Assembly: GCA_001662655.1 (NCBI GenBank)
Contig: KV460206.1
DNA from: Pseudogymnoascus verrucosus
Taxonomy: Eukaryota
DNA: 64,000 nt
Strand: one strand, 5' to 3'
Shown: positions 1-64,000 of the stretch, one piece after another
Numbering within the stretch: the first letter of the stretch is position 1
How the letters are laid out: the number at the start of each line of letters is the position of its first letter
The notes under the pieces: model-generated
What the model was told of the DNA's origin: nothing
Seen by the model: only the letters and a program-made list of their open reading frames with translations
Database searches by the model: none
Translations under genes and position numbers: made by a program

Positions 1-2776
1 TGCGGAAGACGAGCACCTCACCCTTGGATTTCTTAGCAGTGACTATCTCGGTCATAAGCACATACAAGCCGTTGAAGAAGCTATGGCCGTTAGTGTTTGT
101 ACATATGCATAGACACGGAGCAATGAAGACGTACATAAGAAACCCAATAAGAATTCCAACGTTCCGCCATTTATGACCTCTTTGGTACTGGAAGCTGGAG
201 CCAATAAAGGATGTTCCCGACACATAGTCGCTTCCCGCAACAGAACCTACAGCTGAACATACTCGATTGGCCTGGGTGACGTTTTCATACCCAGCAACCA
301 AAGCGCTCGGGACGTATGACGTGCACAAATAATCAACGCCATGGAACTAAAGCATTGTTAGCCTTCTGTCATGAACCGTAATACTATAGAAAAGCATGAT
401 TAGCCCGTACCTCATTAATCATAAGAGCCTCGAAGCCATATGCCACAGGGTCAATGTAGTTCATCCATCTGCTCCAACCTAACATGTAGTCGATAGGAAT
501 GGCGAATCCAGCGAACATGACCAGGCCCAGAATCAATACAGCCGCCGGTACCATGGCTTGCGATAGTGTTCGAGACGATGCAGCGATAGTCCGGAAAATT
601 CCGGACATCGTAAGAACAGTCAGGTAAGAAACGAACAGAAAGAAGAAGAACGCCCCGGGTTCGCGTCGTAGGTTGGACATGAAGTCTAAGTTTGATGTTA
701 ATATCCCATTTTTAAACGCGCGAGGAAGTGAGTTTTTAGATTGACCTCAACAAAAGGGTAGAAGGGGCCTCTGGGTGCTTTCCTCGGTTGGGGCAACTTA
801 CAGAGTACAAGATTGAAGACAATGCTGTTGACAGTCTTATACGGCATGTCTATCAACATCGACGCGAATGCCTCCGCAGAGGGATGATAAAAGGCGTATC
901 GAGCATGCTTCTCGACAATAGGTCGTTGTGCGTAGAGAGTCAGGATTTCTAGAGCCGAGCTAAAGGCATTCATAAGAATAGCGAAGAAGATTAAAGCAGA
1001 ACGTTGGAAGAAACTGCCCGTAGTAAGTTGCAAGTTAAAGAAGATTGAGGTTATGATTAAGCCCATGATAATATTAGCAATGAGCTGACCGACTGTAATG
1101 GACGGGTCACCGATAAGTCGTCGATATGCACGCCAAAGGCACAGCCGCACCTGCCCAAAATAGGACAATGTGAATGGAGACTTGGCACGTTGAGACTTCG
1201 CCTGCTGAGCTCGTTTGTGAGCGCGGAAGGCTTCGGCGTCAGGGCCATTGATGGAATGAGCGATCTTGTACTCCTCAATTTCTGCCTGTACAGCGTTGTG
1301 CGCGGCGCTGTTCTTCCACGCCGTTGCAAACTCATCTGGGGTTCGAGGCACCCTGTTCTCGAAACCAGCTCTGACGCTGCGTTCCAGAGGGCTGGTCATG
1401 GATGTCAAGAAGTCCGGGGTTGTCTGGCGGGCAAGACACTCGAACCCCAAATCGATGAAATACTGCCTGGCAGAATCGGCACGGCCGAAAAAGATTTGGC
1501 GACCCTCGTAAAGAACAAGAGCTTTGTCGAAGAGGTCGTATGCACTCTGAGGAGCTTGGTAGATTGAGACGACGCAGGTGGTCTGGAAAAGATCCGCCTG
1601 AAGCTTCAGCGTCTTGCAGAATTCAATAGCATTAGCACTATCCAAACCTCGAGTAGAGTTATCCCAACATTGAAAAGGTGCACCAGAAAGGGCAGCCTCG
1701 GAAATGGTGACACGTTTTCTTTCGCCACCAGAGACACCACGAACGTACTCATTTCCTACTCTGGTATTCCGCGTGTGGCTGATACCAAACATTGCCATTA
1801 CAACATCCCTCAAGTGGTCCGAGAACATAGCGTGAGATACATTCTGTGGCAGACTCCGTGGGGCTCGGGCACGAGATGCGAAGGTAAGCGTTTCACCCAC
1901 AGTAAGCATGGGAAAGTGTACATCCACTTCAGCAGTGTAGATGGCCTCACCACGATGCGCAGTGTGGATCTCCGTGGCGGTCAAACCCTGGTAGTTGAAA
2001 TAGGCATCATCATCCACATATAGACCGTTCGTCTCGCCCGCAATCGTCTTGAGTAAAGTGCTGCAACCAGATCCCGGAGGGCCCAGAACAATAAGCATTT
2101 CGCCATTATGGACAACGCCGTCAAAGTCGCGCAAGATGTCGATGCGGCGCTTTCTGCCGTAGCCAAAGGCCCGACGCACCGCACCAGCAGCTTCTAACCA
2201 AACATTGGCAACGTCCTTCTGGTAGTCGGTTCCAGCGCCAAATCCGTACACATTTAGGTTCTGAAAACAGACGCCACTGGATCGAAATCCGGTTCCTTCG
2301 GCGGCTACCTGTTCGACAATGGATTTTGCCCAAGCGCGAGCGTTGAAGTTTGGACTATTAGGGTTCAGCGGCGAGTCGGGATTCGTGTGAGCCGTGAGCG
2401 CTCTGCCGAAAGGCTCGGCGCCAGAAACTCGGGACTGTGTGGTATATGTACGTGCGAGGGCCTGTATTTCTTCATCTTGCTTCCGCTCTTGCTTTAAATC
2501 GTTGCCGCCATCCATTCGGGCAGCATCAGCGTCCGTTGCCATCTCCTTGTCTTGAGTGACAGTATCAGTGTCACTACCACCAAACTCAGCGACTGAAATA
2601 GCACTAGATTTGATAAAGCTATTGTCGTAAGGTGTAGGTGTAGCGTCGGCGCCTAAGGGTACAATAGCCGGGTGTGAATTGTTGTCACCTACTGCATTGT
2701 GGTGAGGATTGATAACATCGGGTGTTCTGGCAGTGTGATCGTTGCTCCCGAAGAGATTGCTATCCATAAAGGCCAT
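1..2776 (-). CDS. PDR-type (ABCG) ABC multidrug transporter, 5' part; continues off the left edge
   Basis: Walker [14 protein letters not shown], signature [19 protein letters not shown] and YQAPQSAY are typical of PDR NBD1. Introns at about 801-686 and 410-347 join ORFs 698-2779 and 384-680 to a downstream exon (FHGVDYLC...KWRNVGIL). Confidence 0.95.
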
Positions 2777-2920
2777 CACGCCTAGTTGTATCTAACTTGG
2801 CTTGGCCAGGAATTGTAGTGGATTGTAATAACAGAGCAGAGAGAGTTTGCAATAGGAGTGATGGGTATATAAGAAAGGGTACAGGAAGCACCCCACAGCT
2901 GGCCACGTAAGGATGTTGGA

Positions 2921-3433
2921 CCGAAGCCCGAGTTTAGAATCAAGCAAACGGGACGCGCATCCATTACCCCTAAAATAGCCCTACATTTCCGCCGGGCCCG
3001 GCCCATATTCCGAACTAGGGAATACCTTTGGTGTTGGCGACTACATTATAGTATTATGTCTATCGAGATGTGGGCTGCTTGAACCAGGACCGGGTACTAG
3101 AGGACCCGGGATGTTCTCCAGTTCGGCATTCGGGGTACGTATTTTGGCCGCCACGACTCATAGGAAGAGACGGTTCTAGAGTGGAGTATCAACCTCGTTC
3201 CCATCATTTCCTAACTGTTGAAATGTTTTGCGGTCTCGGACGTCGGAGGTTTGAACTAGGTTGGGTTCCGGTTTATAGAACAAAGTAAATAAAGTTATCA
3301 AGTTAACGGGCGATGATTTGTTGTAATGCAATCCTAGCGATCCTAGGCACACACAAAGTGCCTAGCTTCGGTATTCGGAGACACTGTTAATCCGTGACCG
3401 AGATTATTACAGGAACAGTGCCACCGATTCCCG
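2921..3433. promoter_or_regulatory. Five CGG-N4-CGG direct-repeat motifs (candidate Zn2Cys6 binding sites) in the divergent promoter
   Basis: 2921-2930 (rc CGGGCTTCGG), 3124-3133 CGGCATTCGG, 3237-3246 CGGACGTCGG, 3369-3378 CGGTATTCGG, 3424-3433 (rc CGGGAATCGG). Confidence 0.55.
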
Positions 3434-3512
3434 AGAATCATCTAAGATTCCTCACGTTGTCTTCTCCTAGCCAAAGTTTCATCCGCGAAACTCTATTTTC
3501 CCAATCATTCCA

Positions 3513-6090
3513 ATGAGTGAGGCTCGCGCTTCGGCTTCCCCCCGGGCTTCCCCTAAGGGGGACACTGGGGAACAACCGGTTGCACAATGGGCATGCACCA
3601 TTTGTCGGGCACGAAAGGTATGTTGTGCAACATCTACGTCCTTGGCAACTGCTAAGTTCATGAGGTCAAATGTGATCGAATATTGCCAAACTGTACTGGT
3701 TGTTCAAAGAATCCCGAGGGCTGTAGGTATGAAGCATTACGGAAGAGGGCCGTACGCCGCTCGTAAGTTATCTAGCCTCGTCGGCGTCGATCTATATTAA
3801 CTTTAGCCAACTGCTAGTACTTACAAGGACATGGTGGAGCGCTTAGCAAAGATGGAGGGCGTCGTAAAGGAGTTCTCGAGAAGCAAGGTCTCAACACCGC
3901 CAAGTAACGAAGTCGAGGCGGAACCCAACTTGCATATGGCGCTAATGTCAGAGGGAACTTCGCCAAATCGTCTCTTCGAGCCAGTCTTTGAGAGTGACGA
4001 ATTCGTAGGTCCGGCTGCTGGTCAAGTGCCAGAAAACAGCCAGTCAGCCCTAACTGGATTTGAACCTCCTCTTAACCATAATGGAGCCGCCGTCGTCGAC
4101 AATGAACTAGAGATTGAGTATACAGGTATGGCAACCAGTCTAACTGCTTCCCTCAAATTAACGGTCTAGGTCCGTCTTTCATATTTTCCCTCCAAGGTAT
4201 CCTATGGGTCAATGAATTAGTTGGGGATGATTGTTTCGGTCGGGCAGTGGCCGCCTCCCTGACACCGACGTCGCTGCCACATAATCGTGGCAATGTGGGC
4301 ATTTCTGCTATCCACCCACTTCCGAGCAAATCAGTAACGATTGATTGTGCAAATGGTAACTATGTAGATCACGCTAGAGTAGCCCAGAAGCTTACAAAAG
4401 CTGTACAGAATACCTCGTGATACTGAACCAACATATATGCTTATTCGATGACCAGGAGATTATGGATGGTATCGAAAGGTATTACTCGACAGGAATATCA
4501 CCATCCCGGGGCTGGTTCACCGCAATTAATGTAATCCTGGGGCATGCTCTCCGGAAGCGTAGCGACATGGAGAACTCGGTTGAAAGTGAGAAGTATATAG
4601 GAAACGCGATGAGCATGATCCCATCTATCATGATGTCGAAACCGAACCAACTCAATACAGGCGCAATGTTATCAATGGTAACTTTTACACCGCTTAAATA
4701 ATGAAAGGGGCTACGCTAATTCATTTAGACGGCATACTTCATGCTTCTCTGTGAGAATCAGACTGCTATAATGATTCTGGCAGCTGCGATACAGTCAATG
4801 ATCTTGTGCGGTTACGACAATCCGAGAAGACGGCCTGGCCAAACCGATGAGGATAAACTTCTCGAAAGACGATTATTTTGGCAAGCCTTTGTTTTTGATC
4901 ATGACCTGGCTTTGCAGATTGGAAAACCACCGATGATTGGGCCCGACTTCATAATCGACTTGCGGGATGATCTGCCAGAGGATGGAACAGGGACGGTGTC
5001 GTTCGACAACGGCGTTACTCTTAATATCTTGCGAGAGCACGTAAGCTTAGCCCTGATAAAGAGAAAGGCTTATTCACTTCTCTACGCCAAAGATGCTGTC
5101 ACGAGGCGCGATGACGAGGTCGTAAAAATCATTTCTGACCTCGATTTCGAGCTCTACAACTGGAAACTACACATTCCGGAGATTACAAAGTCTGATAGGC
5201 CAGAGCAAGATGAGAAAGATTTCGGATTAATGTCTCTCACCATGATGCATTACAATTATTACCAGTTAATAATCGTGGTCCATTCATTTATCTTTCAATG
5301 TTCGAATTTGGTCGAGTCGGATGACAACTTTGGGAACATATTGTCAAGTGTTGCTCTTTGCGTAGGAGCCGCGAGGGCAACGGTGTCCTTACTCGATTTT
5401 CATGAAGATCGCCACCCATTCAGCATGTATGTTTGAACTTACTATTTATCGAAATTACACACTAATGTATCTTTAAGGTTTCTCTTGAATAATATATCCT
5501 GGAGTCTCGATATCATCTTTATCAACATCCTGCAGAACAAGGGAACTATTAGTGCTCGGGAGGATCTTAACCTGCTAGGGAGGATTGTTTCCCTTTTCAA
5601 AAAATACTATCCAAATTACACACACTCCATCTCTTTTCGAATTGCCAAAGTTTTCTATCAGGTTGCCTGGAAGGCTCTCCAGAATCACGCTTTCTACCAA
5701 ACCCCTCCACCAAACAACGTCCCTCCACCACCTGACGTTCCTCTATATAATGCTTGGGACAGGCATCTACAGACAAAGGTAGTCCCCGGCAATACATCTA
5801 CCTATAATGCATTAGAACCATCCACCCAGATACGATTCTACAATCAACAAACAGTCACGCAATCTACTCTTCCCTCGGATCAACAAGGAATAACATCACC
5901 GTTCAATCTTCAAACAAATGAGCAATTCCACAATCTCGGACTAGACAACAATACAAGCAATAACATAGTTTGGAGCAGTAATGATCAGAGGGGACCGAAT
6001 GCAGAATTTCGCTTATCTCTAGGTCTAGATCCACAATACTGGCAAGGCTTATGGACAACGGCAGCAGAATGGGAAGGGAATACAAATTAG
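3513..6090 (+). CDS. Zn(II)2Cys6 transcription factor with fungal-specific middle homology region (multi-exon)
   Basis: Splicing out 3618-3664 gives CTICRARKVKCDRILPNCTGCSKNPEGC (C-x2-C-x6-C-x6-C-x2-C-x6-C). A later exon carries ERRLFWQAFVFDHDLALQIGKPP, a Fungal_trans-type motif. Confidence 0.9.
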
Positions 6091-6652
6091 TTTTGTATTA
6101 TGGTTCGAACTTGGATAGATATACAGACGAGACAACTGTTTGAAGCTTTTTAGAAAGACGAGGATGAACACCCTGTAATAATCACTTGTGGATGCTCCGG
6201 CAATAGCTGTGTTAATAATGTTCGAATAATTTTTATCGGCCGTTCCTTACAAAAATGGGTTTGGGTGAGGCCGAGATGTCACCAACCGACGTAAAAAGCA
6301 TGAGATCGGTGGATAAGTATCCACTCTAGTATTTAAGTTCTGGCAACGTAAGGTAAATACTTAAACCGCAAGTTTATAGAGCATCGGATTTACCTAGCTA
6401 CTTTCGCTCTAGGGTTGGGCCCCCTACTTAGTTGTTAGACTCAAAGGGATGTCTCACGCTATCAAGGTTCTAACATCATATTTCCTGAAATTATTCTACG
6501 TTGCTACTCCTGGCTATTGCTACTCCTGGCTACTGCACTTCGCGTGCCGAAAGTGATAATTTCGCTTTAGCGTAAGAAACCCACGCAACGCGTAGATGCA
6601 ATCGCAATAGTGTAAGTGACGCTACATATACTGCTTTACAAGAGAGCCTTTC

Positions 6653-6713
6653 ACATACGACCATAGACTCAAGATAATTGGACATCCCGTCCGCTGTGCC
6701 ATACACAAGCTTG
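6653..6713 (+). rRNA. 5S rRNA gene, 5' half (nt 1-61), interrupted by an insertion
   Basis: ACATACGACCATAGACTCAAG...CATCCCGTCCGCT...CAAGCTTG matches the ascomycete 5S 5' end. A TATA-like TACATATA lies about 30 nt upstream. Confidence 0.92.
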
Positions 6714-7094
6714 TAATCCAGTGGATTAATACTCTCAATCGTGCCAATAGGCATAGCCTGGAATCTGAGCCCCTTGCCGCCTCAAGGGTGATCTTGGGGT
6801 GAAGAGCGGGTGAGCAGGGTGAGCAGGGCGAGAAGATGCAACGTTTTTCGTGTCAATTTCGTGGCAATGTCGTGCCGCTCCATTAACAAGGGACGACCTG
6901 TTGCCTCACCTCAATTGTCTGCTGGAGGCGTATACCCGTCAGCATCCGGCCCAAGTGGACGAGCACCATTGCTTTGGCTGGCTGCCTTGTCCGGATGAGC
7001 AAGCGAGGGAAGTCTCGTCGAAGGTACCGTTAATATATCTTTCTTCTCACTCCAATCTATACACAACCCTCTCTCGTACACCCAACAAGCTAGT

Positions 7095-8921
7095 TTAGTG
7101 AAGCGCAAACTTCGACCTAGCCCTCAGCTTTGCGCCGAAGATCCAGAGCAAAAACATACCCACAATCCCAATCACACTCAGCCCACCTAAAACGCTCGTC
7201 CCCCTACCGATTCCGAGGTTCTTGTACAACGGATGCGCGTATAAGATTGACGCACACGCGGACGCGCTGCGCAGGAAGTCATTAGCAGCGAAAAGGCTAG
7301 CTGCGTACTGGGGGTACGATATCGGGACATAGGTGAAGATGCACTGCATAACGACGAAGACGGTAGCGGCGTAGATAACGATGCCTATGGTTGGGACAAC
7401 CCAACTTATGCTTGGCCGCGCGGTCCACTAAACGAATTAGCTTGTGATTCGGTTGCTGACATGAGGAGGACACACTGCAAACATGAATAGACCCACAGTG
7501 GGGCCGAAGCACGCGAAAAGAGCCGGCACGAGACGGTGCTCCTGCGCCCGGAGACCGTTCTTCAGGATATCAGGGATCATATAAAAGTGTAGGTAGGCTG
7601 AGTAAACCAAGACACCAATGAGACACGCAATAAGGATACATGTAAATAAGACGCCGATGGTGCCAATGGTAAAACCGTAGAAAACCGGATAAACTAAGGG
7701 GAAAACTTCAAAAAAGCTGTAGTAAATCCCATAAATGATAGCAGTATAAACGTTTACAAACAGAATAGCCGGGTCCTTGATGGTAATCTCCATTGGTTTA
7801 ATTAAGGCGTCCACGGCGACCTCGCGAGTGCTAAGTTTAGCCTGATCAATCTCGCTTTGTGACATAAGCCGAGACTCGCTAGTGAGTTTGCGCAGGCGCT
7901 TAGCTCTACGCAGGAGGATGTTTGGCGTGCTTGTCTCGGGAAGCACAGTGAACATGAGAATCACTACTGGGCAGGCGGCCCACAATATTATCCATAATGA
8001 CCACCTCCAGCCCTTAGCTTCTACGGCGAAGCCGCTTAAAAGAGGGCCTAACGCGGGCCCGCAATATGCTGCACTAACCCACGCAATGAGCGCATAAGGT
8101 AGGTATAACATAGATACCATATCGCTCATTGTTGCGGCTCCCGTCGCTAAGCATGGGGAGCCGAAGAAACCCTGTAGGAACCGAAGGACGAGGAGACCGG
8201 CAAAGTTGTTAACAAGCGCCGTAGGAAGCGAAATGATAGTGAAAAGTATCATGCTGATAATATACACTGGTGACCGACCGATTCTCGGGATTTCGCTAAG
8301 GGGCGAGAAGATGAGAGGTCCTATGCCATAAGCAAGGACATATAGTGCTAAAGGCAGCGAGGCCTCAACAGCCGTAATATGGAACTTTTCAATGACCTGT
8401 GGGATACTCGAAGTGTAGATGGCAGACCCAGAGTACACAACAAAAGTGTAAAGACATATGAGGAAGCCAACCCATGACTTCTTGCCTACGGACCAGTTCT
8501 GTGGGTTCGCAGGATCGTCTGTAGAATACCAGTCAACAAGTACTATTCCGTCAGCCGTCTTAGCTGGGTATATAGGCTTGCTAGTGGTGCGCTCGACAGC
8601 GTCCTGGATCTCAGTCTCTAGGCGTTCCTGGGTCAACTGTTGGGTAGTATGGCGGGAGAGGCTGCTTTGGTGTTCAATGTCCTGATTGTACAGTTCGGGG
8701 TCTGGAGTTGCGTATGGCTCATCGCTCTGCAAGACGATCTCCTCGTTCGGTTGCTCTTGACTGAGGGGACGCTCGATTGGCTTCTTCTCCGGCTTGAGGA
8801 GGGCTTTGTAAGCTTCTGGGATCTCATAGCCAGGGAGCTCTTCGGGGTATGGGAAGAGTCGGTTTTTAGTGACATATCTTAGGAGCTGACCTAAAGGGGC
8901 CTCTCGTATCAGGTCCGACAT
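7095..8921 (-). CDS. MFS drug:H+ antiporter, DHA1 family (Mdr1/Flu1/Caf5-like)
   Basis: N-terminus MSDLIREAPLGQ; motifs WYSTDDPANPQNW, SPLSEIPRIGR, LRFLQGFFGSP, LPETS. One intron near 7428-7476, and the last exon ends LRARSKFALH*. Confidence 0.93.
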
Positions 8922-9521
8922 GACAAGCATCTGATTAATGTGTATACTAGAAGTAATAAATTCCTTCAGGTGGGGATGTAGCAAGTGCCACCGATAGGAA
9001 GGTCAGTGAAAGAGACCACGAGAGGGAATTACAGCGATCTTGGAATGGAAAAGAAAATACCCACGAGACAGTCAAGAGTCTAATATATATACATCTCTCT
9101 CACGTAAACACTTACAAATGTAGGCCTCTCAGTAAATCCCAGCCTTACACGGAGTTGGTGGAGATGATGCGCGTTTCGGTCCAAGTGAGTACCACGTCTT
9201 TCGGTTAACTAACGCACTTATCCAGAAACAGATGATGCCATGCCGGCGGGACAGTGGGTTGATATCTCCTAGATCGTGAATCTATTGGATACTTTAGGAT
9301 GACGACGGAAGGGATTAGTGATCGGAAATAGATTCGGGTTGTGGATATGATGTTAAGAATGGGTTAATCTGCTCTTTCGAGAGCCATGGTCCACTAAACC
9401 AACATCAACAACCACAGTAGCGTGCCGTTGGTTATAGGAGGCGACTGTAATATGGCTAGGGATTGCAGCTGACGAACGGAATGCGCGCATCCATGTATCA
9501 CATATTGTACTGTGCCAACAG

Positions 9522-9921
9522 GCATCAGGAAGCACCAAGAAGTCCAACCAAACGAATTCTTGGTACGGGGAAACAGCGAAATTCTACGACGGTCAGTTAT
9601 TAAGCACTAGATCAGCAAAATTTGACGGCAATGGTACAAAGAGTACTTTCAGTATGGCGCATACTTCGCTTGCAATGGAGGTATCGATACACGGCTAGCA
9701 CATAGGCTGGTAGCTGATGGATGTCGTCATTTTAAAGAGGCGCCTGGATCACCATTAATAATGAAGCAAAGCAGTACGACGATACAACTACAACGTGATT
9801 TTTATGCTACCCTTACAAATGGTCTGGAAGCTTTTCTAGAACTACATTATGAAGCTCACGTGATTTGGAGTGGCGAAGATGGCTACGAAGTGACGCTCTG
9901 CCCCCGTCTTACCTATCTCTA
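9522..9921 (+). pseudogene. Degraded coding remnant of unknown protein inside the 5S-inserted element
   Basis: About 130 codons in one frame (EVQPNEFLVRG...KH*ISKI*RQWYKEYFQYG...VTLCPRLTYL*) broken by only two stops (TAG, TGA). No family recognised. Confidence 0.35.
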
Positions 9922-10122
9922 GTAAAGGCGCTTTGCTGCTCTTTCCATACTTTCACTTGCTTCCTTTGTGAGACCAGACAAGCTTCCGTTTCGGATTTGG
10001 AGATAATGTGGAGTTCGTTCTCACTCTCGGCTCGCGATGACGGTCGTGAGGGCATCAAAATCTTAAGGCAGCAACGCTCACCTGCTAGTCCAAATGGCAC
10101 TGTCTTGAGTATTAATCCACTT

Positions 10123-10188
10123 CAAGCTTGAGATCGGTGGATTAGTAGTTGGGTGGGTGACCACCAGCGAATACCCACTGTTGTATGT
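10123..10188 (+). rRNA. 5S rRNA gene, 3' half (including the duplicated 8 bp)
   Basis: CAAGCTTGAGATCGGTGGATTAGTAGTTGGGTGGGTGACCACCAGCGAATACCCACTGTTGTATGT. The end GTTGTATGT pairs with ACATACGAC of the 5' half, and CTTGAG pairs with CTCAAG. Confidence 0.93.
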
Positions 10189-10196
10189 TTTTTTTT
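10188..10196 (+). terminator. RNA polymerase III oligo-T terminator of the 5S gene
   Basis: Run of nine T starting at the last 5S nucleotide. Confidence 0.8.
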
Positions 10197-10802
10197 GGCC
10201 TTTTTTAAGTGGTCGGGGAGTGTGGCTGTAGAGAAATGGTACTGCAGGTGTAAGGGGGCTGGGCGCCGCGGCCACGAGAGGAAAGGGATTTGGCTACGAT
10301 GGCTGGTAGTGTGGAGTGTGGTGGTGATGACTGGTTCCTCCTTATGCTTATGCATGAAGCCCGTTGCGTGGGTGTGATGACAGTGAGTTGTAGGGGTTGA
10401 TATGTATGTAGGCTGCTCTCTCATTTTTATAAATCCCATACCGCCGCTTTTTTCCATCCTATACGTTAGAGTTCGTGGAATCAGCGGGTGCAGTTCAAGG
10501 CTTAGGTCTTTCTCTGGTGAAGGTGAGCAGGGGTAAGCTAGTAAACGAGCAGGGTGAGGCAAACCATCCAGGAGTCCTTAGTGCTCCATAACCAAAGTTC
10601 GGGTACCAATGCATCCTCCTGGGTGTCGTGCGTGTCGTGCGTAGCCTTGTACTACAGAGGAGGAATGAGGGGTTGAGATATATAATACGTAGATGGAACT
10701 CTCTCCTCAATTGGTTCCCTCTTTATTAGAAATACCTAAACGTTTTCGTTAAAAACTGCTGGCCGTATTTTAACTCTCTGTAATTCATTACAACAGGCAA
10801 CC

Positions 10803-11100
10803 TTGGAAGTTGCTGGGTTAGTTGTTGGCATAATAAGCCTTTACTCGGCTTGCTATAATCTCTACTCCGAAACCAAGGACTCGACAACGAATGTTACCCT
10901 GGCAACACACCAGCTAGATATTCACAGGTCAATTTTTAAGGCGTGGGCGTTCTACTGGGAAAGTAAGCTACTTGATCCAAACCACCTAACGGCGGACGAG
11001 AGCGGGGAGGATCAGGAGTTGGCCAATATTAAACTGAGGCGGTACTTGGCGAGGAACACATATAAAGCCAAAGGCATCGCCAGTGCGCTGTATTGTATTG
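10803..11100 (+). pseudogene. Truncated HeLo-like (prion-inhibition type) N-terminal domain fragment
   Basis: LEVAGLVVGIISLYSACYNLY...LDIHRSIFKAW resembles HeLo/HeLo-like N-terminal helices. There is no ATG, and the frame runs into retroelement-like sequence. Confidence 0.45.
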
Positions 11101-11234
11101 GTGGCGTCATGCTTCTAGCTCTGGCCCTTGGCGGAGCTGTGGGTTAATTAGAGCTTCAGGCTCAAGCTCACTCTCAAAAATCGGTGCCATAGTTGGGTCT
11201 TCCTGCTCAACTCCAATTGAGAGATCCTTCTGGG

Positions 11235-11456
11235 TGTAAAGCGTAGTACCTAGGGCCTCACGGGAGTCCAGGGAACCAGGTCAGAAGGCAGGAAGTGAGA
11301 TCGTATTGCAAGACAGTAGGTCTACGTATGTACAGCGACTATCGGCTGGAGGCCTCCTTCTGAGGCTTCCAGCTCCTTATATCCTACGTTCCTTCATACT
11401 CCACTGCCGGGCAGCCCCTGAGTTCAGGACGGCCCCACGTGATGGGCCGCCTTACA
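11235..11456 (-). mobile_element. LTR remnant (~222 bp)
   Basis: Termini TGTAA...TTACA and an internal TATA-like GATATAAGG on the minus strand. The 5-bp flanks do not match, so this is not a clean solo LTR. Confidence 0.55.
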
Positions 11457-11897
11457 ATTACACTACAGCACCCGTAGTTCTGAGAATCGTATTGTCGCCC
11501 TTTCCATCCATGTCGCCCTCCCCCTTCCCTCATTACTTTGCACTCAGCCCAAAGATAGCCACTGTTAGACGTTTTCTATGGTTCTAGCAAACTACTTGAT
11601 AAAAACCAATTCTTAATATATTGAACAAACGAATTTTACAATCCTAGGGCTAGTAAATTAAAGGGACATATTTAACCTGACTCCATATGTCCTTTATCTT
11701 TCCCGTATGTTCTATTACAAATTTAGGGTGTACAAGGGGTGGTGTTTGGGTTGATAAACTCAGCAGCTCTCAGCGCTGCTTTATGCCACCCTACCACCAT
11801 CCCCGATATATAGACGTGGGCAACAGATCTTAGACCAAAAAATACCCAGCGAGTAATGGATTTACTATTATTTGATGGCAAGAATTAGGCAGAAAAC

Positions 11898-13625
11898 CTA
11901 TGAGTCTGTCGTGCCATTCCCAGCCACAAACCGCCACTTAACCCCCTCCCAACCAGGTCGCCGCCTGATATTTGCTAACAAGTTCTGCTGCACAGCTGGC
12001 AACGGCTTCCCTACTGCCTCTACCAAGCTATTATAAATCGGTGGCAAGCTAACTTGGGCACCCTCGGGGGTCACAATTTCAAAACCTAGTACAAGCGCTG
12101 CCACGGTACCTAAGATCTCTGCGTATGCGAAGTGGCGCCCCGGACAAAGATGTTTACCACCGCCAAAGGGGTTAAACGCCCTGTTCTGTAGCCGCTCTTT
12201 CTCTCTGGTCGTTATGAAACGCCTTGGGTTGAAGTTAAGAACGTCTTCTCCCCATGTTGCCGGTGCGTAAGCTGTTATCATAGAAGGCATTTGAATGTGT
12301 GTACCCTTTTTGAGGAGATACGTTGTTGGCGTGCCGGCCGCGTCCCCAACAGATGAGTGGCTCAGATAAGTGTCTTCTATAACCGTGCGCGTGCCCAATT
12401 GCCTATTTGTCATGCGCATAACCTCTTGGTAAGTTGAAACGAGAAGAGGGCATTCTGCTGAAAACTTTGCAACAGAGAATACACACTCTCGCTGGCCATT
12501 AGAATCCTCCCTTTCTTCTAAACATCCAAGAAGTTCATTTTGAAGGTCTGCAACTAGCTGGTTGTCATGGAACACATAGAATATCATCCAGAAGAGCGTT
12601 GGAATAGCATTCGTAACGCTCACAAAGAGCATTCCAAGTTCGTGGTCGGCAATATCGTCAATAGGTAGGCCCCATTTCCTGTTGATTGCCACACGACCTT
12701 TAATCACTAGACTGACATCAGAGTCTTGATCATGGCCCGCACGAAAGTATGCTCGTAGAGCTTTCTGAATTGCAGCTCGCCCTCTGAAGGGTTTTGGGGC
12801 TGTCAGAGAAGGAAATGGTTTCATTAACAGGTCAGCTTGGCCACCTTCATAGTCCCTAGTTCGTGTGTTAAAAAAAGACATGCATTAAAGGTTAGTGCGT
12901 GTAATACTTACCAAAGGCTGTCATTTAATTGAGGGTCGTCTATGAGAGGATTCTGGGCACCGAAAAGAGCACCTGTTGTAGCAAGAGTGAAAGATTTCCG
13001 TAGCCATAAATAAAACTGCTTAGTCTCAAATTCAGGGCCAATGGAATTAATAATATCAGCAACGCTATTCAAAACGCGTGCATTCATATCATTGAGCGCA
13101 GCACCAGGTGCGAGCATGTCGTAAGGCTTGTGTTGTGCATTGAGCCAACTCTCAGAGTTGGCCGGCGGGTGATGCATCAAATCCATGATATTTGGGCCAA
13201 ATCCTACCATCCGCTCGGCAAATGCAACAGTAAGGGGTTCGAAACTGAGCGACTTCTTCCTCATCGCAGCTTGAACGAGTGCTGGAGAGGTGATGATGTA
13301 CATCTTTCCCAATCCGAGAGGAAGTGTGAAGATAGGTAGGTCTGGGTTCTGCTGTCTGTGTGAGTGTTAATAAAGAAATAGTAGCCTGAATGTAGCACAG
13401 AACATACCCCAATTGATGGTAGAACTTTTGTTTATAACATATCATGTTAATCAAATGTCCAATTATCGGTATTCTAGGACTGACGATAGGCGGCTCTTGT
13501 GCGTCATGCCTAACAAGGAGCATTGGCAAGGAGAGGAGCGCCACAACGATAACACCGACACATAGAACCAATGGGTGCTCATAGCAGCGTAGCAATAAGC
13601 TATCAATGAAACCGACAAGTGCCAT
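11898..13625 (-). CDS. Cytochrome P450 (CYP7/CYP8-like fungal group), 3 exons
   Basis: N-terminal membrane anchor plus PP..PRIP, NAIPTLFW I-helix, EVMR (ExxR), FNPRRF, and heme motif FGGGKHLCPG. Confidence 0.92.
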
Positions 13626-14938
13626 CTCGGCTTGTTAATGTCGGACACAACGTTAATGCTAATCGCAGAGCACGTAGTCAACACTTGTGAGGACAAATTA
13701 ACTGAGATGTCAGAATGTCAAAAAGACATGAAAATTATATAGTTGTTGTTAGTACTCACGTGACATAATATTGCCAAGTCGCTCAACTAAGCTTCAATTT
13801 AAGCCACACAAAATACGAGTACGAGTACGACTAGCGTTGTGCTTTCGTCCCACTTGTCATAGCTTGATAGCGACGACAGGCGCGTGCACCCGTGTTTTCG
13901 ATTTAGAGCGCCGAGAGAACACCGCGACTGAGATTACGCACGTTTCATCTTGCAACTCTCTCCCAAACGTGAATCCTCAGCCCTAACCCACTAATTTCCC
14001 GTATTTTTACACTGGCTACAGCATCGACACCAACCTGTATCGTATAGCACAATTCGAACCTCGACAATCAGACCATAGTGTTGTAGTACAGATCCCAGGT
14101 TTGCTGCAGCATTCCAACTTGACGGCAGTTGCCGTGGCTTCGGGAGTAGCTTGAGCTTGGAGACGTGGGTATTCCATCTCCTTTTCTGGTGACTCTAAAT
14201 TACTAGTAGAAGTGCTACAGATGCTGCTGTTGCGAGGATCAAGAATAATAGATCCGGAAGTAGAGGCGCTTATTCTCGTTGCGAAAGGTAGGCATGTCAA
14301 CTCCTTTGAATGTTATTCGGTCGGAAGTTGTTTTTACTAATGGTATCAAAGGTAGTAAGTATATGAGAGGTGAAGGAGTGAAGAAGACTCACTAGGGAAC
14401 TAATGGCCTTTTATAATGTCAATGGACCCTTGCATAGTGCTAGCCCTTTATACCATTTTCTCAGCTAGCTGTACTCACCTTTCCCACCCATCTAACCCAC
14501 CCTAGTCACCCTGCTCACTCATGAGCGACATTCTACTATCACGATATAACACGTTATCAAAAAGAGACCTACTTTTAAATAGCCACGATCACAAAATAAG
14601 GGTAATGGCGGCGAGGCTCACCCACTAGCTCGGGAGTATGTGGTTGTGGAGGGAGAGCACTATAAGTGGATGGGGAACGGGTGTCCTGGTCATAGCGGCG
14701 AAAGGGGGTTATTTGTTATTTACGACGGCGCTGTAGTGGCGGTGGTCGTTGATTATCAGCAGGCATAATGCCATTGGGTGGGTGGTGATGATAGGGCGTT
14801 GCATGCCTTAATATGTACGCTTTTCTCATTTTTACAAATTCTACGACTGCTTATTCCGCCCCGCCCATGTGTGTATTCGAACCATGCTGTTTCCCCAATG
14901 CACCTCACCTCCTATCTCCACTGCCCCGTAAGACCAAT

Positions 14939-17079
14939 CTAGGTCATGTAATACTTTGGTCCCCCACCGCCTTCTGGCACCGTCCAGTTGATATCCTGAT
15001 CCGGAACCTTGATATCGCAAGTCTTGCAGTGAATGCAGCTGTAGTCTGTTAGCTTCCGTCCCATCAAGTAAAAAGTTTTTTTTTTTTTTTTTCAAAAAAA
15101 GGGAAAAGAGCATGGACGCCAACTCACTTCTGCGCATTAATCTGAAACCTCACCCCCTCCTCCTCCCCCTCATCCTCAATATACTCATACACTCCCGCGG
15201 GACAAAACCTATTCTCCACCCCCTTAAACCTCGGCCACATACTCTTCGTATGCTTCTTCCAGTCCTTAACCTGCAAATGCACCGGTTGATCCTCCTCATG
15301 ATCCGTGCCCGTCCTCGCCACACTCGTCAGGATATCAAACGTCACCTCCCCATCCGGCTTCTCATACACGATTTTCTCGCACTGGTCCGCCTCCTTCGTC
15401 GCTTGCGCGTCCGTCTTGCTGCCGTGGCTTAGCGTCCAGGGAACGCGGCCTTTGAGGATAAATGCTTCGAGACCGGAGTAGGCGATGCCGCCGTAGAGTT
15501 TGAGCGGGCCGTGGAAGGAGGGGCGCATGTTGCGCACGGATTTTAACTCGCTCCATATCCATGACTGGCGGAGTTTCTCCTCGTAGTCGTAGAGGAAGAC
15601 GGTACCCTCCTCGGTGGCCGTGAGGGCTTCGTACGCAGCTTCGGCGGCGAGCATACCGCTCTTCATGGCTGTATGCGTTCCCTTGATCTTGGGGACGTTC
15701 ATGAATCCGGCAGTATCTCCCACCAGTGCTCCGCCAGGGAATGCTACCTTGGGGATAGATTGGAAGCCACCCTCAACGAGCGCGCGCGCGCCGTAGGATA
15801 TGCATTTCCCGCCCTCAAGCACGGAGCGGTAGAGCGGGTGATCCTTCATCTTCTGGAACTCCTGGTATGGTGAGAGCCAGGGGTTAGGGTAGTCGAGGCC
15901 GACTACAAGTCCGATACTGACGAGGTTGTCGCCGAAATGGTACATCCACCCGCCTCCATAGGTATCAGCGGGTAACGGGTACCCGAGGGAATGCGTGATA
16001 CTCCCCTTGTTGAACTTCTCCGGCGCGATTTCCCAGACTTCTTTCACGCCCAGCCCGTATGTCTGCGCCTCGCTCTCGCGGCGGAGATCGAATTTCTTGA
16101 TAACGCCCTTGGTTAAGCTGCCGTGGCATCCCTCAGCGAAGAGAGTGGCGCGCGCGTGGAACTCCATCCCGCGCTCAAACCCACCCTTCTTACTCCCATC
16201 CCTCGCAATCCCCTGATCCCCCGTCGCAACACCCTTTACTGATCCATCAGGATGATACAGCACCTCCGCGCCCGCAAACCCCGGATAAACCTCCACCCCC
16301 GCCTCTTCCGCTCTCTCCCCCAGCCACTTCGTAAACTGGTTCAGACTAATGATATAATTGCCCTTATTATGCATCTGCGGCGGCGCTGGGATCGGTAGGG
16401 CCATCTTCTTGGTTAAGAACCGCATTTTGTCACCCGCGGCGGGAGTGATGCCGTCGAATCGATCGGGGTTCGCTTCGTCTAGCCAGTTGGGGATGAGTTC
16501 TTCGATGGCGCGGGGCTCGAGGACGGCGCCGGAGAGGATGTGGGCGCCGATTTCGCTGGCTTTTTCGAGGACGACGACGCGGAAGTCGTCGTTGCCTGCT
16601 GCGGTCGCGAGTTGTTTGAGGCGGATGGCGGAGGCGAGTCCTGCTGGGCCTGTTGGGGGTATGTTAGCTTTCATCATTCTCTTCACGTCTGTTCATTGCG
16701 AGGTTGTCATTGGGCCCGTGCTGGTGCTGTGTGCGGGGGCAAGTAGACAGCTATGAGAGGGGCACAGCAGGTGAAGGAATCACATACCACCACCAACAAT
16801 ACAAACATCCACCTCATCACTCTCCCTCTCCACCGTAGTCGGATCAAACGCCTCCTCTTGCCTCCTCGCGCCCGCCGAGAACGCCCTCTGTGTCGTCTGC
16901 GCACCAACCGCCGCCCTCAGCGGCGCAACACTCGTCCTCGCACCAGCCGTTATCCTCCTTCCCGCCGTAGCTGTGAAGCTGCTCGCTGCCCTCCGTCCAG
17001 CAGCGGCGGGCGCACGAGTTGCAGCGCGAGCACCTGCCGCGGCGGCGAGGAGGGGGCGTAGGGACGTTGTGGTCTTCAT
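14939..17079 (-). CDS. CIR2: Mitochondrial electron-transfer flavoprotein:ubiquinone oxidoreductase
   Basis: Presequence, then [15 protein letters not shown] motif, [29 protein letters not shown] and a final exon [11 protein letters not shown] (4Fe-4S). Confidence 0.95.
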
Positions 17080-17914
17080 CTTGGGTTGGGTATCTTGGTA
17101 TCGTGCGTGTGTCCGAGTCACACAAATGGGAGTCAAGCTCTTTTTCGCGCCCTTAGTAGCCCATACAAATCTCAATGCCCCAGTTCTTTTATTTTCCTTT
17201 CTCTCTGTCCGAATATGCGTGTACACCTTTCCAATTGTAAGAAAGGAAGGAAGCGAAAGTGCGTAAGTGAGTAAAGTATGTATGACGAGCCCAGCTTTTC
17301 ACACACACACCCTACACCCTCGGCGCCGCCTGTCGTGGGCCGAGCTCCAATCGGCCTACCAAGCTACAGTGGTATGTGCGCTTTCCTACCCAGTGGTGGT
17401 GGGGCAAAGTCGACGCCCGATACGTGCCGCGCGACCAATTAGCGGCGGGCCGATTCAAAGCGTTATATGCCTACCTGTCTACTGTCACAGTCCGTCGCTT
17501 AAGCCGTGTAGGGATTTTTGAGGGATTGAGGATTATGAGGGGATTGATATGGGGGGTAATCGAATAGCAATTGGGGGAAAAAAAAAATTGGTTTGCTAGA
17601 TCTATAGTACACAGGCTATTGCATAGGCTATACATAGGCTATTTGGGATAGCAAAAGCTGACCACCCTGGACTTTTTTTGTACGGTGTAGGAATGCACGG
17701 GACGCAGCAAGGTCTGAGTCTCACTTTCCCAACTCTAAACAGCGCCGGTTGCGGCCGATAAAACCATCATGAGCACGTGCAAATCTCTAAGCAACAACAG
17801 TAGTTGATACTCAAGACTCAGATGACAGTAGCACAGGGGTAGTTTAAAATACCAATCATAAGGTGGAGATTTATTCTTTCATTTCTTTCTTCGTTATTTC
17901 GACATCTATCTATG

Positions 17915-17995
17915 TCCACATCCACATCCACATCCACATCTTCTCATCCCCTCGCCTCCATTCTCCCCCCCTTCCCTTCCCTTCCCTTCCCTTCC
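17915..17995 (+). repeat. Microsatellites (CCACAT)n and (CCCTT)n
   Basis: Directly visible tandem units in intergenic/UTR sequence. Confidence 0.8.
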
Positions 17996-18819
17996 CTGCT
18001 CTCCTTTCTCCCCCTCCCATTCTTCTCTTCAGCTCCCTCGTCTTATCTCTTCATTCCCTATCCCCATCCACCGCGAAAAAAGGACACCACCCAACTCTCA
18101 AGATTACATAATATATACAAAGTTCCTCTTTCAAATCTTTCGAGCAGTGAGCTCCCTCCCTCTCTCTCATCTGTAATCAATCTCCCGTCTCCAGCAAAAA
18201 GATAACAGCAAAACAAAAACTCGCTAGCAAAAAAGCAAAAAAAGCAAACCAAAAAACAGAGCAAGTGACAAGTGATGAGGAGTAAAAAAGAGGAGGGTTG
18301 TGTGTAGTAGCGCAGTGAAGAGGAGTAGCGACCAAAAAAATGACGGCAGAACATCCATCCACCCATATATCTTGCGCCAGAGTCGGAGAGTAGTGAAAAA
18401 CAGAAAGAGCAAGCGCGACCACCCCATCTCCATCGCTCTTTCCTTCTTTTCTTTGTAAAAAAAACCAGAATCGTGCCTTCTCCGCCCATAAACTTTTTTG
18501 AGTTCCGTATCGTTCCTGCCGTTTTTGTTTCGTTCTAAAGCAAACAAGAGAAGCACTAGTAGTAATCGCCAACATCGGGTCCGTCCGTCCGTAAAAAAAG
18601 GCCGTGAAAAGCACAAAGGATCTCTCCCTTCTCTTCCACCAAAATTGTAAAAATCGACGTTGCCAGGCAGCCGCTTAAGCAAAAGCAAAGCCAGACCAGC
18701 AAAGCCCAAAAAATAACGGGCGCTCGTCGTCGTCTGTGCCCGATCCCGTCGTCGTTAGACGGGTCGGGCACTCTCTCTCCAAGAAGTGAAAATCTCCACG
18801 CTCAAAACCACATCCTCAT

Positions 18820-20236
18820 TTACTCGAAGCAATCAAACATCCCATCCAACTCATCCAGATCGATATTCTCCGGACTCCTCGAATCCCACTCCATCTCATC
18901 CCTGCTCCACACCTCCTCCACATCCTCAAACGGCCTCTTCAACACCGACATCGACGCCGGGGAAGACAGTAATGGCATCATCCCAGCCATCACGCCACCC
19001 ACCGGTTTCATCGCCGGGCTGCTCACGAAGCCGTGCAACACCCCATTGCCGCCTCTTCCATGATGCTCATGGTCGCCGAACAAATCCCCATCGCCATCCA
19101 AATCCATAATCTTCACCTCCCCCGAGAACGAGAAAGACGGAATATGCGACGCCGCAGCGGCGCCCTCCCTCAGCTTCTCACTCAGAAGCTGTCTCCTCTG
19201 CATCCCCCTCGCCGTCTGTGTAAACTCCTTCTCGTCCTTCTCCAACGGCGGCGACGAAGCGCGATGATTCCGCGCCAACCCGGCCCGCGCATCGCTCGTC
19301 AGACGTCCCGAGAAGGATCCGCTCGGCGTAGGCGGCGCGACGGAGCCGTTGGAGTCGGAGGACCCGACATCGTCGAGTTCAGGGGACGAGAGGTCGACTT
19401 CGGGGGAGGGGGAGAGTTGGCGGCGGCGCTCGGCGTCGACGTCGTCTTCGGAGCGGGATTCGGTGGAGGAGAGGGAGGGAGAGATGATGGAGCGTTGAGG
19501 GAAGGAGGTGGCGGAGGTGGAGGCGGCGGCGGAAGGGGAGGGGATGGGTTGGTGGCGGTAGGTGGTGAGGTAGAAGTAGGTGCGGCGCGGGTGAACGGTC
19601 TCGAGTTCCTTTGCGAGGGGGCAGGGCGCGAGTGCCGACCAGCAGGATCGCTTGAGGTATGTAGAGAGGCGGGAGGATATGATTGCTGACGGGTTCGCGG
19701 ATCTAGGGAGTGTACGTCAGTAAAGGTCGAGGCCAGGGTCGCAATTCTGGTCGCAGGGGAACTCACGTCTCTACTATCTTTACCGAGGTCGACAGGATGG
19801 CGGCCAGCTCCTTGACCAGGTGCGGCCTGTTCGCTGTCCGTTGTAATTGTACAATAACCGCCTCGACAATATCATCATTGATGCCCTCCAAATCGATCTC
19901 CCGTCTCGGCGCGCCCTCATCGTCCACCGCATCCGCCTCCGGCGACGGCGGCGGCGTATGCTCGTACTTCAGTATGCTCTTCGCTGCTGGTTCCGGTTTC
20001 GACGGTGGCGACATATGCGACTGTGGTTTCGACGATGCTGATGATGATGATGATGCTGATGAGGCGTGCGACTGTTTTAATTTTTTGAGCGGCGGCTGGT
20101 CGGACGGCGCTGTCGACGAAGGCGGTGAGCGGTTTGCTGCCGCGGCGGCCGCAGCAGCTCTCGAGGCGTGTGTGACGGGGAGGTGGATGCCTAGCGACGG
20201 CAGCGACAGCGATTTCCGACGAGTGTTATAGGGCAT
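18820..20236 (-). CDS. Gds1-like winged-helix protein (low-complexity, multi-exon)
   Basis: MPYNTRRKSLSLPSLGIHLP start, DLEGINDDIVEAVIVQLQRTANRPHLVKELA domain, and acidic C-terminus SPENIDLDELDGMF. Confidence 0.7.
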
Positions 20237-23200
20237 CTTGACGGCTTTCTCGGGTGCTGCGGAGCGCATGGGGAAGAGTCGTTTCGTGAGTCTCTTATTT
20301 CGAAGGGTCGAGAGAGAGAGAGAGGTTGTGAGAGGGGTTTGGTGGCGGAGGGAGAGAGGTGTCTGGAAAGTTTGTTTGCGACAATTGCAGGCGAAGGGGA
20401 GGGATGCGCTCTGTTTGTTGCAGCTTGGGTGCTGGTCCGTCCTTGGTTTGCTGGGGTTGGCTGCACGTTGCACGCTCGGATTTTCCCCTTCGGCGCAGGG
20501 CAGGTGGTGCTAACTGGGGTGATGTAGTTGAAGTATTATCCCTTTTCAGGTTAAGTACTGTACAGGTATAGTACAGCTTGGTAGTGGTGTTTTTTTCAGT
20601 AGTCTGGTGTTGAAGATGTCGGGGATGTTATTGGATGCAACAGGGGGTGTTTGGTTGCCTGGGGTTCGTTTGACGGGGTTGGGTTTGTTCGATGGTGGTG
20701 GTTGGGATGCGAGTTGCCACCTCCGGAATGCAGGAAGGCGCGCGAGTTTTGGAGGGAGGAGTGTGATATCTGATGGATGACACAAGGGTTGTTTTTTTGA
20801 TGCTGGGATGATCAAGTTTGTAACTTTGGGCGTGCTATGTATACAGGACTATGCATACAAGATCTCCTTCCCTGGACGAAAAAGGGACAGTGCGCGTTGG
20901 AAACGGTGTGAGATTGTCGAGCGGTAAGGAGGTACAGATAGACGATGTACAGATAGATGGTGTACAGCGAAAGTATTCTCCGTAAACTTGTCGATAAAGT
21001 GTACAAGAGTGAGTGTTTTGTCGCCGTCTCTTCGATTCTTGACTGAGGCGCAATGGGATGTTGTGTTGCTGCTGTTGTTGTTGTTGTGGTCGTCGGTTGA
21101 TGATGATGGACTTTCCTTTCCTGTGTCTGTCGCAACGGCCTATTTTCCCGAACGTACGGAAAGTCGACTTTCCCTTCCCAACGTAATGCGGCGCACCGGC
21201 TTGATCCTTGTCTGGTGTGATCTCCGGGTGGTGGGACGACTGAGTGAGTGTGTGATTACGTCGGTAATTTGTCGTACTATTTTGTCGCTGATATGTTGTC
21301 GAAAGGTTTTATATTAGATAGGCGGCGACAAGGTTCGATATAATTGTTTGGTTGTTTGGTTGTACAGGAGGGAGATATCGGGGATTCAGGGTGTTGTGGT
21401 GTCGTAGTTGTGTTGTTGTTGTGGCGAAGATGTGAATGTTTCAAATGTCGTGTGCCTGGGTTTTGGGTGTTTTGACGGGGGGGGATGGCGGATGGCGGAT
21501 GGCGAAGGGAGAAAATGGGTGGGAATGAGTGGGAATGAGTGGGATGGCAAGCTGGGAGAGGAGAGTGATCAGTGGTCAGAGGGTGGTTTAGTGGACGGTT
21601 TAGTGGATGGTTTAGTGGTCTGTTAGTGGACTGGTAGTAACTGTTACTTGGGCTGGTAGGGCGGGTTGACAGGGAAGAGCGACGAAAGTACTCTTAGTAG
21701 GGAGTTTACTGCCGGGAGTGACATGCAGAGTACGGACTAGAGGTTAGTTAAGTTACTTCGTACTAAGAAAAGTGGGACACAACATGCATGGGATAGTTCG
21801 ACCGGGACGCAAAATCAAATACGCGAGATGCGAGGTGCGAGATGGGATTACATACGAGGAGGGAGAGGGGAGGAGGAGATGATAGGAATGGGGATAGTTA
21901 GGATGAGAGGGGAGAGAGGAGATGAGGAGATCATGGCGCATTCCCAGCATTCACATTGGCAATTGGCATAACGGGAGGCGGATGAGGATGAGGGGAGAAC
22001 AGGGAAAAAGAAGCAGAACACACGGCATAGCGGGAACGTGATGTATGCCATGACGAAGCTGTTTATATTTTTCCCTATCTCCCCCCCCCCTCTTCACTCA
22101 CTCACCCCTCACCCACGACTCAGGCGACAATGAGCAAAGGCAGTGAGGGGACAGAACGAACGAGGATGACGAACGTCTTCTTTCCCAATGGGAGAGGGGA
22201 GCCATTGCTCTTGCCTTGCGAGTAACTAACTCAACCGTGGCAATTCAATGGAAAAATTCGGGAAGGGAAGGGAAGGGAAGGAAAGAACGACCGCCGACCT
22301 TCTTTTTTTGCCCACTTTATGCCCACATACAGTCCCCATTCACAATCCACATGCCCACCCATTCCCACATTTTAAAAGTCTTGAGCTCACCAAGGCCGAG
22401 GGATGTTTAACTTACATAACTTAATTTAACCTCTATACCACAGCACAGCATAGCAGCACAGCACAGGATAACGGGTACGGTAGAGCACCAACACCACTCT
22501 CCCCTTCCTGCACGGAGAAAGTGCCTACATCTACATATCCGCCACATGCACCTCCCTGACTCTCCTACCACAGCTACAGCACCCACAATCCAGGCCCAGC
22601 TTAAGATCCTCGCCATCCTCCTCGCAACCCGCGGCCGCGCCTCCGTGACTGGCTGGCTCTCCATCCACCAACTGTGGAAATATCGATATCGAACTAAAAC
22701 CCATGCGCCCCGCCCGCCGCAGCCACGCATCCGCACTTCCCTACCTACTGCAGATGAAGATGAGGCGAGGCTGCGCTCATCTCGGTCGTTCGCCCCATGT
22801 GAGTGACGAAAGGGGATAATGGTCTGATTACCACTGCGCGCCATGCAGGTGTAAAAGTGCAGATAGAGGTACAGCGCCGGCGCATGTATGTCTTGTCTGA
22901 TGTCGGTGAGTGAGTACATACATATGATATGCAGACTACAGAAACACGCAAGGCACGACCGTGAGTTTGCAATCACTTATTGCATGTACATGTACAGAGC
23001 GGCGCTACACCTGCCTGTCTCCCGTGCAGCAAGCTACGAGGAGGTATGTACGCCACAAACTGATACGCTACTGCACTCATCAGCCCAGACAGAATCTCCG
23101 GCGGCTGAGCGAGAGTAGCAAGCTCCGTCATCGAATTTAGAAGATGTGGCGTCGCTCATCTCAAGCCATTTCGTTCATCCCGTCCGTTCGTTCATATCAT

Positions 23201-23771
23201 CATAATGCACAGACAGGTACGGGTGGTGTATAAAAAAAACACCCACCTAGACACGGAAGAAGTAATAAGGATTATGCACGTACGTACGCCTTACCTCGGC
23301 GCCCAGAATCTTATTAAAATCTCGTCAGCCAATGGGAAAATCGGGAATAAGACAGATGAAAGTAAAAAGAGAGAGAGAAAAAAAAACTTGCGCATGGGTG
23401 AGAAAAATTGTGAACTAGGCGAGATCGAGGAGGTAGCGGTGGTGGGTTCGGGATTTGGATGCCGGGATGCCGTTGGACTAGCTGTTTTGGGGATAGGGTT
23501 GGGTACTGGGGTACATATATCTTGGCTGAGCGCATTGGGGCTTGGGGTGGTCACGGGTTGGGATAGTTTTCCCCTGATTCAGGTGATAGGTATGATTGGG
23601 ATTAGGTTGTATTATATCTGCATTAATATTGTTTATACATTTGTTAAGACTGTCTAGGCGAGGTAGATCAGGGGATAGTGTACACTACCGGCATTACATC
23701 CAGCCAGCTTCTGAGGAGAAGCTCATATCAAAACACCTACCACCAAGGATCACATTTCACCGGTGTTCACA

Positions 23772-24680
23772 ATGGCGCAGCCTTTTCAACTTCCATACTT
23801 CAGAAATTCCAAGGAATTACCTGCACCTCTTCCCTCTGTTGATGAAATTCATGCGTTACTAAATATCCTTAAGGGACTTGAAGCTTGGGCAGACAGAAAG
23901 GTTGTGAGGGTTGGTTAACATTTTATCGCAAAATACAGCCCTTATAACGATTAAATAGAAGGAGAGAGCCTTCTATTCATTGAGCAAAACCTTCAAATAT
24001 CGGCTCCTTGATTATATGCAATGTGGAAAGAGCCTGATGGAAAGCTTTATATTGTCATGGAATACCTTCAGGGAGATACGCTCTAGTTTATGTGGCCAAA
24101 TCTTCAAGAATCTAACAAAGTCATCATTCTCTCAAAGCTACGAGCCATTTTTAACCAAGTACGCACCCTTTAGTCCTCTGGCTTTTTGGGAGCATCAACA
24201 AGAGCCACATGCCACATCATCTATTCTACTCTCTAGCGTACGATCCAAAGATATCTAGCCCCTTTGGAAGTGAGAGTGACTTCGTTCTAGGGCTAATATC
24301 AAAATCTCGGCTTAACGCAGAGGACCGCAAAAGGCATTCTTATCTAGCTGATTTCGAAATCAGCCAGATAAGAATGCCTTTTATTGTCGGCTCTTGTTGA
24401 GGACGATCGCACATCTACATTTACCCACTCCGATTTACAGATGAAGAATATTCTAGTTAAAGAGATTTCGTCACAGGAGTTTTCGCAGGGAAAGGACTAC
24501 GATGTGTCAATTGTGGACTAGGGATCAGCGGGGTAGTATCCTCGCTACTAGGAATACGTCGCAGCCTTTTTTGCGTTTACGTGGGATAGTGACTGGTCTA
24601 ACAGGGTGGCTGATATTATGGACGCCTAGCCTGCAGAAGCAGCAATGATGAAGATGATATACCAGGATCTGTGGCTCTAG
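23772..24680 (+). pseudogene. Aminoglycoside-phosphotransferase-like (APH/kinase-like) pseudogene, RIP-type stops
   Basis: Motifs LYIVMEYLQGDTL, FTHSDLQMKNILV and VD*GSAG*YPRY*EY (canonical DWExAGWYPxYWEY), with several in-frame TAG/TAA. Confidence 0.8.
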
Positions 24681-24854
24681 AAGCCGGGTCATCATCGAAG
24701 TATCATACTCTTAGAAGACCTTAAGATGTCTGCGAGCAGTAGTTCAACTCTGCGGTTGAATACATTTGGGGCATTAGAAGGACGTATGGGCCTATTAAGA
24801 ATTTCGAGGCACTAATGGAAGCTTATATAGAGACTTATCTGATGGTTTCCTCCT

Positions 24855-25270
24855 TCATTTTGCCTCAAACTCTAATATTCGTTCACGGCTTATCGTACCT
24901 TCCTTCTCCCAAGAGTTCTCAGCCGCTAGACGACCCTTCCACTCAACAAAATACTCAATCCTTCCTTTCCGTTCTCGTTTTTTGAGTAACTGCACGCCCA
25001 AGTTCCCTTGATAGCTCGCCTCAAAGTCATTAATGAGATCTGAACTGATGTCGTCCCGTTTCTGCCACGTATTATCCCCATCCTGGAAGCCTGCCCACTT
25101 CACAAGGTACCAAACCACATTACGTAGTGTCCACTTAGCAAGCAGCGCTTCAACCTGGCAGATCCCTTTAGTGGCGTCGATCGCCACCAGATCGCTTTCC
25201 ACTCCTTGGCTGCTATAACGCGGCTGCACTGCTGTGTGTTCTTTGTTCCCAGTTGATAGTATGTTTCCGT
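24855..25270 (-). CDS. Tandem chromodomain-containing ORF (probably fragmentary)
   Basis: Two chromo motifs, YLVKWAGFQDGDNTW and YFVEWKGRLAAENSWE. Confidence 0.7.
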
Positions 25271-25271
25271 G

Positions 25272-25513
25272 AGCTTCTGCAATAACCCAGCAACCCACGT
25301 CGCAACAGAAGCGCCTTGAGGAGTTCCTAGATCGGGTAGATAGCCTTTACAAGGGTAATCATTATTAGTGCCTAAAGGTGAGGTCATACTATAATCAATG
25401 TTGCTTATGAACTTATTATACTTGCTACGAAGTGGTAGTGGATTTAATAACTCCATATGGCCCGAAGTTATGGTGGCTACTACAACCAAGGGGAAAAGGG
25501 TGGAGAACTTCAT
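25272..25513 (-). pseudogene. 5' fragment of a secreted AA11-type lytic polysaccharide monooxygenase
   Basis: Signal peptide followed by His1: HMELLNPLPLRSKYN...DYSMTSPL...YPCKGY...ATWVAG. Similarity stops before the second His (HxGGSCQ). Confidence 0.65.
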
Positions 25514-25929
25514 GTTAGAAAGCTAGCGACAACTAGCTTTAATATCAAACTGTAGAAGAAGTTAGAAAATATAAACATCAATAATACAGTAGAAGGCGAA
25601 TTAGGTGTCGCTATTTTTTTTAGTAGTTCTTTTTAACAGGGTCCATTTCTAGACACTTGCGGCTATGCAACCCTGCCTGCTTGTACCCTAGAGGTACTGC
25701 TGCTAGTTGTCATTGAAGAGCGGCGCTGATTCTTACTGATCGATGCTTCGTAGCACACCGTCTAATGACCTAACCTTACTGTACGGAATCGTTACTTTAT
25801 AAGTATAGCTAGTGCGGCTAGTGGTGGTATATGGTGCTAAGTCGCTTTTATTAATTTACTATTTCTCGTACCATGCTTGCACTACTCGGTCCATTTGCAA
25901 TGGTTCTCTATCTTCTAATTAATGCAGCA

Positions 25930-28900
25930 TTAAACGCCTGGCTCTACATTCTCCATCTGCCACTCATTCAAAGTTTCAAGGGAAGTCTCTGTGTTAGGAT
26001 GATGACGGCCAAGGACCCGTTCTTCCAGCTGAAAGCATATCTCCATCAGTGAAATAGCCTCATTATTTCGGCTTTGGGACTTTAGCGTAAACGCAAGGTT
26101 AGACATGGCTATTAGCGTGTCAGGGTGTTCATGCCCAAGCACTCGTTGTCTCGTCTCCATTACTCGCACCTCCATATCTTCGGCCTCCTTCCACTGCATT
26201 TGACTGTACAAAGTAGAGGCTAGGTTGGCCATACTAGTAAGTGTGTCCTTGTGCTCTACCCCAAGCACCTTCTTCCTCTCTTCTAAAGTTCGTTGGTGCA
26301 TGGCCTTAGCCTCGTCGTACTTGCCCTGGCTATTGAGCACTGAAGCGAGGTTGTTCATGCTCATAAGTGTAGAAGGGTGCTTCTGACCGAGCACTTCTGT
26401 ACTAAGCTGGAGCTCCTCTCGGTGCATGGCCTCACCCTCGTTGTACTTGCCCTGGCTATGGAGCGCTGTAGCAAGGTTTTTCATGCTCTTGAGCGTGGAG
26501 GGGTGCTTCTGGCCGAGCACTTCTGTACTGAGCTGGAACCCCTCTCGTAACATGGCCTCAGCCTTATTGTACTTGCCCTGGCTATAGAGCACTGAAGCGA
26601 GGTTGTTCATGGTCATGAGCGTAGAGGGGTGCTTCTGGCCGAGCACTTTTGTCCTGAGCTGGAGCCCCTCTCGGTGCATGGCCTCAGCCTCGTCGTACTT
26701 GCCCTGGCTATCGAGTACTAAGGCAAGCATCCCGATACTTTCAAAGATTCTCGTGTTATCATCCTGTAGAAGATGTTGACGAGTAGTAAGAGATTCCTGG
26801 CTTTCTGCCTTCGCAATTTCATAACGACCCTGAAGCCAGTTGTACCAAGCCATATTATACAAGAGGGATGCACGCTCAAGCATAGATTGGTTTGACTCTA
26901 GCTCATACTTGAGCACTTTAATAGCATGTGGTGACAAAGCTTCACACGTCTTCCAGTTTCCATAGTCTCCACCTGGAAAAGCTTTTGCCACCACTTCGAT
27001 TGCCTCTCTCCGCCATCTTTCGCTGTCCCCAGATCGCTCTAGCCACTGCCGTGTTGCGAGTTGCACAAGCCTGTGCATCTCAAAGGCCTTACCTCCATTC
27101 TTAATAGTGATCAAAGAAAACTCATCTAAAGGGGCTAGAGCGTCTTCGAAATCGAGGGGAGTGTGGTATTGGGCGCAAAGGAGGAATTCGGGAATCCCTT
27201 GGCGATCGAGCATAGCCATGAGGGACAAAAGCTCTGCAGCTTGTGGCTTGCTCCGCTTAATCTGGTCGAAGGAGATTTGCCAGGTCCGGATCACAGAATT
27301 ATGAACGCCAGGAGCCCGTCTTAGATCCCCAGATTCTTCGTCAAGTAGCCTGGTTTGACTTTGTTCGTTTTGACGATAGAGCATCAAGTACTTAGACACA
27401 CTCATCCGAATGGCTTTCGCGCTAATATATGAAGCGGCTTGAGTAATTGCTAGTGGTAGATAGTCCAGCTCTTTAACAAGCTCGGCACGATCAGAGCTAG
27501 TAGATATACCTTCAGGGATATTAATGCGAAGTAACTGGTCGGCTTCCTCCAGCTCCATCAAATTGACCAAAATGACGCTCGTGTATCCAGTACTGAGCCA
27601 AGATGCTGCTCTTCGGTCTCGTGTGGTAAGGAGTACTGATCCAGTTATAGTCAGTGGGATGTAACTCGATAACGGAAAGGCAGTGTCATTCCATTTTTGA
27701 GATCCCTCCCCTTGCGTCTGTTGAAACATGTCGATATCGTCAGCATTATCGAGAATGATAAGCCAGCGGCCATTATCGATGTTGCTCAACCATCTTAAGA
27801 CTAGGCCCAACACGTCCGTCTTTGGGTCATCTGCACCTGGTAGTTCAAGTTCAGTAGCGATGGATCTGTAAGCTTGTTCGAATCGCTCGGCGGTACTTGC
27901 ATACACCCAGAAGACCCATACTTGAGGGTCCCTCACTCTCAGCCGATACGAGAATTCAATTGCAATTTGTGATTTGCTATGTTCTTGTTAGGTACTAGGA
28001 TATGGAGGGTGGAACCGAGTCATACCCTACCCCACCTAAACCCACAAGGACTGTCCGATTATGGGAGTTAGATTGACAGAACCGCAATTCTAGAGCTGCA
28101 AGAGCATCTTGTCTCCCAACGAACTTTGTATCCCTATCGAATGGAACGGTTGATCGTGGGGGTTTCTTTCTCGACGCAGGCGCTAAATGCCATTCGAGTG
28201 AGTTAGCATTGACTTCAAGATTGACAGAAACGAGAAGGGGTATAGTATCATATTATTGGAACGTCTAGAAAAGGCCTCAGTTCTCTATCAAAAATCACAA
28301 ATACGAGATCAGTTAAGAACAATCTAGAGCTACGTACAAAATCGGTCCAGAACAATTTTCCTAGCATCTTGTTCAAATTCCTTCAAATAACCAACCGCAG
28401 CCTTGTATGCTTCGGCATTGCGATTGTCGAACTTGACAATTTGAGAATGGTCTGCATCAACTGGAATCTTTATCTCGGTGCTGTCGGGAAGTTCGAGAAG
28501 AGCCGAGCTAGACTCGACAGCGGTCATATATTCTCCTGTTCGGCCCCATTTGTTTGTCTTGGGGTTCTAGGAGACAATGTCAGCTATTTTAATCCTTCCT
28601 TGATCGAGCTATCAAAAACATCTCACCAGCTGCAGTCGTCTTGTCTGTTGCCCCTCGTAAAAGCTGACAATCTTCCGATCACGGATCAGATTCTTAAAGT
28701 CCGTGAGCTGATATAATAACAGATTAGACTTTAGTTTAATCTGCTCAAGCAACTCTATCCTCGGGTGCTGATCCTTTCCTGCTACCATACGTTGGATATC
28801 GTCGATAACGAGTCCTTTGTGTAGGGCACCGAAGAATAATATGCCGTATGTTGCTTTATACAAAGCGGCAATTGTTGCATTGTCGCGTTCATCTGTCTGC

Positions 28901-29720
28901 ACCGCTTTTACAAGGCACTGATATAATTAGTATAAAGTGTTCTATTAGTCGGTCCTTAACAATCCGCTGCTAGACTCACATGACCTAGTATGATTCCTCC
29001 AAAGCTATGTGCAATAAAAAAGAGCGGTCTCTCTCGAAGCTAGAAGACGACATTATTAGCTAATTCCACCTTACTCTCGCGATGCACCTTGCCTCTCGTG
29101 TATGCCGGATCCTCTTAATAGCTTCTAAGAACTCTCGTCCATAATCCATAATAGTATTTATGCCATGACTCGAGAGTTTTGAATTATAGCCGTAAATCAT
29201 TGTTCGGCAGTGCGGCAGATCTTTCGAGAGGAAGTCGCGGAGCCACATGCGCCCGAGGTTTCCCTTTCCCTTCCACGAGCCATATGCATGTCCGTTGAGG
29301 CCCGTGATAGCGATTATACTACGTGGTAGATTAGACATATATTCCCTAGGGAGGAAATATTACCTACTCAGCGGTAGCTGGCGAGCCTGGTTCTAGTGCG
29401 TATAGCTGGGTGAACCCAAAGAAGTGTTGGTCGAAATTTATGTCTATGTCGCCCATCTCTACCTGGCAGTCGCCTAACGGGTTGACCATCAGCTCCGACA
29501 GGAATGCAGGCACTCCGCCGTGGAACTCGACTAGCGCGACTTTTTCGTCATTGTCGTTGCAGGAGGGCACAATAGCTGTATTGGGGGTCACCTTCGACGG
29601 TTCGTCCTTCTCTAGGTTGTCGTTGATGGCAGCCTTCAACGCTTGGTTGAGCTCGTCGTCAGGCAGAGAGGCTGGGAGACCGGTTACCCGGAAAACAGTA
29701 CCCTTCTTTCTGGACGCCAT
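25930..29720 (-). CDS. Fungal NLR-like protein: SesB-like alpha/beta hydrolase, NB-ARC, TPR (multi-exon)
   Basis: GLNGHAYGSW...MWLRDFL...YGYNS and FIAHSFGG hydrolase motifs; spliced P-loop GLGGVG|KSQIA; Walker B WLIILDNADD; LPLAITQAA; MHRLVQ; 42-aa TPR repeats. Confidence 0.9.
26290..26730 (-). repeat. 126-bp tandem TPR-coding repeats with high internal identity
   Basis: GTACTTGCCCTGGCTAT recurs at 26317, 26443, 26569 and 26695 (period 126). Confidence 0.9.
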
Positions 29721-30089
29721 CTCGGTTCATCGTCGAGCGGAGCCTTCACCAGAGCTTTGAGCGTCAGATGGGCGGAGGGTTGGTTGCACCTGGAAGGGGA
29801 GGCAGAAGGAGGGCAGCTAAGGCTAACAAGGCTTAGTACAGTAAACCCTCAGCCGCACATGGGCGATTAAGGGTGGGACTCCGGCCCGCACCGCTGTGGA
29901 TTCGTAGTGCGCATTATCTGCTATGGCAATTGTGCACGTCTGTAGTGGACGACGTAACCATCGTATCCAACTGTTCGCTTCGCTACAGTCTGAATAACTC
30001 AGGTTGCTGGAGAATTTTGTAGAGGGTCTCGGGGAAGCCCATAGAATCCTGTCGAAGCTCTGTCTAAGCCGCCGATTCTACCTCTCTTA

Positions 30090-32190
30090 GTACATACCTC
30101 TAGCAGTACCTCCTAGTACATGTATCTATAAAGCTACAACAAGCTATAGGCCTACCCTACAGTCTTACAAATAAAGTTAACTAAAAATCCCATAATACCT
30201 AATTCGCCTTCTACTATAGTAGTAGTGCATTTTAAACTATAAGTAGGGAAAAGCTTATATTAGCTTCTACTAGTTATAATTATAGGCTATAGATAAGGTG
30301 TTGTTAGCATAGAAGCTACTTTTAAATACTTCTTATAAGGACATAGGGAATACAGCTCTCTATAGGTGCAATATAAGTGTAAGTTAGAGGTAATTGTTAT
30401 AGGCATAGTAGGAGGCCCTACCTTAGGGGTAACGTGTTAACGTGTAACGCTAGGTCTTAAACTATAAGACTTATAGAGGTTTTATTACGTTAGTTTACTT
30501 AATAGAGGAGGTAGGGGATTAGACACAAAGGCTTTTATAAAACATATTATAGTATATAACAAAATACTATATTAAGTTAAGTATAAAGCTCCTATCTAAG
30601 ACTAACTATTTACTTATATAGTAGCGTTATACTAAAGGGAATAGTTAGAATAGTAAACTCCTTTGCTATTCTTACTATTCCTACTATTCTATTATATAGG
30701 GTTCTAATAAGGAGGTGCCTATAAATAGTCTAGTACCTGCTCTATCTAGTACTTAGTAATAGTTAGGTACCTAGAAAGAGTTAGGTGCCTACTCTATCTA
30801 GTACCTATAGAAGTAGGTGCTTACGAAAACTCTATTACCTAATGTTAACCCTACCTTAAGGGTAGTTAACTTACTAATATGTTTATTACTACTATAACTA
30901 GTGTGTTAGTAAAAGTGCAGCTGTAAATGCTAGCTATAACATTATACTTCTAAGCCTATAATTCATTTCTATAATATACTAGAAGGTGCTAATAGTCTAT
31001 ATATTATAATTATAAGGACATAGGGCACTATATTATAAGAAGTTATATATAGGAGTGTAAGTTAGATAGAAGTTAGTGCAATCCTATAGGTCTACTATAA
31101 AGGATATAAAAAAGATAAAGGTATAACCCTATATAGCTGTTCCTTTAAAATACCTAAAACTACTCTAACTTAGCTAGCTCCTTATTTACCTAAGGCTTCC
31201 TTACGTTATGTGCCTAAGGCTGTTAGTTGTAACTAACCTATAACGGCCCTAAGTCTTAATAGTGCTACGTGACAGCTATAACTACCCTAAGTAAGGAGGC
31301 ATCCTTATAATAATAACCCTTACTTAAAATGTAGATAATTATAAATATTACCCTTTTCTTTACTAGAATAACTCTATCTATTACCTAACTTAGGGTTACT
31401 CTCTAATATAAAAACAGAGAAGCTATTATAGTAAATAAATTTAACGTTTCTATGTTTTATATATCTATAGGTAATTTAGGCTCTATTAACACTCTTCCTC
31501 TAAGTAGGATTTGTAAGGGTTTAGTGGAAGCGTGCTACGGCCGCAGGCTCCGGTAACAGAAATGGTATTCAACAGACAAATCTCTAAGCCCCCCCTATAG
31601 GGGGCTTAGCTACTCTTATCTACTGCTTCGCAGTCGGGTCCCTGCCGACTCGGCGGCGGGTCGGTGCTACGTGCCATCCTCTTACTGGCTATAGGGCATA
31701 GGGCATATGGGTGCATGGGCGCGACTGCCACGGGATGCCTAAGGCACCGGTAACAGAAATGGTATTCAACAGACAAATCTCTAAGCCCCCCCTATAGGGG
31801 GCTTAGCTACTCTTATCTACTGCTTCGCAGTCGGGTCCCTGCCGACTCGGCGGCGGGTCGGTGCTACGTGCCATCCTCTTACTGGCTATAGGGCATAGGG
31901 CATATGGGTGCATGGGCGCGACTGCCACGGGATGCCTAAGGCACCGGTCCCCTAGTCCCCGGGCCCGCGTCGCCCCCGAGGTGGGCCTCCTGCCGTACCC
32001 GTAACAGGATTTATTAGGAATAGTTTAGATTAAGGTATCTTAGGGATAATTAATTATTACTAGTTCCTTTAATAATTAAGCTGTCCTTATAAGGGTTAGG
32101 ATAGTTATAGATGTAGCTAAGTTATGTTATAGCAGAGGAAGAAAGCTTAGTAAGAATTGAATAAGTTTTGAATACGTGTTGTTGTAGGAG
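30090..32190. mobile_element. AT-rich RIP-degenerated transposon relic (interrupted by a solo LTR)
   Basis: Abrupt AT/TpA enrichment with little CpA/TpG and no ORF of 60 aa or more. A possible decayed zinc knuckle lies near 31003-31050. Family not identifiable. Confidence 0.75.
31512..32006. mobile_element. Solo LTR with 5-bp TSD and internal 197-bp tandem duplication
   Basis: TGTAAG...GTAACA termini, GGATT on both sides (31507-31511, 32007-32011), and 31550-31746 repeated at 31747-31943. Confidence 0.88.
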
Positions 32191-32326
32191 ACGCGTTGTT
32201 TAGGTGGGGCTATTTATGGGCTACGTCTAATTGGGACCTAGCTTACAGCTCAGTACGAACTTTCAATTCCTCACCAAAACTACAGCACGGGCCTACCTAC
32301 GCGCCCAACAGTATGACGGACCTTTT

Positions 32327-33724
32327 TCAAAGGCATGACCGAGCGACAGACTCCTTCTTCCCACCCTCCCCCTTCCACTCCCCCTCCCCCTCCTCCTCCT
32401 CCCCCTCATCCTCAGCCCTCCTCAACTCAACCCACCAAGTAGTCCCCCAATTCCTCCTCCTCACCTCCACCACCCTCAGTCCCCCCATCTTCTCAACCTC
32501 CTCCAAAATCCCACCCACCTCCCTATTCCACCAACACCCAAACCTCTCCGCGTGACCCGGCGCCAGGGCATCGAGGATATTATTCAACCACCCCCAGTAT
32601 CCCCTTCCATGCTCTAAGAGTAAGATGCGGCCGTCGGGTGCGAGGTGGTTGGAGAGGTTGAGGAGGAGAGAGGCGGGGGCGGGGGTGGAGCAGAGGCCCA
32701 TGGTTTGGAGGATTGTGTCGTATTTCTGGGGCGAGGTGGTGAGTGAGGTGGTGGGTGAGGTGGAGGTGGAGGGTGAGGAAGTGGAAGAGGGCGGAGGCGG
32801 GAGAGGCAGCGATGCGTCTTGCACAACCCACTGCACGCCCCTAACCCGAGGATGCTCTCTAGAGAACTTCTCCCTCGCCACAGCAATCATCTGGGGCGAC
32901 TTATCCACCGCCGTGAAACTCGTCACTTTCCCTCCCTCTTCCCCTTCCCCCTCCTCTCCCTTCTTCCCCTTCCCCTCCCCTTTCTTCCCAGTCATCACCC
33001 CCCCAAACTCATAAAACCCCATATTCCTCCCCGTCCCAACACTAACCTCACACACCCTCCCCCTTGCCTTCGCCGCCATCTCCTTCCGTAGTTGCAAAAG
33101 CCCCATAGACCACTCCATCCACTCCACGTCCCCGTCGAATTCGGTGGCGATGTCGTTGTATCGTTCGGAGACGTCGAGGGGGACGCTGTGGATGGCATTG
33201 GGGGAGGAGGAGGAGGTGGCGCGCCGGTAGGTGACGTAGATGTAGCTGCTATACCCGGCTAAGGTGAAGGCAGTTAGGGAGCCGAGGAGGAGGGGGAGGG
33301 TGCGGTGGCGGAGGGGGTTGGGTGGTGGTGGTGGGGTGGAGGAGGAAGGTGGCGGTTGTTTGGGGAGGGGTTTTCGGGGGGGACTATGAGGGAGGTTAGT
33401 TGGGTTGCTGCGTAATGGGGGTATATGGGAAGTGGGAGGGGTGGGAGGTGGGGGTAGGCGGTTTGGGGAGCTGGTGAAGGAAGGACGGGGGGAGATGGGG
33501 AGGGAGCTGGTGCTTGGGAGGGAAGGGGGACGGGGAAGGGGAAGGGGGACAAACCTATAAGGTAAAGGCTTCACCTTCTTCGGGCCACTCGGTTTTGTAC
33601 CCTTCGCGCGCAGTGGCGCGTTGGTGCTTAGACGGTTTATATATATTTTCGGCGCGCATCGACGACAAGTTGACGGTGTTGTCCTAGCGAGAAACCGGAG
33701 GAGGGGCGCGGTGGGGGCTTTCAT
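32327..33724 (-). CDS. OMS1: Mitochondrial SAM-dependent methyltransferase, OMS1-like
   Basis: Presequence, one TM segment, EVSVGTGRN motif I, DTILQTMGLCS, LLLEHG, and HAERFGCWWNR. Confidence 0.8.
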   Translation of the reverse strand: MKAPTAPLLRFLARTTPSTCRRCAPKIYINRLSTNAPLRAKGTKPSGPKKVKPLPYRFVPLPLPRPPSLPSTSSLPISPRPSFTSSPNRLPPPPTPPTSHIPPLRSNPTNLPHSPPRKPLPKQPPPSSSTPPPPPNPLRHRTLPLLLGSLTAFTLAGYSSYIYVTYRRATSSSSPNAIHSVPLDVSERYNDIATEFDGDVEWMEWSMGLLQLRKEMAAKARGRVCEVSVGTGRNMGFYEFGGVMTGKKGEGKGKKGEEGEGEEGGKVTSFTAVDKSPQMIAVAREKFSREHPRVRGVQWVVQDASLPLPPPPSSTSSPSTSTSPTTSLTTSPQKYDTILQTMGLCSTPAPASLLLNLSNHLAPDGRILLLEHGRGYWGWLNNILDALAPGHAERFGCWWNREVGGILEEVEKMGGLRVVEVRRRNWGTTWWVELRRAEDEGEEEEGEGEWKGEGGKKESVARSCL

Positions 33725-34233
33725 CTTAAATAGCCCAGATGGAAGAGTCGGATGGGTGGATGAGGTGCCCCGTGGGACTTGGAGAGCTGGTTTGAAAGGT
33801 GCTGGCGAGGTGAGGTGAGGTTGAGATACCGCGGACTCGGGGAATTTTGATGGACAGGGGTGGGGTTTAGCGCGAGGCTGTGGGGGAGGGTGGTTATGAC
33901 GACGCGAGGCTGTGGTCAGGAACGGGAAATGTGATAGTTGGCTTAGGAAAAAGCAGATGGACGGACGGGTTTCTACATGGAAATCTGTATCACTTTTAAA
34001 AATACTTCGGGTTGTGATTTAAAGATTTTAGGTATTTTTGTATATTGTAGCATGCATTAATCCGTCGCGCAAACAGAAGAAATAAACTCCGGAATGAAAC
34101 GATAAATCAGTCCTCCTGGAACGTCCCGAATACGAATACAAAAACGCAGTAGCCCTCGTATCCAGAAGCAAACTACAAACACAAACGCCAACACAAAACC
34201 CCCGCGCAGATATCCCGAGAAACACAAACGCAC

Positions 34234-36294
34234 TTACTGGAACTCGCACACACTCTCCCCTCTCCTCCTCGTCCAGAGCAAAGCCTTCCTCCTCCGCCTC
34301 GACCTACCCCGATCCCTCCCCCTCCCCTCTTCCTTCACGTCACCACCCACCACATCCCGCACCTCCTCCTGTTTCACCTCCCTATCTGTCTGCTTCCCTA
34401 ACACCTCATCCCAAGGCATCCTAACATCGTGTGCCCTCACCCCCACCTCCTGCACCCACGCCTCGCGAAACACACCCGCTACCCTCTCTATTTCCTCCTG
34501 ATCCTCCCCCCTGATGCGGTTAATAAAGATCATCGCGTATTCCGAGCGCAACGTCGCATAATCAGTCTCCAAGCTCGTATCCGGGAGCGGATGCGATTGT
34601 CCCATCCCATCATCCCCCCCCGCAGAGTCGCCCGACGGCACAGGTTCAGGGCGTACCAAATCCGCAGTCCAAGGCATAACCTGCCTCTCGCCGCGGGATC
34701 CGAACGCTGTAATGAACGCTGCTTGTATAAGCCTTGCCAGAGTATATCTCTGCATCGGGTCTTTACTCAACTTCCCATCCTTCCCAAACGCCATGTCCTC
34801 CCACTCCTTTCGGAACTGGAGTTGGTCGGCCTCGGACACCCATCCACCGGGTGGAGGATGCAAGGGGTCGTGAGGAGGTTGGACGAGTGGACGATGGGGG
34901 TTAGAGAAGAAGTCGATGTGCCAGGGCATGTTGTCTTCCATGCCGCGGGCGCCGACGCGTTTGATCCACGAGGCTTCCATGAGTACTTTCAGCTCGTTCT
35001 TGCGCTCGGGGGATTTGAGATGCGACGCTACTTGCCATCTTATGAAGTAGTCGCGGCGAGCTTTTTCGTATTGTTCGTCGGTTAGGCCGTTGGGGGTGTT
35101 GCTTCGCAAGCTTGTGGGGGGTGTTGTTGGTGGTGGTGGTTTTGGCGCAGGTGATAGTGCTAGGTCTTGCAGCTGGTCCCAGGTCATGTCGTCCCAAGGC
35201 ATAGTGCGGCGTGTTTCTGGGTATTCTGGGTACCCGTCGGCCTTTCGGATCCATTCATCTTTTATGTCCTGTCTGAAGGTCTCGAAGTCTCGGATGTTAT
35301 TACTAACTCCCGGAAGTCCCTCTTCCCATTTCCTCGTGAGGCGGATAATCTCATTCCGAATATCCCACTCCAGGCACCTATCAAATTTTGTATAGTACTC
35401 ACGCCCCTCATCTGCTACTCCAGTAAAGTCGTCCTCGCCATACGACTCACCACCACCGCCTCGAGCATGCACCCAGAGAGTATCTTTCGTGTCATCGAGA
35501 CTCCCTGACTCTGCGCCATCGCCAATACGACCTCTGAGAGCAGCTTCAATATCTTCGAGACTCCCCAACCCGGCACCATAGCCCTTAGTAGGGCTTCCAA
35601 GAGCGGCGTCCATATCATCGAGATCCCTTAACGTAGCTTCCATATCATCGAGACGCCTAAACGTAGTCTCTGCATTATCGAACCCCCCTAACTCAGCTCC
35701 ATAGCCCTGAGTACCACCACTGAGAGCGGCTTTCATATCATCGAGAGCCCTTAAGGAAGCTTCCATACCATCGAGACTCATTGACGCAATTCCATAGCCC
35801 TGAGTATGCCCGCTAAGAGTGGCTTCCATACGATCGAGACTCCCTAACGCAGCTCCATAGCCCAGGGTACGACCACCAAGAACAGCTTCCATATCATCGA
35901 GACTCCCCAACCCAGCACCATCCCCATACACCTCATCCGCCTTTGCCACCGCCTCCTCAACAGACTCGAATCCACTCTTCTCCCTCAGAGACCTCGCATA
36001 CCCCTCCTTCGTCAACGTGCGATGTAACTTCAGACGCCCGTCGTTATAGCACACAGTACACCACTCCACGCGATCCTCGGGCTCAAATCCAAACTCGGCC
36101 TTTGCGAGATTCGTCATGAAGATCTGTCTCTCTCCCTCTCGGCCCACTGCTGCTGGTTCGATGGTCGAGTCCAGGTATTCGAGGTAGCCGTGGTAGGTGA
36201 AGAAGCGGTGGGTGTGGGTGCATATGAGGAGGGAGCAGATGCTGCAGGTGGGGTAGTTGGGTTGTAAGCGCTTTACTGTTTGGATGAAGTCCAT
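34234..36294 (-). CDS. Hypothetical protein with N-terminal Cys/His motif and internal GYGAxLGSLDDMEA repeats
   Basis: Uninterrupted ORF of about 690 aa; CxxC...HxH and CxxC near the N-terminus; repeats at about 35480-35920. Confidence 0.7.
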   Translation of the reverse strand: MDFIQTVKRLQPNYPTCSICSLLICTHTHRFFTYHGYLEYLDSTIEPAAVGREGERQIFMTNLAKAEFGFEPEDRVEWCTVCYNDGRLKLHRTLTKEGYARSLREKSGFESVEEAVAKADEVYGDGAGLGSLDDMEAVLGGRTLGYGAALGSLDRMEATLSGHTQGYGIASMSLDGMEASLRALDDMKAALSGGTQGYGAELGGFDNAETTFRRLDDMEATLRDLDDMDAALGSPTKGYGAGLGSLEDIEAALRGRIGDGAESGSLDDTKDTLWVHARGGGGESYGEDDFTGVADEGREYYTKFDRCLEWDIRNEIIRLTRKWEEGLPGVSNNIRDFETFRQDIKDEWIRKADGYPEYPETRRTMPWDDMTWDQLQDLALSPAPKPPPPTTPPTSLRSNTPNGLTDEQYEKARRDYFIRWQVASHLKSPERKNELKVLMEASWIKRVGARGMEDNMPWHIDFFSNPHRPLVQPPHDPLHPPPGGWVSEADQLQFRKEWEDMAFGKDGKLSKDPMQRYTLARLIQAAFITAFGSRGERQVMPWTADLVRPEPVPSGDSAGGDDGMGQSHPLPDTSLETDYATLRSEYAMIFINRIRGEDQEEIERVAGVFREAWVQEVGVRAHDVRMPWDEVLGKQTDREVKQEEVRDVVGGDVKEEGRGRDRGRSRRRRKALLWTRRRGESVCEFQ

Positions 36295-36931
36295 TGCTGC
36301 GGTGAGGGGGCGTTGTTTGTGGGTTTGTATATTGGTGATCAAGATTCGGTGTGTGAGATTCGATATGCGAGATATTGTTCTTGGAGAATGGTTGGGAAAC
36401 TCGAGGACTAGGATCTGAGACTGCCATCGCTCAAAGCTTTAAAGGATTTCTTGGTTCTTTGGGGGAGGCTGCATGCGTTTAGACAAAGGCTCGAGTCTTA
36501 GAAACGGATAGAGAGACATCTGGAATACCACGGTTGAATCAGCTCCCTTTGTTCTTGAGTGACAGGGAAGCACCATATTCTTTGGAGCTCCATTCGACGA
36601 ATAAGAACAAAGCTGGTGAAGCTCTCGGATTATGCAGATATTGAATCAGTTAGAACAGTTAGAATATCACTGCTGCCTTCACACGTGATAAAGAGAAGCT
36701 GTAACAGCACAGACATGTTATCTGATCGAGAGCTTCCATTTCTTCACCGAGCATCGTTGGTGAACAGTCCGCTTCTGCAGACATCACGTATAAAAAGATG
36801 GGTTGAGCCATGTCCAAAAGCTTCTGGTCCAGATCACTCGAGAACTCGCATGCCAGCCCTTTTCAGCTCCATCACAACACAACGACATCGCGGCCACCTT
36901 GACACACTTCGCACACCACTCAACCGCCACC

Positions 36932-37090
36932 ATGTGTGAGACGCGCTCCCGGTGGTATTCGTTCTGCCAGCACATCATCTACCTCAGATCACGTCACTGT
37001 CGGTACCGTGGCACGCGGCACTGTCACCGAACTTCGTCTGAGGAGGTGATAAACGACTTCTGCCCGAGTTGCTGGGAGAGGATGCAGTGA
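36932..37090 (+). CDS. Small Cys/His-rich protein (52 aa)
   Basis: Strong Kozak context CCGCCACCATG; MC...YSFCQH...C...C...CPSC pattern. Confidence 0.5.
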   Translation: MCETRSRWYSFCQHIIYLRSRHCRYRGTRHCHRTSSEEVINDFCPSCWERMQ

Positions 37091-38286
37091 GGGGTTGAAA
37101 AGAATGTTGGTAGAGCTGTCTATGCCGCTGGACGGTATGCAGATGTTTGGATAGTATCTCAGAGGTAAGAAAATATATTTATGTTCTATATGTTAGAAAT
37201 TGACTTGTGATAGTAAATTGTTTTGCCTCGTCTCGCTTCTCTTAACGAAAAGGGGGCTTGTATGCCACCAACAAATGTAAAAATATACCTCCCCCTCATG
37301 ATTTGTTAAACTAACGTATTCAAGATGTTGTGTCCAATCTCATGCACATAACTTCTTCCTGTATATTCAAATTATATATGCCAGACTATAAAAAAGAGGG
37401 GGATTGGTTGTAAAAAACTGCAAAAGACTTATCAAATCTCGTCGTTTATGAGATTTGATAAAGAGAAAATCACTTAATTTTACTTTTTGATGTTTGTGAT
37501 AAGAATATTTATTTATTTGTTATTTTTTGTTGTCGTTTGATTGCTGGGAGTCGAATTCATAACCTCTTTTATTCATTTCCAAGCCCTGGCCAGATTGTCC
37601 TGACAGTGGTACTCCCACTGCGCCACTGTGCCGCTTGGTTTGAGGACGGCTTAAGTTAGGTTATGAGGGTGAGGAGGTGGGCGTGGGTTTCCCATGACAC
37701 CTTGGGGGGTTGCACCCACTGCTGGGGGACAAGGCTGCACTGGACGTATGCCGTGGACGACAACGAAAGGGTCTTTGTCTGTATGGAATGTTATAAGGCT
37801 TTCATGAACATTGCAGAGAGTATGAAACTTTCTTTCTCTTCAAAACATACTCTCTTCAAAGCAACGCCACTGCCTTCATAGGACGACCTGAGTATCCAGA
37901 CAAAGAACTTCTGTCAAGACACATTTCCACGAACAAGCCAGCCTGAAACTCCACCTTTCACAGACTGTTCAGTCCCAGACAATACTATTGTCAAGTCAAA
38001 GAGGTCAACATCTTCTTACAATGAACTTCCATTGCATAGATTCAACCTCTAACAACAATGTTTAAGATCCTTGAAACAACCTCCTTTATGCAGAACAGAC
38101 GCATACAATATCCATCGAGGTATAAGTATGCCGCCGTCGGCCGAGATCATGGCTCAATCAGTTCATCTCATCATTTCATTTCCTCACTGCATCTCAACAG
38201 CACAATACTCGATCAAATCACCAAATCACCCCAAAAACAAATCGACAGACAAGATTCCAGCAAGCAAGTTGACCTTCTTGCCCACG

Positions 38287-39342
38287 ATGCCTGCTGCATT
38301 TTCATTTGGGATAGAGGTGGAGTACCTCGTGCCTTACCTTTACACCGACGACATAGACCCAGAGCCAAAAGATAGACGCACCATTGACAGAACACCCCCA
38401 GGCATCAACGACTTCACTGACCCAAACGGCTACATAATCGACAATGTCGTCTACAACCGTGTGCGCAGGACTCTCCGGGACGTCGGCCTACCAGCAGCGG
38501 TGATGCCCGAGCTGCCCGTCGGGCCCCTCCCATCCCAATGGGAGCCGGTAAGGGACGAATCCCTCGTGGAAGACGACGACATGGCAGATCTCTACGGAAG
38601 CAACTTTATCCCTCTCGAAATCCGCTCTCCCGTCCTCAACGCCGACAGAGCCAGCTTCCGCTCCGTCAGGTTAGCTATTGACGCTTTAGTATCCAAGCAC
38701 CGCTTACTTATCACAGACACTTGCGGCTACCACGTCCACGTCGGCCGGGGCAAAGAGGGCTTCAGCCTGCCGGCCCTCAAGAACATCGCTGCCTTCCTCT
38801 GGGTCTTCGGGGGCCAGCTCGGCACCTTGCATCCGAAAAATCGCCATAATAACGGCTATGCATCATCGATGCGGAAGAAATCCAATATCTCGCACCACGC
38901 AGAGGACCTGTGCGAGGGCATCCGGGAAATTTACGCTGCGAAGACAGCGCGCAGGCTGGTCTACCTGATCCACTGGACATACCCGGACGAGGAGTTCGAG
39001 AGCGACGATGTCTTCATCCGCAACATGGCATATAACTTCGTCAACATCGTGCACGCCGAGGGCAAGAATACGATTGAGTTCAGACAGTTCGCCAGCACGA
39101 CTGATAGCTTGCATGTTAAGATGTGGGCGGAGGTGTGCGTGGGTATCGTTATGGCTTGTGCGGAGAGGAATGAGCTGGAGTTCAGTGCTTTTCTGCTCGA
39201 TGCTGCTGACAAGGAGGAGAATAGGCCTAAGGAGGTCTTGGATATTGCTCAGCTGCTTAGTAGGATTGGGTTGCGAGACCAGGCGAATTGGGCGCAGCAG
39301 CGCTGTGAGGAGCTGGGGTCTCGGAAATGCTCGATCCAGTAA
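38287..39342 (+). CDS. Putative amidoligase (COOH-NH2 ligase type 2 / Amidoligase_2)
   Basis: FGIEVE, LEIRSPVL, TCGYHVHVG and TIEFRQ motifs. Confidence 0.85.
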   Translation: MPAAFSFGIEVEYLVPYLYTDDIDPEPKDRRTIDRTPPGINDFTDPNGYIIDNVVYNRVRRTLRDVGLPAAVMPELPVGPLPSQWEPVRDESLVEDDDMADLYGSNFIPLEIRSPVLNADRASFRSVRLAIDALVSKHRLLITDTCGYHVHVGRGKEGFSLPALKNIAAFLWVFGGQLGTLHPKNRHNNGYASSMRKKSNISHHAEDLCEGIREIYAAKTARRLVYLIHWTYPDEEFESDDVFIRNMAYNFVNIVHAEGKNTIEFRQFASTTDSLHVKMWAEVCVGIVMACAERNELEFSAFLLDAADKEENRPKEVLDIAQLLSRIGLRDQANWAQQRCEELGSRKCSIQ

Positions 39343-39844
39343 GCGAAAGGTAAGCTTTGTGTGCATGATGGCGCTCAGGGGTGCCGACGAGGGTAAGTTT
39401 CAAAAAAGGTAAGTGAGAGCGTTTCTTTTCTGTCGAGATATCATTACCTATAGATCTCTTTTTGTCACAACATCTTTACCTTTAGATTTCCTTCTCTCAT
39501 CATATCATTACTCATATAACAATATTTTCTCGCAATATCGATATATTTTTTTTTAAAAAAATGTCTTCTCAATTTCCCAACTACCAACAAGTGGCAAGTA
39601 ATAATTAATCGTGTCGTGTGAACTATAATAATGTAAAGGGGTATCCTTTGCTTCTCGTCCCACCCGCTAAAACCGAACCGTTGAAAAGGTTTCCAACCAT
39701 TAAAACAAGTGCAAATCCATGCGTGTTATTAAACCCGTTACCATTATCCGTCGCACACAGTGTTTCCTCATATGCAGTCCATGCCCATTACTACCGCATT
39801 GCGGTAAACTTCTTGTCAATCTTTCGTCACAGTAGGCCGTGCGA

Positions 39845-40443
39845 TTAGACCACTGCCCTTCCAGTGAACTGCGACCTGTTGTGCCTGTGCTTGAACCAGT
39901 AGATGCCAACAGCGACCGACGAGACAAGCCAGAGAAGCATGTTGACCAGATCAACCCAGACAGCGTTCTTCATGCGCTGGATATCCTTGTTGCCCTCCGC
40001 ATCTTCCTTGATGAACAGCTATAGATTCCGTTAGCACAGTCCCGCGTATCCCCCGACACACCCAGAGGGTATCTCACCTTGCCGAAGATGCCGAACAGCA
40101 CAATCCAGAAGAACAGCAGCAGCGTGTCCCACACGAACAGTATCGACATTTTCTTCATCGTAACGGGGATCAAGTAGATCAGCGCCGTGATGGCGGAGAA
40201 GGTGCCGACGACGATAGCGTATGCCTATGCGACAGATGTCAGAATGCGCCTCGATGCAGTCGAACCGCGGAGGAAGTGAGGTATGAGTGGACTTACCCAT
40301 CGGCCATCAGTAGAGTGATGCGCCTTCCGCGCAGATGTGATGTCGACACCATAGAGACCGCAGACGGTGAGCGCGAGGACGAACTGGAAGAAGCGCACGA
40401 CGCCGAAGGCGAGGTAAGTCATGGGTTCATTGAGGATGGCCAT
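39845..40443 (-). CDS. MARVEL-domain membrane protein, 3 exons
   Basis: RFFQFVLALTVCGLYG...WDTLLLFFWIVLFGIFG...AVWVDLVNMLLWL; four hydrophobic helices; GT-AG introns. Confidence 0.8.
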
Positions 40444-41683
40444 TTTGACTGTGTTGTGTATTATGTCGAGTGGTATGGTATATTATCTTCCCTTTCTTTG
40501 ATTATCGCAACACTACGGTTTCCGATTTTTACCCCTCACTCAGTATGGCGGGTGGCGGCGTTTATATGTTGATCTCTCAAAACAGAACCCGTGCGGTGCG
40601 GTGCTTGGTAGCTTGGTAGCTTGGTAGGTAACACAAAAAAAAAAGGTTAACGCGCGCGGCTATCCAAAACAACGAGCTGTCGTATTATCCAGGGTGTTGA
40701 TACGAGTCACAGAACGTTGCGATACTCAGTAAATGATTTGATGTAAAGGAATCACAGTGCGACAGAGATTTTCTGGCTACTTGGCGCATTCTATAGTAGT
40801 AATACTCGCCTTCTACAGTCTAAAGCTACTTATTTCCCATCAGTGCTTTCCCTGTTTTTTTTTGCCCGTTCTCGACCGCGACGATCGGCTTGGTAGCGTA
40901 GGGGTAGAGTCGCTGACGTCACTTCTGTGGACGCGACTGGCAGCTTTGCTTGGAGCTTTATCCGAACGCGTCGGGTCTAGGCTGGACTAGGGTATGTCCG
41001 GCCGCTTTTAGTGCAGGGCATCCAGGGCTGGCCGGAGCTAACGGGTGCCGGTTTCCACGGCTCGATGGGAAGCCGTGTTGGTGTTGGATACCATACGGAG
41101 CCGTGTTGGAAGTATTCACAATGACAATGATACCAAGAGGTAGCAAGAGCACGATAGAATAGACCTGTAAAATAAGAACTCTATTCACTATAAAATAAAA
41201 GATACTCTGCGCAAACTAGGCGTGACGGCGAGATGCGAACGTGACTTTCTAGTGACAGGGGTTCAGAGTACGACGTACGCAAAAATATAGGAGAAATCGA
41301 TACTCGCACAGCTTTTGAAATGCCAATACTTAAAGTTGCCATCATTTTTCTCTCTGCAGTCAGCTTCTCGTTGCCAGGGGACAGACGTTGTATATATAGA
41401 TAGAGATGCAGCCACTCGGATACTATGGCGCCCACACCTATAGCTAAACGCTATGCAGTGCTTCGTGGCCTATGTTGGACCTTAAGCGCCAGCCTTGTTA
41501 TACAGACAAGATATATTCGTGCCTCAATCTCTCCGTCCGTATTTTGAAATAGTCCTGTTGCTTGTTTGTGGTTATACCTAGATATAATTACTCTCAAATT
41601 GCAGAATTCGCCTTTCCCCTTGACGCTGACGAGGGGCCTGAATTGTTATAATCATTGAAGTCAACTGAACTGCAAGCTATATA

Positions 41684-44097
41684 ATGGCTTCAACACCAAG
41701 AATTCCCACACAGCCCTCCGTCGAGCCGTCTCAATACCAGCATTTCATCCCTCGGTTTATTCTGAAAAACTTTTCCTATAAGTCACGAAAGAATGGCGGG
41801 AACAAACGGGGCAACCGCAACGGCAAGAACCAACGCGCCGAAGATATGCTCCATACAATCGAACTTTCGGGCCCAAAGGCAAAGATCCTCGACACAACTG
41901 TCGCCCGCACACTTGGGAAGGTCGACATGTACCGAGATTTTGCAAAAACCGAGAATCAGCAAGGACTTGAAAAACAGTTGGCAGACCTCGAGTCTCTTGC
42001 AGGTAGGGTTGTCGCCGCCATCCGAAAGAGGCTTGAGGCTAGGAATGAAGATGTCTGGATAACCCGTTTGGAGCGTGATACGTTGCGCAAATTTCTATTT
42101 ATTATGAAATACAGGTCCTCGAACATGCACAAGCGTTTTTGTCCTGAGACTTTCGAGGACTATTCTTCCGATGATAGAGAGGAGCTGCTAGAATATGTAC
42201 GCGGGAAAGATTTCGAGAAGCCAATTGATGTGTGGTTCGACAACATCAAAGCTATGCTAGAGCTGGAAATGGATCCAGGTGGTGAGTGGATGGAAAAAAT
42301 TAGGAAGCGCGCATATCCTCCTGACGCGGAATGGTTTGTTCATCATACACAAAGTATGTATATGGCCTTATGCACGCCATCAGAGCCCGAAGATGAGTTC
42401 TTATTGACCGAGAATGGCTATGGAATTCACGAAGGACCAGTGAGTGGCCGAGTCGACCCTAGCACCGGTCAATTTACTGCGACATCCTACACCGAGTACC
42501 ACGTCTTTGCAGTCATCTCCCCAAGGCTATTGATTGTGTTACGAAGCCTTATCTTGCCTAATCCTATGGAAGATAGCTTGCAAGGTATAAGGGAGTTCAG
42601 ACAGACCATGTATCGGATTTGTGCTAGCACACATACCAATCCGAACGAAGCAAACTCGATATTAGCGGATCTACCGATATCAAAGGCTCGCAATTCGTAC
42701 ACGAAGTTAATGGGTGACAGTCTAGTGTTGCTCAATGGCGAGGATGGGACGTATCGAGCTGATCACCGATTCTGTTTTCAATTCTTTCCAATTGCCAATT
42801 GCCATGTTAACAAGATCAATGGTATTATGCTCGAGGAGTCCCACAGTATATCTACGATAGTCTTCGGGTCTCGCACCGGAGCTCGGAAAATATTCGAATC
42901 CTATCTGAGCGCTCCTGTGGAATCTGGGTTTAAGACTGTGGGCGGTAAGCCAGACGACAGCAGGTTGATTTTTCTCCGAAAACTAGAGCATGTCGCTAAG
43001 CAGATGGGATCTAATGTTGTGGCCGTATATCGCACAGCCATCTATCGCACAAGAAATAAGACGCCTACTACTGACGAGAGTGACGAAGCATTCGCTCGGA
43101 TGATGGAACTTACCCCACCAGAGGAAAGGGGTGAGCATATGCAACTCTATATGCGACTTGGTAAACAGTCTCGATGATAAATTTGAATGCCTTCACTAAC
43201 TACTGCAGGTGGGTCCTATGCGACATTGATGAAGGACATGGAGCAGGCCCGAAACATGATGAATATGAGAATTAAATTCGACGTTTGGTCTACGGGACTA
43301 AATGAACATATCCGGAATAATATCCGCGAGAATCTCCGACACATATTTAGCCAGCTCCCTGCGCGGCGAGTCTGGTATTATCTCAAGCATATACGGAATA
43401 TCACACTACGAGATCGTTCTATAGAGGGGAGTGTAATTTGTGAGGGGCCGGACGACGTGATCGCAAAAGGTGATACATTCCTGTGTGAGATATTTGCAGG
43501 TTGCAGATAAACTAACATATATCACCATAGTGAGCCATGTGATCCGCGGCGAGGCCATAGCTCGTCTTATGTTCGCTGTTGTGCTTAATCAAATATCCCT
43601 CGCGAGTCACCCAGACTTTGAATTCTACCCCACGATCATCTCCGAAGCCTCGTGGCGTAACATTTCTAGAAGTAAACAGATTATTTTCAGTTCTGCAGGA
43701 AGTATATGTGATTGCGGTAAGTTGTATATCCATATTCAGGTTCGCAATCTAAGACGATAGTATAGGTATCAACGAGATAGAACAGAAAGCTCGATTGTTA
43801 CGAGACAAGCTACAGAATCCGAGTTACCCCAAGACATTCGCAAACCTCTTCCTACCGAAAAATGCTATGATTAGACACCCCTTGTGGTCCGACAAAGAAA
43901 ATATCGAGATGCAGACACGCTTTCATACTCGAATCGTATTCCCAGGCCTCGTAGAAAAGCTGGGTCAGGAGGAGGAGGACGAGTTGGACGAGGTGCTCTT
44001 CAATATTGCATATCCTTCTCCGTCACCATTCCTCGTCTTTAACAACGAAAAGAAGGCGATACAGGCATATCAATGGATTAACTCTATGGTGCGGTAG
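41684..44097 (+). CDS. DUF4238-family protein (multi-exon)
   Basis: N-terminal QHFIPRFILKNF, LRKFLFIMKYR, EFLLTEN, and consecutive ORFs separated by short GT-AG introns. Confidence 0.8.
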
Positions 44098-44438
44098 CAG
44101 TTGCATATCTATCGCTGTCTACTGGGATAAGGGGAAAGGGAATCGCTGATGGTGGCAGAAATGTAGTTTCAACGGACAAGATCGTTCCCCGAGAATAAAA
44201 TGTCTTAGTATGTCGTTTATAGTTATACTTCTAGTTTTCTCTATATTATTCGCATAATCCTTCAATCTCCATATCTCAAAAGTATGGTAAAAATAAATCA
44301 TAACCTCACATGCCGCCAGTAAGCCCGTTGCAATGCCGCATAAACCATCATTCTCTGGCCCAAAAATATGCCTAGTCATAAATCATATCCACGCAGACCA
44401 ACCCCCCCCCATCTCTCATAGAGCCCTAAACAAGAAGC

Positions 44439-46183
44439 TTAGTAATATACCCTCGTCGATCTTCTCGGCGTATCAAAGACGATCTCCCCGCCAGTCCTAT
44501 CGTCATCATACATAGGCTCGGCACGCGACCTCGAAGCTTCAATCGTCAGCATCTCCCTCTCCCTCTCTCTCGGTCTGGGTTGCTCGCGCTCCCACGCAAT
44601 CTCACGGATCCTGTTCCTCCTGTCTTGGACGATATCATCCGAGAGGTCCACGAGCTCCACAACATCCTCCTACGTCGATTAGCATAACCATTCAGACCGA
44701 CATCGAGGCGTCATGGGGCGGGACATACATATTTCAGATACCGGAAGACATAGAAGAAGTACTCCGTCTCCTCGTAATCGTATCCCATCTCCTCAATCGC
44801 CTCTCTGATCACCAAGTCCTTCGTAATCTCCGTCCACAGATCCCCAAACCTATTTCGCGGCTCTGCTACTGGTCGGGACACTCTCTTTCTATCAATGCTA
44901 ATCTCCAGCGTATCTCTTTCTCCGTCCATCTCCCTCTCTCGTCTCATCCCCCCCCGCCCCATCTCCATCCGTATGTCTCTCTCCCGCTCCCTCTCCCGAT
45001 CATAACTCCCCATACTATCCCTCTCCGGGATAAACTTACTCCTCCTCACCCCATTATACTTCTGCCATGTAACCTCCTGGCTTCCCCCGCCGACGCCATC
45101 CATTCTCACCCTCTCTGTTCCGGGTGGTACGTCGATGATCTCCCATTTCTTAGTGGCACCATTGTACGCCTCGCCGATATAAGCACGTTCGTCCGTCTTC
45201 CTCGCATAATAATCTGCTTCACGATCATTGGGACGTATGCGGCGATCTCTCGGATCCCTCGCATCTCTCGCCGAGGACACAGAGCGTCGAATATCGGTGC
45301 GGGCTCTAAGCCGGTCTCGTTCGCGGTCTCGCTCATAGATCCCGTCGTCGTCGGCGAACTGGGGGCGGCCGTCACGATACCTTCGTTGTTGGCTAAAGAG
45401 AGTTAGCTTGGGTTTAGAGGGCGAGTATTGGGGGACTTACGATCGGTGGATCTCAACATCAGTGTCGCCCGGGCCAGTGACTATGTCTATCTCAGTCTCT
45501 CTGATATCTCCCCTGGAGCGTTGAGGCCGAAGGCGCGGAGGCGGTGTTGGGACCGCAACTGGTTGGTAACCTGAATAGTATTAGAGAATATTCGCCAGGC
45601 AGTTTCAAACCCACATACCATGATCTATATGTCTGTGATGCGTGATAATCTCCTGGTGTATCGGGGGTGCCCGAATAATAGGAGGCTCGCGAGGCATCCT
45701 AGCGCGCGGCTCCGGAGAGCTAGACGGGGACCTTCGTCTTTCCCTCTCTCTCTCAACAACTCTCACACTAGTTCTCTCCCTCTCACGTATCGGACTCGGC
45801 AACCTCTCCCTGTCATACAACGGACTCGGCGACCTCTCCCTCTCCCTCTCCACAAATCTCTCCCGTCTATACACCTCCGGCTCATCCACAATCCTCGTCC
45901 TCACACGCTCCATAGACGGCGACCTCGCCCGCGGCGGCGTATGTCGCCTAAACGTCTCGACCTTCCTCTCCCTCAAGACCAGCGGCTGGTCATCCACGCG
46001 CCCATAGTCATCCTGTAGGAAAGCTACCTGGCGATCGCGCTCCTCCGCCGCGGGTCGGCGCCATAGGTCCTCTAGGTCTCGTGATCGCAATGGCGCCGGC
46101 CGCTCTGCGAGTTGGACTGGTGCGCCGCGTGGCGGGCCGCGCTGGTAGTCCCGGTCGTCGTAGTCGTCCCGCCGTCCGGCCAT
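44439..46183 (-). CDS. Conserved Arg/Glu-rich fungal protein (multi-exon)
   Basis: IHQEIITHHRHIDHG, WEIIDVPPGTERV, and WTEITKDLVIREAIEEMGYDYEETEYFFYV conserved blocks. Confidence 0.8.
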
Positions 46184-47198
46184 GGCTAGGCAGCAGCGCT
46201 TGTCAAGACGGTGGTTGAGGATTATTGACTCGAGGCTGCAGCTGAGGTCGGAGGAAGGACTCTTTCTTCCTAACAAAGGAAGGACGGGCGCGCGGAAGGA
46301 GTCGTTTGTTCTGTTGGCACGAGGGATTTGGGGGCGGTTGTTGGTGGGGGTGTGGTGTGGGGTAGTATTGTGCTGTAACCTGGTGGGCAGCAAGGCTTGG
46401 CTGCCCTGTTGCACCAAAACTAAGCCATGGTGTTACAGATGGCACAGACGAACCTGTAGTGATTAAACTTGGAAATGGCGATCCCCGTCCAGCTGATTTT
46501 TGTCGAATCAGCCGTACTTGTAAGCAAAGTAAAGCGGACCATTCATGGCAAGGAATGTGCTTGAGTGAAAGCAGTCCACCAACAAGGAACTCCAGCCGCC
46601 GCCACTTTTACGATATATGACGACACTGTACGCTGTACCCAGCACTGGAAAATAGCTAATAGATACATAATTAAAAACAAATATGGGGTACCTAAATATG
46701 TTGATTGAGCTAATTCTTATATTCAGTAGAAATGCAGCTATCATGCAGTGCCTTTGAAACTATTCCAGGCGTGGCTCTTGCATCGTTCTAGAGGAAACAC
46801 TGCCGATCCATGTGCCATATTTGATAGCTTAAGCTGCCATGCCTCTATACAAGGGTAGGTAACTTCCTATCCTTACACCCATCGCGGATAACTGCTCGCA
46901 CTAAGCCGTTGACCGGGCGCTTTAATTTCTGTAGGGAGCCTCAGTAAAATATGGTATCGTTTTCACATTCTAAGCCTTTGCGGGACATAGGTCCATCGCT
47001 ATTTGGCCGATGAGTTCCGTGATTGGTACCTCGACGGCAATGCTGAAAGCCAATAAATATCGGCGTAGTTGAGATACTGTGGGTTGGAATATATCCTTTA
47101 CCGTGGCTCGTCGGTATTCGACTTCTGGCGTCCATTCCACCCATGGGTACCCACAAACCAGAGTCTCTGTGTGGTGTGTGTTGTCCGACGATAAACTC

Positions 47199-48131
47199 TC
47201 ATTTGCCCTTATTCCTCATAGGCTTTGGTTTCCTCTTCTTAAAAACCACGCCTCCAACAGCTTCATCTTCTTCCTGCTTGACATCAGCGCCAGTAGCAGC
47301 CGCAGTTTCTGCAAGAGACGTTGGCACATCGGATGCTGGCTCCGCTTTGATGCCTGTTGTCTCATCCGGCTCAGACTTGACCACGGAGCTATCAACTGCC
47401 TCAACCTTTGGGGTCGCCGCTGTGTCACTGGGAGGCTCTTGTTTCGTCTCCAAAACGCCCGGTTCCACTTTCGCGGCCGTAACCCTGCTTAACAACTCGT
47501 CAAGGTCATCATTCTCTGTGTCCGCTCCAGGATGTTTTCGATACGCGGAGCCCCATTTGCTCTTTTTCGCCTGCACTGTCTCCTCATCTTCATCTTCAGC
47601 AACTCGTTTCCTGACTCCAAATCCTATAGCCTCAGGCTTTTTCTCGCCATCTCCCTCTGGTGCAATGAGCCGCTGTGAAGTAACCTGCCACTCCCCTAGC
47701 ATTGCCATCTCGCCTCTGAACTCATCGGGTATACTGATCCCCAGCTCCGCAAGTTGCGAAGCTTGCTGCTTCAGCTGTGACGACGTCGCTTGCGCTTTTG
47801 GTACTCTTGGGGTTGGCCCGCGCCCAAGTGCTGAGCTGGAGCTTTCACCACCAGAGCTCCCAGACCCAAGGCCGCTTAGCCTGGCAATTTCATTCTTGGC
47901 CTTATCCTTGTCCCTCTCTTCATTTTCGTGGGTTCGATGTAGATCTCGCAGGAAGCGCTTTAAATTGCCTTGATGTTTGGGTGTTGCATCGTGGTTTGCC
48001 TTTTCGAGCTTTGTGTCACGGACGTAGATTTTACAGTGCTTGCACCAGTATTTGGGCTGGTTGAATATTAGCTGAGATCTATCGAGGCAGGGCAACTCAG
48101 AACTTACGGTGCTTTTCCAATATTCGGACAT
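47199..48131 (-). CDS. U1-C/matrin-type zinc finger protein (WBP4/FBP21-like)
   Basis: MSEYWKST|PKYWCKHCKIYVRD...HDATPKHQ and C-terminal VVFKKRK; 51-nt intron at 48107-48057. Confidence 0.85.
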   Translation of the reverse strand: MSEYWKSTVSSELPCLDRSQLIFNQPKYWCKHCKIYVRDTKLEKANHDATPKHQGNLKRFLRDLHRTHENEERDKDKAKNEIARLSGLGSGSSGGESSSSALGRGPTPRVPKAQATSSQLKQQASQLAELGISIPDEFRGEMAMLGEWQVTSQRLIAPEGDGEKKPEAIGFGVRKRVAEDEDEETVQAKKSKWGSAYRKHPGADTENDDLDELLSRVTAAKVEPGVLETKQEPPSDTAATPKVEAVDSSVVKSEPDETTGIKAEPASDVPTSLAETAAATGADVKQEEDEAVGGVVFKKRKPKPMRNKGK

Positions 48132-48391
48132 GACTGCTTCTTGAGTAGGAAACTGTAGTGATGTTGTAGTTGCCTCTGGCCTGGATTTAGTTGACGAGGC
48201 TGATGATGGGGCGAGAGGGACTTGGCGGTTGTCAGGCTGCAGCCGCGCGCAAGCTCCCTGTGATTCGCCAATAGTGCTGTATGTGTCCGGGATGATGTCT
48301 TTGTAAGTAAGGACGAAGGCGCATGTTAAATAATTGTTAAGGACAACAACACCCATCCTCCTCTTGTTCAACTTACGCCTGAGCTCTAAAC

Positions 48392-49716
48392 ATGGCTTTA
48401 GAAGCCGCTGCCCGCGTGGCCTTGTCGTCATCTGCGAAGGCCATTGCTTCCCCAGCAGCCATCTCAGCAAGAGCTATCCGACCTCTAGCCGTTGGGATAT
48501 CCGCACACAGAACGACCGGCTCTATTCTTCCCCAGCGCAGGACTCTTCATGTCTCGCCGAGGAGGCCGAATAACAATTCTGGTCTTATGGGCCTAGGCGG
48601 CTCTTCAATTCCATCATCATACTTCCAGCGCCCCTCGCTCCCAGCAAATACCATCATTAGATTCGTGCCCCAACAAACAGCATGGATTGTCGAGCGCATG
48701 GGAAAGTTCAACAGGATACTACAGCCCGGTCTTGCGATACTGGTACCATTCCTTGACCGGATAGCATACGTCAAGAGCTTGAAGGAATCTGCGATCGAGA
48801 TACCCAGCCAAAGCGCGATCACAGCCGATAACGTCACACTTGACCTGGATGGTGTTTTATATACTCGGGTGTTCGATGCATACAAGGCCAGGTAAGCCGG
48901 AACTCTCATCCTTCTACAGACTGAGATTCTCATTTGTTATATAGCTACGGTGTTGAAGATGCCGAATACGCCATCTCCCAACTGGCGCAAACCACCATGC
49001 GCTCCGAAATCGGTCAATTGACCCTCGACCACGTCCTAAAAGAGCGCACGACGCTCAACTCCAACATCACAGCCGCCATCAACGAGGCCGCACAAGACTG
49101 GGGCGTCACCTGCCTCCGTTACGAGATCCGCGACATCCACGCCCCCGAAGAGGTCGTCAAGGCCATGCACAGACAAGTCACAGCAGAGCGCTCCAAGCGC
49201 GCCGAGATTCTGGACTCCGAGGGTCAGAGGCAGTCGGCTATCAATATTGCCGAGGGACGGAAGCAGAGTGTTATCCTCGCATCCGAGGCCTTAAGGTCAG
49301 AGCAGATTAATATGGCGAGTGGAGAGGCAGAGGCGATCCTGTTGAAGGCGACGGCGACAGCGGCGGGTATTGACGCGGTGGCGAACAGTATCGCCACTGG
49401 CAAGGAGGCCGCACAGGGTGCTGTCAGCCTTAGTGTTGCGGAGAAGTACGTCGATGCGTTCGGAAAACTGGCGAAGGAAGGCACGGCTGTTGTAGTCCCC
49501 GGAAACGTTGGGGATATTGGAAGCATGATCGCGAGTGCGATGGCCGTCTATGGCCAAGTTGGTGACGCGCAGGCTAAGACAATGGCTGCCCGCCAATTGG
49601 AGGCGTCGAGGAAGCAGGCTGCCAGTGAGGAGCTCTCAGGACTGGGCGAGTCCCCTAATGAGGAGATGAAGAGGAGCATGTTGGCAGGCTTCGAGAAAAC
49701 AACAAACCAAAAGTAA
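48392..49716 (+). CDS. Stomatin-like protein 2 (SPFH/band 7), mitochondrial
   Basis: FVPQQTAWIVERMGKF, AITADNVTL, AISQLAQTTMRSEIG and AERSKRAEIL; one intron at about 48892-48943. Confidence 0.93.
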
Positions 49717-49929
49717 AGGGGCTGGGCTTTAGTCCATGGGTTGTAAATATAGTTAAACCGAGTCCGACGGAGCGTCACTCATCTCATTTCAAGTCTACTG
49801 TAGTCTTATGTAGGTGTACGGTCAGCATAGGCCAGGCGCAACAATTCAAGATCATCCATTTAATGCAATTTGGTTCAATACTGTAACTCATACATTATAT
49901 TCTCTATCTATATCAAGTGCTACCTGTGT

Positions 49930-52900
49930 TTACAATCCAAACTCCACCCCAACTTGATCTAACGCTTTTCCTATCCACTCTAAAGCCTCCTGGTCCCTAC
50001 CGGCCGCTCTCACAGCCTGTGCTAACAACGGGTACAGTCTATGCAAGTGCTTCTTGCTGTCACTTTCTACGCCAGGCGCATCAGGTATTGCGTTTGGCTC
50101 GCACCGCAAGTCTACCAGGGCCTTCAATATCCAAAGCAGCTCCTTGCGCTGGCTCAGTGGTTGTGGCATGCAGCCCCTGAGAGGTTGATCTGCCACATAT
50201 GCTCTGATAGTCACACCTGCGCGCAATATGAAGAAAGGTGCCACGGCTTGGGCAAGCTTGATTCGTGCTGGAGACGAATCGGTGAAGCTCAGAAGTGATA
50301 CGAGCTGGTCGAGGCAGACGTAAGACATTTTTGTCCTTGGAGACGGCGGAGGATCGATTGTGCGACCTCTACGAGGAGCGTAGAGAGTGGCGAGTAATTC
50401 TTGGTTAACTTGAGGGAGTTCGGACGGAGAAGCGGCGTGGATGAAGGAGGTATGGAAGAGAGATTCGGCGAAGGATCGGCGCGTCTTGTCTGGTATGAGG
50501 TGGTTACCCAACGAGGGTATAATGAGGTTTCGTAGAGAGATGAAAGACTGGATATCAAAATCTTGGTCACTGTTAATCGTCGCGGGATCTGTGACTGTGC
50601 TGCAATCGGCCGCCATGATCCCGTTTGCGATTTCGATAATAGAGGCCCATATTAGACGTAGATTCTCATCGGAAACCTTAGCATATGTTATCTTTGGGAG
50701 GGTAGCTTCCAGTATGGCAATTGCCGTGCTTGTGGCGCGTCGCCAAGGTTGTATGCTTTTGGTTTTGGTTTTAAAAGCGTATTTCAATGTTATTGGCATT
50801 GAAAGAGCCGTTAGTGATCTTGTAACGGCTCCATTGGCATATATTTCGGGGTCGGCGGCATGGGAAGTAATTAACGATTCCAATAAGCGCATAGACTCTT
50901 TAGACAAGGCGATGTAAGTTGGTTTCTTCCCCGGGGCGCTCTGATCCCGGGTTTGGAATGCAAGGGAAACAAAGTCAGCCGCTTGCTTGATAATGGCGCC
51001 AGGAATTCCCTTGATGTCCGTACGTAACAACTTGAGGGATTCGAGAACGTTCGTTTGGAGCGGAGTGAGATACTCAATATCCGCCGAATAGTTTCCAATA
51101 TGAGCTTGCTCCGTTGCATCTCGAAGAAGGTCCAATATGCGTTGAGTTCGTTCGGTATCAACATATTGCCGCATTAGACGGTATAGTTCTTGGAGACATG
51201 CGATATAGGCTATGAGACAATCTTGATTATTCTCTTCTGAGCCTGAGACAAGGGGCAGCCCACGAGACCATTGGGCCCAAACTAAATCGGTGGACTCGCG
51301 TGACAGTTTTGCTGAGTCTTTCGAGTCCGTGTTTGTCTGGGCTAGTATTTGGCGTAAAGCCCTGAATACGGCACTGTTGATGTCAAGATGACCAAGCTTT
51401 AGTAGAGTATCAAAGTGGCTCAGTAATGACTGCCAGCAGTCTGGGAAGCCATCATGGGTAGCCAGAACATGGACATAGGTTGCTAGTAAATTGGCGACGC
51501 CATTTAAGACGACGATTGTTGTCTCGATCCATGCCTTTTTCTCCGTTTCGGAAGTCCGCTTGTCGGTATTTGTACCACTCAGTTGAGATGCAATTGAAAG
51601 AAGCATCTTGAATATGACAGAGTCAAAACACATGGACCAAGCTTGCGGGCTGAGGTGATCTCCATAGGCATCAAATATCCTCAGTAGGGTATGGATTGCA
51701 CCTGCAGGTTGTAAGCTTCTATACCAACCGAATACTAGGAAAGTACATACTGTTTCTGAGCTCCAGTCTCTCGTCGGTTGTAACAGTCGTCAGCCGATGC
51801 AACAAAAGTAGCCAAAGCGCGGCGTTCGAGACAGCCTGGTCATCACTCTTCGCTTTCTTGTGGAGTTTTTCTTCATCGATCGAATCGATCACACCTTTAT
51901 CTAACGAGAATGAACCGCCTCTGCTTGAAATAAAATCCGAAACAACCCAAAAGAATGTTACAGTCTATTTTTCGTCAGAATAAAGATCATATAACGCTAG
52001 GGGCGATATAGAAAACTTACCGTTAAGCAGATGTTCAAGTCGTCATCTTGGGTACAAAATTGGTAAAGGGTATCAACGAGTATTAAAAAGCAAGAACTTG
52101 GCAGTGATGTAAGAAAGTCAGAACAGATTAATTCAAGGGAGTTGAAAGCTGATCGAACAAGCCTTGGGGAGCGTGTTCCCAGGAAGCTCGTATTATTTGG
52201 ACGTGGCGAATCGAGGTTTTTGTCGTGCAAGAAGACGGAGTCTATGATCTCAAACGTAATGTCCCAACCAGTGATGAGGTTTTCACCACAGTGCTCCAGA
52301 ATGCTTTTAAGTCCCTCGAGTATAATCCTATGGGCCTCGATATCTGTAGGAACGACTGAGGTTGATACCTTGCGGTCTTCTACTTGTAAAGGCTTTAACG
52401 CGCGGCGGAATGTGTCAAGCAAGCGCCACTGGACCGGACCTCGGACATCTTCAGCCACGGACGTAGGGACATTAGCAGCCTCAAGGACTATGCGCACGAG
52501 GACTTCCGCAGCTCGCTGCCTTATAGGAGATGCAACAGCTGGAGTTGTTAGGGCAGATATAAGCTCGGACGTCAGGATGGTCCAGCCTGATTCTTCGGGG
52601 TCAAACGAAATCAAGCGATCTATATTGATGCTTGCAATATTCCCCAACTTAGCCAGTGCGAAGAAATCGCCGTGACTTTGGGAGGATACGGATGCTGAAG
52701 TGCTCGTAACTCGCCGGTGCGTGTATGATGCCTTGCGATTCGCTGTGGGGGAGAGGGAGGCCTTATCAATGGAGTTTCTCTTTACATCTGCTTCGTCTTC
52801 TCGACCAAAGAGAATGCACAGGGCGGCGACAACATGCACAAACGAATCATTCGGAAAGCTAGCGGTGCTTTCAAATAGCCTAGAGGCTGCAGTTTCAACC

Positions 52901-55249
52901 GCCTTAATCTCTGTGCCAAAATTGGCAAGCAGGGCTGAGCTATCTGCACTCTGTTGTGACTCTTGTTTAAACCCCGGTGAAGAGGGCGGCCGGCCAGTAC
53001 CCTTACTTGAGAAAAATAAGACGAAATCTGCTTGTTGAAGGGTTTCCAGGATGATTAGCCACGCGGCATCGTCTAGCGTCGTACCAAGGGCAATTCCGAG
53101 GTTGAGCAGAGCTCGAAGACAGAGTAGATTCCGCGTATTGAGTGAGGCGGGTGTAAAATCAGTAGATCCATGCCTTGTCCTGTCTGCCATACTCGAGGCA
53201 TTGCTGGCTAGACTATCAACACTGAGTAGACCTCTTGCATTGCTAAAGATGCCGTGGCTTTCGGGGCCAGGCGTAGACGGAGTAGATGGAGGGCCAGTTA
53301 AGCCGGTGAAAATATTTGGAGGGACAGCAGCTTTCCCCAAAGTTGTGAGGAACGCATCTCTGGGCGTAGAAAGCCGTAGAAGACCTGCCACATGTGTGAA
53401 TTTTTGGAATGAGCGCACCAGACCATGGAAATAGTCTGCATCCAAACATGCGTACATAAAGGTAGAACATGTGGCCAAAATAGCAGGCCAGCAACTCTCT
53501 ACGATGTCAGCGCAAAGTTTGACCTCGCTATATGACGCATGATCTTCAAGTAGGAGAGGGTTGAGAGGAAAAGGTCCCTTTTTGTGCGACGGCCCTCGGT
53601 CTGCCTTATTATTCGTAGCATCAGTGGTATTCTCTGCTGCTTCGATGACATCCTTTGCCGCATCACTACCTCGCGGGCCTCTCTTTCTTGACTTGGAATC
53701 GCTCGGAATAGTAAGAGGTAAAATAAACTTTGCGAGTCCTTCAGCGAAGCTATTGATGCAAGTCAAGGCGAGCCCATAAATATATGAATCAGGAATTCCC
53801 GGCGGATCTGACTTGTCCAGCTGATCAATGCATGGCACTCGCATAGAGCTCCACTGCACGCTAATGCCAGCAGAATGTTCGTACGGCCCTGTGGAACCGC
53901 CAATTATTCCTGGTATACCAGCTGCTTCCAGCATAGCTTGATCATTTGAATCGTTGTTCGACAGATTAGCGGAAGGCACAGTGGACTGGCTTCCTAGGCC
54001 AATTAGGGCGGGCTTCTCCGAGCTTAGTCGAACAAAGGCTGCCATCAGGTCGCCCAAAATCTTCTTCTTCCCTGGCTGTGCGTCGTACAGTGAAAATATA
54101 TCTCTGGTAAGAGTTGCGTCTGCAAATATACCTCTGAAAACTTCCATGCACAGCGACCGCCGCCAAAGCGTGGAGTCATGATCCAGCATATGGGTTAGCA
54201 ACCCCACTGCCATTTCGCTCTCTGGAACAAGGATCCGAAGGTGTCGTCGAAGCAATGTGTACAAAATCCGTGTAACCCGAACTGTCGTGGGAAACGTTAA
54301 CTTCTCAGACATGGAGCTGATAATGAAAGGCATAAGTCTCGTGCGAAGGACATTTGCCTGTTCTGGGTGTTCCAAGAAGACATCGGCATGGTTGGTTAAA
54401 ATCGATTCGATCAATTCTAACACAAAGGTTTGCGGGAGGCCGGCGACTTTCAGAAACTGTGGCTTTTGGGATTCTGTCAGGAGACAGAGGTCGTTAAATA
54501 CCCTGTAGGCATCAAAGGCAGACGCCCTGACTTGAACTGTTCCCTTTTCTACCGGCGCCTCGGCAATGGTAGGAACTTCGAGAAGAACTCCATCTTCAGT
54601 TACGACCTTGTCAAAGACTGTAACTACCAGCTGCTGGAGGGTTGCAGCTGCGGTGTTGTTCACAATCCCATTCTTGCTCGCTTGGAGAATGGTGCAAATG
54701 TTCAGGACACTCGCCAACAACTCGCCCTGAATATCTTTCCCGTAGTTTTGAAGTAAGGAGGGAAGAGCTTGCAATAGCTTCAGCTGGACATCTAGCCCTG
54801 ACGAAGTTGCTTCAAGGAATGCCTTCAAGACCTCCTTCAATCGGAACCTTGGGAGCCCACGTGACACAACAAGTCTTTGCAAGCAAACAACTGCAATACC
54901 CGTGAATTTTGCATTCTTCGTTCCGCAAGCAATGAGAAATGGGGTGACAAAGTTGCCCCTCTGGCTTAGATCTAATTCATCTATGTCAGCTGTTTGGTTC
55001 AGTAAAGAGAGGGAGGTAATATACCGGCAGCTACCTGTGCTTCCGACGTAAACCGTAGCGATTTAAGTTCTTCTAAAGAATGTTCCGCGGCCTTTGCGTT
55101 GTCAGCTATACTCTCAACAATATCAAGTTGTCTTCAACGTTGTAGACTCGCGGAAGCTAAGGGTGACATACTGTACGGAGCTCGGCGTGCTTTCTCTTGC
55201 TCTCCTGGATGAGATTGGAAAGCTCCGAACTAAGAATCTGCAACGACAT
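49930..55249 (-). CDS. MON2: Mon2 endosomal/Golgi scaffold (Sec7-related), multi-exon
   Basis: MSLQILSSELSNLIQESKRKH, LKLLQALPSLL, CIDQLDKSDPP, RDAFLTTLGK and YVADQPLRG motifs. Confidence 0.92.
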
Positions 55250-55644
55250 CTTGCCTAATTCTTCCCATGCCTTAGATGGTAATGGCGCCTCTACCTTTCC
55301 ATGTTTTATAAGTTGTGAATTTACCCAAACCTGGCCTCTTCCTCCACAAGGCACCACGCCCTGGGATGTTCATGCCTCATTTTCGCGCCTTATATATGAG
55401 GGTTGGGCGCGATACCACAAGTACCACCAGCCTTGTGTCAAACCCCCACTACTCTTGTACCCGCCTCGGTTTCAACGGCCTTGTCTGACTCTACATAATC
55501 TACGACTTCCAGATCAACTAGAAGTGGTAAGCAGAACCCCTAATATCTTGGAGTATTGTGGCAAAGACACTAAAGTGAATTTTTACTTTCAGGCATTTTG
55601 CGCGGCTGTCTCTCAAACTCTCAATAACAAATACATCAGCTACC

Positions 55645-56293
55645 ATGGGTGCCAAGGTCCCAAGGAACTTCAGGTTGCTGGAAGAGCTGGAGAAGGGCGA
55701 GAAGGGTCTTGGAGCAGGTATGGAAAGTCAAATTAATATGCGTGATAGCTTGACTGACAGTTATCTTCAGAGGCATGCTCATACGGTCTTGCGGAGGGTG
55801 ATGACCTTCTCATGTCGAACTGGAACGGGACAATCCTGGGGCCCCCTCACGTATGGCCAAACCCTTCTTTCCTAGATCTCTGAATACGTCCAATACTAAT
55901 ACTGTACCCTCCAGAGTGTGCACGAGAACAGAATCTATTCGTTGAAGATGCACTGCGGCGATGACTACCCCGACAAGCCACCCTCGATCCAATTTATCAG
56001 CGAAATCAACCTCCCTTGCGTCAACCCAAGGAATGGACAGGTCAGCCTCATATTGTACATATATCCCTGGCCTTACTGACTTATTGCTTTATAGGTCGAT
56101 CCCTCCAAGCTGCCATGTCTGGCTCAGTGGAAGAGGGAATATACCATGGAGACCGTTCTGATCGATCTCAGAAGGTGGGGTCACACACGTCACCTATACC
56201 ATGGATAGTTTACTGACGCAGCACAGGTATATGGCACACCCAGCACACAAGAAGATTCCTCAGCCGGCCGAGGGTTCAACATATGCTTTATAA
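55645..56293 (+). CDS. MMS2: Ubiquitin-conjugating enzyme variant Mms2/Uev1
   Basis: KVPRNFRLLEELEKGEK, WNGTILGPPH and ENRIYSL; several short introns. Confidence 0.95.
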
Positions 56294-56605
56294 ATATGAT
56301 TTCAGGCTACTATGCCGAAGCACTGGCTGTAGCTGGGTTCTCAGGGTGTTGGATTGTTGCCATTTCTTCTTTTTGCAGGTGCATCAGCGTGGCGAAACTG
56401 GTTGGCAAGCGTAAACGATCTCATGAGATAGCAACTAAACAGAGCTAACATCAATAAGCCATGACATTGTAAACTACTTGATATTGAAGTTGTACACGTG
56501 ATGCGTGGCGGCTTGTGGGCCCAGTATGAACAGCCGCGAATTTATATGTTCAGCCTTGTAGCTTGCTGCACGTAGGTAGCCGCATCAACATTCAACACCA
56601 GATGA

Positions 56606-57541
56606 ATGCCGAAGCAATTCGTTCCACATAGGCGTGGGCCACACCGCATTGCCTGTATGTATAAGACACTTATATACTGCTCTGCATAAATACTAACACT
56701 CAAACTAGGCATCGCTCTCTACCGAGCCCTTCTCTCGACATGCCGTCAGATTAAAGTACCAGCGAGCTTCAACAGAGGCCCCGTCCCCCCCATAAAACAC
56801 ATAATCCGCCGCCAATTCCGTCGCAATGCCCACGTCACCAGCGGCCCCCTCGTAGTCGCAGCACTACGAGTCGGCTATGAAGCCGAAGAACTCCTCCACA
56901 CCGCCACCACCGGCTCCGGCGCCGCCCACTCCAAGATCCTCAACCTGCTCCGCGGCGTGCAAGCCCAAGGCGACGCCGCGCGCCTCGAGAACGCCGAGAA
57001 CCCGCCCCTCCCGCCCCCTCCTCCGAAGCGCAAACCAGAGCCCTATCCTGGCGCCATCCCCGTGCTCGAGCAGCGGCCTCTTCCCAAGTCTCAGCTGACG
57101 GGTCGCCGACAAGTCCCCAAGCTCGTGAGCGCGAACTTGATACCCTTCATGCGGTTCAAGAAGCCGCAGAGCGAGTTCCTGTCGCGGGTGCTGAATGATA
57201 AGATTAAGCTGCGGCAGAAGCGGAATGATCATTTGGATAGGCTGGGGGGGTTGCTGGATATGGGGAACTGGGAGCAGATGTGGGATGAGGAGTTAGGGAT
57301 AGCAGAGGAGAAGCACTGGAGCGCGGCGACGTATCGGGAGAAATTGGGTGTTGAAAATGCGCTCGATAAGGCTAGTGAGGCGAATGCTGTGCTTGCGAAG
57401 AAGATGCTGGCTATTGTGGATGAGGAGCAGAGGCTGGCTGATATAGAGAAGAGGGAGTGGCTTAGGGAGAAACGGAAGAGGTATAGGCAGAGGAAGCGGG
57501 AGAGGGATGAGGCTGACCAGGGAGAATTGCCAAAGTTTTGA
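56606..57541 (+). CDS. LYR-motif mitochondrial protein
   Basis: MPKQFVPHRRGPHRIAC|IALYRALL after the intron at about 56655-56708; GRRQVPKLVSANLIPFMRFKKPQS. Confidence 0.75.
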
Positions 57542-57885
57542 GTAGCGGCTGTTCGTAGTCGTTCGTAGCCGAGCGATTGGCATGGGTAGATGCCTGATAC
57601 CACTTTAATTGTAAATATATGTACAATAACCTGTTTTCAACAGCTTAAGCTCCGCAGTTTATTCATTGATTAAAGCTATTTAAAGAGTTGGTGGTAATCT
57701 ACAGTGCAACAACACCATATTGTTGTTACATTTGAGCCCATGCCCCTTGTCAGTCCTGTCACCGACCCCCCTTCCCTTGAACCATCCCCAAACGCCAAAA
57801 CACTTAGTTTCCTCCCAAAAATCACATGCCAACCCCTGCCCAAATTCGTACACTCGTGAAGGTTTCCTCATAATAAGGGTTGTTT

Positions 57886-60193
57886 CTAATACTCGAAAGC
57901 TTCCCCAATAGTCCTACGTAGAGCCCGATCGACATCCCGGGGCCTGAATCCCGGTGCTCTACCAAGGCAAACTCCCTCTTTTGATATATCTGTAACCATT
58001 AGCAATTGCTCAGTTCCCCCATTTAAAAAGGGTATACTCACGTCGTACCAAGGTCGCAACACTGAGCGTCACAAGCCGCGGGGAATTTAAAGTCGACGAC
58101 GACGCGTTATCGTAGTCATTCGAGCCCAGTTTATCGGGTCCTGCGTCGAAGATCGGGCCCCTGAGGTCAAATGCGTTCAGAGCTGGCGATTGCTTACTAT
58201 TGTTGTTGCCGTCGTTGTTATTTACAAGGTTCGGAGGGGTTGAATTCGCCCAATTCGAGGCGGCATTCTGATACATTGATCCAGATGTGAAATCGATCGT
58301 CATCTGGATTTCCTCCATTACCTCCTCAAATGTCTGTGTTTGCGGAATTTGGTCTCCATTCGAGGTCCCCATAGCACTAGGGCTCAGCGGCGTTCTAGGT
58401 GAAATAGAATTACTGGTGTCTGTGCTGAAGTTGGAAGGTACCGGCGCAGCTGGCATGCCCTCCAGTGATACCATGTCCAAATTGACTGTAACATATTCTG
58501 TATGTGGCGCAATGTCAATACCCTTGCCTCTCAGGTAACTCTCCACATCGTTCGCGTCGAAGTATTTCCCTTCAAATCCTTCCGCGCTACAGGTGAAGTT
58601 ATCGATCATATGTTTCTCCCGCGCCGACATAGCATTTGTCGTAAGAGGCCCCATTGATCGGCCCGTCCTCACTTTGGGCATCAGGTTACTCGAGATATCC
58701 TCTTCGGGCAGCGGATAATACGTCCCTGATCCGCCAACGTGCACGAAGGGTGCTGACCAATGATTCAGCAGTTCTTTAGATGACCCGCGTTCCATTTTTG
58801 CGACCAGCGACGCCAGTAGCTGTTCTTTGGTCCGGAAAAGGAGTGAGAACCCAAACACTCTCTTGAGAATTAGGGGGTTCGAGTGAGGATTCGTGAGGAG
58901 CCGAAAGCCGCGTTCGTTCGAGGTGCGGTGAAGACGCCGTGCGAAACTGGTCTCAAAGCTTGCGAAAGAGGTTGGTGAAGTGAGGACTTGATCGTTGCCA
59001 ATTCCGAGGTTGAACTGGTATGGGTTCATGCCAGCGGCTTCGCCTCGCAATTGATTTATATCGGTTTCAGTCAGGACAAAGTTGTCATCGTCGAGGCTTG
59101 GCAGGTTATTAATCTGGCCTTCCACTGGCAGTTGGTTTGGAAGTGGCATTTGGTTGAAAGTTTGCTGGAAGAAATATTCCTCTGCGTGGCTTGGAGAGTC
59201 ATTGCCCCAAGCTGGTCTACCAAGAATGGGCATGGCCTTTTCTGGAGGGCTCAGCGTCTGTGCTTTTGACCTCTTGGATTCAGATTTGACAACAGCGACT
59301 TGGTTGTCAAGGTTCTTTTCATCAGCGTGGCTAGAGTCGTCATCGTGGCTGGGCTGATCTGCAGCGGCTGCCTTGCTCAGTTCCAGGACTCGCTGAGTTG
59401 TCGCCTGTAATTGCCGTGCAAACTCTGGTTCTCGCTGTAGAAGACCCTGCGACGATGCAAAATCATAGAGCCCGAGGAAGGCGCTATTCATTGCTTCGGC
59501 CGTACTCTGTAGCTTCTCGACCTGTGATTCTAGCGACGAGATGGTTGTTTCTTTCCTGTGGCGATAGGCTCGTTGTGCTAGGCGAATCTGTGTTCGACGG
59601 CGCTATATCTCATGTCAGTACATTATTTTGTGGGAGCACGAGACAAATATTATTCTCAAAATCCAAGTAAAACATGTGGTACCCCTCTAGGCCATGAGCC
59701 ATTACCATCTTCGGAATATACGGAATGCAAAATAATGACTTGGAGAAATATAAACACCTACATCTGCAGCCGTCTCGTCCTTAGTGTCAAGCCTCGGGCG
59801 CCCCCTCGACTTCTTAGAAGCATCATCCTCATCACCATCTTCATCCTCGCTCAGCTTCTGCTTCTTTCTCCTCCTTCCACCCTTGTCCTCCTCCTCTCCC
59901 GGATTCGCACCCCTCGCCTTCCTCACCTTCCTAGTCTTCGTCTCCTTCACCTCAACCCTCTGCGCCGGCCCCCTCGGCACATCCACCCTCCTCTCCGTAA
60001 CCGCCTCAAACCCCCCCGTCATCCCAAACATATGCGGGGCCGGCCCCGGTCGCTGCCTCGCCAGCTCCGTCAAACTGCGCGCAATCGACACGGCAGCCTC
60101 ATCATTATACGTCTCGGCGTTCAGGATCTCCATCTGGTCTAGAATACTGGGTCCCTCGCCGACGTTGCTAATCTCGTAGTTCTGCCTCGGCAT
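57886..60193 (-). CDS. bZIP transcription factor
   Basis: RGRPRLDTKDETAAD|RRRTQIRLAQRAYRHRKETTISSL basic region; SFARRLHR; last exon CLGRAPGFR. Confidence 0.88.
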
Positions 60194-61346
60194 TCCTGGA
60201 TTCTAATCGCAGCCTTGGGCGCTAGTGCTGCAAAGGTGTCGGGAGACTCGGTACCTTGGAGGATGAGGCGGAGGAGAAAGTGCAGCGTGCGCAGACGGTC
60301 CACAATCAGTGAGATAAAGTCATAATGAAGGCGGATCGTTTGGATCCACTGTAGCGGGACATGTGTAGTTTATTTAAGAACTTTCGGGTCTGTGGAAGCT
60401 GCTGTAGCTCTGTCGTTGAGGATTTGTAATGAGGGAAGCCTGGGGGTCTGAACCTTGTCGATTACTGATCACTTTCTCACCTCAGCCAATGTCGACAGGC
60501 TTCGCTTCGATGACTAATGGCCCAGCAACCTGTCAAATCGTCGACGCCCCCTCGACTGGTGGGCATGAGTGAGGGGCGCAGACGGGGCTTATTTGAAAGC
60601 AAGCAGGAACTGTCGTCAGTGGCTCAACACGTGAATCAACATTGGGGTTTTAGTTTTGTTGGTTCATGTAAAGTAAGCAATGGCGTAATGGCATCGTATA
60701 TGGTCTCAACATATAAATAGGGACGGATTGTTACGAATGGGCCAGCATCCACCACCATCAAATATCAACCAAAAAGGCAACGTCACTTGTCTCTGCTGGG
60801 GTGCATCATTGGTCGAAAATCAAGCTTCTATTCCTGAAAAGCAAATATCATATCCCTCCCTAAAAGCCAGTCTCTTCCTCCTCATGGTAGCTATCTTACA
60901 ACACGACATCGCAATCAAAAAAGAATTCCAGCTCTGCGCCATTTCCGTCCATGCATCCCATCGCACGTCCAACGCCGCCGTAAAAAGAAAAATAATAAAA
61001 GCCCGGGTGGTTAATCTTATGTGCAACAGCAAGCCCACCACTTCCCCGATCCCCAGATTCCAAAAAAAAAAAAAAAAGCCCAATCCTCATTCTTTACCCA
61101 TTAAATGCCGTAAGCCAATCGCCCCAAAAACACCCCTCCCCCTCCCTAGCTGCAGCAACCAAATCCAGACGCGAACGAAACTTTGCTTTTGTGGTTTTTT
61201 TTAAAATCCTCATATCCGTCATTGTGTGTGCTGCTCTAGCTTTCTTTCCCAGATGTCGAAATGAAGACCGGGTATCGTTACGTCTATGCAAAACCAAAGG
61301 AAATCCTACTCTCGCCATTTGTATGCATCGATATATTGTACAAGAA

Positions 61347-62579
61347 TTAAAGACCTTGGTGGTGGTTGTCGACAACGCTGTCGGAGAGGTTGATCAGGAG
61401 CTGGGCGAGGCAGCGCTTCGTGGCGGCATCGTCGCGGAGGACAGAGGAGAAAGTGGCGTCACGAAGCGGCTCTGGGAGGCACTGGCGGAGGGCCTCGCGG
61501 GCGCGAGCATTGTCGCTGAGGCTATATATGAGTCAGCATTTGGGCACGTATTGGAAGAGGATAATGGGGGACATACCGAAGAAAGCAACGGACAACGTGC
61601 TTCAGGAGCCGAGCGGTCTGCTGTTCGACGAGCTGGTTCACCATGTTGCTCAGAACAGTCCCAACAGCATAGAAGCGCTCGTAGGTCGCGCAAATGTAGT
61701 TCAGTCCATGGTCATCAAGAAGGATCTTCTGCACGATGAAAATGGCGACAGTCTTGCTCAATTCGGAGCCGGTCTCCATGATGCGCAGGCACAGTGGGAT
61801 AATTTCTGTTGTGAGGAGAAAGTTGATGACATCCGAGCTGTCGTTCTTGACCAGGGCGCCAATGACACCGAGGGAGGTCAGACGGAGATATTCGAATGGC
61901 CGCGATTTGGAAGTCGTGTTCAGGAATGGGTATAAGAATAGCGGGATATGAGCTAGAGATTTGGTCAGTCACCGCCATGTATTGGAAGTGCGGGGAAGCA
62001 TTTATACCATTGAGGAAGAGAGCCCTGGTCTCGTTGTGCGACGCCACGCACTGGAGCAGAGCAAGCGCGTTGCAGACACGGTTGGATGCCGCGGCGGTCA
62101 ATTGCGATGGGTTGAGTAACGTATAAACGGAGATGATCTCCTGCAGCAGAGAGGTCATGACACCTACGATGCCACGTCAGCAAAGACTCCAATCGTCAGA
62201 TTGAATTCATCAGCTTACCAAAAGAGTGCCAGAGAATGAGCGCCAATTCGGGGACCTGCTCGCGCTTCTTGCTCAATTCGAGCAATGCGCTCTCGCGGGT
62301 ATCCTCGTTCAGCAGCTCCGCGATCCAGACCAGGACTCTCCGGTTCTCCTCAGTAACACCATCCATCATTGCGCTCTCTTGTGCATGACCTGGTAGGTGT
62401 GTAGGCACAGATGCATTATGTGTAGCCTGGATGCGGTTGTAGTGAGCTGCAGTCGCGTGGGCGGCAGCTGCTGCTTGGGCCTGGTGGTGAGTTTGCTGGT
62501 GGTTGTGCTGGTTCAACCAAGCGGCCTCGTTGTGGCCAAAGTTTTGGTGCGAGAACACGTGGGCTCCTTGAGAGAGCAT
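61347..62579 (-). CDS. CAF40: CCR4-NOT subunit Rcd1/Caf40/CNOT9
   Basis: [44 protein letters not shown] and [23 protein letters not shown]. Confidence 0.96.
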
Positions 62580-63819
62580 CGTAAGAGTTTCGGTATGCTG
62601 ATGCTTTGTGGATGTGGTTGGTGGTCTTGGGAGGAGGGGGTGGTTGTCGTCGTTGGTATCCGTTCGGTCGGCTCTTTAGCTGAAGGTAGATCGTTGAGAT
62701 GAGGCTACCACGCTACGGGCGGCATGTACAGTTCAAGCCTGAGCGCCTGACTGGCCGGACAATGAACGGATAGCGTATAATAAGCGTCTCGTTAAGACAG
62801 TGGGGGTTGTAACCGAGGCGCTACTGTCGAGTCCTGGGAGGCGGTGAGCCGGATGTTGGACTGTGCTGGACCGTGCTGGACCGTGCGATTGTGAGTGGCA
62901 GGGCAGAACAGGGACAACGGCGGCGAGATTGAAGATTCGATATGTGATAGACTTGTGATCTGAGCGAGATCTTTAAAGGATAATATATATATTGGTAAAA
63001 CAGATGGAAGACGTCTTTGAACTTGGGTATAAGGTGAATAGTTGATCTGAATGTGGAGTTTGTAAGAAGGTTGGTCGGTTTTGACTGGCGAAATAGTAGT
63101 ATTTATATTAGTCCACCAGTGAATTTATATAGCTCAAACACGTTTCTGGCAAACAAAAACAACAATAAATTCACCTAAATACTACAATCACAGTATCAGA
63201 TCAGAGTCTAGTAAAAGAGCAATACTGTAATTACCACTCCCTGCTACAAGAGAGGTTAGGTTAGCTTCACTATCTACTCCTAAGTTCAGTGTATTATCCC
63301 GCCCTTGAGCTCCACAACTGAGACCGCATATCACGCAAATCACACTCGAACCCCCGAATAAAGATCATTACTATATTCCCTACGGCAATAGCCGATCATT
63401 ACGCTCCTAACGACTTGCAATATCCCATCTTTCTGTATACTCCGAGGCATCATAACCTATAAGACGCCCCAACAAATGTGTGCCGAAGGCTGGACGAGAA
63501 AAAGAGTAGGCATCTGAACGCTCATATAACCACACCGTAATATGCAGTGACCAGGCAGAAAGTAGAAGAAAAATAAAATAGCAAATGTGCATGACTCAAA
63601 CATAGAAAACTCGTTGATCCGTTGTGTCCGTAATGGAATCCTGATCGTCTGCAAAGAAAATAAAATCGTCGTCCCCGATACCGCCGTTTACTCATCACCA
63701 TTTTCGTTCGTTCGTGTTTGCCTCGTCGACTTAGAGTTGGAGCTCTGCCGAAATTTGATTGGGCGTACTCTTGTTTTGCGAACTTGTTTTTCGAAGTATC
63801 GCTAGTTGGGCTCTTAGTG

Positions 63820-63965
63820 TTGAAGCTCTTTCAAAACTCGACCGCTTATGTTCTTATATCGCCTTAGAGACCAACTTCCTTCAAAACTCATCCGGCTATG
63901 TTCTTGTATCGCCTTAAGAGGCAAACTTCCATCAGAATTTGATCCGCCATATTCTTGTATTACCA
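63820..63965. repeat. About 3 imperfect ~50-bp tandem repeats
   Basis: TATGTTCTT(A/G)TATCGCCTTA...AACTTCC recurs near 63847 and 63897, with a diverged copy near 63948. Confidence 0.6.
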
Positions 63966-64000
63966 ACTATCACCACTTAGGCCCTTAGAGGCGAAGCTCC

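Follow-up and report, generated by a model that had tools for sequence, protein, structure and literature searches.

The 5S rRNA pseudogenes of Aspergillus nidulans consist of the 5′ half of the gene plus a conserved block. In filamentous ascomycetes, truncated pseudogenes account for 18–83% of the 5S sequences, a figure of Rooney and Ward (2005) that is quoted in PMC5555474.

Starships are recognized by a DUF3435 tyrosine recombinase (captain) as the first 5′ gene, short direct repeats that match the target, a large size with many cargo genes, polymorphic presence or absence with a clean empty site, and terminal inverted repeats, which are frequent, if not universal. As curated in PMC11162782, 23% of 222 Starship insertion sites lie in 5S rDNA, where the direct repeats measure 6–16 bp; the smallest annotated element there has 15,020 bp, and Enterprise itself targets a palindrome. 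In the account of PMC10104507, the direct repeats originate from DNA matching between termini and target sites, and a mini-element with a frameshifted captain of its own can be acted on by another captain in trans. Among the genomes listed in Table S8, eight of Pseudogymnoascus carry 5–22 Starship recombinase genes each. For the Starship Osiris of Aspergillus fumigatus, the direct repeats tabulated include ttaagccac, aagcc, and aagccacacg, and AAGCC occurs in every one listed with its sequence (PMC12153272 Table S3).

Here we describe a 64-kb stretch of Pseudogymnoascus DNA (hereafter designated the window), in which a 5S rRNA gene is interrupted by an insert with a single gene. With a probability of about one half, we read this insert as derived from a tyrosine-recombinase element with specificity for a 5S site, but devoid of the captain.

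Results

Disruption of the 5S rRNA gene

The features of the locus are compiled in Table 1. The right half of the 5S gene was matched by Rfam RF00001 over model positions 54–120, with its 5′ side cut (31.2 bits, E 5e-05), a score that stays below the 38-bit gathering score, as might be expected of half a gene; at the gathering score, RF00001 had no match in the whole window, and the left half alone had no match in Rfam. The left half is colinear with intact 5S genes of related fungi (metagenome contigs L002–L005, 71.5–74.6 bits) and was aligned to nt 1–61 of L002, L003, and L005, being identical to L002 at 58 of 61 positions (mismatches at nt 23, 30, and 44); the right half is identical to L002 at 65 of 67. 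The only columns common to both halves are nt 54–61, that is, CAAGCTTG. A preliminary description, made from the DNA letters of the window, had proposed two complementary halves with pairing across them. The RF00001 match and the alignment to intact relatives bear out the former, and the pairings are genuine, being those of helices I and II; in the Rfam structure line of the intact relatives, nt 1–9 are paired with the 3′ end and UCAAG (nt 17–21) with CUUGA. Aligned in this way, the two halves overlap by 8 bp and together make up exactly one 5S gene, and the split gene is disrupted and dead, that is, not working. Intact 5S copies elsewhere show the unbroken target, as seen in a contig joint from 6705 to 10123 and in the alignments to intact relatives. 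An extra 24-nt 5S fragment resembling nt 55–78 is present at 6296–6319, 350 bp upstream. The locus is flanked by a Zn-cluster factor gene (4729–6090) on one side and by a frame at 10803–11147 on the other.

Table 1 Features of the split 5S rRNA gene and its insert (window coordinates)
Feature	Position	Strand	Basis or remark
5′ half of 5S rRNA gene, nt 1–61	6653..6713	+	Alignment to intact 5S genes; ends in left direct repeat
Left direct repeat CAAGCTTG, 5S nt 54–61	6706..6713	.	Perfect palindrome
Insert, 3,409-bp cassette, 49% G+C	6714..10122	.	Between both repeat copies
Left terminus mimicking 5S nt 62–79	6714..6731	+	BLAST; holds near-palindrome TAATCCA-G-TGGATTA
Left inverted-repeat arm	6720..6757	+	
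DHA1-type MFS transporter gene	7095..8921	-	Pfam MFS_1; exon 1 8921..7476, intron 7475..7428, exon 2 7427..7095
Presumed promoter region, 1.16 kb 5′ of MFS start	8922..10083	.	No recognizable coding sequence
Right inverted-repeat arm	10084..10121	-	
Right direct repeat CAAGCTTG	10123..10130	.	
3′ half of 5S rRNA gene, nt 54–120	10123..10189	+	Rfam RF00001 model; then run of T

Ends of the insert

The 8-mer is present at both junctions, as the preliminary description had stated, and the direct repeat is exactly 8 bp because the adjoining bases differ. Recomputation of the inverted repeat also returned the values first given, namely 38 nt with 76% complementarity (29/38), a perfect 15-nt core, and distances of 6 nt (left) and 1 nt (right) from the direct repeat. 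It is the best inverted repeat within 6400–10500, and its exact core was reached by none of 2000 shuffles of both 60-nt ends, the longest in the shuffles being 10. The insert represents a genuine insertion within a 5S gene, with direct and inverted repeats at its borders and no captain, in agreement with what had been claimed. The outermost bases of one end are not the inverse of those of the other, which, together with the offset of the inverted repeats, is awkward for a DDE transposase. Further copies of the ends were not found in the 64-kb window, where the sole 3-mismatch match, at 27631, is within chance.

The left end resembles the target beyond the 8-mer. Thus, the BLAST alignment of 6651–6731 to intact 5S genes runs 18 nt beyond the junction, and GTGGATTAATA of the left end stands in the same register after the repeat, within one base, as GTGGATTAGTA of 5S, an agreement reached in 9 of 20000 shuffles. 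This copying of a 5S motif in register fits the origin of Starship direct repeats from matching between termini and target. GTGGATTA closely follows the 8-mer in 5S and recurs both in register in the left end and inverted in the right end, and is therefore a putative recombinase-binding motif. The insertion point coincides with the AAGC motif at Rfam model positions 55–58. Judged from its AAGC motif and the Aspergillus 5S sequence, the 5S position of Osiris is probably the corresponding one. That some Starships target 5S, as noted beforehand, holds for Osiris, in that the direct repeats tabulated for it all contain the AAGC motif of the present insertion point (PMC12153272).

Alternatively, the insert may be a non-autonomous DDE element, hAT-like or Dada-like, with a captured host gene (Pack-type); staggered cuts 8 bp apart in 5S would have made the duplication, and the inverted repeats would be transposase-binding ends. 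hAT transposases make 8-bp repeats, the length found here, and an exact 8-bp flanking repeat together with inverted repeats, in the absence of a transposase, is the textbook structure for DNA transposons of the non-autonomous type. The inverted repeats of a hAT element are, however, flush with the duplication, whereas the arms here stand 6 nt and 1 nt off and the terminal bases have no mirror match; moreover, the repetition of target sequence in the left end past the 8-mer, in register, is not predicted by a staggered-cut duplication. The hAT target consensus, with T at position 2 and A at position 7, is not matched by CAAGCTTG, and a hAT transposase domain was found neither in the insert frames nor in the frames of the 64-kb window tested. 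DDE transposons are known in small RNA genes including 5S, as exemplified by Dada-5S in fish (PMC8869645). The target type, multicopy small RNA genes, fits Dada, but its duplications are 6–7 bp rather than 8 bp, and the hosts named in the account of Dada are fish and a protist, with no fungi (PMC8869645). On balance, we regard a DDE origin as a rival that is the less likely of the two.

Cargo of the insert

The MFS coding sequence, interrupted by one GT..AG intron of 48 nt, encodes 592 aa in an intact frame whose only stop is the terminal one, and matches Pfam MFS_1 with 112 bits (E 3.3e-32) against a cut-off of 33.4. An NCBI protein named as from Pseudogymnoascus sp. VKM F-103 matches the product with 100% identity at 98% query coverage, three further MFS copies (P0002–P0004) are 86–88% identical, and its relatives are named 'DHA1 family multidrug resistance protein-like' (JGI) or 'Caffeine resistance protein' (NCBI or UniRef); the cluster of the MFS protein has 11 members. 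On the grounds of the MFS_1 domain and the close kinship to annotated DHA1 drug:H+ antiporters, the cargo can be assigned to the DHA1 major-facilitator family, and a drug-efflux role is suggested by annotation only. In the phylogenetic tree, the cargo MFS is a genus-level paralogue that arose within Pseudogymnoascus, with the resident paralogue represented by the clade of P0005–P0012; distant horizontal transfer of the gene was rejected on this basis, and a distant origin of the cargo finds no support.

The upstream region is presumed to function as a promoter; none of its 13 frames matched a Pfam family at E ≤ 10. At the same threshold, no family was matched by any of 18 stop-to-stop frames (35 aa or longer) tested in the non-MFS parts of the insert, so that, consistent with the preliminary description, the DHA1 MFS gene is the only intact gene and the insert has no transposase or recombinase. 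Nor did any of the 65 frames of at least 130 aa tested in the 64-kb window contain DUF3435 or another recombinase or transposase; a DUF3435 captain as the first 5′ gene was therefore found neither in the insert (18 frames) nor in the window (65 frames).

The insert in other genomes

The comparison set consisted of contigs of the public runs X3, X4, X6, and X18, which carry four other organism labels and come from four studies. The cassette was found in all four runs at single-copy depth and with 98–99% likeness. The right junction is identical in 4/4 runs, being crossed up to 10135 by contigs of X4, X6, and X18; the left junction was seen in one. X4 record 19 spans 6753–10135, and X3 record 9 spans 6691–10135, crossing both junctions. 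No empty site at the locus was seen in the contigs of these four runs, in which short contigs break in the 5S repeat. Because the cassette is single-copy and common to several closely related genomes, being 98–99% alike in all four runs, it is old and inherited, with no recent hop. This copy is an old, fixed insertion, and nothing indicates continued movement. The idea of a 'single-gene resistance shuttle', put forward in the preliminary description, finds no support in a cassette that is single-copy and alike in all four runs, and of which no empty-site contig was seen.

These contigs also bear on a trivial origin of the split gene, namely misassembly over repeated 5S copies or a chimeric HindIII join. 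Both junctions contain AAGCTT, and 5S repeats do break assemblies. Nevertheless, a single X3 contig (record 9) crosses both junctions, the right junction is crossed in X4, X6, and X18, under four organism labels and in four studies with X3, three more AAGCTT sites lie within the insert, and terminal inverted repeats are unexpected in a random fragment. An artefact is therefore barely credible, and the contigs of independent runs bring it close to refutation.

The ends of the insert, in contrast to its single-copy parts, are multi-copy. Summed contig depth at position 6758, just past the left arm, was 2200–4600 versus about 20–40 for single-copy parts, and 22–37 contigs per run cover this position, nearly all with G versus C in the window; this hints at roughly a hundred copies, but depth is no copy number, and only 'multi-copy' is claimed. 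X4 records 16–18 align over 6651–6777, 6651–6780, and 6651–6823, respectively, unbroken at 6713/6714, and X3 record 10 aligns over 10067–10191. In X6, the consensus of seven contigs just before 10126 equals the right end of the window at 17 of 30 positions in register, by hand count. Many other contigs of the four runs thus show end-like sequence beside 5S halves, as expected from the earlier proposal that related ends exist elsewhere in these genomes. In one arrangement, seen in X6 and X18, a left-end-like block follows a 5S 3′ end at a distance of 37 nt, away from the 8-mer, which indicates that the end family is not strictly tied to one site. Contig joints were also seen at 6713–10127, 6714–10126, 6757–10125, and 6757–10155, which might be footprints or short family members. 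Outside these runs, the left junction (21 nt) had no match in metagenome contigs and 24 nt of the left end had none in a prokaryote genome collection; the 15-nt core occurred at 51 loci in viral contigs, extending to at most 23 nt, all by chance.

Multi-copy ends are also expected of miniature-element families, which speaks for a DDE element, whereas the strict reuse of one 5S position would be unusual for hAT. A further explanation dispenses with transposition, in that ectopic recombination (or repair) involving 5S-associated repeats would have trapped a duplicated MFS segment between two partial copies of 5S, at a locus rich in 5S debris. The extra 24-nt 5S fragment 350 bp upstream (6296–6319), the left-end-like blocks near 5S genes in other arrangements, and the origin of the MFS gene as a within-genus duplicate agree with such trapping. 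Chance breakage, however, does not predict halves that sum to exactly one 5S with an 8-bp overlap, inverted-repeat ends with a 15-nt exact core at the junctions, or recurrence of the junction at other loci, and we consider trapping quite improbable.

Discussion

Under the reading as a captain-less tyrosine-recombinase derivative, a 3,409-bp non-autonomous mobile cassette would have entered a Pseudogymnoascus 5S gene at nt 54–61. We infer that a tyrosine recombinase provided in trans (Starship-type captain) most likely brought the cassette in by site-specific recombination, in which the 8-mer would be a crossover sequence common to the element ends and the target, with no staggered-cut duplication, and GTGGATTA would probably be bound by the recombinase. 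The cassette would be a member of a multi-copy family with ends that adjoin 5S halves elsewhere in the genome as well, and this copy presumably took up a resident DHA1 MFS gene as a full duplicate, along with about 1.2 kb of upstream and 0.4 kb of downstream sequence. The target site and the anatomy, rather than a recombinase, are the grounds for the proposed link to Starships. Several observations count against it. The insert has no recombinase gene or remnant inside; no empty site was seen in the four runs, where the MFS cassette is single-copy; a family present in dozens of contigs resembles DDE-type miniature elements more than giant Starships; and the arrangement in X6 and X18 shows that the end family is not strictly tied to one site.

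It is a doubtful extension of the present data that Pseudogymnoascus, and perhaps filamentous ascomycetes, harbor abundant small captain-less elements that are moved by Starship-type recombinases in trans into 5S nt 54–61 and could pick up and carry whole host genes, with the long-known half-5S pseudogenes as their junctions; they would form a non-autonomous class of miniature Starships that captain-based searches overlook. Should the family prove as frequent as the contig counts suggest, some of the many truncated 5S pseudogenes of fungi may be due to it. The practical weight of this copy is low, as it is old and fixed and the efflux role of its cargo comes by annotation only. If our reading is true, however, a natural 3.4-kb element with both ends retained, a known Starship landing site, and a complete gene would show that ends alone can persist as a unit and that whole-gene capture occurs at this small scale, and would offer compact, defined ends and an 8-bp palindromic target for studying DNA recognition by captains. 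Captain-based pipelines would miss the cassette, as the preliminary description had anticipated, because starfish, as described in PMC11162782, begins from recombinase genes and discards elements shorter than 15 kb. In the literature searched, we found no small non-autonomous or captain-less Starship derivatives, the only related finds being derelict regions of large size and a laboratory mini-element; detection by the captain gene and the discarding of predictions below 15 kb would explain why small derivatives are uncatalogued.

Among known systems, the cassette resembles Dada in landing in a small RNA gene, and hAT and Pack-type elements in having an 8-bp duplication and a host gene without a transposase; Pack-type elements, as characterized in PMC11162782, mostly hold gene fragments, whereas its cargo is a whole intact gene. 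Fungal 5S pseudogenes are truncated like the two halves of the split gene and, in the account available through PMC5555474, are described as pseudogenes, not as mobile-element junctions. According to PMC9156397, Voyager uses a different 5S site, which lies 20 bp from the 5′ end. Derelict Starships have likewise lost the captain while cargo persists, but they are known by large size and by DUF3723, ferric reductase, NLR, and patatin-like cargo (PMC9156397), and their ends are usually lost, whereas the cassette keeps both ends and has none of the typical cargo.

With Starships proper, the cassette shares a short direct repeat that matches its target, CAAGCTTG being 5S nt 54–61 with the likeness continuing into the left end, and terminal inverted repeats; it differs in its size of 3,409 bp and its single gene. 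Among the matches listed for CAAGCTTG and the core in the supplementary tables of three Starship papers, there was no direct repeat, and the only ones to the repeat lay within inverted-repeat strings of unrelated elements. A likeness of the inverted repeats to those of Osiris (10/13 by eye) was discarded, because local alignment placed it at chance (991 to 2546 of 5000 shuffles). The laboratory mini-Hephaestus is, like the cassette, a cut-down element with both flanks and one resistance gene, and is reported in PMC10104507 to excise and reinsert when a captain is supplied, also in trans; unlike the cassette, it is man-made, retains flanks of 3.8 kb and 1.9 kb, and has TTAC(N7)A instead of 5S as its target (PMC10104507). 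Osiris, of the Enterprise family, is described as measuring 37–138 kb and as carrying numerous cargo genes besides a DUF3435 captain (PMC12153272), and its host is an Aspergillus, whereas the cassette resides in a Leotiomycete. Nevertheless, in both cases the element, as far as it is documented in PMC12153272 and PMC11162782, lies inside the 5S coding sequence at AAGC and fragments that 5S copy, with a target-matching direct repeat (5–10 bp in Osiris) and inverted repeats near the ends.

Insertion into a 5S rRNA gene

The DNA is nuclear and comes from a fungus. In an Rfam search with the sequence cut at the proposed junction, the segment 10123–10189 matched positions 54–120 of the 5S model RF00001 (31.2 bits, E 5e-05). 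The left piece searched by itself gave no match, as expected since almost all of its helices are without a partner strand, and no RNA family reached the gathering score in the whole 64-kb window. A metagenome scan using 23 nt of the right half as query retrieved five contigs of related fungi, four with complete 5S genes (71.5–74.6 bits) and one with a gene truncated by the contig end. When both halves were aligned to three of the intact genes, 6653–6713 corresponded to 5S nt 1–61 (58/61 identical to L002, an intact 5S gene against which identities were counted) and 10123–10189 to nt 54–120 (65/67). The right-half differences from L002, at nt 86 and 93, swap a C-G pair for a G-C pair, and at both positions the Rfam consensus agrees with the window. 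The two pieces overlap in columns 54–61 only (CAAGCTTG). Thus, as they jointly cover one 5S gene and share only these nucleotides, a single 5S gene is split by a 3,409-bp insert (6714–10122), with 8 bp of the gene present at each side. The split gene with its 8-mer at both junctions, as proposed in the preliminary description, is confirmed by the Rfam match together with the alignment to intact genes.

Coordinates of genes and repeats around the split 5S gene
Feature	Position	Strand	Remarks
PDR-type ABC transporter gene	698–2791	minus	ABC_trans_N, ABC_tran, ABC2_membrane
Fungal-specific transcription-factor gene	4729–6090	plus	
Inverted-repeat arms	6720–6757 and 10084–10121		29/38 complementary; best inverted repeat of the region
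MFS exon 2	7427..7095	minus	
MFS intron	between exons 1 and 2		48 nt, GT..AG
MFS exon 1	8921..7476	minus	
Cytochrome P450 gene	11898–12884	minus	

Conservation across sequencing runs

Twenty public runs contained part of 5700–11200 and five contained half of its words or more, among them possibly the run from which the window derives. Logan contigs of four runs from four studies, labelled as other organisms (X3, X4, X6 and X18), were aligned to 4500–12500. Each of the four contained the insert together with both of its flanks, at single-copy depth and 98–99.7% likeness, and the right junction was crossed in each by contigs extending to 10135. In X3, record 9 (6691–10135) spanned both junctions and record 8 covered 4500–6709; in X4, record 19 covered 6753–10135 with 32 differences. 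No contig of the four runs linked the flanks without the insert, but as contigs break within the repeated 5S, an empty allele may have gone unseen. The insert has diverged to the same extent as the adjoining sequence and is present once in each genome, which is most simply read as a single old insertion passed down to all of these genomes. For this copy, such a history lends no support to the earlier idea of a "single-gene resistance shuttle". Misassembly is ruled out by the sharing of the insert across the four runs, as is a chimera formed at a HindIII site, AAGCTT being present at three further sites within the insert; we consider an artefact extremely improbable.

Two length differences were observed. 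Around 9507, upstream of the MFS gene, the contigs of X3, X6 and X18 have about 50 additional letters versus the window and X4, which is an indel polymorphism. Upstream of the 5S gene, 6501–6532 consists of two identical 16-nt units in tandem (TTGCTACTCCTGGCTA), where flank contigs of X4 and X6 terminate; this suggests length variation.

The MFS cargo gene

The gene inside the insert was found to be intact, as first described, with a two-exon frame of 592 aa and one stop, which is terminal. Its product contains a Pfam MFS_1 domain (E 3.3e-32) and is 100% identical over 98% of the query to an NCBI-named Pseudogymnoascus sp. VKM F-103 protein. Relatives are named DHA1 family multidrug-resistance-like transporters in JGI and, in some NCBI/UniRef entries, "caffeine resistance protein"; by annotation, the protein has a putative efflux role. 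The deposited NCBI model (P0001, 619 aa) has an additional intron and an alternative C-terminus extending to 6914 (6914–7161); the 592-aa model ending at 7095 agrees in length with relatives P0004–P0011 (588–592 aa).

A maximum-likelihood tree built from the 30 best protein matches placed the 12 closest proteins in two sister groups, one of four members including the cargo protein (SH-aLRT 99) and one of eight members from named Pseudogymnoascus genomes, 79–84% identical to the cargo protein (SH-aLRT 97). Because one named strain is represented in both groups and the farther matches (62–69%) come from other Leotiomycetes and lichen fungi, the cargo is a duplicate that originated within or just before the genus Pseudogymnoascus; import from afar is ruled out by the tree. 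Among the differences listed for the runs, 14 lie in the CDS, eight synonymous and six nonsynonymous (two of these within one codon), which, coming from a subset of the differences, gives only a hint of constraint.

The split 5S gene sits among ABC transporter, transcription-factor and P450 genes (Table). The MFS cargo has thus landed among other efflux/detoxification-type genes, which may be a coincidence. The weight of the finding lies in the family behind the insert rather than in the transporter; little is known about insertions of this kind in 5S genes, though the Starship and Dada papers report them.

Related ends at other loci

In all four runs, a joint of high summed depth also connected 6705 to 10123, leaving out 3417 bases and with 8 letters that can be assigned to either side; it represents intact 5S genes at other places in these genomes. 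Within the insert and close to its left end, position 6758 was covered by 22–37 contigs per run, nearly all with G versus C in the window, a difference located 30 letters or more from the end of the contig. Three other single-copy contigs of X4 (records 16–18, ~87% likeness) run from the 5S start across the junction to 6777, 6780 and 6823 before diverging. Record 10 of X3 starts with a related right end and the 5S right half (10067–10191, 17 differences), followed by 8.9 kb of other sequence, and seven contigs of X6 align from 10126 on, their preceding consensus agreeing in register with the window right end at 17 of 30 positions by hand count. Other 5S genes are therefore interrupted at this position too, by elements whose ends are related to those of the insert. 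Some arrangements fit poorly: in X6 and X18 a left-end-like block is located 37 nt behind a 5S 3' end, and several joints lead from 6757 or 6777 to 10125, 10155 or 11263.

Within 6275–6319, 350 bp upstream of the split gene, a 24-nt fragment (6296–6319) is 92% identical to 5S nt 55–78; since contigs in three runs link ~10082–10088 of a related element to 6274–6275, it looks like a relic of another element-to-5S right junction. The segment 11117–11400 is repeated, with many loose ends and a summed contig depth of 280–800 versus 20–40 nearby. A contig in each of two runs has the left-end block (to 6777) followed immediately by 11263, and this repeat therefore adjoins left ends at other loci.

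Ends of the insert and possible mechanism

The exact core of the inverted repeat is 15 nt, whereas 2000 shuffles of the terminal 60 nt gave 10 nt at most. The gaps between arm and direct repeat, 6 nt at the left and 1 nt at the right, agree with those in the preliminary description. At their very tips, the left and right ends are not mutual inverse copies. BLAST alignment of 6651–6731 to intact 5S genes runs 18 nt past the junction into the insert, where left-end GTGGATTAATA stands opposite 5S GTGGATTAGTA in a register equal within one base (9/20000 shuffles as good); with the register left free, the match becomes weak (159/5000). The right arm bears this motif in inverted orientation.

The remainder of the insert, 0.38 kb at the left and 1.2 kb at the right, has no recognisable coding sequence, and its 18 tested frames of at least 35 aa gave no Pfam match at E<=10, consistent with the earlier statement that it encodes no transposase or recombinase. 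Neither a DUF3435 recombinase nor a transposase was found among 65 frames of at least 130 aa in the whole window. Farther along lie a chromodomain frame (24855–25346), an NLR-like gene with NB-ARC and TPR (25930–27987) and a DUF4238 gene (41669–43177). The NLR is of a kind frequent among Starship cargo; no captain, the DUF3435 recombinase of Starships, was found among the frames tested.

Site-specific recombination is favoured over staggered-cut transposition because the left end keeps resembling the target past the 8-mer, a gap separates each arm from the repeat and the bases at the two tips are not inverse copies. As the left end has the motif and the right arm has it inverted, a circle of the joined ends would carry the palindromic 8-mer between inverted copies of the motif, which the 5S gene has on one side; such a junction would be arranged like a core site for a recombinase. 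We give a probability of about 0.5 to a captain-less element moved by a site-specific recombinase, the absence of a captain or its remnant from the insert counting against it. That the insert is a DDE element seems rather unlikely: its 8 bp equal the duplication length of hAT, 5S-targeting DDE transposons exist in fish (Dada-5S, 6–7-bp duplications; PMC8869645) and a family in dozens of contigs is more like miniature DDE elements, points that also count against the recombinase reading, but the same three features of the ends speak against a DDE element. A non-transpositional rearrangement is improbable.

Comparison with Starships

Starship biology fits site-specific recombination: Starship direct repeats are DNA matching between termini and target, excision leaves no footprint, and a captain acts in trans on a frameshifted mini-element (PMC10104507). 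5S rDNA makes up 23% of 222 curated Starship insertion sites, at no fewer than five distinct positions with direct repeats of 6–16 bp, and the Enterprise target is a palindrome (PMC11162782). The 5S-targeting Osiris of A. fumigatus, of the Enterprise family, measures 37–138 kb, with direct repeats ttaagccac, aagcc or aagccacacg (PMC12153272). In the Rfam 5S consensus, AAGC occurs at positions 55–58 only, and the 8-mer of the insert aligns there. Since the Osiris repeats contain AAGC, the insert and Osiris appear to use the same 5S site, judging from this motif and from the Aspergillus 5S sequence, in which the Osiris repeat is presumably located at the 55–58 AAGC. Voyager inserts elsewhere in the gene, 20 bp in from the 5' end (PMC9156397). 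A first impression that the inverted repeat resembles that of Osiris was dropped after a shuffle test, which counts against the recombinase reading.

Among the eight Pseudogymnoascus genomes listed in Table S8 of PMC11162782, each has 5–22 Starship recombinase genes and 0 or 1 delimited element; these recombinases are candidate helpers for the insert. According to the same source, starfish drops elements <15 kb, its smallest being 15,020 bp. Among the papers listed on non-autonomous, captain-less or degraded Starships we found no natural small derivative, and the only mini-Starship found is man-made (PMC10104507); on Starships in Pseudogymnoascus, a single review was listed. PMC9156397 and 10.1101/2025.11.13.688278 describe captain-less "derelict" Starships, which differ from the insert in being large regions known by typical cargo. 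Collectively, the insert may work like a non-autonomous Starship, yet we do not class it as one because it lacks two defining features, the captain and the size; though unproven, the Starship link drawn in the preliminary description is reasonable in view of the target site and the end anatomy.

Follow-up and report, generated by a model that had tools for sequence, protein, structure and literature searches.

Some Starships of the Enterprise family, such as Osiris of Aspergillus fumigatus, insert into 5S rRNA genes, and the parts of the published accounts drawn on here place their direct repeats (aagcc, ttaagccac and aagccacacg) at an AAGC site in box A (PMC11162782, PMC12153272). Both the class of element and the box A target site are already known. 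How a Starship captain chooses its target, and what role the terminal repeats play, are stated to be undemonstrated in the available portion of one of these papers (PMC11162782). The concept of an element end that resembles its target is not new, because it has already been described for Dada transposons, whose shared motif was proposed as a recognition signal in the portion of that work used here (PMC3706591). Our literature search returned no account of Starships with arms like their target, of junctions between joined ends or of restored 5S genes; one may exist in figures, tables or subscription papers.

The window analysed here is a stretch of 64,000 nt from Pseudogymnoascus verrucosus (contig KV460206.1 of assembly GCA_001662655.1). 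It contains a 3.4 kb element within a 5S rRNA gene, which we compare with related ends in genome G000, in four related genomes and in six metagenome loci.

The interrupted 5S rRNA gene and its insert

The 3.4 kb insert interrupts a fungal 5S rRNA gene whose parts lie at 6653-6713 and 10123-10189, with CAAGCTTG at both joins (6706-6713 and 10123-10130, + strand). The family-wide part of this 8 bp direct repeat is only GCTTG, at 6709-6713 on the left and 10126-10130 on the right. The 5' part (6653-6713, + strand) corresponds to +1 to +61 and is 94% identical to the most frequent 5S 5' halves of G000 over their first 53 nt. The 3' part (+62 to +120; 10131-10189, + strand) contains the target arm (10131-10149), GTGACCA (10157-10163) and a T-run terminator, is the same as the 3' halves of most intact copies and gives a partial match to Rfam RF00001 (E 0.087); because the gene is split, there is no Rfam match at the gathering threshold. 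The 8-mer CAAGCTTG is a palindrome at 5S +54 to +61, a position that we take to be box A from vertebrate coordinates (approximately +50 to +64).

The left-end arm of 20 nt (6714-6733, + strand) reads TAATCCA-GTGGATTAATACT directly after the left 8-mer, and the 5S continuation at 10131-10149 reads AGATCG-GTGGATTAGTAGT. These are the strings on which the original prediction was built, and the two 8-mers, the left arm and the 5S continuation were all confirmed. The left arm also contains a copy-specific hairpin, a 7 bp inverted repeat at 6714-6728. Next comes the best-conserved part of the left tip (6734-6757, + strand), in which GTGCCA (6741-6746) is in register with 5S GTGACCA (+88 to +94); a pattern made from this tip gave 66 matches in G000 and none in the reversed control. 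Inward-pointing GGGTGA/GGTGAGC repeats follow at 6786-6824 (+ strand). At the other end, the right arm of 18 nt (10108-10125, - strand) is the inverted counterpart of the left arm, and the right-end tip body (10076-10107, - strand) has GTGCCA at 10095-10100 and GGTGAGC at 10076-10082. This is the captain-side end in larger family members. The terminal inverted repeats (TIRs; 6720-6757 and 10084-10121) are 38 nt long and 76% complementary. Approximately 340 nt before the split gene lie the degraded remains of another right-end junction, to which a short piece of 5S arm is fused (6270-6319, - strand); they align with the ends at L111, L069 and L125.

The cargo is one MFS transporter gene (7095-8930, - strand; main frame 7437-9002; Pfam MFS_1, E 3e-32), with a predicted last exon at 7095-7427 and a predicted start near 8930. 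It is the sole gene of the insert: there is no recombinase in the element, and tblastn detected no captain remnant in the window. The interior is single-copy in G000, which also carries a paralogue of the MFS gene at 74% identity (L068, C71:102526-104531). No element end was present in the 10 kb retrieved at L068, and the paralogue possibly marks the source lineage of the cargo gene. Dinucleotide indices gave no strong RIP signal. The element and both flanks are present in all four related genomes examined (24 runs listed), and in one of them (X3) a single contig spans both junctions. None of the four has a locus-specific empty site. Joins between 6705 and 10123 in the related genomes were considered as empty sites and rejected, as their short side is 22-54 nt and they agree with intact 5S copies elsewhere. 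Loss of the captain in place after an old insertion is more probable than a recent move in trans.

Several other features of the window were recorded. At 25582-30221, 25 nt inverted repeats (92%) lie 4.6 kb apart around an NB-ARC/TPR gene (25930-27987), and this may be another mobile unit. A short repeat at approximately 11117-11400 is at high depth in all four related genomes, as an interspersed element. There is also a 197 nt tandem duplication with 99% identity at 31545-31948 and a 27 bp inverted repeat without a spacer at 24329-24382.

A family of 5S-associated ends with DUF3435 captains

Pattern searches of G000 gave 107 matches to the 5S 5' pattern (100 of them listed) and 83 to the 3' pattern. 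There are 43 intact 5S genes and approximately 60 interrupted ones. Among the non-intact records, 61 of the 5' kind and 44 of the 3' kind were examined, and a recognisable element tip was present at 51 and 33 of these, respectively. The records without a tip are truncated, rearranged or non-junction, with at least one locus counted twice among them, and two of the 33 right ends (L051 and L113), which are identical and each lie at the edge of a contig, could be a single locus. Both ends are known for twelve elements. These measure 3.0-14.4 kb, have only their end regions in common and differ in cargo (MFS, short-chain dehydrogenase, DUF3425). Both ends have inward-facing GGTGA(G/C)C repeats, at 1.25 and 3.36 per 300 nt compared with 0.02 in the window. 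A second 5S type, with C at +26 and TAACCTTG, makes up six of the 43 intact copies; immunity of this variant was considered and dropped, as one canonical insertion (L154) sits in it.

Broken DUF3435 genes start approximately 350-360 nt inside three right ends (C52, C25 and C27) and read inward. All the captains examined beside family ends in G000 have internal stops. The arrangement of right end, captain and 5S 3' half recurs at two of the six metagenome loci from outside G000 (L129 and L133). In all, DUF3435 adjoins the captain-side end in five loci. The original prediction had placed a site-specific recombinase behind the element, and these remnants of a tyrosine recombinase captain near family right ends bear it out. 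Among named captains, the nearest belong to Pseudogymnoascus, Venustampulla and Claussenomyces, and one relative (P0002, 47% identity to the C52 captain segment) is listed as fam06, which is Enterprise. There are two C2H2-like fingers in P0002 and such fingers in 31 of 40 long homologues; they are not confined to captains that target 5S. At L131 and L132 a tandem array with a unit of approximately 39 nt lies ahead of the captain start, and the contigs end before the element end.

A Starship carries its captain as the first gene at the 5' end. The window element has none, and the captain is found at the matching end of relatives with the same terminus (C52, C25, C27, L129 and L133). Short direct repeats matching the target are present (8 bp in the window copy, 5 bp as the family core), as are the optional TIRs and variable cargo. 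Neither an empty site, in the four related genomes, nor the same element at two loci, the interior being single-copy, was found. The window element is a captain-less (derelict or non-autonomous) member of a 5S-targeting Starship lineage rather than an autonomous Starship. By way of its relative P0002, the lineage most likely belongs to the Enterprise family.

Core and orientation

At the right junctions, identity with 5S extends over 5 nt in 16 of 33 cases, over 7-8 nt in 13 and over fewer than 5 nt in four. On the left, 49 of 51 junctions depart from 5S straight after GCTTG. Both outside loci with a junction have GCTCC as the core. The common core of the family is thus approximately 5 bp (GCTTG) and non-palindromic. 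The duplicated palindromic 8-mer, which had been proposed as the core, exists as a palindrome in the window copy, but the full CAAGCTTG is present at only eight of the 33 right ends. It had also been suggested that a palindromic core might allow insertion in either orientation. This was contradicted, as the opposite tip occurs in none of the 61 left and none of the 44 right junction records. Element bodies 60-200 nt inside agree in orientation in the 36 left and 28 right records that can be classified (24 and 13 cannot). At L069 (C2:379100-388600 of G000) the interior is inverted, with tips still side-specific and a captain remnant on the side of the 5' half, which suggests an inversion between imperfect TIRs; L111 is a borderline case.

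The inverted repeat TAATCCA-G-TGGATTA at the left end is likewise real in the window copy but is not a family trait: the 7 bp stem occurs in one of 42 left arms, and hairpins in these arms show no excess over shuffled sequences. Two irregular loci in G000 were noted. At L125 (C36 near 324850) a short stretch of the 5S 5' flank is duplicated ahead of the right-end core, and at L039 (C2:787657-787770) a 5S copy has a 6 nt deletion exactly at the core, which could be a scar of imprecise excision.

Similarity between the element arms and one arm of the target

The left end of the window copy matches the 5S continuation (+68 to +80) at 11 of 13 bases over 6721-6733. At least 11 matches in 13 have a chance probability of 1.1e-5 in any one register, or 7.7e-5 when seven registers are allowed for. 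The distance from the 8-mer to the start of the 13-mer is 7 nt at the left end, 6 nt in the target and 2 nt at the right end (reverse strand). The claim that the core of the TIR also occurs in the target at nearly the same distance therefore describes this copy well (11/13; 7 and 6 nt), but across the family the likeness is loose. The window copy overstates the family pattern because it is the best-matching left arm, the only one of 42 full-length left arms to reach 11/13, where the median is 7/13. Right arms match the 5S arm at a median of 9-10/13. The exact GTGGATTA, put forward as the recognised motif, was found in just two of 51 left ends and eight of 33 right ends and is not supported in that role.

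What is held in common is a degenerate motif, TA(A/G)TA(C/G)T-N7-GTG, so the expectation of a motif conserved among family ends survives in this form and not for the exact string. Element ends have TA(A/G)TA(C/G)T, seven bases and GTGCCA, and 5S has TAGTAGT-N7-GTGACCA at +74 to +94. The T residues at 5S +77 and +80 are invariant in 42/42 left and 28/28 right arms, and the proximal arm is highly variable among end types. From the core to the end of TA(A/G)TA(C/G)T there are 18 nt in the right arm, 19 nt in the target and 20 nt in the left arm.

Arm profiles were built from 41 left and 27 right arms, with the window element left out and similar sequences down-weighted, and were scored against a background of approximately 120,000 window positions with six registers tried. 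In register, the 5S arm on the 3' side of the core gave p = 1.2e-4 with the left profile, 8.5e-4 with the right and 2.2e-4 with both, and it is the top-scoring place of the whole 5S gene. The arm 5' of the core gave no profile signal (p no better than 0.17). Addition of the three GTG columns, which were chosen after viewing the alignment, gave p = 8e-6; with all 28 columns and left arms alone, p was 5.5e-3 and the 3' arm ranked third.

Within elements, left and right arms vary together (13.3 compared with 10.5 of 18 positions identical, p = 0.00065; 10 of 11 pairs, one being omitted for a truncated tip, with pairing assumed from position). As regards co-variation of arm with target, two of the six outside loci reach the junction, and at one of these (L133) AGAT is found in both target and arm, with a distal match of 7/7. 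AGAT arms are also present in G000, where the target has GGAT. At L088 (C53 near 121650 of G000) a variant 5S extends to +80 and is followed by element body in the predicted register, and at one left end (L144) a full arm has a non-5S flank. Taken together, the data partly support an att-like resemblance in a weakened, degenerate and one-sided form.

Joined ends and possibly restored 5S genes

Searches with the tip-body patterns gave 66 and 39 matches, and 28 regions without an adjoining 5S half were fetched. Six of these have clean junctions of right arm, core and left arm with a single copy of the core and a spacing of 18+5+20 (L135, L136, L137, L138, L160 and L161). Two of the six join ends of mixed types, and two (C33 and C71) reach an ordinary right junction within 4 kb. 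A further two junctions are degraded (L145 and L146), and the remaining regions are mostly decayed 5S junctions or truncated tips. A single core in the joined ends speaks for conservative recombination, is consistent with tandem arrays formed by reuse of an occupied site and is unlike the product of target duplication. This agrees with the view that Starship repeats are carried homology, as put in the portion of the source used here (PMC10104507).

Four of the 43 intact 5S genes have a left end just past the terminator (L139, L140, L162/L109 and L033), and two right junctions (L156 and L007) lead, by way of a 5S 3' half with its terminator, to a further left end. A near-identical join is shared by two loci that differ in their upstream flanks, and similar joining letters occur in runs X6 and X7. 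A sub-lineage that carries a captured 5S 3' half, and whose insertion restores the gene, is possible. In the simplest reading, imprecise excision would have taken the 5S 3' half, leaving a real 5S arm to serve as the element arm, and insertion would then rebuild the gene. If so, an element arm and a 5S arm could stand in for each other. Alternatively, deletions between adjacent 5S copies may have arisen independently. We also considered whether an ordinary left end could restore a working 5S gene and rejected this, as such an end lacks the 3' stem and the greater part of box C.

Discussion

We observed directly a family of ends, their junction geometry, their similarity to the target, a fixed tip orientation and single-core end-to-end junctions. 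The explanation that we consider best, with a probability of about 0.7 on sequence comparison, is that the window element is a derelict 5S-targeting Starship, that integration in its lineage is conservative and att-like, and that the captain binds a one-sided degenerate motif. An ancestor would have integrated by means of its DUF3435 tyrosine recombinase through conservative site-specific recombination, presumably from a circular intermediate, and the captain would have been lost after insertion. The joined ends would represent an attP-like site, with an 18 nt arm, a short core within GCTTG where the cuts may fall and a 20 nt arm. The 5S gene would be the attB-like site, in which only the 19 nt arm 3' of the core and the GTG of box C resemble the element arms. 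The captain probably binds TA(A/G)TA(C/G)T-N7-GTG in both element ends and in one target arm, and the one-sided match would thereby fix the position and orientation of insertion. Against this explanation, the arm match is loose, distances of 18, 19 and 20 nt are awkward for a rigid half-site, the GTG columns were picked post hoc, one left end (L144) has a non-5S flank, none of the four related genomes has an empty site and the 5S-like block of Osiris appears to be displaced, so that equal distance is not general.

The resemblance could instead be a relic of a Starship ancestor that captured 5S at one end, from which it spread to the other, with no role in targeting; the core and other features would then direct insertion. 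Capture of a 5S 3' half at left ends does appear to occur in the family, one end type (L111 and L125) retains more of box C, and most copies show no more than a loose similarity. One strongly held arm column (A, compared with G at 5S +76) mismatches the target. However, several of the invariant or nearly invariant arm columns are those shared with the target and their neighbours drift, which suggests constraint, and the ends act as partners at a fixed spacing in the joined-end junctions. We regard a relic as unlikely.

Less probable still is a role for TFIIIA or TFIIIC, in which one of these host Pol III factors would recognise the 5S promoter as well as the element ends, as mimics of the promoter, and would guide the captain. 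In 5S coordinates, the matched stretch of the target (+63 to +90) spans the intermediate element and the box C region, and the subterminal GGTGAGC repeats are similar to GGTGACC at 5S +87, but the G-rich stretch at +81 to +87, which carries key TFIIIA contacts, is missing from most ends. TFIIIA binds the intermediate element and box C region of 5S in the portion of the source used here (PMC3123226). The captains, on the other hand, have C2H2-like fingers of their own, albeit not specific to those that target 5S. Finally, a Dada-like or other DDE transposon, with an 8 bp target duplication and subterminal repeats matching the target, would fit the direct repeat and inverted ends of the window copy and the motif-in-target architecture reported in the part of the Dada paper used here (PMC3706591), but it is largely refuted by the full 8-mer at just 8/33 right ends, the single core in joined ends and the DUF3435 gene on the captain side in five loci.

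If the arm-recognition model is true, it would account for both 5S specificity and fixed orientation. Apparently intact 5S genes could be element boundaries, and the outline of a eukaryotic integrase system directed at a multicopy gene would emerge. Material from this genome allows recognition to be examined base by base: its junction variants number in the dozens, it has six joined-end sites, and the target arm is defined. A broader proposal, that these loci are the first natural attP/attB set for a Starship, with a bipartite arm motif, reuse of occupied sites, a 5S-restoring sub-lineage and captain-less shuttles of 3-14 kb carrying one or two genes and moved in trans, is tentative, and we would put it at well below even odds.

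Comparison with known systems

Phage and ICE tyrosine integrases use attP and attB sites in tRNA genes, with a short core between imperfect inverted arms. Their occupied sites are reused to give tandem arrays, and a captured 3' part of the gene allows insertion to restore it. Here, in contrast, most insertions disrupt the gene and just one target arm resembles the element. Unlike the case of phage and ICE integrases, we know of no accessory factors for this 5S-targeting family.

Dada, as described in the portion of the paper used here, also targets multicopy small RNA genes and has a subterminal inverted motif that occurs in the target at an equal distance. It differs in having a DDE transposase, true target duplications of 6-7 bp, no TIRs and U1, U6 and tRNA genes as targets (PMC3706591). 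The present family has TIRs and a single core in its joined ends.

Voyager of Macrophomina phaseolina, in the part of the account available, is likewise a Starship that has direct repeats and TIRs and is always inserted within dispersed 5S genes; it differs in its site (+20), family (10) and size (74-124 kb), and one 5S variant escapes it, whereas here a variant type has been hit at least once (L154) (10.1101/2021.12.13.472469).

For Osiris, comparisons of position rest on automated calls in supplementary tables. The TIR strings contain TTAGTA with GGTGA 8 nt further on, as in the 5S of A. fumigatus, and this lends modest support to 5S-like ends. By the same coordinates the 5S-like block lies approximately 36 nt after the start of the direct repeat, compared with 18 nt in 5S, a displacement of approximately 18 nt where the present arms are in register; we dropped Osiris as support for equal distance, and it is evidence against a constant one. 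These tables also imply the reverse direction of insertion, whereas here the captain end faces the 5S 3' half. Additionally, approximately 60 interrupted 5S copies in one genome distinguish the present family from Osiris, and the window copy is captain-less at 3.4 kb, where the smallest Starship given in the text available is 15,020 bp (PMC11162782). In other respects the resemblance to the 5S-targeting Enterprise Starships, as far as the consulted parts of the two papers describe them, is close: a DUF3435 captain at one end, imperfect TIRs, a fixed orientation and varied cargo (PMC11162782, PMC12153272).
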